A stretch of DNA of 64,000 nucleotides from Chrysomallon squamiferum (taxonomy: Eukaryota > Animalia > Mollusca): contig CM022676.1 in assembly GCA_012295275.1 (NCBI GenBank), positions 16,492,001 to 16,556,000 of the forward strand, read 5' to 3'. Shown here one piece after another: positions 1-64,000 of this stretch. A program made the translations under genes and the position numbers. Below the pieces are notes generated by a model that saw only the letters and a list, made by a program, of their open reading frames with translations, did no database searches and was not told where the DNA came from. The number at the start of each line of letters is the position of its first letter. Within the stretch, counting starts at the first letter, position 1.

Positions 1-950
1 TCTTGGAAGAATTAAATGTCTCAGGCTCAGTTTAACCTTTTTCTTAACTTTCCATGTAGCACATTCACGTTATTATATTTACTTTGTTTTATTTTTGCAT
101 GCTTTGGTTTCATCGTTTAACTGGCCACAGAGGACAAAAGTCCTCTTCCGAATGTAGAGTTGAACAAGTCAGTGAGATACACTGACCTGATATCAGTGTA
201 TTCATTGGAATTAGTTCATTGTTCTATCGAATGTTAAATCTCTTCACTGATGTTACATCTTAAGGAGACAAATTATAAAGGGTTTCGTTATTGTCAAGTT
301 CAGACAAATCTCGAGATTTTACCACTCCTGTGGTAGAATTAAGGGAAGAATTCGCTTTGAATGTGATGTTCACTTTACACAGAATATTTGCTTTTAGAAA
401 GCATTTGACACGTTTTTAAATCAAGCATTCGACTCACAAAATACGATCCTCATTTTCTTTACCGTCTTCGGACATCCTGCCTGTCCAACAATTCACTTCT
501 GGATTGTAAAACTGATAAGGAAGAATAGTGGAAGGTGCTGACATGTAGCTTAGTTTTAATTATTATTACATTTTGTTCACGGATTCTTACTGTTAGACGA
601 TAGTGAATCAGAAGGTTCGATGTCGACTTTTTAAGGGTCCAATAAAAATCTGTTTCTTGGTTTCTTTTGGACCTCTATTTGGTTCTATATAATTCACCAG
701 TCACCAACTCGAACAAGGGACTGTTGCACGTAACCTCCAGTGAGACATGAAAAGGAAAGATGTTTGATATACTTGTACAAAATACATTAAATCAACCTTT
801 TAACCCTAGCCACTGCCCCAAGAGCAACAAATATGGGAAGTCCGGGCCATAGTGATCTATTATCAATGTATTGTATTGTTAATTACTCGGTTGCAGACAT
901 AAACCATGACGAAATAAGGCGACTCACACAAATGTTCAAACTTGCACCAC
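1..950 (-). mobile_element. Heavily decayed LTR-retrotransposon (Gypsy-like) integrase C-terminal fragment in the intron before gene A's TM exon
   Basis: Minus-strand fragments across frames (VINNTIH, PYLLLGQWLGLK/VDL, VRVGDW, FIGP) resemble integrase C-terminal motifs, with many stops and frameshifts. Similarity to gene B's FN3-TM intron begins only at about 950. Confidence 0.35.
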
Positions 951-1134
951 TTTACTGGTTCCTTTATTTTTGTTCCTTTCTATTTTCTGTCATATCTTGT
1001 AAGCTTTATTTGTGTGTATTTACTGTGGCATAATATATACCCATTTAGTCTATATTTTCTTACAGTGTACACGTCTCAAATTATAATACTTTTCTATAGT
1101 ATTTCTTTACTCAGTTTAACAAGTGTGTTTTCAG

Positions 1135-1248
1135 ATGAGGTATGTAATGAAAATGTGACAGCAGTGGCTGTTGGATCTGGATCAGGGACACTCGTCTTAA
1201 CTCTTCTTGTTATTGGAATTATTTTCATATGTCGTAGACTGAAAAAAG
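1135..1248 (+). CDS. Receptor gene A, transmembrane exon (DEVCNENVTAVAVGSGSGTLVLTLLVIGIIFICRRLKK)
   Basis: ttttcag acceptor and gttcat donor, 114 nt, phase 1-1. Hydrophobic helix followed by a basic stop-transfer. Same length as and homologous to 41206-41319. Confidence 0.9.
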
Positions 1249-1796
1249 GTTCATACTTTTGATTCTTTGCTGTGTTATTTGTACTGTGCGAACGTGCATT
1301 TGAGTGCATCTTCTTCTGTGTGTATATGTGCTTATGTACATGTATGTGTGTGTGTGAGAGAGAAAGAGAGAGAGAGAGAGTGATGAGCATCAGTAATACA
1401 ATTTGAAAGAAAAAAGAAATACATTTTGTAAGAAGAGAAAGTATAATAATTATATGTAATTTCATAATTATCATATTCATGTTATTTATTATTATTATTA
1501 TTGTAATTATTATTACTGTTATTATTATTATTATTGTTATTATTATTATTATTAATACTTTTAATATTATAAAATAACAGATATTTTTTCGATTATTTTA
1601 TTTAATATAACAAATATTGTGATAATTTTTACCAGATGACGTCATCTGTATTATGCTTTTGTGGAAACCATTTTTCCTTTTAAGAACTTTACTAGCAATA
1701 AATTAGAATTCTAATTTTTGGTTTTATTATTATTATTTTTTTTATTATTTGTTTTTAGTTTACACCTGCAATTTTTATTTAAATGTTGTTTTTCAG

Positions 1797-1830
1797 GAAA
1801 TGGAAAAGACAAACATGAGTATGAAAAAAG
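1797..1830 (+). CDS. Gene A cytoplasmic exon 1 (GNGKDKHEYEKR)
   Basis: tttttcag / gtaatg, 34 nt, phase 1-2; paralog at 41751-41784. Confidence 0.85.
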
Positions 1831-2744
1831 GTAATGTTAACTGACAGTACAGGTGAATACAGTTTAAATTGTTTGGTAGCTGTGTTGATGCATATATGTC
1901 CTCCTTCACAGCAGTGATTACACATTTCAGTCCTTACACGAGTATATTTATTATGCAAATGAAAGGTTAAGAGTCTCCTGATAAAACATCCTATCCTGTT
2001 TCAATGTAGAATGTTTATAACGTCCACAATTCAGAGGTTCAATGATCGGTGAATCATTATAACGAATTATCATTTATAACGAATCTCTAAATGTAAGCAG
2101 TTCCCGATTGATGTCTGAAATATTTCTGTGTGTTAACCTCTGGTTTGTTGACGATCAAGGGTGAGATGACATTTCTCTGGTCAAGGGAACACTAGGCTGT
2201 CGTGGTCAGTTGTGGTAACTGTTTTCAAGGTATCTTAAATGTACTGATTCATTAATACAACTTTATCCAATGTGAGAAAAAGACTGACAGATCCAAAATG
2301 TGTTACACAAATTCCGTGATAACCATATTCTCTATTGGTGATCTACTAATAGGGAATCTTTATGATATGATGTTTGCTACTTTCAAACTCGAAGTTTGAG
2401 CACCGAGTTTCCTTTAAGAGAGAGACCGAAGAAATCCATAACCAGCTAGATCCTAGTTTTCTATTTAGATAACTCGTCTGACTTGTAGTTGAATCCAGTA
2501 TCTATAAACGTCACTGTCAAATTTATCTGTTAAGTTTTCCTATCTTTCTACCAAAGAGTAAGTGTATTCTTTCTGTGTCTGTGTACGATGTCTGTCTGTA
2601 TGATATCCATATATGCTCTCTATTTTTTTGTACTTTATGTTATCATCCAACAATCCACAATTACACTGTTCGGTAATTTCTTTTTAATTAACTCCAAATT
2701 TTATTTCCTATAATATTTTTACTAATATATATATATATATATAC

Positions 2745-2775
<31 letters not shown>

Positions 2776-2898
2776 TATAGATAGATAGATAGATAGATAG
2801 ATCATTTGACTGTAAATTGTAAGAAGGCTTTATGTAAATTTTGTTATTAAAATTAAAACATGAATTCACGTAGACATTTTGTCTGTTTCAAATCACAG

Positions 2899-2951
2899 AA
2901 CTGATCCAGAACCACAGTCTCCAACATACGAAAATCTTCCTTCTGAACCGG
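2899..2951 (+). CDS. Gene A cytoplasmic exon 2 (TDPEPQSPTYENLPSEP)
   Basis: aatcacag / gtaggt, 53 nt, phase 2-1; paralog at 43176-43228. Confidence 0.87.
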
Positions 2952-3553
2952 GTAGGTGCAACATTTTCTTAATAGCTATTTGAATACGCCTTACTTTACT
3001 AAACAGTATTCAATTCTGAAGGTTCAGTATATATTAAGATTCCTGGCAAGGTAATCCGGAAAAAATGAAGGGTGGTACACAAGGAAGTAATAAATGAACA
3101 AGTAAAGAAGGGGCCTGAAAAAATATTATGAAATAGTAATGACATAAAATGTTGTAATTTATATATTGGGCTAAAAACGTCTAAGGTTCTTTTTTTATTA
3201 CATGGTTAATTAATAGAACTAATTTGTATTATATATTCATATATGCTAGTATAAAATTTAGCATCTTTCTATGATAAATACAGATTATTTGTAAATTAAT
3301 ATTTTTTTAGTGTGATATGTTTTATCAGCGCCACAGATTAGTATTTGTCTTTGTAGTTGTAAATAGCAACCTTGTGATCATACTCTGTCACTTTTCATAT
3401 TTTCTCTTTTAAATTTTCTATACATTTTATTACTTATGGTTTATCAATGCAGTTTTGTTTGTCTGTTTCTTCTACGTTTAACTACTGATGTATGCATGAT
3501 TATTTCTGAAAAGTAACAAAACCATTTAAACATGTCTTATTTATTCTGTGTAG

Positions 3554-3636
3554 GTAACAACGCAGAACGAAGTGGGTCATCTGAACAGCATCCGTATGAA
3601 GTATTTGGAGTCGATGATAATGGACCAAAATATTAA
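3554..3636 (+). CDS. Gene A last coding exon (GNNAERSGSSEQHPYEVFGVDDNGPKY*)
   Basis: tgtgtag acceptor, frame continuous with preceding exons, TAA at 3634-3636; paralog starts at 43905. Confidence 0.85.
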
Positions 3637-3936
3637 AATATCTCTTTATAACTGTGTTTACTCAAAACTTCGAAACAATTTATTTTATTACTTTTACTGT
3701 ACATATATATACACATACATACATACATACGTACATACATACATAAATAATATATACATATGTATATATATATAAATATATATCTGTTTTGTAGATACGT
3801 TCATTCATTCCTACATATACACATATACGTACCGACATATATAGGTTAAACATTGGAAAACCCCAGCTAAATTCAGGAAATGAAATTATATAACAATTAT
3901 TCACTATTATTGATTTTTTAAAATCAAAACACCTAA

Positions 3937-3981
<45 letters not shown>

Positions 3982-4134
3982 TTTGCTTTTCATACAAAAT
4001 CGTAGTTAGACAAATTTGTTTTAAATGTGGTTTATTACTGTTATTATGTTTTCTTCAAGACAATAGTAGTTTATGTTCTAAAATTACACTGTTTTTCTTT
4101 CAATTAACTGATACTGTACACCATATAATTGCGA

Positions 4135-4525
4135 TAAATCTGTAAAATTGTGATTAAACTATGTTTTTTTCATATTCTAATTAATCTATATATATATATA
4201 AATTTGTGATTAACCTCTGTCTACTAAACTTCTACTTACTCTATGTCTTGTGAAATTGTGACTTAACTGTGTTTAGTAAAATTCTAGTTAATCTATGTCC
4301 ATTAAAATTGAGAATGAACTATATCTAGTGAACTTGTTATTAATCTGTCTAGTAAATTGCAAAGAGCTGTGGCTATTTAATTGTGATTAAATTTTGTCCA
4401 GTAAAATTCTAATTAGTCTTTGTTCAGTAAAATTGTGAATAATATATGTCTAGTAATACTGTTATTAAACTATGCCTAGTAAGATTCTGATTAAACTATA
4501 TCTAGTAAAATTGTGACTAATTTGT
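4135..4525. repeat. Degenerate minisatellite, about 26-bp unit (TCTAGTAAAATTGTGATTAACTATG-like), downstream of gene A stop
   Basis: Unit starts at about 4398, 4423, 4449, 4475 and 4501; a shorter paralogous array lies at about 44270-44380. Confidence 0.75.
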
Positions 4526-5614
4526 TTCTGGTAGAAACAGCGTATGACATTTATGTTTTGTAGAAACAAATATGTCAGATCTTTGACATGTTATCTAACT
4601 GATGGCAATAATTTATAATATCCATTTGATACTAGAGCCCAGAGCAAGAATATTTAAAATGTCACTTAATTATTAGCCACATAACACAAAACAGACGAAA
4701 ATACGTTTAGAGTCTTATTATTTGTTGTCATAACAAAATACAATCAAAATAATACTCAGTCATGAACATTATAACATATTTTTTTTCGTTACTTATAACA
4801 ACAGTTGTGTAATCTCATTTGTCACATTAACTTGCCTTTAGCAGCAATATGTCCTAAGCATTTCCACAACAGTCAAATTCACAAAGTTTACTCCACTATT
4901 TATATCTATCGCAAGGCTATCGTCTTCAAGTCGGTGGTATTTAAATATTACGTTACTTAGCGGACGCCAAAGAAATCAACTAAACACTGACTTACATCCG
5001 AACTAGTAGCTGTATTAAATCACTGGTCAAAACCAGTCTATATAATGGTATTCCATTAATTTAGTATAATCAGTTATACATTACACAGACACCTGTATAC
5101 CATATTTGTCTACATAATAATCTATGGCATCATTTAAAAAAAGAAATTAAGTGTACTTTATGTACAATACTATATCGATTTTAAGGTAGCAAAGAGTGAA
5201 ATTAGGAAGAAATAACCTCACTTTATTAGTAATAATAAGAAAATAAAATAAATAAACAAGACACTAACTGAACATTTTCGTCACTGTATGATGAACTATG
5301 TAGGTGAGAGCAACACCTTCAATTAAGATATAACTATAACATATCACTAGATAAATATATTTAACACATAAACACATAAAATATAACTATAGAACAAGAA
5401 TGTACGACACAAAAGTCAAGTTATAGCAGTAGAACATATAATGATTTGCAAAGTTATATATTTAAATTTTAGTTAAAGTCGGAGTTATATAATTAACAAG
5501 AGTTTTATCTTTCTTTCAGCTTTTATTTATGTATTGATTTATTAATTGGTATTTTCATCAGAATCGTCATCTTTCTAGTTATTCATTTATTTGTTTGTTT
5601 ATTTGTTTGTTTGT

Positions 5615-5657
<43 letters not shown>

Positions 5658-5739
5658 TTATTATTATTGATTTATTTTCATTATTATTATTATTATTATT
5701 TATTTTTATTTATTTTTTTTTTTTTTTTTTTTTAAATTG

Positions 5740-7301
5740 TTCTCTCGCTTTCGTGTGAAAATACGTTTCAGTGTGAGACGATAAGTTACAAAAACGGTAT
5801 TTCGACATAAACGTGTAAACGTATTTTTCATATTAAACAAATTATTGTTTAAAAATATATCTGGATTTATCTTGTAGACCGTTTCTCGGATCATCGCTTT
5901 TAAATACATAATGACATTCATCTACATATTTGTCAAGATTACAAATATCTTCTCTTTTGTCTTACAATATTAAACCAGTTTTAACAGCAAGTTTAACATC
6001 AGAGTTCTAATTTTACATAAGACATGAACATTCGCTTGAACACTGCTCTTAATTTACAGCTGTATTTCTTGCATTAGTATCTTAATTGATATTCACTAAA
6101 ACAGTAAAATATTTCCTATTTATATCAGACCTAATTAACTTGTTCCGTAATCCAGTCCTGCTGACTCTATCAAAACATATCAAAAGCCTTCACAAAATCT
6201 ATAAAAGGAAAATACACACACATATATATATATATATATATATTTTTTTTTTTTTATTTTTTTTTTTTTTTTTTTTCATTTATTATTATTATTATTATTA
6301 TTATTTGTATTATTATTGTTGTTGTTGTTGTTGTTGTTGCTGCTGCTGCTGTTTCTTCTTATTATTTTTTTATTTTTCTTTTATTTTTTTTTTTTTTTTT
6401 TGCATTTGTTCATTTAAATAATTATATACTATAAAGAAAATAAATCTCTGTTACGGAATACATTTACGAAATACAGCCTGCTTTTGTGAAAGCAGGTTTG
6501 TTTTATCTGTGTACTTATTTAATTCAAAATTTAATACAGATTCAAATAATTTACCACTAACCAACTAGATGTTACAGTTGATGTTTCAAGAATAACGTTA
6601 AACAATAGAACATGTAAAGGTAACATAATATTAACAGTATATATTAATATATTCATCAGTAATAAAGTCTTCTCCGGCTGGTTGATCACTGCTGTAGATA
6701 TTTCGTCAGCTGAAAAAGTGTTGTTCAAAATATCATTAGTGCTTTCATGACTTTCAGTGTGGAATTTACATCAACGTTACAATTAAAGGTTGTGAACAAA
6801 CAAATCAGTTCACACATCTTCTTCTGACAGTCAGTGTTTATTGCTGTTAAGAGCTGACCAGTACTCTATTGGATTTGACGTTTTTATCATTTTCATTTCA
6901 CGTTTAATAGATATTTTACGTTCCCTAATTGATCCATTTAGTGTTTGTTTGAATTGATTCTCTTTGTACTTCAAGTCGGTTTTCAGTATACATCCACCAT
7001 ATTGTTTATGTCTTTGTCTCTCTTCCCTGACATCTTTTTAGCAGTTTTGCAAGCTCTGTGAAACCAGACCTGATTATAATGATGCTTATTTTAATATAGG
7101 TTGGTTTCTTTCAAAACCTATCTTTAGCTGCAGTTATAAATATTACAGTTATTAATTCAGAATCGACGTCAGCAGACTTGTAATTTTGTAATACTTCTTT
7201 TAATAAATGCTTTTGTTTTTTGTTTTTTTTGTTGTTTTTTGCTTTGTTTTTAATTTGTTTTATTTTATTTTATTTATTGTTTTTTATTATTATTATTATT
7301 A

Positions 7302-7346
<45 letters not shown>

Positions 7347-7570
7347 TTTAAGTTATCTCAAAATTCGTGTTTTTTTATCATTACACCATTTCCTAGGGAG
7401 TTCCTTAGAGCTTATTCAGGTGTCAGTTACAATGTTTTCAGGGTTTATTTGTGTATGTAGTTTGGACTATTGGCATTTAATAAGAACGAAGAAAATGATA
7501 GTATGGCAAAATGTTGTACTAAGGACTGGCATATTTCCAACACATCTATTTTCATCTACTGTACCAGTCG
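5740..7570 (-). mobile_element. Decayed non-LTR retrotransposon (LINE) ORF2 remnant interrupted by microsatellites
   Basis: Minus-strand motifs in the expected order: QVWFHRACKTAKK (~7050), KTSNPIEYWSALN (~6870), ILNNTFSADEISTAV (~6710), LPLHVLLFNVILE, LNKYTDKTNLLSQKQAVFRK (~6490) and RT motif FIDFVKAFD (~6190). Confidence 0.8.
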
Positions 7571-8067
7571 CGAGAAACATGTAATATATATCTACATAAA
7601 TTAAGAAGAATACGAACATAGTTATTTTTCTTTTGATCATAAAATAAAGAAAAAAACTACAAAAAACAACAACAACAAAAACAAATAACAACTATATTGA
7701 AATTAAAATAAAATATCAAATGATGTAGGTAACATAATATGAAAGGTGATATATTATTATAAATTAAATTGATTTAATTTACACGTTTGTCTTCTTGTTA
7801 TGCAAGATCACTTATAATTGTATTCCGAATACTTCAGAATACTGGTCTTAGTTTTGTGAGGAAACACTCCAGCATATCAAATTAAAGTGTGAAAAGTGTG
7901 TTTGTTTGTTATGTAGGTGAGAAAAAAATAGCATGTCACTGATACACGAGAGACACTAAGGTGTACCCAGTGTTATTTACGACGATCACACCTTAAACAG
8001 GATCTACTGTTACTGCAGGTTAGAGCAAGACCTACTTTTCTAAATTTCTGTCATACACTGATAAACT

Positions 8068-8121
<54 letters not shown>

Positions 8122-9686
8122 AAAATTTATGTTAAACTGTACCTATGGGGGAAAAAAGGAGAAATAATCTAAAGATATTCTGCATATTACCAAACTGTTT
8201 AATTTCAATTTCGCTGATCCACTATTAGGATAAATCAGGATTAAGAAAGTTCGAGATAATTCCAAGTGCATTAATTGCTAGAAGGGTACCCCACAAATTG
8301 GCCCTGTGTCAGATATTGACAGTGACTATATTTGTTTCATGTCGCAATGAAAAGAAACCAGGGATACATGTGGTTTGATGGGTAGTCAGAAATATGTGCA
8401 TGAAGGATGTTACCCCAGAAGGAAATGGGGAAAAACGAAATAACTTTATTCTGTACAAATAAACGTTTGCCTTTTGGTTAAAGGTGAAATATGTGTACAA
8501 TACAACGAGTTACAATTCAGAATGGAAACGAAGTATAAGTAAAATACTATTACATAATTTTGTGTGAGTCATGTTACATTTATTCCACTAACATAAAAGA
8601 AGTAGAATATGGTGTATGGCTATGATGGTAAACTCATTTTAATGGATACTCAGGATCAAAATGAGCATTTGATGTCGTAGCTACACAATTGCATATATTC
8701 AAAATGATACGGAAATCGCCAATGATTTAGCAGTGTATAATTATCTTATCGGAACCTTTGTTTAAAAAATATTGAAAATTTGACAATTATATAGTAGAAA
8801 TGAAGAATTTGTAGATGTAGTTCGTATCCATTCAGGATTATAATCATGATTTTGCAAGATATATTTCCATTATTACTGAAAGGCTGGGATTATGCCAAAA
8901 ATAAAATACATTAATGGTTAAGATATGTTAATAACAGCTTCAGAATGTGCCTGTGTTTATAACTCACTAAATATATTTTTCCTTGATAGTTAGGAATATT
9001 AAAGACACCAAAATTATATATTCGTTGAAGAATATTTCTAAAACTAACTGAATCTGTATAGATGTTCATACCAGAAAATCCTGCAATTGAAGAGAGAAAC
9101 ATATGAATCGTTCACATACATGCACACAAATATCCATATACATACACACACATACACACAAATATGCAGATACACAAACACATATGTACCTGCACATAAT
9201 TCTAGCTTTAATTTTACAAGTATACAATTTTAAATAAGCAACTGAATAAGGATTTAAATCAATAAATAAGTAAATAAATGAATAAATAAATAAGAAAATA
9301 AATAAATAAATGTAGATACACAGACACATATACATACATATAGATAGGTAAGTAGGTAGGTAGGTAGGTAGAGAGATAGTTACATAGATACACAGAGGAG
9401 ATAAAGAGATAGATAGATAAATAGACAGACAGATAGACAAATATATACATATGTATTTTTGTATATGTGCTTGTATATGTATATATATTGCCAGATAGAA
9501 TATAGAAAAAATGAAAAAGGTATTGACTTTGCATTGATGTCATGTTGACATGCATAGCTTGTAAACTGCTAACATATTTGGGCGTTTTCTCACCCTTTAT
9601 GTATACCATACGATCCGTGTCACTTATAACAAAGATGCTTTGAAACAGCAGCGCGATTGCGAAATAGATTCAATCAACACATTATG

Positions 9687-9770
9687 TATATAAAAATATG
9701 TATCAGTATCTAAATTAAAGTAGTTGTGTTTGTGAGAGGCAGACTCATCTGTTCAGTTTTTAAAGAAGAA
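9687..9770 (+). promoter_or_regulatory. Putative core promoter/5'UTR of leader module L1 (TATATAAAAA at 9687, Inr-like TAGTTG at 9721)
   Basis: The same 34-nt TATA-to-TAGTT spacing recurs at 12601/12635, 54290/54324 and 61609/61643. Confidence 0.5.
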
Positions 9771-9828
9771 ATGTCTTTATTTCAATATATTTGGATTTGT
9801 TTGCTTGTTATACCTACTGTTATTTCAG
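9771..9828 (+). CDS. Signal-peptide (leader) exon L1, intact: MSLFQYIWICLLVIPTVIS|
   Basis: gaaATG, 19 mostly hydrophobic codons plus 1 nt, CAG|gtacgt donor; phase 1 matches the first SRCR exon at 23047. Confidence 0.72.
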
Positions 9829-10839
9829 GTACGTCATGATGTTTATAATTATATATAGATATATATAAATATCGGTATTAGTGATACATAGAATTGGTTC
9901 TGCATCAACAAAGGATTCAGTGATAAAAGTTTTGTATATGTTAGCTCAAATCTAAAAATATTAGCTTAATATTACTGACCCTCGACTTTTGACATATGGC
10001 CCAAAAATGTTTGTCACTCCAAATTTTCAGACCCTGATATTTTGATAAACACTGGATCGATTTTCATGAAACTACTTCACTCGAAAATAAGTCAGATACG
10101 GATCCTTAAAAGATGCAACTAAATTTAAGGATATTTTCACTCGTTGTTAAATCTTGACCTTGAAATGGCATCAAACCAAAATTAAATTCCAAAACATTAC
10201 CTACAACATATAAAACTTTAAGAAGGATTTTAGTAATAAAAAAGGATTTTAGTAGTAAAAGAGACTTAAAATTTATATCAACATTATTACTTTGATTCTC
10301 TGCTTACTGAATCTATCTTTAAATAAGTTTTATTTGAATGATTCTGCATTTTAAGTAGGTTTGCTGACAACTTAGTTTGGTTTAATTTCTTTTGTGTAAT
10401 TACAAATATATTTCAGAAATAGGCCACCTAAAAATTAACTGTGTAGAAATTATTTTCATTATGTGTTTTCGTGCACTTATTGTTTCTGATTAATCAGATA
10501 TACCACTAGGGGCATAGTGTTAAAATCTTTCCCACAACAGTGTAAAGCATGGAACGTTTTTCAGAACGGCTTAGGACGAGAAACTAACTGAATATATGCT
10601 AACAATGTTACCTATTGGATCCTAAGAGGCTGAGAAAAATAACTTCCCATCCAGCGACCAAAATCAGACGGACCGAAACTATCAACGTTTTTGTTATTAC
10701 AGGCTGTAACTCTGGCTGTGCTTGGTCATACTATTTTTGTATTTATTTGAGTGTATTTTAGAGCATTTATCTCAAAACTGATTCAATACTGGTATTGCCT
10801 TTATGCGATATTGATATGAATCACTTGTAAGTATATCTA

Positions 10840-10935
<96 letters not shown>

Positions 10936-11284
10936 TATATTTATATTTATATGTACGTATGTATGCATTTATGTGTGTGTATATATATATATATATATAT
11001 TTATTTATTTATTTATGTATTTATTTATATAATAAGAAAGACATAGATAACAAATTTATATACTTTGCCTTTATGCGATATTGACATGAATCACTTGTAA
11101 ACTGGTTCGGTGAAAGGTTTTCCTCACTTTTCTAAGTAATAACATTTTGTAGGTGAACACATTTTATTTTTTCCTATGTATTTTTCTTTTTTTTCTTTAT
11201 GTATATCATACGTTTCATGTCATTTACTAACAACAAAAGTGCTTTGAAACAGCAGCTCTGTCGTAAACTACTCAGTGAACATAT

Positions 11285-11392
11285 TATAAAACATGAATCA
11301 GGATCTAAATTAACGTAGTTGCGTTTCACAGAGACAAACTCGTCTGTTCAGTTCTTAAATAAGAAATGTCTTTCTTTCAATATATTTGGAGG
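11285..11392 (+). pseudogene. Truncated leader module L2 (MSFFQYIW..., ATG at 11366; second half and donor lost)
   Basis: Promoter, UTR and first 8 codons match L1, then the sequence breaks into a TA-rich tract. Confidence 0.7.
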
Positions 11393-12689
11393 TTATATAT
11401 ATATATTTAGATAGAGATATAGATATTAAAGGTGGAATTCTAAATAATAATAATAATAATAATAAAATTAGATACTAAAAGTAAATGATCGATTAAACCT
11501 ACTAGCAAAATATTACCTAAAAATGATTTTAAAAAATAGCAGTAAAACAGGAGTTTAGTAGTAAAACACACTTAAAGAGCACAAGCTGACAACAAAATGT
11601 CCATTTCGACACTGTTAGTGATTCAATGGAAATACATGCTCGAGATTGCAATTCTCTTGGACAGCTTATGTAAAACTGTGTTTTGTGTTTTGGGGGAAAT
11701 TTGACACGTGAATGAACCTGAGCGATATTTTAATATAATTTCAAATCTTCTTAGTTCTTTATTCTTGAAATTATAACATCGTGTCGTTTAGTTGTGCCTT
11801 TATTACTTCGTTATGATTGTACATATTAAAATACATAGAAATAAAGGAATTTTTTAAATCATCAAACGCAACGTATCTTCAAAGAAATAAGGCGTGTCAG
11901 TATGTTTATTTACTCGTTACAAGCAGCACTCTATCTTCATAATTTTCATCTCACTTTCTCCCCTATCAAGTGACACGTAAGAATCGAAGAAACGTGACTT
12001 GTAAGATAAATGATCTCGTCACGTTTGTTAAGAAGAGAAATAACTCAAATAGAAAGTTGCCATTTGAAAAGCGTTTAAGAGTAATCACAGTGTTTTAGGA
12101 GAATATAATTATATGACGTACCTCTGCTATTATTTTCTTTCTTAATTACCCTTATTGTTGGCGTTGCTGTTGTGGTTATTGTTGTTGTTGTAGTGGTTCT
12201 TGGTGTCGATGTAAAATACTTCAAGTAGAAATTTGCCTTTGCACAATATTGAAGACATTAAAGAGGTTTATTCGCTGAAGAATTTATTACAAAAGTGAAC
12301 TAAATTGTAGTCAGTGTGTTTTCTTGCGTGTGCGTGTGCGCGTGTGTACATAGCCAGAGAGAATGACATGTATGGATAACAAACGTATCTGCTTTGCCTT
12401 GAGGCGATATTGACATGCATGACTTGTAAACTACAAAAGTGAAAGGTTTTCTTGCTTTTTCTTTGTGATAACACTTTGTAGGTGAACTTATTTTATCATT
12501 CTTTTTTCTATTTATGTATACGTTCCATGCCACTTACTAACAACAAACGTGCTCTGAAACAGCAGTGCTGTTGCAGAATAAACTGATTAAGTCTGATATG
12601 TATAGAAAAATATGAATCAGGACCTAAATTAAAATAGTTGCGCTATACCCTGAGAAACTTATCTGTTGAGTTTTTTTTAAAAATAAGAA

Positions 12690-12747
12690 ATGTCTTTCTT
12701 TCCAATTATTTGTATTTATTTACTTGTTATACCCACTGTCATTTCAG
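12690..12747 (+). CDS. Signal-peptide (leader) exon L3, intact: MSFFPIICIYLLVIPTVIS|
   Basis: 58 nt, CAG|gtatgt donor, phase 1; closest intact leader to the SRCR exons. Confidence 0.72.
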
Positions 12748-13257
12748 GTATGTCATAACGTTTTGGTATTTCTATATTCATATAGTTATTAAGACTGAAA
12801 TACTGAGTAATAATAAAAAATAATAATATAATTACACACACAAAATAACTTATCGATTAAATGTACTAGTCAACCTACGAACGTAAACTTTTATATTTGT
12901 TCTGAGAGAACAAATCGTAGCACAATTGCAAGAATATCTTCTTGTATGAATATCTGTGTATTTTTAATCATTTTATTTAAAATTCGGTATCAGTAATATA
13001 TAGAATTGTGTTCTAAAATGAGGATCGTGAATTGAATAGTGGATAAAACTGCATGAACAAAAAATCAGTTTGGTATGTAGAATTGTGTTTGCTCAAATTT
13101 TAAAATATTAGCTTAGTATTATTCACACTTAAATTTTTTTTTCATTTTCGCCCAAAATGGGCGTGACCTATAGTTTTTTAGACCTGATATTTTGGTAATC
13201 AGTGGGTCGATACTGATGAAACTATTTCACTGAAAAACTAATTTAAAATAGTTTTCA

Positions 13258-13295
<38 letters not shown>

Positions 13296-13427
13296 GTTTT
13301 CCTTTTGGACGTAACTAAAACTATGCTTTAGATTCTGAATAACTGTGACTGTCTATAAGAAAGGACCAGAATACACCATTATTATTATTATTATTATTGT
13401 TGTTGTTGTTGTTGTTGTTTGTTGTTG

Positions 13428-13459
<32 letters not shown>

Positions 13460-13943
13460 GATAATTATTATATATGTTTTACTTATTTATTTATGGTACC
13501 GTTAGTGCTGCTAGCACCATCATCATCATCATCATTTTTGTTATATTATCAAAATCATTATTATTATCGTTGTCATCATCTTTATTACTGTTATTGTTAC
13601 TGAACAGTTACCGTTATTTATCATCTGACAATGTAGAGAAATGGAAACAACTGGTTCTATTTATTTCTACACTTATGCGCAGACAGTGTATTAACAATGA
13701 ATTTTTCAGATCGTCGTAAATATACCTTTCTTGTCTCGTCATACACTATTTTTAATCCGACCTATGTAACAAACAAACAGACACTGGCTATACTGGTTAC
13801 GCAAGTATCATTTGAGCAAGTTGTGTTAGGAGTTTAAATTGGTTTTAGATGAATGACTCTGTATTTCACATGGCTTTCCAAGCAATTTAGTCTGGCTTAT
13901 TTTTATACTTTGTCGTGAATCTAATTTGGCGTTTGATCTACAA

Positions 13944-14012
13944 CAGTCATCGGCAACCTTTTTCGAGACGCGGGCCACGTGAGAGATGGCACATCCTCAG
14001 GCGGACAGCACG
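13944..14012 (+). mobile_element. Short fragment resembling a hAT/Charlie-type MITE terminus
   Basis: CAGTCATCGGCAACCTTTTT...GCGGGCCAC resembles hAT-MITE 5' ends; it is a GC-rich island and I saw no matching right end. Confidence 0.35.
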
Positions 14013-14489
14013 TACTAATTTAGGCGATTAAAGTTATGTTCGGTCCTGTATGTTAATAACTGAAGAAGAGGAAGAACAAGAAGATGACACTCAACAATCT
14101 AAATGTATCAAATTATTAAATGCATCTGGTTACCTTTATTAGTTTTTCTTTATGTTTTATAATATATTATTGTTGTTGTTGTAGTTTTTTCTCGTTATTA
14201 TTGTTATTGAACATGTTCTATTATTTATCTTGAATGTTGATACACGTAAATTATTTCATATTTTCCTATTTATTTCTACACTTACTCACAGACAGAGTAT
14301 AAACAATGAATGTTTCAAATCGTCGTAAATAACACTCGGCTCTACCTCTCTGTATCAAATTACTTGTATTATTTTTAATATATGTTATATTTGTCTGTTT
14401 CCCTGTTTATGAATTGTCAAACAGATACATCTAGAATAATTATACAGTGTGTACATCTGGATTCAGTTAGCTTTCCGATTACACATAAA

Positions 14490-14590
14490 GACAGGAACTA
14501 GGATAAACATTGAGCTAACTGTGTCTGACAGAGGCAAAATGATTTGTTCAGTTTTTAAATATGTAACATGAATCTTTCCTTATTTTTAAA
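14490..14590 (+). pseudogene. Strongly decayed leader/promoter module (paralogous copy at about 59490-59570)
   Basis: gtgtctgacagaggcaaaatgatttgttcagtttttaaat matches the 5'UTR of the leader modules; no intact signal exon follows. Confidence 0.45.
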
Positions 14591-15985
14591 TAAATATACT
14601 TTTTGTAAGTACAGTGGTTTAATGTATATAATGTTTATTACAATACAAATTGCATTACACATACTCGATTTGATCATTCAGCAAACAAAATTTGGCGACC
14701 TAATGAGGTTCAAATCAACAGATTAAATTTCTCAGGAACAGTACAAGATACAGGGAATGCATAATGGAGAGACTTGTGTTTAAATAAAGTGTGATCAATG
14801 AACACAATTAATAACGTGAACTGAGAGAGAAAACTTTACAAAAATTCATTTTATTGTACAAAAAAGATAATATTAAAAATTTAAATAATTTAAAAATAAA
14901 GAAAAGACATATTAAAGCAAAAACGTAAAAGAAAAAAAAAAAAATGTGTCTGCAGCAATGTGTATGCGGATAGATATCGAATCCAACTCGCAGAATGTCG
15001 ACGAAATTTTTACTTAAACTGACGCAGTGACTGAGAGAAAATACAAGAGAAACAAGATGTAAATCATAACGAATGAATCCATAACGAGAATCGAGTGATA
15101 AGTTTAGATATAACAGATTTTTGTAATTATTGATTGATGTATTTATTTAGTTAGTTTAACGTATTCACCATGTTAATTTAAGTTTGCGGGTCGTATGTTT
15201 GCGAGAGCAGTTTTATGTGAACATTCGTTAAAAATTGACGAATTATGAAAATAAAATATTCAGTTGAAATAATATTATTAATTTCATTAATTTAGTTTTG
15301 CTTAAAAAATCCTGTTTTCAGAAACTTTTTTACTGTCGATGACAACACTTCCTTGTTTAATAGTGAGATGTTCGATGAAGTGTGGTTTCGTTTATCTGCC
15401 GTAAGAACGTTTGGTTTCTTTCTAAAAGTTAAGAATTCTGGATCGGCTTAATGGGCGATATTACGTATTAATATTACGTATTGTTCACCTCTTCCGTTCT
15501 GTGTCTAGGCGAGAAAACGAAATATTAAAAAGACACAATAGCTATATTTTGTTATCATAAATTTAATAATTTAATTTAAAACGTACTATAATAAGTCCTA
15601 TAAACATTAGTCATGTTCATACATGCAAATACACACATACATGCATACATATTTGAAAAGAAATATGTGTGCGTGTGTACATACATACGTACGCATAAGT
15701 ATCTATACTTAGTTATAAACAAATTGTTATTGATCTAAAACAAAAATAAATAGCCTTCGCACTACTTTCTATTCTGATTACTGAATCACTAAACTAAAAT
15801 ACTGAGAAAATGTCAAGTTTTTGAAGAGGAGAACTTAGACGTAAATAGGTATCCAGCTGTGCAAGAAATTAAATATACTTGAGAAAAAAGAAGAAATAAA
15901 GCATCTGTCTGAATTATTATTTCAGTAACTACATGTTTTTACATGGATGTATCAGTACATATGTAAGGTTTTCAGTGCATTTTAA

Positions 15986-16019
<34 letters not shown>

Positions 16020-17649
16020 TACTTTACTTTATTTTACGTTTATATATATATTTTTAATTTCTTAGTTTATGTTGTTCCAGATTACATTACATAATCTTGG
16101 CGATATATTCTATTATCATCTAAGCTGATTAAGTTATAAACAATTATATAATATCAGCTCGTTTATATTTGCATCATACAAAGTAAATTAGAATTGGAAA
16201 TTAAGATTTGTCTTTGGAATTATCCCATAGAAAAGCTTCCTCAGTATCTCTATTAACAGAGATGAGACAAAGGAGTTTGTGTTTTAAGGTATATACATCA
16301 CATGAACAAACTATGAACATCATAGCAATGCTTCTTAAAATTAAAATTAAATATCAATTTATGTAGGTAAGATAATATTAAAGATTACAAATTATTATAG
16401 ATTAAATTTATTTATTTTTTACATATTTCTCGTCTTGTTATGGAAGATCGCTCTGTTAAAACATTACCTAGAGATGATTTTAAAATGTTTATTTTTTATT
16501 TTTTTTTTTTCCAAATATATTTGTACTGTTGTTTTTTGTTTGGTGATGAAATAGCATGGACAGTATATCAAATTAACTCTCCTTCATTGTTATGTATGTC
16601 AGAAAAAAAATAGTGTGTCACTGATATATATATCGAAATATATGACTGTACCTAGATAAATGATAAATAGACTAAATATATTTTGCCTACTACCGAATTG
16701 TTTTATTTCATTTTGTCTGATCCACTATTAGGACAAGTCCACGGTGTCAAGATTCGGAACGTTTGATATCAAACCAACTGACCTGATTTTTAGAGGGGTG
16801 CTCCAGAATCTAGACCTTGTGTAAGAGATTGACAATGTCCAAATCTGTTTGATATAGGGAAAAATGACCAGGGATACACGTGGCTTGATGGATGATAGAA
16901 AACATGTGCATGAAGGATGTTACACGAAACGAGCATGAGAAAAAACAACAACAACAAAGCAAACGTTAACCTAATTTCAAATTGTCTGCATATTTTGTGA
17001 TTGTCAAATAAGCATTTACCATTTTCTTAAAAAATAATTTATTAATGGTTAATGTATATTGATGACAGCTTCGGAACACGTCTGTGTTGTTTAATTCACC
17101 AATAACATGATTCTTCGATAGTTACAAACTAATTATTTCCCTGTGCACAATATTCAAGACATTAAAGACGTTTATTCGCTGAAGAATTTATTAGAATTTA
17201 TTACTGAATCAGTATAGAAGTTCAGTACAAAATATCTGTAATTAAACATAATCACAGAATCAGACACACACAAACAGAACCACAGAAATGCATGCGCCCG
17301 TGCAATCACATTTAGACACATTCACGGAGGTATATACGTGTCTCAAATATATATAATGACAAACGATTTGGAATAAATAAATACAGATCGATATATAAAT
17401 CAAGATGAATAGAAAGACAGGTAGACAGACTCTACAAAAAAAGGTTTTTTTCACTGTTCTTGATAACAATACTTTTTTACCTCATCTGTCATACGTTCCA
17501 TTCCAGCTACTAAGAACAAACATGCGTACGATTACAAAATAAAATTCGTCAGTCAACATCAAATGTACATCAGGCTAGGAACGAGGATCTGAATTAAAGT
17601 AGTTGTGTTTGTTGGAGACAGACTGATGTGGTCAGTTTTTGATTAAGAA

Positions 17650-17705
17650 ATGTCGTTTTTTGGCATATGTATGACTTTATATTGTTATACCCACAGTCAT
17701 TTCAG
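17650..17705 (+). pseudogene. Disabled leader exon L4 (56 nt, frameshifted; TGA in the ancestral frame)
   Basis: gaaATGTCG...ATTGTTATACCCACAGTCATTTCAG|gtatgt is 2 nt shorter than L1/L3. Confidence 0.7.
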
Positions 17706-19009
17706 GTATGTCATACTATTTTTTATCTATATAGTTATTAAGAGTGAAATAATCGATTTTTATAATAATAACAAAAAACCTGAATCAGTGAGGCATCGAA
17801 TTACAATGATCGTGAACTGAATAATGGATAAGTCTGCATCGACAAAAGATTCACAGAAAAAAGTATGTATGTTAAATGATATCGGTATCATAGGCTTAAT
17901 ATTATTCACTCTCCAATTTTGAGATTTTGGCATAAATGGGCATAATTGCCACTATATTCAGATTGATAGCTTGCTAATGAGTAGATAAATTCTGATGAAA
18001 ATGTTTTTTTCGAAAGATAATTTGGTGAGGATTCTGTATGTGCTACTAGGTGGAACTACATTTTGGAATATTTTCACCTTTTGTTTGATGTTGAAATGAC
18101 CTTAAGTGAAAATTAAAGTTCAAGGTGTTACCTTCAACGCAGGATGTACTATTTGGAGTTTAGAAGTAAAATGCACTTAAAATGGATATGCTGACCACAA
18201 AATGTCCATTTTCACAGATTTAGAGATGAAATATAACAGAAATGCACTAGGCCGTAATACGGTTAAAAACCGAAGAACCGTGACTTGTAAGATATGTGAC
18301 TTCAGACACGTTTTCACGAGCAGACGATGTTTTTGTTAACGAGATTATTACACTGAAAAAAACAACTAAATCAAACAGAAAGTTTTCATTCGGAAAGAGT
18401 TCAACGACAATAAAACAGTTTAAAGAGATTATAATTATATGACGTATTTACTATTATTATTTTCATTTTAATTAGTATTGTTGTTGCTGTGGTCCTTGAT
18501 GCTGATATAAAAATACGGGAAGTAAACATTTCTCATTTGACATTTTGGTATCTATATTATTATTATTATTATTTTTTTTTTTTTTTTCCTGTTTGGGCTT
18601 ATGGACCCTAAGGCATGTTTATATTTTCTTGTTTATCTCTATTTAAATATAGTTTGTGATATGTTGTAGTCTGTTGTTTCTTGCTTCAGTGGAACGATAC
18701 ATTCCTGTTAACTGTGAGTTACCCACTGTACTCTGTATCTTAGTTTGTTTGTGATAGTGTTTGTTAACGTCCAGCACAGATAGCAGTTTGTAATAAATTA
18801 TTTACACACATTTAGCTGTTGCGGTATAAGTAATGAACTGTCGTTGTCTGACCTAAACAACAAACATTCAATTGATAAAAAAAAAATCACATCTATACTG
18901 CCTGAAACGCAGCCATTAATACGTGAACAATTTTCCATGTGGACGTAACTAAAACTGTGCTTTATATTCTGAATAATTGTGATTGTCACCAGAAAGGACC
19001 AGCATGCTC

Positions 19010-19047
<38 letters not shown>

Positions 19048-19724
19048 GCAGTAGTAGTAGAGTAGTAGCAGTAGTATTAGTAGTATTGTTTTGTTTTTTT
19101 TTTTTTAGTTTTGTAAGTGTGGACTTCTTGACCCTAAGACATATTTGTATTTTCTTGATTATCTCTATATTATAATGTTTGTTATATGTTGTAGTTTGTT
19201 GTTTCTTGGTTCAGTGAAAGGATACATTCCTGTTAAGTGTGAGTTGCTCCACTGTACTCTGTATCTTAGTTTATGTTTGATAGTGTTTGTTGACGTCCAG
19301 CAGAGCGAGAAGTTTGAGTGATTCAGGAAAATATTTCTAAAACCAGTTTGTAATAAACTACTGGCAAACATCTAGCTGTGGCGGTAGCAGTAATGAATTA
19401 TTGCTACCTGACCTAAATAGGAAACATTCAGCTGCTGGAAAAAGTAATCTATATACTACCGCAAACGAGCCATTAATAGTTACACAGTTTACAGCCGATA
19501 AAACATTTTAAACTTATTTTCTAATAGAATATAATAATTTTCTCAGAGATTTTAAACTTGTACATTAACGGTTTTGTATATTGACCAGGGCGTGAAATAA
19601 CTAAAACTGTGCTTTAGATCTGAATAATTGTGATTATCTTTAACAAAGGACGATTACACACTAGTATTATTGTTGTTGTTGTTGTTACTATCATTATGAA
19701 TATTATTATTATTATCATTATGAA

Positions 19725-19836
<112 letters not shown>

Positions 19837-22800
19837 TGACGTTCACGGTAAACAAAGGGAAACCTTAGAACAACGATTTGCTATTTAATTTTCTGAAATA
19901 CTTTTTACCTCCGTCTCTGCTCACAATTTCAATTTCGTATGAATGTGCTTCACACAATTTTCATATCGCATGTTTCACTGGTGTGTTGATAAACGTTGTT
20001 CAGTCCTGTGTAATAGTAACTGAGAAAGAGGAAGAAGATGAAGAAGTTAACTTTCAAAGATTTAAATGTATCTGATTATCTGTATTGTTGTTGTTGTTAT
20101 TAGTAGTAGTATTTTTATTAGTGGTATAATTAGTAGTAGTATTAGCAGTAGTAGTAGTTGTTGTTGTTGTATTGTTGCTTTTGCTGTTGCTGCTGTCTTT
20201 ATCCTTGTTATTGTTATTGAGCAGTTACTATTATTTGTCATCTCACAAATGTTGATAAACGTAAATTATTTCTTTCTTTTACTATCTTTTCCACACTTTT
20301 GTGCAGACTCTGTGTTACCAGAGAATCTGCCAGATCGTCGTAAATAACACCCGAGTACACGTTTGTTCTCGTGTGACACACTATTTTTAATCTGACCTAC
20401 ATAAGAAAAGAAACACGCACTGGCTATAGTGCTACTGCGAATATCACTTGAACCTCATTAAACTGTTCATGGAAATATCTGAAATACGAAAGGAACAGTT
20501 TGAAGCTGGCGTTACGTATGTTGTAACGTTATGACAAAACAATAACAAAACGACTCAGTCTCAAACTAATTAACATTAATCTACAACAGTCATTAGCAAA
20601 AGTGAGATAGGAGCACGTTGAGTCATGGGTCAAGTTAGTCCATCTAAAAAATACCCGTGCAGAAATTATTTACTTTCCTATTTTGAGTTCTTATTGTTTT
20701 AGATTAACCAGATATGTCGCTTTCGAACACAATTTTCCCAGAATGCCATCTGTTCGATTATAAGAAGCTAAGACAATTGGCCTCCTACCTTGCTGAACAA
20801 AATGAAAAGACATTTCCAACTACATGGGGGAACTTGGGATGGAAATCATCAACATTTGTTTTATTAGAGGCTTTAACTCTGGCTATGATTGTATATTCTT
20901 GTTTTTTAGTTATTTATCTTATGTGTAATTATTATTAATTGTTTCACCTTTGTAAGTAGGGAAGAAATAAAATAAATTAAAGTGAAATAAAATAATTGAA
21001 TAAAACAATATAAGAATAAGTAAATAAATATAGTATTAAAAGTGATAATTAGAAATTACCAATAATCACTTAAAAACTATCACAAATCAGGATATTTCAA
21101 ATATTAGTAATTATTTGAAATAACGAAATTTTGTTTTAAACGACTATGAGTGCTTGTTTTCCGATTATACAGAATCATCAGTACCTTTAATTACGAAACG
21201 AACCAGTTTCCACACGAAAATAATCAGAACAAAATTATAATTCTCATCAGTCCCGATTTTATTCACTTATAAACGGCCTTTCAAAAATGTGTTAGACAAG
21301 TGCATACGACTGTTGTATGTTTTGGATAGACAAACAGTCGATACATTTTAATATAATTAATGTCTGGCTACTCTGTTACTATTATTATCAACTTATCTGT
21401 TACTTATTGCGACAAACAATCGCTGCAAATAACATTTTTAATTTTCTCTATATGTCCCTTTATGAATTGTGAAGCAGTTTATTGAACTACATCATGGCAG
21501 AAAGTGTGTAATAAACTGCTGGCATACATCTAGATGTTTCGGTAGCAGTAATGAAATATTAATGCCAAATAAGAAACATTCATTTGTTACAAATTTCATC
21601 TTTATACGGAGAAAAAAAAACGAGCTATGAAAATGCAAACAGATCTCAGACGACAGAACAGTTATTTTATCGATTTCTAAACTGTTCGGAAGTGTGATGT
21701 TCGATCACGTGTCTTTGCTATTTCCTGCCGTCAGAATGTCTGATATCAGCTCACAATTCTGGCGAACCTGATTAAGATTTTTAGGTCGGCTTAATGGACG
21801 ATACTACGATGTTAAGTCATTTTGGTTCACCTGTAAAATATTTCTGAAAGGTGTTTGTAGGCGAGAAAAAATGTGAAAACATAATCAAATATTAAAATGA
21901 CACATTAGCTACACATTTCAATATTTTTGTTTAATAATTACTATTGTCATCCATATAGACACTACTCTCATTCACACATGCATGTACATAGAAATATACA
22001 TACATATATACATAGATAGATATCTATATACATAAATGCATGCAAACATACATACATATGCATAAACATGCATATTTACTTACGTACATACATACATACG
22101 TAACACATACATATGTACATTAATATAAATATACGCAGAAAAGTGCAAGCATGAACGACTTTTACATATTGAAACAAAAAAAATTTGTTTTGCTAAATTG
22201 AATTTATGATGACTTTTAAATATTCAGTGTGATGCGATGTGTGATTGTCTGAGTGAAAACGTTTCAGTTTTTAACTTCCAGGTCATGCGCTGTTTGATCA
22301 GTAATTAAAAATGTTTTATTTACGTTCCCAGTCTCAAACTATTCCTGAAAAGCTTAATTTTCAACAGAATTGTTTGATTCCAGCTGCTGTTGAGTAAATT
22401 TAGGTCGCTTGTCGGCGAAGAAATATTTTAGAGAAAATAAATAAATAAATAAAATAAAATCATTCTTAGTTAAATACTTTATATTCTGTGTTAATTCAAG
22501 AACTAATAAAGCTAAACTTAAATACTTGACACATTAATCACTTTTAATTAATGCAGTTATAAAGTTGAATTTCTGGTCCTGTCAATCATAATAATTATTA
22601 ATTATGCACAATATTTATGAAAAATTAAAAAGAAAATTATATATAAAAAAATATTATTTCTATCAAATAAGAAAACATGTCCCTACCTTCTATTATGATT
22701 ATATTTTAAACTAAAAAAAAATAATTTAAAAACAAAATGAATTCTTACTTCAAACGATTTATACTGTGTGTTTATTCAAGCACTAATAAAGACAAACTTG

Positions 22801-23046
22801 AATCTTAGAGAACGGAATAATAATAGTTAATAAATACAATTATAAAGTTGAATTATCTGATCCTGTTTAACACAATAATTGTCAAATATATACAATATTA
22901 CAATGACAAAAACAGATTATCGGTATTTTCCTTTAACAAATATTCTTGCAAATGAAAAATATCATATTTCTGTATATATAGTTTTCTTTCTGAAGAAATT
23001 GCACTATTATAATTGACTGTCTTATATAAACCTGTTATTATTTCAG

Positions 23047-23191
23047 TACCAGTACGATTAGTGAATGGAAGAGGAATACCAACACAAGGTCGAGTTGAGA
23101 TTCAAGTAAACGGGACCTGGGGAACAATCTGTAGCAGTAGATTTGACAAAAAAGATGCTGGTGTTCTCTGTTCAATGTTGGGATTTAGTCG
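23047..23191 (+). CDS. Gene B SRCR1 exon a ([48 protein letters not shown])
   Basis: RLVNG..GRVEI..WGTIC SRCR signature; tttcag/gtaaaa; 145 nt, phase 1-2. Confidence 0.95.
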
Positions 23192-23351
23192 GTAAAAGAA
23201 AACAAATCTTTTGTACAATATTCCGTTTTACGAACGTATTATTGACTACTGCTTCTGTTCCTGCTGCTACTACTACTACTACAAATAGTACTTCTACTAC
23301 TACTACTACTACTGGGGCTACTAATTCTACTACTACTACTATATTAATCAG

Positions 23352-23470
23352 CCATTTGATCTGTGTCAGAGGTGTGTGTCTGACAATATAACTGTAGATA
23401 TTTCTGATAATCTGTGGTGAACGTTTTCACACAAGAGATGCTACTGTTCTCTGTTCAGTGATGACATTTT
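23352..23470 (+). pseudogene. Relic SRCR a-half exon in the intron (ICGERFHTRDATVLCSVMTF)
   Basis: Recognisable SRCR residues from 23410; the 5' part is disrupted by TGA and no clear donor is present. Confidence 0.7.
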
Positions 23471-24110
23471 GTGTCCGAAGTCGATGTTACTGTGTAACTG
23501 TTAACATTTCTCTATCAACTAACCAGTTGGTTTAAAATAATGACAAGTTTTTAATGTAAATTCTCCTTTTTCAAAAATACATTTATCATACATGCAACCT
23601 GCTTGATATCTGCAAATATTAGAGTAATCAAAATTAGTTTATTCTGTAATACTTTATTATTTTTATCTCTGATACTTATGTAAAGGATACTCCAAAACAC
23701 AGTTTTAATTAAGAAACAAAATGATCGATGGACAGGTTTCTTCCTACTTAAGAGGTTAACATTAAAACCTTTGCCTTTTTTGTGATTATAAAAGAGGAAA
23801 CAGTTTCCGTTATACTCTAACGCTTCAGCCGGTAAAAAACTGAAGAAAAATAAAAAAAAAAAATAAGCATACTTAGTGAAGTTCTTACAGCCAAGAATAT
23901 ATATTTGTTCACTCGCTATTTTGCCTTAAATAAATACCAGTCCAATAAAATAACTTAATAAGATAGATTCCGTCATTCTTCATTATCTAACAAATACTCG
24001 TTTCATTACAGCCTGATTCTAAAATATAAACTATCGAAATTTAATTGTGTTAAAATGCTTTCTTTAATAGATGATCAGCAATGTATCATGTTTTATCTGA
24101 TATATTTCAG

Positions 24111-24286
24111 TGACGGAGCAAAGACCTTCACAAGTTATCCATCATACTTTGGAGAAGGTAGAGGTCCAATATGGTTAGATACACTTCAGTGTGAAGGAAA
24201 TGAAGCATCTGTTGAACAGTGTAGTTTTGGTGCTTGGAGAAACAATCTATGTAGGCACAGTAACGATGTTGGGATACGTTGTCAAG
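24111..24286 (+). CDS. Gene B SRCR1 exon b (DGAKTF...FGEGRGPIWLDTLQCEGNE...CRHSNDVGIRCQ)
   Basis: FG.G.GPIWLD..C.G.E motif, 4 Cys; 176 nt, phase 2-1. Confidence 0.95.
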
Positions 24287-24594
24287 GTTCGTTACATAGA
24301 AGTCTAATATTTGTTGTATTTGTGTTTATTTGCGTCAGTATTGAGAAAAATCAACAAAATCGTTTTAATCGTTTTCCAAAGTAACCAAATCAAACCAAAG
24401 AATGAAAATATTCAAACACACAAACAGTAAAATAACGGCAGAACGACCCATACTTTTTTTTTTCTTCATTTTTGCTTATATAGTTTAAAAAATAAAGTGT
24501 CGCGAAAATAAGAAAAAAGTACACGGGTCTGTATAAGCAAAGGATTCTGTCAGTTTCAGAACACTAAAGTGAAACCTGTTATCATTTATTTCAG

Positions 24595-24739
24595 TATCTC
24601 TCAGACTAGTCAATGGTGGAGGTATTGAAACACAGGGTCGAGTTGAGATCAAACTTAACGATACATGGGGAACTGTCTGTGGTGACAAATTTGACGACAC
24701 AGAAGCAGGATTTATCTGCAGACTTTTAGGATTCAGTCC
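24595..24739 (+). CDS. Gene B SRCR2 exon a ([48 protein letters not shown])
   Basis: SRCR motif; tttcag/gtaaga; 145 nt. Confidence 0.95.
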
Positions 24740-24936
24740 GTAAGAATGTTTTAACTTTAGTAAAACTGGACAATTTAAAAACAGTAATAACATATCAGCA
24801 CGTTTAAATTTCTGACATACAAAGTAAATTGAAATTGGAAATTACGATTTGCGTTTATATTTACCCCGTAGTACCGTTCAATCAATATTTGTATAAACTA
24901 AGATCAGAGAACTCAGTTGTGTTTTGTAAATCCTAG

Positions 24937-25112
24937 ATTCAACGCAAAGACGTATAAGAATGCTCACTTTGGAGAAGGAACAGGACCAGTGTGGGTTGAT
25001 GATGTTAACTGTGTTCAAGATGAACATGGAGTGAATCACTGCTCTTTCTCTGACTGGGGTAAAAAAAACTGTAGTCATAAACAGGATTTGGGAATAAGCT
25101 GCATGCCTCAGA
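24937..25112 (+). CDS. Gene B SRCR2 exon b (FNAKTYKNAHFGEGTGPVWVDDVNC...CSHKQDLGISCMPQ)
   Basis: SRCR motif; cctag/gtatgt; 176 nt. Confidence 0.95.
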
Positions 25113-25761
25113 GTATGTTGTTTTTGTTTTGTTTGTTTAGTTGTATTATCTTTCCTTGCATTATTTAAAGGTGTACTTAAATTACAAGGAAAACGTTCAA
25201 TATAAAATGTCAAATTCAAAATGGAAGAACCACATGTGCTAGAAGTATGCGCTGTACTTTTCATATTCTTCGATTTATAAAACAACGCGGCGTGATATAG
25301 TTCATGCTCTCTCTGTCTGTTTGTTTGGCTTATCGATATCAGAAATAAAACTTAACTTTATAAATATGGTTTCCTATTTATGTATCTCTTAATGGAAGGA
25401 CTGAAGTTATTCGTCTTTCCATGGTATTGATATCGCATGATAATATTAATTATGTAGATGTACAAAGACAACATTAATTTCGAACCGGATCGTTAAAAAT
25501 ACAAATGAAATTTAGTAACGTGAACAAATTATCACCATCCGAATTCCGGTTGCCATGTACAAGTTTAAACGTAAATACATGGCTACATCTTGACACCATA
25601 CGTACATACAAAGAAACACACACACACAAATGCACACACAAACTTATATTCGTATGTATAAATCTGGAAAAAAATGTTCTTCTAAAATGTTAGTGATGGA
25701 TTCTTTATCAAGATATTTGTATAAAAAAATGTGTTTTGATCGTTTCTTGAACTGATTTCAG

Positions 25762-25906
25762 TTTCTGTTCGATTGGTCAACGGAAGAGGAATTGCAACAC
25801 GAGGCAGACTTGAAATAGAAAACAACGGGACATGGGGAACTGTCTGTGATAATGAATTTGACGACAGAGATGCTTCTGTCATCTGTTACATGCTGGGTTT
25901 CAGTCG
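25762..25906 (+). CDS. Gene B SRCR3 exon a ([48 protein letters not shown])
   Basis: SRCR motif; tttcag/gtaaat; 145 nt. Confidence 0.95.
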
Positions 25907-25929
25907 GTAAATAAATCTTTTCCTAAGTC

Positions 25930-25998
<69 letters not shown>

Positions 25999-26468
25999 TT
26001 AGCAGAAGAATGTTATATGGTTAATATATACTTTATTTTATAACCTTTTTCATTACTTAAATGATTGTTATACGTTCACGTACAATTCGAATTATATGAG
26101 ATAATATTGTTGTGGTTTCTCTTTACGTATCAAGTGATACTGGCAATTATATTGCTGCACATTACGTTATTGTTGTATATAAATCTTGTACAATAATATA
26201 AATGTTCACTTAGGAAACTCTAAAATTAGTATACAGTCTATTAATAAATTTGTGATGGAAAAGTACGGGTTCGAAAAGAAGTGAATTATGAAGCATAAAT
26301 ATTTATAAATTATTTTTTAAACGCATTAACCAAAATTTACAGAAAACGATTCGGGTATAAATTATTGTTTTGGGTTATTTCCCTTTTATTTTTTATTTTT
26401 ATTTTATTTTTTTGCCGGGAAGACTACTCCCTTTATAACATCAGGAATACGCCTTATCATTCTATTTT

Positions 26469-26524
<56 letters not shown>

Positions 26525-26608
26525 TTTATAAATTATAAGTTCCTGAGTAACATCGGGAATAAGCATTATTACTATATTCTGTAAACTAATTATTAACATT
26601 AATTTCAG

Positions 26609-26784
26609 TTTTGAAGCAAAATTCTATACAGCATCTCAATTTGGACAAGGCAGTGGACCTATCTGGCTTGATGGACTCGACTGTAAGGGAGATGAAGAAC
26701 GTGTAGACTATTGTTCATTCTCTACTTGGGGTGAAAACAACTGTAGTCATAATCAAGACGTGGGAATCGCCTGTTTGAATCGTT
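26609..26784 (+). CDS. Gene B SRCR3 exon b (FEAKFYTASQFGQGSGPIWLDGLDC...CSHNQDVGIACLNR)
   Basis: SRCR motif; tttcag/gtaagt; 176 nt. Confidence 0.95.
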
Positions 26785-27002
26785 GTAAGTAGTGACATGT
26801 AGCATTAGTAAAATTAATGACAACAAAATATTTAGTGAACAAACGAGATGTGCGAAATCTAGGAGATGTAACAAAACAAATCTGAAGATTTATGTTAATT
26901 AGGATGTCGTGTCTGTTCTTGTAATTGATGTATTTTCCATGTGTGACGACATCATGGTTCATATGATAATAAGACAATATTAAGAAATGGTTAAAAACAT
27001 AT

Positions 27003-28266
27003 TGTGACGGAGACGACATTCTCCTTTTTATTATGTAACGCGTGAGAATTATATAAGCTATCTGCGACGTACACAGTAGTTTCCTGTTTAATACATAATC
27101 AATATTAGATTTCCTCAGAAATTTTATAAGCTATAGTGAGATGTTCTTTTGGGAACAAAACGACGCCTCCATGTCTTCTAAAGTTCCAAAGAGTCTCGGC
27201 AGTACTCCCGGGGTAAGAATGTTAAGAAACATCCGATGTGTTTTCGTTGACAGAAAGAGGAAGATCAGTTTAACATCGTACAGGACAGACGTGCGAGCTA
27301 ACTGTCAGCTGGATAGTTATATAGATCCAACTGACTGAGCTAACTTTAAATTTCCACGGTTCTGTTTAAGTAACTGAAAGGCAGTTTGGTGTTTACTTTC
27401 TAACAATGTTCAATTTAAATACATACATACATACATATATATGAACTGAAGTAGTATAACCACTATTTTGGAGAATAGCTGGTAATCTGAGATCAGACTG
27501 TTAATATCTCTAAAACAGTGGGTGAAGAATAGTCGGAATCTGATGTGCTATTTTCCCTTGAGGGTTTAACATATTTAACGTGTCTGATGTGTTCACTTAT
27601 GTAATTTTGTGCCATAAAAATGTTTGTTGTGTTTCTAGTGATTGAACGTTGGCTGAATATAAATACTTATATAGCCTTGTTTCCTGAATACCCTTGGAGC
27701 CAAGCCAATACAGTGCGATATCCATGTATAGTTGCTACTGTTTTGAAGGAAGAGTTTTAATTCAGGAAGTTATAATTTGAATACGTGACGACGGTGCTAA
27801 TTTCAGATCACATTTGACTGCGTCATACTACATTGTTGTACCTATTGTAATGTTTCGGCCTTCGCCCTAGATTTGAAACGGAGACGAATCGTAAATACAA
27901 TTTTGTTGCAATTGTGAGCTTTATAAATGATATTGCAATATTTCTAGGTATTGTCACTGTTGTTCACAAGAAAACCAATCAGTTCTCTAGAATATCTTAA
28001 CGTGAAACAAAATGGATCCGTGTTGGATGAGCGTTGGATCCGTTCATATCAGTTCAAACAAAGCGCTCCGAATAACAAAACCTTCTTCAATTAGCATCCA
28101 ACAGACAATTGACCTCGACGAGGCAAAACCAGAAGGAGAAATTCGTGAACGGATTATAAATGAGGTTATACAGGTAGTTCTATTCCTCAGACAGATTGCT
28201 GAGAATTAAGCGTACACCAACAGTTAGCTTTAAAAGAATTAAAATTTGAAAGCGATCAAAGAACAT

Positions 28267-28362
<96 letters not shown>

Positions 28363-29232
28363 AGCAGAGCGGGGACTTGAGTTAAGATTACAAGATAATG
28401 ATATGAGACATTCATGAATAGAAGTTTTAACATGTCAGCAGGATACAGATCAGTATCAATATTTGAAGATGAAGAGATTGATACTTTTTTCCAGCTATTC
28501 GATCAATTAGCCAAAGAGTTCCACTGGCCTGAAACAACGTCGACATTGTTGGCCATGTTGAGATTTAGAGGTAAAGCTTGTGAGGTATATAATTAAGTAT
28601 CTGAGTGACCACAGTTGTACACAGTTTAAGTTGGTTAAGGCGGCTGTCTTAAGAATATATGAATTGCGTCCAGAAGCGTACCGGTTCACGTATAGTGAAT
28701 TGAAGGAACCTGAAGGTCAGTGTTATGTAGAATATTTCGCGAAAAATGCTGGATTATTTGAAGGCTTACGGCAATTGTTAGTACTACATGATCTTAAATA
28801 TGGGTTACCAGTTAATTTGCGCCTTCATTTATAGAACATGGGTTTATATATATAATACAGGATGCGGCGATCGTTCCTGATGATTTCATGTTAATTAATG
28901 AAACTCAATCAGGGCAAGGGAATTCCAGTCATCATGGAGAAAAAAATACATTTCAGGGGGGGGGGATTTCTGCATAATGCTAATCACTTGTGTTAGTCAA
29001 GTGGTCAGGCGAGAATTGTTCTTGGTTGTCAGAAACAGGAGAAACCACCAGTATCTCCACATGGGAGAACATTCTAATTGATTGGAAGATTTCTGATGAT
29101 GTTAACTTAAAGGATAACAAATTAACATCCAGTGGGTTCTTGACTCAGTTTGAACATACCCTAAGAGTTGTCGAAATTAGACGAGTAGCCTAATATTCTA
29201 AACTAACTGAAGGTTAGCAGGTGTATAGGATC
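27003..29232 (+). mobile_element. Decayed Gypsy-type LTR retrotransposon: putative LTR (about 27003-27774) and disrupted gag (about 28012-29030)
   Basis: Gag motifs IDTFFQLFDQLAKEFHWP..RGKACEVY, VKAAVLRIYELRPEAYR and LRQLLVLHDLKYGLP follow an (ER)n/(GA)n tract; the LTR-like start is TGTGACGG. The right boundary is uncertain. Confidence 0.85.
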
Positions 29233-30219
29233 TTGAGGAAATCAGGATATGGAATAGGTTTCATAATGCAGGCTAGGTATTTAGTGTCATGTTCGAATTT
29301 GTGTAGAAATGAGGAAACATAATCAAGATGATCTAGAACAGTCAGTCATGTCAGTGTAGGTCAGAAATGTTCATCGTTTTGAACTAACATATTTAGTATG
29401 TTTAGCAAAAATGTGAACATTAGTTTGGTCTAACTTGTTCCAGTCTATATGCGACAGAATCATGGTTCATCTGCTTGATGACTCTGTGAACTGCTCGTTT
29501 TCTTACACTTGTGTGCACTGTGACATGTAGCATTCTGATATTCAGACCATTGTCTGGTGGGATTATGTTGAGCACGAATGATACATTCCAGAAAGAAATA
29601 AAACACAACAAAAAACAACAACAAAGAAACAAAAGAAAAGAAGAAAAAAGCGTCAACCTGAATGACAGCAGTTCTGCTTTTCATCCACAGTATATTTGAA
29701 AGTAATACAACGTGTTGTTTGATCTGTTATCATAAACTCAGTTTCTTCAAATAAGCTTTTGAAAGAAATTCCACTAGCAGCTTCTGACATTTTTCTCACT
29801 TTAAATTGATTTTAATGGTTTTCGACAACACAATTATCATAAAAAGGCCTATATATCAGAATTATTATTTATTTGACAATTGTATTGATTAATGCCAAAA
29901 TAAAGTTGAATTATCTCACAGTATTGACCACAGCGAATGTGCAAGAAGGATAGTACGACTTAACAGTTAAAAATGTATATGTCTGTGTACGGGTTTATCT
30001 GTATATAGTTCAGCCTTTTAATACGTTAATATTAGAAACATTGATTGCTCATATTTATAGCAAAACTAGAGATAGAGCGACATTTTTATCTTACTCAACT
30101 GAACTTTTAATACCGAATTTCTGTTACATGTTTGTTAGTTGCTTTTTTGCTTTTTATTTGTTTAAACAAATCATACTATTCTTACTCACACGTCTTATAT
30201 AAATCTGTTATTATTTCAG

Positions 30220-30364
30220 TACAAGTACGATTAGTGAATGGAAGAGGAATACCAACACAAGGTCGAGTTGAGATTCAAGTAAACGGGACGTGGGGAACAA
30301 TTTGTAGAAATAGTTTTGACACAAAAGATGCTGGTGTTCTCTGTTCCATGATGGGATTTAGTCG
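30220..30364 (+). CDS. Gene B SRCR4 exon a ([48 protein letters not shown])
   Basis: SRCR motif; tttcag/gtaaaa; 145 nt. Confidence 0.95.
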
Positions 30365-30447
30365 GTAAAAAAACCCACATCTTTTCTGCAATATTCCGTT
30401 TTATAAACTATTATTGACTACTACTATTCCTACTACTACTCTATCTG

Positions 30448-30492
<45 letters not shown>

Positions 30493-30505
30493 TTATATCA
30501 ATCAG

Positions 30506-30620
30506 CCATTTGATCTGTCGGAGGTGTGTCTTACTATATAACTTTAGATATTTCTGATAATCTGTGATGAACGTTTTGACACAAGAGATGCTACTGTTCT
30601 CTGTTCAGTGATGACATTTT
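30506..30620 (+). pseudogene. Second copy of the relic SRCR a-half exon (I*SVGG...ICDERFDTRDATVLCSVMTF)
   Basis: Duplicate of 23352-23470. Confidence 0.7.
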
Positions 30621-31264
30621 TTGTCCGAAGTCGATGTTACTGTATAATTGTTAACATTTCTCTATCAACTAACCGGTTGGTTTAAGATAATGACACGTTT
30701 TTAATGTAAATTCTCCTTTTTTCAAAAATACAGTTATCACACTTTCAACGTGCTTGATATCTCCAGATGTTAGAGTAATCAAAACTAGCTAATTCCGTAT
30801 TACTTAATTATTTTGTATCTCTGATTGTTATGTGAACCATACTCGAAAAAACATTTTTAATTAAGAAACAAAATTATTGATTGACATGTTTCTTGCTACT
30901 TAAGAGGTTAGCATTAAAACCTTTGACTTTTTCATGATTATAAAAGAAGAAACAGTTTCTGTTATTCTCTCTATGACTTCAGACGGTATCGAACTGAGAA
31001 AAAAAAAAAAAAAAAATAAGCATACTTAGTGAAGATCTCACAGACAAGAATATGAATTTCTTTTCTCATTATTTTGCGTTAAATAAATACCGGTCCAATA
31101 AAAATAACTTAATAAGATAGATTCCGTCATTCTTCATTCTCTAACAAATACTCGTTTCATTATAGCCTGATTCTAAAATATAAACCATCGAAATTTAATT
31201 GTGTTAAAATGCTTTCTTTAATAGATAATCAGCAATGTATCATGTTTTATCTGATATATTTCAG

Positions 31265-31440
31265 TGACGGAGCAAAGACCTTCACAAGTTATCCAACATA
31301 CTTTGGAGAAGGTTCAGGTCAAATATGGTTACATACACTTGGGTGTGAAGGAAAAGAAACATCTGTTGAACAGTGCAGTTTTCCTGCTTGGAGAAACAAT
31401 CGATGTAGTCACAGGTCCGATGTTGGGATACGTTGTCAAG
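31265..31440 (+). CDS. Gene B SRCR4 exon b (...FGEGSGQIWLHTLGCEGKE...CSHRSDVGIRCQ)
   Basis: SRCR motif; tttcag/gttcgt; 176 nt. Confidence 0.95.
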
Positions 31441-31753
31441 GTTCGTTACATAGAAGTCTAATATTTGTTGTATTTGTGTTTATTTGCGTCAATATTGAGA
31501 AAAATCAACAAAATCGTTTTAATCGTTTTCCAAAGTAACCAAATCAAACCAAAGAATGAAAAATTTAAAAACACAAACAGTAAAATAACGGCAGGACGAC
31601 CCATACTTTCTTCTTTTTTTTTTTCATTTTTCCTTGTATAGTTAAAGAAATAATGTGTCGGGAAAATAAGAAAAAAAGTACATGGGTCTGTATAAGCAAA
31701 GGATTCTGTCAGTTTCAGAACACTAAAGTGAAACCTGTTATCATTTATTTCAG

Positions 31754-31898
31754 TATCTCTCAGACTAGTCAATGGTGGAGGTATTGAAACACAGGGTCGA
31801 GTTGAGATCAAACTTAACGATACATGGGGAACTGTCTGTGGTGACAAATTTGACGACACAGAAGCAGGATTTATCTGCAGACTTTTAGGATTCAGTCC
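31754..31898 (+). CDS. Gene B SRCR5 exon a (appears identical to SRCR2a)
   Basis: 145 nt; same splice sites as 24595-24739. Confidence 0.95.
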
Positions 31899-32095
31899 GT
31901 AAGAATGTTTTAACTTTAGTAAAACTGGACAATTTAAAAACAGTAATAACATATCAGCACGTTTAAATTTCTGACATACAAAGTAAATTGAAATTGGAAA
32001 TTACGATTTGCGTTTATATTTACCCCGTAGTACCGTTCGATCAATATTTGTATAAACTAAGATCAGACAACTCAGTTGTGTTTTGTAAATCCTAG

Positions 32096-32271
32096 ATTCA
32101 ACGCAAAGACGTATAAGAATGCTCACTTTGGAGAAGGAACAGGACCAGTGTGGGTTGATGATGTTAACTGTGTTCAAGATGAACATGGAGTGAATCACTG
32201 TTCTTTCTCTGACTGGGGTAAAAAAAACTGTAATCATAAACAGGATTTGGGAATAAGCTGCATGCCTCAGA
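32096..32271 (+). CDS. Gene B SRCR5 exon b
   Basis: 176 nt; 2 nt differences from SRCR2b. Confidence 0.95.
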
Positions 32272-32913
32272 GTATGTTGTTTTTGTTTTGTTTGTTTAGT
32301 TGTATTATCTTTCCTTGCATTATTTAAAGGTGTACTTAAATTACAAGGAAAACGTTCAATATAAAATGTCAAATTCAAAATGGAAGAACCACATGTGCTA
32401 GAAGTATGCGCTGTACTTTTCATATTCTTCGATTTATAAAACAACGCGGCGCGATATAGTTCATGCTCTCTCTGTCTGTTTGTTTGGCTTATCGATATCA
32501 GAAATAAAACTTAACTTTATAAATATGGTTTCCTATTTATGTATCTCTTAATGGAAGGACTGAAGTTATTCGTCTTTCCATGGTATTGATATCATGGTAA
32601 TTTAATTATGTAGATGTACAAAGACAAAATTAATTTCGAACCGGATCGTTAAAAATACAAATGAAATTTAGTAACGTGAACAAATTATCACCATCCGAAT
32701 TCCGGTTGCCATGTACAAGTTTAAACGTAAATACATGGCTACATCTTCACACCATACGTACATACAAAGACAGACACACACATGCACACACAAACTTATA
32801 TTCGTATGTATAAATCTGGAAAAAAATGTTCTTCTAAAATGTTAGTGATGGATTCTTTATCAAGATATTTGTATAAAAAAATGTGTTTTGATCGTTTCTT
32901 GAATTGATTTCAG

Positions 32914-33058
32914 TTTCTGTTCGATTGGTCAACGGAAGAGGAATTGCAACACGAGGCAGACTTGAAATAGAAAACAACGGGACATGGGGAACTGTCTGTG
33001 ATAATGAATTTGACGACAGAGATGCTTCTGTCATCTGTTACATGCTGGGTTTCAGTCG
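32914..33058 (+). CDS. Gene B SRCR6 exon a (appears identical to SRCR3a)
   Basis: 145 nt; tttcag/gtaaat. Confidence 0.95.
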
Positions 33059-33081
33059 GTAAATAAATCTTTTCCTAAGTC

Positions 33082-33149
<68 letters not shown>

Positions 33150-33305
33150 TACTACTACTACTACTACTACTACTAGTACTACTACTATTATTTATTTATT
33201 TATTTATTTATTATTATTATTTTTATAAATTATAAGTTCCTGAGTGACATCGGGAATAAGCATTATTACTATATTCTGTAAACTAATTATTAACATTAAT
33301 TTCAG

Positions 33306-33481
33306 TTTTGAAGCAAAATTCTATACAGCATCTCAGTTTGGACAAGGCAGTGGACCTATTTGGCTTGATGGACTTGACTGTAAGGGAGATGAAGAACGTG
33401 TAGACTATTGTTCATTCCCAACTTGGGGTGAAAACAACTGTAGTCATAATCAAGACGTGGGAATTAGCTGTTTGAATCGCT
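33306..33481 (+). CDS. Gene B SRCR6 exon b
   Basis: 176 nt; tttcag/gtaagt; 2 aa differences from SRCR3b. Confidence 0.95.
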
Positions 33482-33696
33482 GTAAGTAGTGACATGTAGC
33501 ATTAGTAAAATTAATGACAACAAAATATTTAGTGAACAAACGAGATGTGCGAAATCTAGATGTAACAAAACAAATCTGAAGACTTATGCTAATTAGGTTT
33601 TCGTGTCTGTTCTTGTAATTGATGTATTTTCCATGTGTGACGACATCATGGTTCATATGATAATAAGACAATATTAAGAAATGGTTAAAAACATAT

Positions 33697-34511
33697 TGTG
33701 ACGGAGACGACATTCTCCTTTTTATTATGTAACGCGTAAGAATTATATAAGCTATCTGCGACGTACACAGTAGTTTCCTGTTTAATACATAATCAATATT
33801 AGATTTCCTCAGAAATTTTATAAGCTATAGTGACGTCTCCGTGTCTTCTGTTTAAGTAACTGAAAGGCAGTTTGGTGTTTACTTTCTAACAATGTTCAAT
33901 TTAAATACATACATACATACATATATATATGAACTGAAGTAGTATAACCATTATTTTGGAGAATAGCTGGTAATCTGAGATCAGACTGTTATTATCTCTA
34001 CAACAGTGGGTGAAGAATAGTCGGAATCTGATGTGCTATTTTCCCTTGAGAGTTTAACATATTTAACGTGTCTGATATGTTCACTTATGTAATTTTGTGC
34101 CATAAAAATGTTTGTTGTGTTTCTAGTGATTGAAGGTTTGCTGAATAAAAATACTTATATAGCCTTGTTTCCTGAATACCCTTGGAGCCAAGCCAATACA
34201 GTGCGATATCCATGTATAGTTGCTACTGTTTTGAAGGAAGAGTTTTACGCCCGTTCAGGAGGTTATAATTTGAATACGTGACGACGGTGCTAATTTCAGA
34301 TCACATTTGACTGCGTCATACTACATTGTTGTACCTATTGTAATGTTTCGGCCTTCGCCCGGGATTTGAAACGGAGACGAATCATAAATACAATATTGTT
34401 GCAATTGTGGGTTTTATAAATTATATTGCAATATTTCTAGGTATTGTCATTGTTGTTCACAAGAAAACCAATCAGTACTCTAGAACATCTTAACGTGAAT
34501 CAAAATGGATC
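33697..34511 (+). mobile_element. Duplicated copy of the Gypsy LTR/leader region with gag missing
   Basis: Near-identical to 27003-28018 apart from internal gaps; joins at GGATC to sequence matching 29228 onward. Confidence 0.7.
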
Positions 34512-35498
34512 TTGAGGAAATCAGGATATGGAATAGGTTTCATAATGCAGGCTAGGTATTTAGTGTCATGCTCGAATTTTTGTAGAAATGAGGAAACATA
34601 ATGAAGATGATATAACACAGTGAGTCATGTTAGTTTTGGTCAGAAATGCTCATCCTTTTGAACTCACATATTTAGTATGTTTAGTAAAAATGTGAACATT
34701 AGTTTGTCTGACTTGTTCCAATCTATATGCGACAGAATCATGGTTTATCTGCTTGATGACTCTGTGAACTGCTGGTTTTCTTACACTTGACTGCACTGTC
34801 TTGTGTTACTCTGTTGCACACGAATGATATATTACCAGAAGACACATAAAAAAAAAAAAAAAACAGAAAACCAAAAAAAAAAAAACGTTAAAGTGAATGA
34901 CAGGAGTACTGCTTTTCATGAACAGTATCTTTGAAAGCAATACAACGTGTTGTTTTATCTGTTATCACAAAATCAGTTTTTTGAAGTAGGCTTTTGAAAG
35001 AAATTCCACTAGCAGCTTCTGACACTTATTAAATGCTCTGACTTTAAATTTATTATTATTATTTTCGATCAGACGATTGTCACAAAATGCCTATATATCA
35101 GAATTATTATTTATTTTACAATTTCATTTATTAATGCCGAAATAAAGTTGAATTATCTCATAGTATTGATTATAGCTATTGTGAATCAAGGAGAGTACGT
35201 CTTAACAGTTAAAAGTTATATGTATGTGCTCGGGTGTATATTTCAACCTTTTAGTATATTAATATTAGAAACATTGGTTGCCGATGTTTATAGCAATACT
35301 ACAGATAGAGCGACATCTTTATCTTACTCAACTTTACCTTTGTTACCGAATATCTGTTACATAATTTTCTTTACAAGGGAAATGATATATGACTATATAC
35401 ATGTGTGTTTCTCTTTTGTTTTGTTCGTTGTTGTTTTTGTATTAAACAAACCATTATATTCTTACTAACAGATCTTATATAACCTATTATTATTTTAG

Positions 35499-35643
35499 TA
35501 CCAGTACGATTAGTGAATGGACGAGGAAAACCAACACATGGTCGAGTTGAGATTCAAGTAAACGGGACGTGGGGAACAATCTGTGATGATGGTTTTGATG
35601 AGAAAGATGCTTCAGTTTTATGTCACATGTTAGGATTTAGTCG
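35499..35643 (+). CDS. Gene B SRCR7 exon a ([48 protein letters not shown])
   Basis: SRCR motif with canonical CDD; ttttag/gtaatt; 145 nt. Confidence 0.95.
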
Positions 35644-35837
35644 GTAATTGCTTCATTTATGTACATAATTACTTACTTACTTTCATACTTAGTTTGTGAA
35701 CGAGAATATTTTATACAGATGTAACTGATTTTACTGAGAATGAAAGTTAGTGACGATGTTTACGTGAAATACTTTTCGACATGATTATAATAATAATAAT
35801 AATAAAAATAACAAGAATGATAATAATGATAATAATG

Positions 35838-35911
<74 letters not shown>

Positions 35912-36238
35912 TGCTATGAGAAAAAGAAGAAAACAAAATAGCAAATACAACAAAAAGTAACAGCAATAATAATTTCTAGCAATGTTGATCTTGAGCTTTG
36001 TAGGAAATATATTCAAGTCGTCTTTGTATAATAAAATTTCGCTGGCGATATTTACACTATCCTTTTGGTAGCAAAACATACATATTAAACATAGTTGAAA
36101 TCACTTAGAAAGTAAAAAATGTCTTCTTGAAACGTCAGGACTACGAGAAGGTATGTGAAGGCGTTGTGCAAACAATGTTGAATATTCATTTTACTGTACA
36201 TATTATTTATTTTAAAAGGAATATTAATTTTGTTTAAG

Positions 36239-36408
36239 TTTTGGTGCAAATCAAGATAAAACTGCTCGCTTTGGAGAGGGAACAGGAGAAATATGGATTG
36301 ATGATCTGAGATGTGATGGAGATGAAGACAGTGTTGAACAGTGTTCATTTCCTGGCTGGAGAAACCACTACTGTGGTCACTGGAACGATGCTGCAATCAG
36401 CTGTCAAT
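36239..36408 (+). CDS. Gene B SRCR7 exon b (FGANQDKTARFGEGTGEIWIDDLRCDGDEDSVEQCSFPGWRNHYCGHWNDAAISCQ)
   Basis: SRCR motif; tttaag/gtcagt; 170 nt, phase 2-1. Confidence 0.9.
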
Positions 36409-37716
36409 GTCAGTTTACATGTGATATTTATTTTATTTTATTTTTATTTAACTGTTTATCCGTAACAAAATGTTTTAGCGTGTTGTCATCAAAATTGTCC
36501 TTCTTGTGTTTAATGTTGTTGTACCGAAGTCTGTATCTAACTTTATTTGCCTTCAATAAGAACTAAAACAAAACAAAACAATATCAGGATTGGGTACAAT
36601 AGTTAATAAACAAACTAGGTTCAAAATAATCTAAATTAAAATGAGTTATATTAATGATGCAATCGTTTCGTATTTATTAGTTTAGTTGTTTGTTTGTTTG
36701 CTTGGTTTTCGTTTGTTTATTTGTTTCTTTGTTTGTGTGTTGATTTGTAATTCACGTAAGAATTATTATAGGCTGTTAGAGATAATCATATACCATAACG
36801 ATGGTTACAACAAAGGAAACTCATTGCTGAAATTTTACAGCCAGTCTTGTTGACATATAAATTGTAACTAAAATATATGTGACAATTTATTTTATTTTAT
36901 GTTATTTAATTTACCTGTTTATCAGTGACAAAAGGTTATATTTATAAGTTTAATTTTGTAATAATCAGCTTCTCACTAAATAGTTTGACTTTTTACATCC
37001 ACAAGCTTATTTTCGAATATTCTAATCACCATCTTACATTCTGTCTTTTATTTACTTTCTGGATGGGGAAACCTTACACTCAAATGTCATTATCCGTTAG
37101 ATGTCTCTAGTAGCAACGGCATACATTACGTTATGTGATTCAAGATTGTCTTTACTTATGAATATAGTTAGTTTGTATTAATTAATCCATAAATTAATTA
37201 ATTTATTGATATGCAGTGTGGTTCTATTTTAAATTTCTTTATTTTTTCATCATGTGAAAATTTGTGAATGTCATAACATTATATAGTGATGAATATATGA
37301 CTGTATTTTATTCTTATTTTTCCTGATATATGTTATACATACTTTCTGCAGTTTAAAGGTCCATTTCGCTTATACAAATAGTAATAATCAAATTTCTATT
37401 TCCATTTATTCTTCTTTTCTGTATGTATTTTATAACGGCTGGACATACTGCAGAGCTGTACGAAATTCCATCTGTTCAAATGAAACATCTATCTTATTTA
37501 CTTTAAAGCTATCTTCAGATACATTAAACCTGCAGCAAATATCAAATTTAATAATTGTTTTTGTGTTTTAATTTTACTTTCCATAAGAGATTTTTTTTTT
37601 TCTTCTGACTGTAATACATTAATTCACTGAGACCATACCTTTCATTTGCTGTTATAATGATACTATTTATTTATTTATTTATTTATTTATTTATTCATTT
37701 GTATTGGTCATCTCAG

Positions 37717-37802
37717 CAGAAATCAGACACGACAAACATTTACATGTCCAGCAAATAGTTCTGAGCATTCAGAAAGTAACCAGTTCCAGCTCACAGTTCT
37801 TT
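37717..37802 (+). pseudogene. Orphan C-terminal half-Ig exon (RNQTRQTFTCPANSSEHSESNQFQLTVL), phase 2-1, with no intact partner exon found
   Basis: ctcag(cag) acceptor, gtaagt donor, Ig F/G-strand pattern; the phase is incompatible with SRCR7b. Confidence 0.55.
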
Positions 37803-39415
37803 GTAAGTTCCACATACGGCGATAAACTTAAAGCTTTAAATACAAAAATAATATATTAAACAGAGAAGAAAACAAATAATAAAAAAAATAAACATTAAGA
37901 TAAACATTAAATATTAGCTTTTCATTTTTGATTCATCCCGTTAAAATAAGTGTTATCTGAAAGCACGATAATAAAATACAAGCATATAGTAAATTAACAT
38001 CATTTATGGAGCGGTTTCTTCATCATTTCTTCTTCCTTTGCTATTTTTCACTCGCACCAAAACTGCTGTTTCAGCTATTTAAATAATAACCGGCAAACTA
38101 TTTTTCTTTTTACCTCGATTTGATAGACAGACACTTCCGGACCAATAATGCTTCATGTATTTCTATAATCCTTCTGTCATAATAATTTGTGTTTTCATAA
38201 TATGTAGTCTAGGGTAACAAGGTGTTTTAATGGCCACCTAACAAGGAAAATAAACGCTAAGTTGACACCAATCTATAAGTCTATCTCTCTACTAAAGAAA
38301 TATACACAACACCATTTAAGGTTCACGTTAATTATATAATTATGATTTACAGGTGACTTGATCATAATACATTATAAAATCATAAAACATGCGCTGAAGT
38401 AATTTGTATTAATGATACGAGAAAGGTCATACGGGGAAGCAAGACAAACTGAGAATCTGCACTGAGGACAGATTAAAACATTAAAATGTCAGGTATAATA
38501 AATGTTACTGACACAGGTTAATTACACATTACACCCTATCAAAATAAGAATAGACAATTGCTTACCATACTCGTCAGTTAAGACAATGTCTTTCAAAAAC
38601 GTTTCGTTTCCTCGCCTGACTGAGCTTACTTCTCTTACTTTTCTCTTTAATTACCAAATTAAAGTCCTTATATAACAACACCATGGAGTTGACTAATTTG
38701 CGGAAACAATAAAAAGAGCGGATGTGATTGTAGTAATAATTAAAGTTACGCAATTTCAATTCCATAGCTTAAAATCAAAAAGAGCCGATCTGACTGAAGT
38801 AACCAATTTGGTTACGCAATCTGAATTCCGTGACAATCTGTCTGTAGAATCCCTTTGACCTTCCCCTTCATTAACCCCTTCAGAGCGCTCAGCGCTATCA
38901 TGATTTCTTTTTGAAAGTTCATTACTTCTTCTATTTTTTTTTTTTTTTTTTTTTTTTACATTTTACTTATACCGTGATAGGCTAAATACATATCATCCTT
39001 GATAGAAAAATTCAGAGTGAACTGTGTCTGATTAGATAGTGTTGTAGATGTTTCCGATGTTTACCTATCGAGTTGTCAGTGCTTGTATGAAAAATTTGAA
39101 CCTGATTTTGTTTTAGCTACGTACAAATTAACATTTTTTTTTACAAATATCTTTCCTACATTAAAGCAAAGAAAACAATGCTTACCTTTGCTGATTTTTC
39201 TTGATTAATTCAGACACGTAAATGAAAATGAAAGTTAAAGTATTGCAGACAATATATTTTTCTCCATAACATACACATATACAGAACTGCTTTTTGAGTA
39301 AAACAACTGACACTTTATGTAGAATTTAGCACTAAAAAATATGTTTTTGACTGGCTTCGTCTTGCACCTCAAACGTCAGTGATTTCGCTTGAGTAAATGT
39401 TTTCTGTCATTGCAG

Positions 39416-39694
39416 ACCAAACTTCTATTTCATCTTTGACGTTGAACTCAATTTCTACAAAGTTAACAGTTGATGAGCTGACTCCCATGACTCTGAGATG
39501 TGAAGTTGACAGTAATCCAGCATCTCACATCAAACTGTTAAACAGATCTCAGATTCTACGTGAAGTGAACAACTCCAAGTCAGTGGAGTACAGCTGGAAT
39601 GAAGCTGGATGTCTGGATACAGGATTTTACACTTGTGAAGCAGGAAACAACATCAAGTCTGATGTCAGTCAAAGCGTGCAGCTTGTTGTTAAAT
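39416..39694 (+). CDS. Gene B Ig-like domain exon (QTSISS...MTLRCEVDSNPAS...CLDTGFYTCEAGN...VQLVVK)
   Basis: L-x-C-x4-NP and D-x-G-x-Y-x-C motifs; ttgcag/gtaact; 279 nt, phase 1-1. Confidence 0.93.
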
Positions 39695-39909
39695 GTAACT
39701 GCTATTTTTTACACACATTAGAATATCAGTAATCGTAAAATAAGCAACTTACATACACCTCTATATTACACACACCTTGACAGACAATCACATCCACAGA
39801 GACACACGCTCAAACACACAAACACAAATGTTCACATTTTTTTCTTTCTTCATTTCATGTGGTCAGGTTTATCAACGTTAATTAGCCTGACTTTCTTTTT
39901 GCCTACAAG

Positions 39910-40209
39910 GTCCACCGAGGATTCCTTCCAATGTGAACATAAAGAGAATCAGGTCTTCTGCCATCTCAGTGTCTTGGACAGAGGAATTTAACGGCGGCTT
40001 CGTGCAAACTTTCATTGTGCAGTACAGAGAAAGTACTTCAGCACAGTGGAACAACGTCACAGAGAAATTTCTAGAACGAGGTCTACATACAACCCATACA
40101 ACAGTGATAGCATCTCTGAAATCAGACACGAAGTATCTTGTGAGGATTTTGGCTTATAACAAATACGGAGATAAAGGTTTTACAGATGAGAGAGCTATTT
40201 TGATGACAG
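39910..40209 (+). CDS. Gene B fibronectin type III exon (PPRIPSNV...VSWTEEFNGGFVQTFIVQYR...LKSDTKYLVRILAYNKYG...)
   Basis: FN3 W / NGG / L..T.Y..R..A.N..G pattern; acaag/gtacct; 300 nt, phase 1-1. Confidence 0.93.
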
Positions 40210-40516
40210 GTACCTATATTAATAATGAGGTAAAATACAGTTAAATAGAGTTATGCATGACATGATGTGATTTGTTTTCTGCCTTCATAACAGTGGAACA
40301 GTTTACGTGGTTTATTTTGCTAAAATCATTAATTATTTATTTTTACTTGCACATTTGAACACAAATTACACACGTCGCATTGTCTATAAGTACTCGTTAG
40401 TAACATTTTTAATGTGCTTGTTGTTTTTCCTATACAGGTAAATATTACATAGCTTTATTTGTTTGTAATACGTATTTATCTGAAAGCTCAATTATATGTT
40501 GTTTTTTTTGTTTTGG

Positions 40517-40745
<229 letters not shown>

Positions 40746-41205
40746 GTTTTGCATCCATATTGTTTTAGTTTTAATTTGAACATTTGAAAACAAACTGTAC
40801 ACTTGATATTGGATATAAATTATGTTTATAACAATAATGATGATCTCCTTGTATTTATGTTTTGCTTTACTAGCTTTTACCAGGACTATTTTTAAAATAT
40901 TATATTATATTTAGTATGACATTTAAAATGTATTTAGTTGCCTTAGGATATCAAATTAAAATCAATTAGACTTCAAATGATGTAGTCATAACAAAATTAA
41001 TTAATAGTCTTACATTTCATTTACTTAGAATTGGTTTCTTTTCATTTTCACATTTATTTCCTTACGTCTGTCGTATTTTAAACCTTTATTTCAATATATT
41101 TTCTGTTTTGTAATACATATAACTTTATGGTATACTTGAAACATGTTTCAAACACTACTAGTTTGTATGGCATATCTGTGTTCAAATGAACACTTCTTGT
41201 TTCAG

Positions 41206-41319
41206 ATGACGAGTCTAATGAAAATTTGATAGCAGTGGCTGCTGGATCTGTATCAGCGATTCTCGTTTTAACTCTTTTTGTTGTCGCTATTGTCTTCATG
41301 TGCCATAGACTGAGAAGAG
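41206..41319 (+). CDS. Gene B transmembrane exon (DDESNENLIAVAAGSVSAILVLTLFVVAIVFMCHRLRR)
   Basis: tttcag/gttcgt; 114 nt; hydrophobic helix followed by basic residues. Confidence 0.92.
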
Positions 41320-41505
41320 GTTCGTACTGTTTCTTTTTGTTTTATTTTGAAATTACAAATGTGTGTCGTAGTGATTGTTCCTCTCTGTGTGTATATGTGT
41401 GACAGTGATCAATCGGAAAATGAGTATTAGTTAAACAGTTTGAGATAAATAGAAAACATATGCAATTTCATCATCATCAGCATCAATCTCATTATCCTCC
41501 TCCTC

Positions 41506-41600
<95 letters not shown>

Positions 41601-41750
41601 TAATGAAAATAAAATTAAAGGTATTTTTTTTTCAATTACCATTATTTAATATAACAAATGTTGTGATATTTTTTACCAGGTGATATCATAGTATTTTCTG
41701 TTTGTTTTGTGTGTTTGCTATTTCAATATCTGTAATATTTTTGTTTTTAG

Positions 41751-41784
41751 GAAATGCAAAAGATGAACATGTGCATGAAACAAG
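41751..41784 (+). CDS. Gene B cytoplasmic exon 1 (GNAKDEHVHETR)
   Basis: tttttag/gtaaca; 34 nt. Confidence 0.85.
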
Positions 41785-43175
41785 GTAACACTGACTCATA
41801 GTAGGAATTAATATATTTTATTATTTTTCTAACAGTGTATGTGTTGATGAATATGTCTTCATGTATAACAGTGACTGTACATTTTATTGCTTATAAATAA
41901 TGAATATATTTATTAGGGAAACGAAACGTTAAGATGTTCCTGATAAAATATCCTATCATGTTTTAATGTCAAAGGCGGTTATTTTTGTGTTGAAATGAAA
42001 CTTGTTGTTCTAAATAACGAACACGGTTCAGAGTTTCTATAACCAGTGAATCTGTAACAGTAAGTAATTCCCGATTGATGTCCCAAATATTTCTGTGTAG
42101 TAGCCTCTGGTTTATTGATAATCTAGGGAGAGATGACACATTCCGGTCTGGACGTAGGCCTCTCTCTCTCGCTAGGCAATACTGGGCTGTAGTCGTCAAT
42201 CTTGGTGAATTTTACACCACGCATCTTAAATGCGTTGATTGATTAATACATCTTTCTCTGAAGTCAGAAAACTGATCCTTGCAGATCCAGAATGTGTTAT
42301 ACTAAATATTTATAACCATATTCTGTAATGGTAATCTACCAGTAGGGGATTTTTCTGATATGATGTTTGCTGCTTTCAAAGTCCAATCTTGACCACCCAG
42401 TTTTCATTAAGAGAGTGAACGAAGCGGTGCATCACAAGTTAGATCCCTGTTTTCTGTTCAGACGATCCGCCTGTCTTGTAGCTGAATCCAATATCTTGAA
42501 TCTATTTGTTTCTCTTTGTATGTGTGTTTATTTGTGTATATTGTATGACCATTGTGTTTATATGTATATCTATCTGTGATGTGTGTATATGTCGCTATGT
42601 GATGTATGCTTTTCTTTCTGTCTGTATGTGATATGTATATGACGTCTGCCTCTGTTCTCCTCTTTGTCGTGTTTCACACAGAAATATTCAACTGTGCAAG
42701 AAAGCAATATCACATAAAATGACGAAATAAAATGAGTGTCACTTCAGTACAGATCGTGAAGAATGAGTGATTACATTTATTTCATGTAACATTATTCCTA
42801 TAAATAATGCAGATATAACCGAGATATTTTAATTAGTTGTCTGATAGTGTTTCCTTTATGTATGCATTATATATGTAAATATTTGTGTATGTTATGTCAT
42901 TATCCAACAATTCACAGTTACAGCATTCAGCAATTTGCTTTTACATAGATATTTATTTATTTTTATACATATTATTTTTCTTTCTGTTTCTTATGTGTAT
43001 CTTATTTTAATTGGTTGATCAATAACTGTATTGTTCTTATTATTGTTTTTGTTATTGCTCTTTTTGTTATTATTACAAAGAAATCACTTAATCTTTAATT
43101 GTGAGTAGTCTATAAATGTTATAATTAAAACTGAAAAAGCTACCACTTAGAACATGTGTCTCTTTCAAATCACAG

Positions 43176-43228
43176 GAACGTTTCTGAACCGCGGTCTCGA
43201 ACGTACGACAACCTTGCTTTTGAGCCTG
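43176..43228 (+). CDS. Gene B cytoplasmic exon 2 (NVSEPRSRTYDNLAFEP)
   Basis: aatcacag/gtaagt; 53 nt. Confidence 0.87.
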
Positions 43229-43904
43229 GTAAGTGCAATATTTTCTAAATGTTTATTAGAAGACGCCTTACTTTAATGAAAGCTGTTTAAATTATGCTCG
43301 TTCAATACATATTAAGACATCAGGAAAGAATGAATGAAGCTTCTAAAGGTAGTGATCAATGAACAAGAAAATAAGGGAGTATGAAACAGAATGGTGAAAA
43401 GTAATAATGAAATAATAATAATATAAAAAAGTCGTCATTGATATACTGGGCTAAGAACGTGTGAGTTATTTTGCATGACGTTAATGAGACAAGATCTAAT
43501 TTATATTATCTCCTCAGATACGCAAAGTTTAATATGTGTGAGTGATAAATACAGAGTGTTTATAAACTAATATTTGTGCAGTATGACAGCTTCTTTTATA
43601 AGCACCATAAACCAATTGCTATCTTTATAGCTGTGTAAATTAGAATCTGGTGATGTTAGGCGGTATATCGCGTTTGACATTTTTTTTCTCTGTGTCACTG
43701 CTGTTTTTTTATTTATTATTATTATTTATTTTTTATGTGCGTGTATGTAGATATATATGTATACACACATATATATTACTTTATTTAATAATCTGTTGTT
43801 GTTGTTGTTTTTTATTACTTCTACGTTTAATTGTTAATGTATGGCTTACTGTTTTTGAAACGAAACATAAATACGTATATATATATATTTTTTTTTTTTT
43901 GTAG

Positions 43905-43933
43905 GGAACAGTCCAGAACCGTATCTGTATTAA
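43905..43933 (+). CDS. Gene B last coding exon (GNSPEPYLY*)
   Basis: tttgtag acceptor; TAA at 43931-43933; an in-frame relic VLGVDDNGRTN* continues to 43969. Confidence 0.83.
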
Positions 43934-45059
43934 GTACTTGGTGTCGATGATAATGGACGAACTAATTAATGTATCTCATCGAAACACCTTATTATGTCAC
44001 TTTTATCACACACACATACACAAATAGACACCTATACACACAGATTTCCATATATAGGACACATATTATACCACCTATTCACCATTATTGAATTTTATTA
44101 TTCAGCAAAGCTAGTTAAATATGTATGTTTTTCCTTTTCATACAAGAACGCCTTTAGAGCCATTTAAAAAAAGTAATAATTGTATAATTTCGATACTCAT
44201 GTTATGTTTACATCAGGACAATATGTGTAGTATACAGTGTTTGTTGGTATATTTTATGTGCTACAATCACAGTCTAGTAAAATTGTGATTAACTGTGTCT
44301 ATTGTGATTCTGCTTAAAATATATCTAATAGAATTGTGATTAAGTGTGTCTAGTAAGATTCTCATTAAACAAAGTCTAGTACGAAAAATGTGTGGCGTTG
44401 ATTTTTTGTGCGGACACATGCACTAAACTCTCGGACTTGAGGATAGTAAATTATAGTGATGATGAGTTACTATCGCACAGAACAATACTTTCTAAAAAAG
44501 AGACTTGATTATTATCCACCGAACATAATGCAGTCTAGCAAATATGTTTATAGTTTTATTGTTTGTCGTCATAGCAAAATACAATTGAAAATAACATAGA
44601 ATAAAATAAAAATAAAAACTCAGTGATAAGCATTATAACAAATTTCCTTTCTTTACTTACTACAAGAGTTGTGTAACGACAGGCCACACAAATTTGCCTG
44701 TAACAGCAATGTGTCCTAAACATTTCCACAACAATCACATTTACAAAATGTTCTGAGCATCTTAATCCAGTTGTGCTTCTGGCATGGCTATCGTCTTCAA
44801 GTCGATGCTATTTAAATATCACCTCATCTAGCGGACGTCAAAACAATCAACTAAAGACTGAATTACATCCGAAATTACTATAACCTTAGACAGTCTTAAC
44901 ATTTCTGTAAACTTGACTGTAACAGGTTGTAGCTGTCAAATCACTGGTGAAAACAGGTCTATACAGTGATACTGAATTAGTTTGGTATAATCAGTTATAT
45001 GTTACACATATATCTGTATGACACATTTCTCTTAATAATCATCTACAACTACATCATTT

Positions 45060-45760
45060 AAAAATAAATAAACGTTTTATTAGAAATATGCAGTGAAACT
45101 TTAAACAAGGACGTATTTTTAGAATATATTCAGGATAAGTTTAAACAAAAACTTATAAGTAGAAAATATATGAAATAACTTTAAATGAAAACGTATTATT
45201 AGAAAATATACAGGATGGCTTTAAACAAAACACGTATTTCAGAAAATATACAGGATAAATTTAAACAAAAACACGTACTATTAAACATATGCTTTGAAAC
45301 TTCAAACAAAAGCGTCTTATTAGAAAATAGAAATGGTAATTTAAAAGAAAAAAACAAACGTATTATTAGAAAATATACAGTATATCTTTAAACAACAACG
45401 CATTAATGGAAATATGCTAGAACAACTTTAAACAAACACATATTATTAGAAACAAAAGAAAAAAAGAAACCAAAAAACAGAATGACTGAACAAAGCACGT
45501 ATTATTAGAAAATATACACGATAAATTTAAAAATGCGTATTATTAGAACATATACAGGGTAACTTTAAACAAAAACGTATAAGTAGAAAATATACACGAT
45601 AACTTTAAACAAAAACTTATTATGAGAAACATACAGTGATACTTAAACACAAATGTCATATTAGGAATATGTAGAGCAACATTAAATAAAAACGTGTTAT
45701 TAGAACTGTATGCGGTAACTTTAAACTAAAAAGATATTATTAGAAATAGCCACCTTTAAA
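45060..45760. repeat. Degenerate minisatellite, about 40-bp unit (AAACAAAAACGTATTATTAGAAAATATACAGGATAACTTT-like)
   Basis: tattattagaaaatata...ctttaaacaaaa recurs about every 40 nt, roughly 15-17 units. Confidence 0.8.
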
Positions 45761-47897
45761 TCGTGAAGTAACTAAAACTCGTTAATAACACACTGAAACA
45801 ATATAACAAGAAATGATTTGTTTTTATCCTTGATTATAATATTCATGGATGAATGTATGCAAGTGTAAACATACATACATACACACACACTCACACACGC
45901 TGTAAATGAAATCTTTGTTTCGTTAGGTGCATTTCTATTACGTATATTAACTACAGATATTTTATTAACGGATTAATATATATATATATATATATAACCT
46001 TGAAATTATCTAGTCTTTATGTATAAATTAGAGAAAAAACAAAAGAACGACAAATAATTAGATAGATATGTTTGAGTAATTATCATCAGTTAATAAGCTG
46101 TCATTAACTACCGATATATGCTAATACATAAAGTTCTGTTTGACCATCAGTAATACTATTTTACAGGAAAGTACGCGATGACGAAATTTTAAAGGCAATT
46201 TTTAAATTGTAAAGTTCCGTTAATTTGTGGTGAAGATATAGCGAGTTCAGTGTGACAAACTAAATCAGCTTTCAATTTTTTCCTGTCCGTGGACTTCTAT
46301 TTTTCAATCGATTTCTCTGTTTTCATCGACATCCGTAGAACTTTTCTATGTTTTCGGTTTCCACGTTGAGCTTAGAGTTCAGGCTCTGGCTCGGAATGTG
46401 TGTGTGTGTGCGTGTTTGTGTTATGATTGTGCGCGTGTAAGTTTATGAGTATTTTCAGTGTGATCGCCAGGCTGAGTATATTCACATACATATACAGATA
46501 TATAAAAACGATAGACATGTATGTGTATACAAATTAAAATGATATTAATGTTTAAATTTGATTTGTATAAATTAGTGTGTTAATACAATATCTATAGTTA
46601 ACATACGGAAACGAAATATGTCTAATGAAACACAAAGCTTCAAAGATAAATATGACAAACTCTATGTCTAGGAAGGATCAAGGTACGATGTTACTGTTCA
46701 CTGAAACTGAATTTCGGCTACTTCACTAATGTGTCGTTTGACTGAACTTTGGATTTCTCGTAGACAGACACAAGAATTAACAGTTGATGGGTTGTGTGTC
46801 TGAAATCACAGACATACTAAACAAAGACACACTGACTAAATACCGGTATTCACAATTCTTTTGTCAGTTTAAAACATATCAAATTTTATATACAATTGTT
46901 ACAGCCATTTTTTGTTTTATCATTGTATAAATTTACAGGTCATGAACTCTCCATAACAAATATTTACGTTTGTATAGGTTATATATATAGAGAGAATTGT
47001 TAAAGCCATTTATTGACAGGTCAAGAACTCTCTATAATAGACATTTACGTTTGTATAGGTTTCATATATATATCCTTTACTGCAGTCGATTATGCGCACC
47101 TGCGTATGTTTGTGCTACATTACTATTAGATTCTCCAAAGCATTTGTATTTATTGTCCGCTATTCATAGTGAGTTTTGAATCCTTGATCTGTTTTCTATT
47201 CGAGGTCGAATCTGAACAAAATTCTATGAACGGAACATTTCAAGTATTTTCTTTGCCTTGTTGTACGAAACTTACCTCGTCTTGTGAAAGAAGCATTTAG
47301 TATCAATCAATAGTTTACATATTTTTTTATCTCTCTTTGTGTAAGCAAAAACGTTTATATTGGACATTACAAATGATATTACGCGACAGAAATTTTGTTT
47401 TGTCTAGTTTATGTGCAGCGTGTGAAAGGTGTATCGCGAACGTTGGTCACACACTAGAAATAAAATATACAAAACAAAAATTATGTCGAGTAATGTCATT
47501 TATAATATCCAATATAAACGTCTTTGCTTCCAGAAATTTGGAGAAAAGGTTTATGAAAAACTTCTGTAGCAGCAGACACGTTTCAAAACTAACAGCTGTG
47601 TTTCGTCTCTTAAAACACAGAGAAAGGGATATACATGGTTCATGTAACTACTGTTATAAGAATATGGTATACAAAATGTCAGAGGTCACTTACAGACATA
47701 TAAAATGTATCTATATGTCATATCACGCACCGGCGTCACCCTTCACCTAACACGTTTCAAGAACAACAAGTCGAGTTGTATTAAGATTTAAACTCTAAAC
47801 TTCTTTTCTATATTTACGGTGATTGATTCATGGACTCTAAACGCGTTTCTGTAATTATTATTATATTTATTATTTTTTAATATTATTATTGTTATTG

Positions 47898-47956
<59 letters not shown>

Positions 47957-48173
47957 TCTTTGGTTGTTTGTATCGATCTTTTAAATCACTAATGTCAGAC
48001 GTTTTGTATTGTACTTTTCTTTTAAATATGAATATAATGTTTGGATGTCAGCCATGTTGTTGCACATTTTTTATGGCAATATTTTGAAGTAACCCAGCTC
48101 TAGAATAATCCAACGTTATATCGAAGAGAACAGTTCTTTGTGAATGTATGAGTGTCTTGTATGTGTGTATGCA

Positions 48174-48447
48174 CATCTGTGTGACAGAGTAGTAGTCTTT
48201 GACAGACATATTTTTAATCATAATTTTGTTTTCTGTGTAGTGAATTATATAATATTCACACAATCCTCATTTTTAAATGCACATTTAAAGCAGCATGTCT
48301 GCTACATTTTATAGCAATAAAGGCATGATATTGCAGTAATATTTATTGAGCTGTAGTGTACATTAGGTTTATAAATTCATATTCTTACGGTTCTTGAATG
48401 TTTAGCTGATTAGTGTCAGAAAATGGGGGCAACTACGGATCATTATG

Positions 48448-48488
<41 letters not shown>

Positions 48489-51400
48489 GATGATGATGAT
48501 GATTATTATTATTATTATCGTTACCATTATTATAATATTATTTATTTAATTATTATACTACTACTAGTAGCCCTATTATTATTATATTTATTATTATTAT
48601 TATTATTTTTTACTTATATATTTATTTGTTTCTTTAAATCATTGACGTCAGACATTTTGTATTTTATTTGTTGTTGTTATAAATATAAAATTATAAATTT
48701 AATATTTGGACCTCAGCCAACTGCTTTTGTATATATTTTATGGCAGTATTTGGACGTAAGCCAGCTCTACAATAATGGAAAGTTTCGTAGAAGAGAACAG
48801 TTCTGTGTGAATGTATGCATGTTTTCGTATGTGTGTAAGCGCATATAACAAATGAGAGATAAACAGAGAGATATATATTATTTGTCATTATATTTTACTT
48901 TCCGTGAGAATTTGTTACAACTTAACTAGATCTATATCTATACCTTTACGTTTTATACATTAAATATTTAATTCATACCTGAAATTCATGCCCTGTAAGT
49001 GACATCAACACCACATACACTGTTAGCAACAGCAGCAATCTAACCACCACATCGTGTACCATGATGTTTTGTCACCTTAAAACAAAATAATAAGAATAGT
49101 TTTAATTTTACTAGTTTAGTTTTTACTTTTATTCAAAACCAAAACTGATTATAATATTTACATTCAGTATTAGATTTTAGATTTAGACTTAGGATAATAT
49201 TTTATTGATATAATTTGTTTTGAATGTGGGATATGTTGTATTTTGTTCTTTCTGGCTTCAGTTGAAAAATACATTCATATTTATTTCTGAGTGGTAACTG
49301 CGTTTATTTGACATACTGCTTATTGATGTCCAGCAGAGCGGAATGTTTGACTGATTCAGAAAAGTATTCGAAAAACCAGTTTGTAATAAGCTGTTGGCAA
49401 ACATGGAGCTGTCCTACTTTGGCGTGTGATCTACAATTGAAAGGGCGATGATAAAGGAAATTTCAGTTGATAGTAGAGATGTGAAGTTATACTTTAACAG
49501 TATGATACAAATATAAGAACAGTATTTCCAGGCTACTTGGTCATTAAGAAATGTATAATAAAACGCCATTTTAAAATTATCTTCAAACAAAAATATAATT
49601 ATTTTCTCTGTGACTTGTTCAATGGTATATAAAGTGTTTTAAATGTAGACGCTGTGCCAAATAATTAAATACATAATTCAGATTCCTAATGACTGTAATT
49701 ATCTTTATTATTATTATTATTATTATTATTATTGTGACAGTCATTATTATTATTATTGTTCTTATTATCATTATTATTATTACTATTATTATCCATATTA
49801 CTATTATTGTTTGATTTTCACGGTAAACGAAGGGAAACCTGAGATCAAAGATTTGCTATTTAATTTTCTGAAATACTCTTCACCTTTGCCTCTTTTCATG
49901 ATTTCAATTTCCTGTGAATATAATTAATTGAATTTTAATGCCAAATACATTTTACTTGTGTTCAGTCCTGTCTAATAATAACAGAAGAAGAAGAAGAAGA
50001 AGAAGAAGAAGAAGAAGAAGAAGAAGAAAAAGAGCAAAAAGAATATAACATTTAACGATAATGTTTATGATTTAAATTTGCTGTGAATCTAATTCACAGA
50101 ATTTGAATATGTGATGTATTTCATTGGTGTGTCGATAAGCGATGTTCGTTCCAGTCTATTAATAACTCAAGAACATGAAGAAAACAACGCTCAAATAATT
50201 AGATTTATCTGATTACATTTATTATTTTTATCTTCATTTTATATAGTATATTATTGTTGTTGTTGTCTTTCTCGTTATTATTGTTATTCAGCTGTTAGTA
50301 TTATTTATCTTGAATGTTCATAAAGGTAAATGAATTTATATTTTCGTATTTATTTCTCCACTTAAGCGCTGAGATTGTATTAACAATACATTTTTCATAT
50401 CATAGTGAATAAGATCCGAGTATACCTCTGCGTTTTTCGAGCAGCAGTGACAGACTATTTTTATTTCACGTAAATAAGCAGCAAATGTGTACTTGCTATT
50501 TTGGTTATGCCAGTATCGTTTCAGCATCAATACATATCTGAAAAACGAAAATAGCGTTATCAAATCATACTTACGTAAGCCTTTAACGTTCGGTAACATA
50601 AAACAGACAAATATACATATAGAAGAACAGCAATTACCACTAATCTAAAACGGTCCTGTGTATACGAGAATCATCGAAACCGGAATGTACGAAACGCACA
50701 ATTTTCCTCCGAGAAATTTCATAAAAGTTATCGCCAGTCAATGTTTCACAAGTATAAACCATTATTATTTGTTTAGCTTGGACGAACAGTCGCTACATTT
50801 TAACATATTTAATGTCTGAATGTCCACGCTTTCATTAAATGTCAATCACAGCTAATCATTATCTTTTGTCTGTTTGTTCCTTTATGGATTCCAAAGCAGT
50901 CGTATCTCTATATAATCCTACAATGTGCACAGTTGGTTTAAGTTTACTCTGCGAGAAACAACTGATACAATTATTTACTTTTTCACATCTGTGTGACTTG
51001 TTAGTGAGTCTTTGACAGACATATTTGTATTCATAATTTTGTTTTCTGTCTAGTGAATTATATAATATTCTCACAATCCTTATTTTTAGATTCCCAAATA
51101 AACCAGAATGTCTGATACATTTCATATTATGTAAGGTATGATATTACAGTAATATTTATTGAGCTATAGTGTATATTAGGTTCATAAATTCATATTCCTA
51201 TGGTTATTCAATGTTTCGCTGATTAGTGTCAGAAAATGGGAGCAACTACAGGTCATTATGATTAAGATTATTATTATTATTATTATTATTATTATTTACT
51301 TATTTATTTCTCTGTTTGTATGTTTCTTTTTAGTCACTGCCGTCAGACATTTTGTATTTTATTTTTTTGTTATTATGAATATAATATTTGGACGTCAGCC

Positions 51401-51880
51401 AACTGTTTTTGTATATATTTTATTGTAATATTTGGAGGTAAGCCAGCTCTACAATAATGGAAAGCAATGTCAAAGAGAACAGTTCTGTGCGAATGTATGA
51501 ATGCTTTCTTTTTATGTGCGTAAGCGCATATAAGAAATGAGAGATAAACAGAGAGAGATACATTATGTTTCATTATATTTTACTTTCCGTGATAATTTGT
51601 TACAACTTAACTATATGCATATCTATCTATTAACGTTTTATATATTAAATATTTAATTCATACCTGAAATTCCTGCCTTGTAAGCGACACCAACACCGCA
51701 ACCATTGTTATCAACAGCAGCAATCTCACCACCACATCGTGTACCATGATGTTTTGTGGCTGCAACAAAATAATCAGAATAGTTTTAATCTTAGTGTTCA
51801 AGTCTTTACTTTTATTCAAAAGTAAAACTGATTATAATATATACGTTCAGTATAATATTTTTGATTTAGACTTAGGATAT
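48174..51880. repeat. Local direct duplication of about 0.9-1 kb (48174-49200 vs 50984-51880)
   Basis: Collinear shared strings (cacatctgtgtgac, gattagtgtcagaaaatgg, ccaccacatcgtgtaccatgatg, gatttagacttaggata). Confidence 0.8.
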
Positions 51881-51962
51881 ATTTTTTTATTATTCATTAC
51901 TGCCCCAGAAAACAACTGATAATATCTGAAACTGGGCCATGGATTATGGTTAATAATCATTA

Positions 51963-51996
<34 letters not shown>

Positions 51997-53183
51997 ATAT
52001 ATATATATTTTTTTACTTTTTTGTAAGCACATAAATATATAGCAATATAATCATAGTGTAAAGTTAAATACAAATACGAATTTAATAACAGATAGAGAGA
52101 CACAGAGAGGGACAGGTAGAGACAGAGACAAAGGGAGAGAGGACATATTATGAGGATGAATATATTAAAAACAAAGTATCGATAATGTAATATTGTTTAT
52201 GATAATGAGATGACGATGATGATAGTGATGATGATGATGATGAAACAAGTACAAGTACTAACCAAATAAAAAATGGTTTAACTCAAGGTACACAAAGTTA
52301 ATAAAAATAAATTAACAGACTCTCGAGTCACCTTTGTGGTCACTAGGCATAGAGTCAGAATCATGATCACTGAAATCCCAGCTGCCATTTTGTGGCTTAA
52401 TTTTATCTAAAATTGTACATTTGTCTACTTGTTATGAAACAGTTCTCCGTTAAAACATTACAGGTTACCTAAAGATAATGTGAAGATGCTCTCCTTTCCG
52501 AAATTTCGGTATACCAAGACGAACCTATGAAGTTAAATCTGCCAGGTGTCAATTATGCACTTGAGATAAAACTAGTGGACAAAGGTATATGTGAATGTTA
52601 TTTACCAGGATCAAATATGTTACTGTGGCTTAGATCACAGCAGACTATTCTAAGCAACTGTCACATGTCAATAAATTAACGTGTGTGTGTGTGTCTCTCT
52701 GTTTGCTAAGCTCTGTGCATGTCATTGTCTACATGTTTGTGTCTTTCTGTGTGTTTTTATATGCTTGCCAAAATTTATGATAAAATGTGCTGATGGAGAA
52801 AAGTAATCTAAATATATTCTGCATACTACTAAATTGGCTCATCGACTATTAGGACAATTCCACGGTTTCAAGATTCAGAAGGGTTTGATATCCTAGCAGC
52901 TGTCATGACTACTAAATGGGTTCCCCACAAATACTGTGTACTGCGTCTGATGATAAAAGCATTTTATTGCATGATCAAGATCATGATGCAATCTACTGAC
53001 TTATCTAAACATTCAGAACTATTAAAAATCAAACCGAAGTTTCCCAGGATTTACCACTGTTTTGTTATAGTAGTATCATGGTAATTCCCGTCATGAATGA
53101 GCTTTACCTCTCTGGAAAAGAGTTCAGTAGCAGACTGTACAGAACAACCTTTTTTGTTCTTTTTTCTTCTATTTTATTTACTA

Positions 53184-53273
<90 letters not shown>

Positions 53274-54031
53274 TTTTTTTTATTTGTTGTAAATAGTCAA
53301 GGAAATAAGCAAAAAGGCTATACTGAAAAATTATGTGTGATTATCAGGATCCTTGTGGTAATGAGCGAAAGCGCTTTTTCTACTAAATATATTTAATCAC
53401 AATAATTAAAATAAAGAATGTTTTTTCTTCTTCTTTTTTTTTTCTTTTTTTTTTTTAATCCACCTGTTCATAATACAGAAATGTTGAGACAGGAATCCCA
53501 TAATCTCACAATACCTCTAGTACTTTTGTTAGTAGCAATGAAACGATAGCATGCGCTTCACCACTATATAATAACACAGACCACAGATCACATTAAAAGA
53601 AAACAGATGAGATTGTGTTTTTAAAACTGTTGGACAATATAGTAGGAATTAAGAAGCTCTCGGTATTGTTCGTATTCTGCAAAGATCAAACAAATATCCA
53701 TTCATAATTTTAATAATCAATTAGCAAGAACAAAGAGAGAAGGGAGAGGATTATACTAAAATTCATATTCATTAATTGTTTAATAGTTAAGATTCAGCCT
53801 GCGCCTATACTGCGTATCGTAGTCACATTCAGTGCTATTCGGATCAATATCATGATTTTTGATCGTTGATGAACCAATTATTTATGTGTGTTTTATATTC
53901 AATAATCAAAATATATTTATATCTCAAATCCTGAATTCGCTTAAAAATGTAAGATAATTGATTGAATCAACATAGATTTTCATATTAGAATAGCCAAACA
54001 AATGAATCAGTGTTCACTTAATCTCTATCAC

Positions 54032-54067
<36 letters not shown>

Positions 54068-54346
54068 TCACACTTAAGCACACACTTTCCTTATATTAGT
54101 TTGGGTTTCTGAGAATACACAATGAGAAACTATTTTAAATAAATAAATAATTAAAGATAGACGTCATATTGGCAGATATATGCACACGGTATGTAAATTA
54201 GTCGATAAACAGACATGAATAACTAACATACGTACTTTGCCGTTATGTCACACTGACATACGCCACTTGTAAACTTGCAACGAGCTATGTATATAAAGAA
54301 ACGAATCAGGATGTAAATCACAGTAGTTGTGTTTGACCGAGACAAA

Positions 54347-54431
54347 ATGATCTGTACAGTCTTTATAAAAGAAGTGTTTTTCTTTCAGTGTATATGGATT
54401 TACTCATTTCTTATATCTACAGTCGTTTCAG
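54347..54431 (+). CDS. Candidate leader exon of gene C: MICTVFIKEVFFFQCIWIYSFLISTVVS| (ancestral ATG is GTG at 54374; in-frame ATG at 54347)
   Basis: Homologous to L1/L3, CAG|gtatgt donor, phase 1, TATATAAAG at 54290. Confidence 0.55.
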
Positions 54432-57400
54432 GTATGTCAGTATTATTTTTGTTTTGTTTTATTAATATACGTAATAAGAGTGAACTACTTAATAATAATG
54501 GCACAAAAAGTTGCATTCACATGGATAATTATCGGATAAATCGAATTTCTTTTATACTATCCATTTTATTTAAGTCTCGGAAACATAGAATTATGTTCTG
54601 AAATGAGAATTATGTTCTGGCCTGAGTAATGGCTTAAACTGCATCAACAAAATATTCACTGACAAACTTTCATATAAAGGATGTTATTGCTTTAGTGATA
54701 AATGTATTTCGTTACTATCATTGACCCTCGAATTTTGACATTGTCATAAAAACGTTTCAGACCTGATATCTGGTAATCAGGTAGTCCTTTTGGATGAAAC
54801 GATTTCATTCGAAAGCTAAGTTGATAGGGTTTCCAAATGCGCCGTTATTTCCTTAATACGTACAACTAAACTTTGGAACCCTTTTCACCTTTTGTTTGAC
54901 ATTACATTTGAGTTTGTTACCATGAGATCTTGAAATGACCACATAATATAGAAATTACAGAATCTATAACATTTTGAGCTCAGTAGTGAAATATACGCAA
55001 CAGAGATGTGCAGAAACTTTTTAATGATTTTATATACACACATGTCTTGAGGTTAAACTATTCCTGGATACAGTTTTTTGTTATTTTATTGCATTGTTAT
55101 GTTACGGCTAAAATATAATGTGGCGAAGTTAAAATTGTATTCTTACTTTACTTGGGGAATTTGACCTGGAATGAAACTCTGTCATATTTTATTACATTCT
55201 TTGTTGCTTACTCTTGAGAATATGATGTCTACTCCTCTAACTTCACCTTCCTTATTAAATTACCCCGACATAGAACAAAAAAATAAGAACCAAAGAAAAT
55301 AAATACAAATAAAAATGCCATTTACAACCAAATAAATATGATGTGATACCGAAGAACTGTGACTTACAAGGCAAATGACGAGCGGAAGATTTTAGTCAGC
55401 AAGAAAAATTAATCCAGGAGAAGTAGTATGGAACCTTGTTTTGCTATCTGTTATTACCTCTGTACTGTTCATAATTGATGTTGAGAAACTGCTGGGTGAT
55501 AAGCGATTAAGCAATTTGTGTTAGGAGATGGCCGCTATATAATCCACATTCCTCTTCATATAATCTCGCCGTATAATCTATGTTCATAATCTTGGTACAA
55601 AATTATGGTGAATTTCATGTGAATAAGAGAGATAAAATCAAACTTTGAAAACCTGGCATAAATACTTTGGCTCTTTCATTCCGCATTGGTTCTTTTTTTT
55701 CTTTGTTTTTTTATTTCTGTTTTTCTTCGGGAGGAATAGAAAATATACAGGCAACAAGGAAAACTGTTTTTGAAAATAATACACCTTGTCGAGAAAAGTG
55801 GGTACTTGCAGAGCCCGTGGTTACCTTCGATCTACTCAGAGGTCTCTGCGGAGAACCACTGAAACTTTGGTCATAAGTAATGAGTTTGACTCTGAGATTT
55901 AGTAATATTGTATTCTTATTTGTCTTCATGCTGTAATTATGCAGTATAGTCTGTGTTTCTAACTGTCTATATGTTTAATACACTCGACTTAAAATTTATA
56001 CTAAATAATTATTTTGATTCTCCGGTTATCAGTTTTGTCATTAAACAGGTTTCAGATCAATGCTTCTGTATTTTGGTTTATTTTGTTTTGTGTAATTATA
56101 AATGTATTTCGTAGATAATATATCTCTTTGTACTGTTTGTTACTGTGCTGCTTATCTAATGGTTGAAGGTGGCATTATCGGTGATAGATATTATTAGTTG
56201 TATATTATTACGTTTTAGAATGTCGTTTTATTTATTTTTCTTTTTTTTTCAGTTTTAATTATTATTATTATTACTTCTGGTCCACAATGTTTCTGACTGT
56301 GCATATTAAATTAAACAGCTGTAGAATAATAGAAAATTTCAAAAAATACAAAATACAACAGCACCAAACAATTTAGCAGTACCCTTAACAAGTCGACCCC
56401 GGTAAAGTAACACATGACAACCGAAGAACCGTGACTTATAAGATATGTGTCTTCAGTCACGTTTTCAGGAGCAGACGATGCTTTTGTTAACGAGATTATT
56501 ACACTGAAACAAAATAAACAGAAAGTTTTCATTTGGAAAGTGTTCAACGACAATACAACGGTTTTTCATAATTATAATTATACGACGTATTTACTATTAT
56601 TATTTTCTTTTTTAATTATTATTGTTTTTGCTGTGGTCCTTGATGGTGATACAAAAGTACTTGAAGCAAGCATTTCTCATTTGAAAATTGGGTATCTATA
56701 TTATTATTGTTATTATTATTATTATTATTATTATTTTTTTTTTTTTTTTTTTCAGTTTGGGCTTTTGGACGCTAAGGCATGTTTGTATTTTCTTGATTAT
56801 CTCTATTTTAATATAGTTTGTGATATGTTGTAGTCTGTTGTTTGTTGTTTCAGTGGAACGATACATTCCTGTTAAGTGTGAGTTACCCCTGTACTCTGTA
56901 ACTTAGTTTGTTTGTGATAGTGTTTGTTAACGTCCAGCACAGACAGCAGTTTGTAATAAACTATTTACACACATTTAGCTGTTGCAGTATAAGTAATGAA
57001 CTGTTGTTGTCTGACCTAAATAACAAACATTAAGTTGATAAAAAAATCATCTCTATTCTGCCCGAATCGCTGCCATTAAAACGTGAACAGTCGATAGCAT
57101 AAATAATATTTAAAATAGTTTTCCAAGTGGACGTAAATAAAACTGTGCTTCATATTCTTGAATAATTGTGATTGTCTCTAGAAAAGGACCAGTATGCATT
57201 ATTATTATTATGTTATTTATCTTCTGAGTATGTAGACAAATGCAAATAATTTGTACTGATTATGTCTGTGCTTATGCGCAGATTATCAACAATACATTTT
57301 TCAGATCGTCGTACAATACACCCGGTATACCTTTCTTGTCTCGTCATACACTATTTTTAATCTGACCTATATAACAAACAAACACACACTCGCTATACTG

Positions 57401-57518
57401 GTTACGCGAGTATCATTTGAGTAATTTGTGTTAGGAGTTTAAATCAGTTTCAGATGAATGACTCTGTATTTTACTGCTAGAAATCAGACGCCGAATTATA
57501 TATATATATATATATATA

Positions 57519-58051
57519 CAGGGTGTCCCAAAAGTAACCGAACCGCAAACCTAAATAAAAATAGATATTAAAAATAACAAATTGAATCTGTATATTTAGT
57601 ATTTACAAATGTTCAAAATGTCTTCCTTGAACTTCAATACACTCAGGACACCTTTTGACAACACTGCAACATACTTTTTGGCAAGCTTCCACTGACATAT
57701 GGTTCCATTAGTGCTGAATACTTTGTTGATGAATTGTCCTAGGTTTACTAGCATAAACTGCGTTTTTTAGAACTACCCAAAGAAAGAAATCAGGTGGTGT
57801 CAGATCCGGGGATCTAGCAGGCCATTCGATTGGTCCCCGGCGTGAACAGTATTAAAAGACCACGTCTTAAACATCTGCGTCGTCCCGGTAAAACAAGTCT
57901 CGATCACAAACAACACTACAATCAACTACTACTGACAGAAGTAAATGAATAGTACAAAAGATAACATAAAATGACATAAAAGATGGAATTAAATTTGTTG
58001 TTTAAAATATCTAATTTTATATAAGTTTGCGGTTCGGTTACTTTTCGGACA
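57519..58051 (-). mobile_element. Internally deleted Tc1/mariner-superfamily DNA transposon
   Basis: TIR CAGGGTGTCCCAAAAGTAACCGAACCGCAAAC next to a (TA)n tract; reverse complement GTTTGCGGTTCGGTTACTTTTCGGACA at about 58025-58051; minus-strand RRGPIEWPARSPDLTPPDFFLWVVLKNAVY...GRHFEHL* at about 57603-57842. Confidence 0.9.
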
Positions 58052-58613
58052 TTACTTCCAAGCTACTTCGTCATTGATACATACATATGATTAAAAAGAC
58101 AAAAATAAACAAAATAATAATTAAAATAAGTATTTAGAATCTGCTAGTTGTAGAATAAATGCGTAGATTGCACACAAAATATTCTGTTGCGTTTCAATTC
58201 ATCGATAAATTATAAATATATAATAAAAAATAAAAATAATAATAAAATTAATATAACAAAAATAATTAAAATAGGCGTGTAGAATGTTGTCGGTGTAGAT
58301 CATAAGTCAAAGTACTACGCATGTAGCTATCGTGGTAGCAGTACTGAGCTGTTGCTGTCTGATCTAAATAACAAATATTCACTTTTTAGAAAATGCACTG
58401 AATGAAAACGAGCTATTAAGACGTAAGCTGTTCACAGCCAGCAGAACACATTATTTTCACATAAAATATAATTATTTTCTCTGCGTGTGTATCTATCTAC
58501 CTATAAAAACATAATTTAGATTCTTAATGACTGTGATTATTATTGCATTGTTTCTTCTTCTTCTTCTCCTTCTTCTTCTTCGTCGTCTTCTTCTTCTTCT
58601 TCTTCTTCTTCTT

Positions 58614-58675
<62 letters not shown>

Positions 58676-60685
58676 GTAAGCATAGGGAATCCTGAGAGTA
58701 AAGGTTTGCTATTTAATTTTCTGAGATATTTGTTACCCTGTCTCTGTTTACAATTTCCATTTGCTATGGATCTAATTCACAACATTTGAATACGGAATAT
58801 ATTTCACTAGTGTCGATAAACGATGTTCGGACCTGCGTATTAATAACTGAAGAAGAAGAAGAAGATAACGTTCGGTATCCTGGTTACCGTGTATGATTTG
58901 AGTACGATTACATGTACAGGGATATATTTGTAAAACGAAAACAGCATTACAAAATTATCTTCACGTATGCTATAACGATCTATAGAATAAAATAATAATT
59001 ACAAACAAACAAGCATACAACAACTGGATAATAATTAACATTAATCTACAATGATTGTATGTATAGAATCATTCGAAACCGCAAAGTACGAAACGGACTA
59101 TTTTCCGCTCGAAATATCATAAAATATTTATAATTCTCGTCAGTTGGTGTTCAGCACTGAAAAACCGTCGTTATATTTTAACATATTTAACATCTGAGCG
59201 TCCACCCTTTTGTTAAATATCAAACAGTCATATCTAAATAGCATCCTTTGTCTTCTCGTTTATGAATTGTAAAATGTTCGTACCAAGATATAATCCTTCA
59301 ATGTGCACAGTCGGTTTAAGTTAGCTGTTCGGTTACAAAATGCTTGTATTATTATATTTGTCTCTTTGCCTGTTTATGAATTGTCAAGCAGTTACATCTA
59401 GAATCATTCTACAGTGTGTACTTCTGGATTCAGTTAGCTTTCCGATTATAAGATTAAGCTTAGTCAGTCAGAATGTAATGTATACAAAAACAGGAATCAA
59501 GATAAATATTAAGTCATTGTGTCTGATAGAGGCAAAATGATTTGTTCAGTTTTTAAATATGTACTTTTTGTAACTACAGTGGTTTAATATATATAATGTT
59601 TATCACAATACAAATTGGGTTACACATATTGGATTTGAGCATTCAGCAAACAAAATTTGGCGATCTAAAGAGGTTTAAATCAAGAGATTAAATTTATCAG
59701 GAACAGTGAATGCTACTTGGAATGCATAATAGGGAGACTTGAGTTTAAATAAAGTGTGAACATCAATGAACGCAATTAATAACATGAACTGAGAGAGAAA
59801 ACATTTTAAAAATTCAATTGATTGTAGAAGAAAAAATATAAACATTAAAATAATTTAAAAATAACGACAAAATATATTAAAGCATAAAAGTAAAAGAAAA
59901 AACTGTTTACAGCAATCTGTCTGCGGATAGATATCAATTCCTAATCTCAAAATGTCGACGAAATTTTTACTTAAACTGACGAAGTGACTGATAGAAAATA
60001 CAAGTGAAACAAGATGAAAATCATAACGAATGAACCCATAACGAGAATCGAGTGATAAATTTAGATATACCAGATTTTTGTAATTATTGATTGATGCATT
60101 TATTTAGTTATTATAAGGTATTCACACTGATAATTTGAGTTTGCGTGTCATATGTATGGCAGAGCAATTTTTAAGTTAACGATCGTTAAAAATAACGAAT
60201 TATGAAATCAAAATTTTTCGGTTTAAATAATATTATTAATTTCATTATTTTGATCTTTGCTTAAAACTCGTGTTTTTAAATACTTTTTTACTGGTTGATG
60301 ACAACACTTCCTGGTTCACAAGTACGATCAATGTTCGGCTTAATGGACGATATTACGTGTTAAGTTATTATTGTTCAGCTCTTCCGCTGGGTATAGGCGG
60401 CTAAACGGAACCAAATAGTAGAAGGACACGTTAGCTATATTTTATTACATCACAAATTTGATAATTTACTTTAATAATTACTATAATAATGCTTATAAAC
60501 ATTAGTCACATGCACACATGCTTATTAATACGTGCATACATGATTATTTAAACGCATACATATATATATATATATATATACACATATGTACAAACATGTA
60601 TATATACACACATACGCATAAGTATCCATTTTAGTTAAAAGCAAATCGTTGTAGAAAAAAATATGTATTTGTGTTCATCTGTGTA

Positions 60686-60733
<48 letters not shown>

Positions 60734-61692
60734 TTGTGTGTATGCACATACACGTTTTTGATTATACCTATGGAGAAAAAGGTAAATACTCTGAATATAT
60801 TTTGCCTGCTACCGAATTGTTTTATTTTATTTTGTCTGATCCACTATTAGGACAGGTCCACGGTATCAGAATTCAGAAGGTTTAATCTAAAAAAAATACC
60901 AGAGATATATGTGGTTTGATGGGTAATATGAAATGTGTGTATGAAGGATGTAACACCAAATGGACATGAGAAAAAAAAATAACCTTATTTCCAAAGTGTC
61001 TACAATTTTTGGGATGGTCAAATAAACATGTACTATTTCCATAAAAAAGCAATTAATTAATTGTTTAATGGTTAATATATGTTGGTAACAGCTTCGGAAT
61101 GTGCCTGTGTTGGTAAATCACCAATAACATGATTGTTCGATAGTTACAAATTAAAAATGTGTCTGTGTACAATATTCAAGACATTAAAGATATTTATTCG
61201 CTGAAAAAGTATTAGAATTTGTTACTCAATCAGTACAGAAGTTCAGAACAGAATATCTGTATTAAAACACACGGACATACGAACCGTTGTTCACAGAATC
61301 AGATACACACAAACAGAACCACAGAAATACACGCTCCCGTGCAATCACATTTAGACATGTTCATTGAGGTATATACGTATCTCAAATATACATAATGACA
61401 AACGATTTGAAATAAATAAATACAGATAGACAGATAAATCAAGATGAATAGAAAGACAAGTGGACAAACTATACAAATAAAGGTTTTCTTCAGTGTTCTT
61501 GATTACAATAATTTGTTTTACCTCATCTGTGTCATACGTTCCATTCCAACTACTAAGAACAAAGATGCGTACGATTACGAAATAAACTTCGTCAGTCAAC
61601 TTGTCATGTATATAAGGCTAGGAACAAGCATCTGAATTAAAGTAGTTGTGTTTGTTGGAGACAGACTGATGTGGTCAGTTTTTGATTAAGAA

Positions 61693-61740
61693 ATGTCTTT
61701 CTTTCCAAAAGCATGGATTTATTTACTGCAGTCATTTCAC
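61693..61740 (+). pseudogene. Disabled leader exon upstream of gene C (48 nt, 10 nt shorter than intact leaders), counterpart of L4
   Basis: gaaATGTCTTTCTTTCCAAAAGCATGGATTTATTTACTGCAGTCATTTCAC|gtatgt; flanks match 17250-18250. Confidence 0.65.
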
Positions 61741-64000
61741 GTATGTCATATTATTTGTATGTATATAGTTATAAAGAAAGAAATAATCGATAGTTATAAT
61801 GATAATTAAAATTGTGTATCAGTGAGGTATGGAAATATGAGGATCGTGAATTGAAAAATGGATAAGTCTGCACTGACAAAAGATTCACAGCAGAAAGTAT
61901 GTTTGTTAGATGATATTGGTACAACAGGCTTAATAATATTCGCTCTCGAATGTTGAGATTTTGGCGCAATGGGCATAACTGCGACTATTTTTAGATTGAT
62001 ACATTTTGATGAAAATGTTTTATTGGAAGGATAATTTGGTAAGGAGTCCAAATGAGCCACTAGGCGGTAGGAACTACATTTTGGAATATTTTTACCTTTT
62101 GCTCGACCTTGAAATGACTTCAATTGAAAATTAAAGTTCAAAGTGTTACCTACAACGCAAAATGTAATATTTTGAGTTTAATTGTGAAATGCACTTAAAA
62201 TGAACATGCTGACCACACAATGTCTATTTTCACACTTTTAGAGATTAAATAATACAAAAAAGCACCAGGTTGCAATATTTTTAAAAAACTAAGATTATCA
62301 AACTATAGATTTTAATTATTTTTTTTTTTTTTTAATTTTTTTTTTTTGTGTGTGTGGGGTATATATATATATAAACCGGTAAGAAAGAACCAACTAGAGG
62401 ACTAGATGTAATAATCTCAAGAATAACAAAAAATTCAGCACAGAAATAATAAAATATATGTGTATGTATATGTTCTCTTGTTGTATCGTTCTTACTGGTT
62501 TCTGGTAGTACAAATTAAATTACACAGCCACAGAATAAAAGAAAATTTAAAAAATTACAAAATACAATAACATCAAACAATTAAGCAGTATCAGTTTGTT
62601 TATTTACCCGTAACAAGTTGCACGGCTTCTTTAAACTCTTTATCTTAATTTGACCCCTGTAAAGTGACACCTGATAACTTAAGAACCGTGACTTGCAAGT
62701 TATGTGACTTCGATCACGTTCTCAAGAACAAACGAATACAAAACAACTTCAAACAGAAAGTTTTCATTTATAAAGTGTTCAACGACGATAAATGATGTTG
62801 AGTAATGTCTAATAATAACTGAAGATGAATATGAAAATAACACTTAAATATTTTGTATTTAATAATTACTATTGACATCCGTATAGACATTCATATTCAC
62901 ACGTCAAATTTTTTAATGACATTGTCTTCACGAAAGAGCGTGGCAAGCAATAGTCTATTATTATTTTGATAGGCTGTAATGTGCAGTTAACTTGTGTCAA
63001 TAACTTTAATTATAAATAAAATTTTAACTTCTTATTGTGTCTCCGGTGCAGATTCTTATTTTGTCTTGGTTCACCATATAACCTTACTCGTATCATTAAT
63101 CAAAATTACTTAAACATATGCTTTATGATTGTGTACTGTGTACATATCAAGACACCTGCATATCATAATTAAATAATTAACGTGAAAATTAACTTGCGTT
63201 GTGTTTATTTCTCTAGTGGGTAGATATACTTATTGATTTATATAAGTTGCTGACAATTTAGCGTTTGTATTCCTTGTTAAATCATCATGTTATCTTAGAC
63301 TGAACCTTAATAAAACATCCAAGGTGTTTAAAAGTGTGATTCCTGTCTCAACATGCATGCATATATATATATATATATGCATAAACATACAAATATATAT
63401 ATATAGTATTTTGTCCGTTAATTTAAAAAAAAAGGTTTAGCTAATTTGAATTTATTTTGAATTTTAAATATTCAGTGTGACGTGTTGTATGACCGTGTTG
63501 ATATTGTGTGATTAAAACGTTTCAGTGTTTCACTTCCAGGTCTTGCGCTGTTTTTGTATGTGATACAAAATTCGGCTTTATCATTTTTATATATATATTG
63601 TTTTTATTTATCTAAATTTAAGACCTCTTTACGTTTCCAGTCTGAAACTGATCCTAACTGAGTCACTGAAAAGTTTAATTTTCAACTGAACTGTTTGTTT
63701 CCAGCTGCTGCTGATTAAACTGAGATCGCTTGTCAGTGAAGAGATATTTTAGAGTATAAAAAAAAACAAAAAAACATGTCTTAGTTAAAATGCTTTATAT
63801 TCTGTGTTTATTCAAGCAGTGGTAAAGCTAAAATTAAATAATAAACACATTAATAACTTTTAATTAGTGCACATCTAAAGTTGAATTGTGTGGTCCTGTT
63901 AATCATTAGAATTGTCAATTATGCATAATATTTATTCTTAAAAAAAAAAATAAAAATAAAACAAAAAAAAAAGACTTTTATTTCTATCATATAAAAATTA

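What the first reader, a model, noticed from the sequence alone, without database searches (positions are those of the whole stretch)
24111..31440. Burst of nonsynonymous change between SRCR1 and SRCR4 while flanking introns and sister domains are near-identical
By hand count, exons 1b and 4b differ at 17 of 176 nt: 16 lie in 12 amino-acid-changing codons and only 1 is synonymous (TGT/TGC). The 170 intron nt upstream differ by about 4 substitutions plus 1 indel, and the 120 nt downstream by 1. SRCR2 vs 5 differ by 1 aa and SRCR3 vs 6 by 2 aa (with 5 silent codon changes). An exon diverging several-fold faster than its introns is the signature expected of positive selection on a ligand-binding domain.
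Basis: partly seen in the sequence, partly recalled or inferred. Interest (0 to 1): 0.85.

Follow-up and report, generated by a model that had tools for sequence, protein, structure and literature searches.

The report
Diverging binding face in SRCR repeat
In a gene for a predicted animal cell-surface receptor, two duplicated scavenger-receptor domains differ at five of the six residues that form the binding site in solved relatives, likely because selection favoured different binding partners while gene conversion likely kept most of the surrounding DNA almost identical.

Summary
The counts are right: exons 1b/4b differ at 17 of 176 nt, 16 nonsynonymous and 1 synonymous. The intron contrast is not. 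Only 170 nt upstream and 120 nt downstream are near-identical. The rest of intron 1a-1b differs at 71 of 591 sites (12%), and another duplicated intron at 132 of 909. The 7-kb triplet duplication is therefore older and looks patchily homogenised, and exon 1b diverges no faster than unconverted intron (p=0.42). Whole-exon dN/dS is 3.6-5.9, significant in only 1 of 6 codon fits. A sharper signal survives. Five of the six positions matching the surface cation/ligand site of SALSA/DMBT1 differ between SRCR1 and SRCR4, against 18 of 105 overall (omega 5-10, p 0.001-0.005; codon-count p 0.003-0.014 at 10-16% divergence), while the scaffold is spared. Both domains have lost the acidic cluster. Such domains in other proteins also change faster there, so relaxed constraint or import from a paralog remains possible. 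Verdict: likely diversifying selection on the binding face under gene conversion. This is a known kind of pattern, from one pair, unproven.

The parts
12690..12747 (+). Candidate signal-peptide exon (a second intact copy lies at 9771-9828)
   Evidence: ATG, hydrophobic 19 aa, phase-1 GT donor; gives an open frame with the 14 SRCR exons, 766 codons, 0 stops; which copy is used is not shown
23019..30191 (+). Duplication unit, copy A (SRCR1-3 plus following intron)
   Evidence: self-BLAST and global alignment
30192..35470 (+). Duplication unit, copy B (SRCR4-6 plus following intron)
   Evidence: identity to A begins 28 nt before exon 4a
23047..23191 (+). Exon 1a; codons 29-31 and 34 differ from 4a; codons 29 and 30 match SALSA D1019/D1020
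   Evidence: Pfam SRCR E=3.9e-11
23582..23925 (+). Old, unhomogenised intron segment, 54 of 343 sites differ
   Evidence: segmentation
23926..24159 (+). Low-divergence patch upstream of and entering exon 1b, 6 of 234
   Evidence: penalty 4-5; merged at stricter penalties
24111..24286 (+). Exon 1b; divergent core 24160-24263 (16 of 104); codons 23, 24, 46, 51 match SALSA D1058, D1059, N1081, E1086
   Evidence: Pfam SRCR E=5.6e-13
24264..24412 (+). Low-divergence patch, 1 of 148
24413..24524 (+). Purely intronic divergence island, 11 of 112 (control)
24525..26638 (+). Homogenised block with exons 2a (24595-24739), 2b (24937-25112), 3a (25762-25906); 12 of 1523 aligned sites differ
26609..26784 (+). 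Exon 3b, a mainly synonymous divergence island against 6b (control)
30220..30364 (+). Exon 4a
31265..31440 (+). Exon 4b
   Evidence: Pfam SRCR E=1.7e-12
31754..33481 (+). Exons 5a (31754-31898), 5b (32096-32271), 6a (32914-33058), 6b (33306-33481)
35499..36408 (+). SRCR7: exons 7a (35499-35643) and 7b (36239-36408); keeps four aspartates at the ligand site
39416..39694 (+). Ig-domain exon
   Evidence: Pfam Ig_2 E=3.3e-8
39910..40209 (+). Fibronectin type III exon
   Evidence: Pfam fn3 E=2.6e-11
41206..41319 (+). Predicted transmembrane exon
   Evidence: hydrophobic run followed by basic residues; only weak, below-cutoff Pfam TM-segment hits
41751..43933 (+). Predicted cytoplasmic tail exons 41751-41784, 43176-43228 (Tyr motif YDNL), 43905-43933 (early stop)
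   Evidence: splice sites and homology to the upstream paralog's tail

Best explanation
SRCR1 and SRCR4 are the two copies of an internal three-domain tandem duplication in a predicted SRCR7-Ig-FN3 membrane receptor, likely homogenised in patches by gene conversion, and their amino-acid differences are concentrated on the canonical ligand-binding face, likely because diversifying selection keeps two binding specificities. Shown: the duplication, the mosaic of divergence (0.7-16% by segment), 5 of 6 ligand-site positions changed, the scaffold spared, and loss of the acidic cation cluster in both domains (SRCR1 S,S,D,T,L,N; SRCR4 R,N,H,T,R,S). Inferred: unconverted DNA marks an age of about 12-15% divergence, and conversion between the copies erased differences over SRCR2-3 and in two short tracts that stop at the edges of the exon 1b core, because tracts crossing the core would remove one specificity (the opsin exon-5 model). 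Also inferred: having lost Ca2+ bridging, these domains would bind anionic ligands directly, since 6 of the 18 changes move an arginine (3 in each copy). Whether the 16 changes are old and protected or arose in a burst after one 470-nt conversion is unresolved; the single synonymous change leans toward a recent burst (P 0.03-0.15 under the old age).
For: Ligand-site mapping: SALSA residues from PMC7043408. One numbering offset fits both exon alignments to chain 6sa5, and the consensus of 1049 other SRCR domains at the six columns is D,D,D,D,N,E. Enrichment: 5 of 6 v 18 of 105, hypergeometric p=5e-4; among 60 non-conserved positions p=0.004. Weighted by position rates from 204 close pairs in 90 other proteins, p=0.0013; 2 of 63 pairs with 14-24 differences reach 5 or more. 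Neutral DNA simulation: p=0.003-0.004 at 10-12% divergence, 0.011 at 15%. Fixed-class codon model: omega 4.7-10 at the six sites (p 0.001-0.005), 0.14-0.28 at conserved sites, 0.9-1.9 at other variable sites. Only 1 of 13 non-ligand changes hits the 37 family core columns (p=0.014), with no stop or frameshift, which argues against a pseudogene. N:S of SRCR1/4 (22:4) differs from sister pairs (4:7), p=0.006. 9 of 17 differences are GC-neutral and the rest split 5:3, which argues against GC-biased conversion.
Against: One pair, six sites. I noticed the clustering before reading the paper that fixes the site list, so the test is only partly a priori. Whole-exon and whole-domain omega are not significantly above 1. 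Fully neutral divergence at 10-15% gives 16+ N with 1 or fewer S in 11-13% of simulations. Four codons carry adjacent double changes (5 adjacent pairs v 1.6 expected), which inflate such tests; without b51 the site test is p=0.014-0.037 at 12-16%. In other proteins, pairs that have both lost the acidic cluster change 2.5 times faster at these sites (7 pairs; 1.8 times in 32 pairs with 2 or fewer acids). Scaled to this pair that gives p about 0.05 (hand calculation). Among SRCR2, 3 and 7 the six sites are not enriched (3-4 of 6, p 0.24-0.59). At the BIC penalty the exon-1b peak is not a separate segment. Expression, ligand and orthologues are unknown.
Confidence: 0.6

Rival explanations
1. Relaxed constraint in an unconverted island. 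The SRCR1/4 ancestor lost its cation site, the former ligand residues and surface loops became free, and the exon core simply kept the duplication's old divergence while chance tracts converted its flanks.
For: Exon core 15.4% equals old intron segments of 13-16%. Variable-site omega is 0.91-0.98 when neutral divergence is set to 0.13. An intronic island of the same size lies 150 nt away. Acid-less SRCR pairs elsewhere also change fast at these sites.
Against: Relaxation caps omega at 1, but the six sites give 4.7-5.4 even at divergence 0.13 (p 0.003-0.005). Only 4 synonymous changes in 72 sites (P 0.03-0.06 at 12-13.5%).
Confidence: 0.2
2. Exon-limited import. A tract of about 105-125 nt in exon 1b or 4b was copied from another member of a large SRCR family, so the differences are the donor's history and were not gained between these two copies.
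For: 763-1007 contigs per run lie on 3 kb of copy A at 82% or more. Several related contigs span the exon and its flanks with 10-18% other letters. At 24161, 24205 and 24255 most summed depth carries the 4b letter (only the best-supported rows were shown, 791 hidden). Exon 3b/6b shows a synonymous island bounded by its exon. Two neighbouring paralogous genes are cut by the window ends.
Against: A donor 12-15% away should bring 3-4 synonymous changes to the core and 1 is seen (P 0.10-0.15). The ligand-site clustering extends to exon 1a, 1 kb away, which would need a second tract. Import only moves the selection question to the donor.
Confidence: 0.15
3. Copies A and B are two divergent alleles placed in tandem by the assembly, and the pattern is balancing selection between alleles.
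For: No contig could span the A-B junction. At 23693 runs X3 and X4 show only the copy-B letter (contigs show presence, not absence).
Against: The intron before exon 4a matches the intron before 7a (14.5% different) and not the one before 1a (53%), as unequal crossover between SRCR1 and SRCR7 predicts. Gap-free copy-A-type contigs over about 25073-25470 occur in all 4 runs laid.
Confidence: 0.05

Closest known systems
Peak of divergence under interlocus gene conversion (human red/green opsin exon 5; Drosophila transporter pair). PMC3924837 section 3.2 read whole plus passages; PMC2588116 passages
   Same: A tandem duplicate with homogenised flanks and an exon-sized island rich in amino-acid changes at functionally implicated residues.
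   Different: Here the duplicate is a domain triplet inside one gene. The homogenised flanks are short (150-230 nt) and sit in a block that is otherwise 9-16% diverged. No orthologue was available to show that the peak is stable across species.
SALSA/DMBT1 SRCR cation-binding site, shared with MARCO, CD163, CD6 (PMC7043408, parts 1-3 of 6 read)
   Same: Same domain family, and the same six surface positions are where the changes cluster. The buried site-1 aspartates are kept. The paper notes that CD6-CD166 uses this face without calcium.
   Different: Six cysteines, not eight. SRCR1 keeps 1 and SRCR4 keeps 0 acidic residues of six (140 of 1049 other domains have 1 or fewer). The C-terminus is Ig-FN3-TM-tail, not CUB-ZP, so this is not a DMBT1 orthologue by architecture.
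Tandemly expanded invertebrate SRCR families (sponge and sea urchin, PMC10855680 passages; a gastropod with up to 65 tandem paralogues, PMC7142155 passages; review PMC7308585 passages)
   Same: Tandem gene array, domain-level duplication of multi-domain units, and SRCR combined with Ig and FN3.
   Different: The passages seen give counts, architecture and expression, with no site-level selection or conversion analysis. The window's organism was not established; no named relative was found (best mean identity 50% or less).
Conversion-fed diversity in MHC, self-incompatibility and plant R genes (PMC3924837 section 3.2)
   Same: Many paralogues as possible donors, and variation concentrated at the binding surface.
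   Different: No donor tract was identified here.

Membership tests
Group A SRCR domain | Match to Pfam PF00530 | tested here: met
   exons 1a, 1b, 4b above the curated cut-off
Group A SRCR domain | Six conserved cysteines (three bridges per PMC7043408) | tested here: met
   6 Cys in 7 of 7 domains
Cation-bridging SRCR (SALSA/MARCO/CD163 type) | Acidic/amide residues at D1019, D1020, D1058, D1059, N1081, E1086 equivalents | tested here: not met
   SRCR1 S,S,D,T,L,N; SRCR4 R,N,H,T,R,S; SRCR7 D,D,D,D,Y,N
DMBT1/SALSA orthologues | [quoted passage not shown] | tested here: not met
   exons after SRCR7 are Ig, FN3, TM, tail
Divergence peak under gene conversion | Local divergence well above immediate flanks | tested here: met
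   17/176 v 5/290, p=1.6e-4; not a separate segment at the BIC penalty
Divergence peak under gene conversion | Conversion shown in the flanks | tested here: inconclusive
   mosaic of 0.7-16%; at 23995 and 24061 copies A and B share a letter that most related contigs lack; no outgroup tree
Divergence peak under gene conversion | Peak sequences group by orthologue across species or individuals | not testable with these tools
   no genome or orthologue held
Positive selection (omega > 1) | Exon- or domain-wide dN/dS significantly above 1 | tested here: inconclusive
   1b/4b omega 3.6-5.9, p<0.05 in 1 of 6 fits; SRCR1/4 omega 1.2-1.9, 0 of 6
Positive selection (omega > 1) | omega above 1 at a pre-defined site class | tested here: met
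   six ligand sites, 4 of 4 fits p 0.001-0.005; weaker against acid-less SRCR pairs (about 0.05)
Functional receptor | Spliced expression and ligand binding | not tested
   open frame and intact GT/AG only

The most novel reading that the evidence does not exclude
A lineage of SRCR domains has swapped the ancient calcium-bridged acidic site for a calcium-free, arginine-patterned face that is reshuffled under selection. Exon-sized gene conversion among a very large paralogue family supplies and spreads variants, giving an invertebrate SRCR-Ig-FN3 signalling receptor MHC-like binding-site diversification.
Probability: 0.25. Interest if true: 0.65.

Novelty: new member of a known kind. Interest (0 to 1): 0.42.

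Why it matters
If true, it names the residues that change specificity in an invertebrate SRCR receptor, and offers a natural pair (83% identical, differing on one face) for testing whether SRCR domains that lost the cation site bind ligands directly. It is also a caution: in tandem duplicates, comparing an exon with its nearest intron measures gene conversion, not rate of evolution. Selection on receptor binding surfaces and divergence peaks under conversion are both established. Four searches of the held library (0 papers; 8 listings, titles and abstract starts only, one read in passages) showed no site-level report for the SRCR cation face in an invertebrate. That library lacks most subscription papers.

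Tried and rejected
No whole genome is held, so codeml/HyPhy/GENECONV-type tests on paralogues could not be run. Word-based protein searches with exons 1b+4b (near and longer lengths) and with the FN3 exon found nothing. A metagenome scan gave 1 locus from 247 pattern matches, whose translation is not an SRCR. The HMMER search gave 150 listed proteins of 9283 hits, none above 50% mean identity. These were used only as a family control: 1049 of 1236 domains kept as near-full, pairs limited to 70-97% identity and made disjoint. Per-site allele and paralogue states across the exon beyond the three rows shown were not obtained. Polarising with SRCR7 put changes on both branches (7, 7, 3 unresolved in the b exon) but conflicts with the contig majority at 24205, so direction is left open. 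No structure was predicted because the domain is split by an intron; mapping rests on sequence alignment. GC-biased conversion was rejected. A pseudogene was rejected as unlikely. No earlier findings exist for this place or these words. Multinucleotide bias is cited from a search listing only (10.1101/165969). Supplements of the papers were not opened; paralogue tables there could bear on the family comparison.
Full report
Setting. The window is AT-rich (30% G+C), intron-rich DNA with no genome held. A gene on the + strand reads: signal exon (12690-12747, or the copy at 9771-9828), seven SRCR domains of two exons each (23047-36408), Ig, FN3, a predicted transmembrane exon and a short tyrosine-bearing tail. 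The signal exon and 14 SRCR exons splice to 766 open codons. The tail of one paralogue lies at 1135-3640 and the 5' part of another at about 54300-64000. SRCR1-3 and SRCR4-6 form a tandem duplication, 23019-30191 and 30192-35470. The intron before exon 4a resembles the one before 7a and not the one before 1a (14.5% v 53% different), which fits unequal crossover between SRCR1 and SRCR7 (inference). The organism was not established.

Observation. All hand counts hold. Exon 1b v 4b: 17 of 176 nt, 16 N and 1 S, dN 0.128, dS 0.026. The exon exceeds its nearest flanks (5 of 290; p=1.6e-4). The flanks are not typical, however. Intron 23345-23940 differs at 71 of 591 sites, and the exon does not differ from that (p=0.42). 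Segmentation gives 15.7% (23582-23925), 2.6% (23926-24159), 15.4% (24160-24263, the exon core), 0.7% (24264-24412), 9.8% (24413-24524, pure intron), 0.8% (24525-26638) and about 3% beyond. At the BIC penalty the whole SRCR1 block merges into one 8.7% segment. The duplication therefore looks old, with younger-looking patches, the usual mark of interlocus gene conversion (PMC3924837, section 3.2 and passages; PMC2588116 passages). Two controls show that islands need no amino-acid excess: the intronic island, and exon 3b/6b with 6 synonymous differences in 36 sites against 6 of 444 in its flanks (p=8e-5).

Whole-exon selection tests. Fisher one-sided p=0.076. GY94 omega is 3.6-5.9 with p from 0.033 to 0.167, below 0.05 in 1 of 6 fits. 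For the whole domain omega is 1.2-1.9, significant in 0 of 6. The sister pairs give 0.16-0.23, significantly below 1 in 6 of 6. Counting the four double-change codons as single events gives p=0.18. Neutral simulation at 10-15% divergence reproduces 16+ N with at most 1 S in 11-13% of runs. Family-like purifying selection is excluded (omega 0.2-0.4: p from 1e-5 to 0.01). The exon is clearly unlike its sisters (N:S 22:4 v 4:7, p=0.006), but these counts alone cannot separate omega=1 from omega>1.

Where the changes sit. PMC7043408 (parts 1-3 of 6 read) places two surface cations of SALSA SRCR8 on D1019, D1020, E1086 and on D1020, D1058, D1059, N1081, shows that D1019A and D1020A abolish binding, and reports the same face in MARCO, CD6 and CD163. 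Exon 1b aligns without gaps to chain 6sa5 (11-57 to 79-125) and exon 1a with one gap (2-45 to 26-68). One offset maps the six residues to a29, a30, b23, b24, b46, b51. The consensus of 1049 unrelated SRCR domains at those columns is D, D, D, D, N, E, which confirms the mapping. Five of the six differ between SRCR1 and SRCR4, against 18 of 105 overall (p=5e-4; 0.004 among non-conserved positions), and 10 of the 14 non-Cys, non-His positions in the three surrounding loops differ. A fixed-class codon model gives omega 4.7-10 at the six sites (p 0.001-0.005 in 4 of 4 fits, two with neutral divergence fixed at 0.13), 0.14-0.28 at 45 conserved sites and 0.9-1.9 at 54 others. Codon-level counts, which ignore multiple hits, give p=0.004-0.014 at 12-16% divergence, and 0.014-0.037 without b51. 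In 204 close domain pairs from 90 other proteins these sites change at near-average rates; the weighted null is p=0.0013, and 2 of 63 comparable pairs reach five. The scaffold is spared: 1 of 13 other changes falls in 37 core columns.

Results against. I saw the clustering before fixing the site list. Both domains have already lost the acidic cluster (1 and 0 acids of six, v 4 in SRCR7). In other proteins, pairs that keep four or more acids change at 0.71 times the average at these sites (135 pairs), while pairs with at most one acid change at 2.5 times (7 pairs). SRCR1/4 is at 4.9 times, which against that small control is only p about 0.05 (hand calculation). Those control pairs may themselves be selected. 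Among SRCR2, 3 and 7 there is no enrichment. Public DNA runs hold many related copies: 763-1007 contigs per run on 3 kb, several spanning exon 1b with its flanks at 10-18% difference, and the 4b letter is the majority at the three exon sites shown (40 rows shown, 791 hidden; the tool warns that summed depth is no copy number). Donors for exon-limited conversion therefore exist. At those three sites some depth is left for other letters in all four runs, compatible with the 1b letters being real and not assembly errors (inference).

Mechanism. Most likely: after the triplet duplicated, conversion kept SRCR2/5 and most of SRCR3/6 alike, whereas SRCR1 and SRCR4 were held apart, or driven apart, at the binding face. 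Six of 18 changes move an arginine (a29, b46, b50 in SRCR4; a31, b17, b48 in SRCR1), so direct, calcium-free binding of anionic microbial or matrix ligands with different charge patterns is predicted. This is untested. Two of the three amino-acid changes in the sister pairs hit positions also changed in SRCR1/4 (b40, b48; p 0.08-0.11), a weak echo. I put selection on the ligand face at about 0.6, relaxed constraint at 0.2, paralogue import at 0.15 and allelic mis-assembly at 0.05.

Verdict. A real and better-localised signal than first argued, resting on one pair and six sites. It is a new example of two known things: divergence peaks under gene conversion, and binding-site diversification in receptor families. 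Interest 0.42.

Noticed in passing
window 43905-43972 v 3554-3636: The last tail exon stops early (TAA after PYLY), cutting a second tyrosine motif that the upstream paralogue keeps; neighbouring receptors may signal differently.
   Followed up: partly
window 9771, 11360, 12690, 17650, 54370, 61700: Six copies of the signal-peptide exon region. Two are intact (9771-9828, 12690-12747); the others lack an intact ATG frame or donor. They may be remnants of lost paralogues or alternative first exons.
   Followed up: partly
window 23413-23472 and 30563-30619: A decayed fragment of an SRCR a-type exon inside intron 1a-1b in both copies.
   Followed up: no
window 28018-29227 and 27138-27359: Insertions present only in copy A. 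The larger has broken frames that recall a retrotransposon gag (recalled; two frames gave no Pfam hit) and an AG repeat.
   Followed up: partly
window 37060-37140 and 37720-37802: Two short frames that look like decayed halves of an extra Ig domain between SRCR7 and the intact Ig exon; the splice phases do not fit.
   Followed up: no
window 23693, 23985, 24009, 24409-24410, 24478: Runs differ in whether they carry the copy-A letter, hinting that conversion between the copies is polymorphic among individuals; contigs cannot prove absence.
   Followed up: partly
window 26609-26784 v 33306-33481: Exon 3b/6b is an island of mostly synonymous divergence, with one change at the same position (b40) as in 1b/4b; it may be a second selection-protected island or a paralogue import.
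   Followed up: partly
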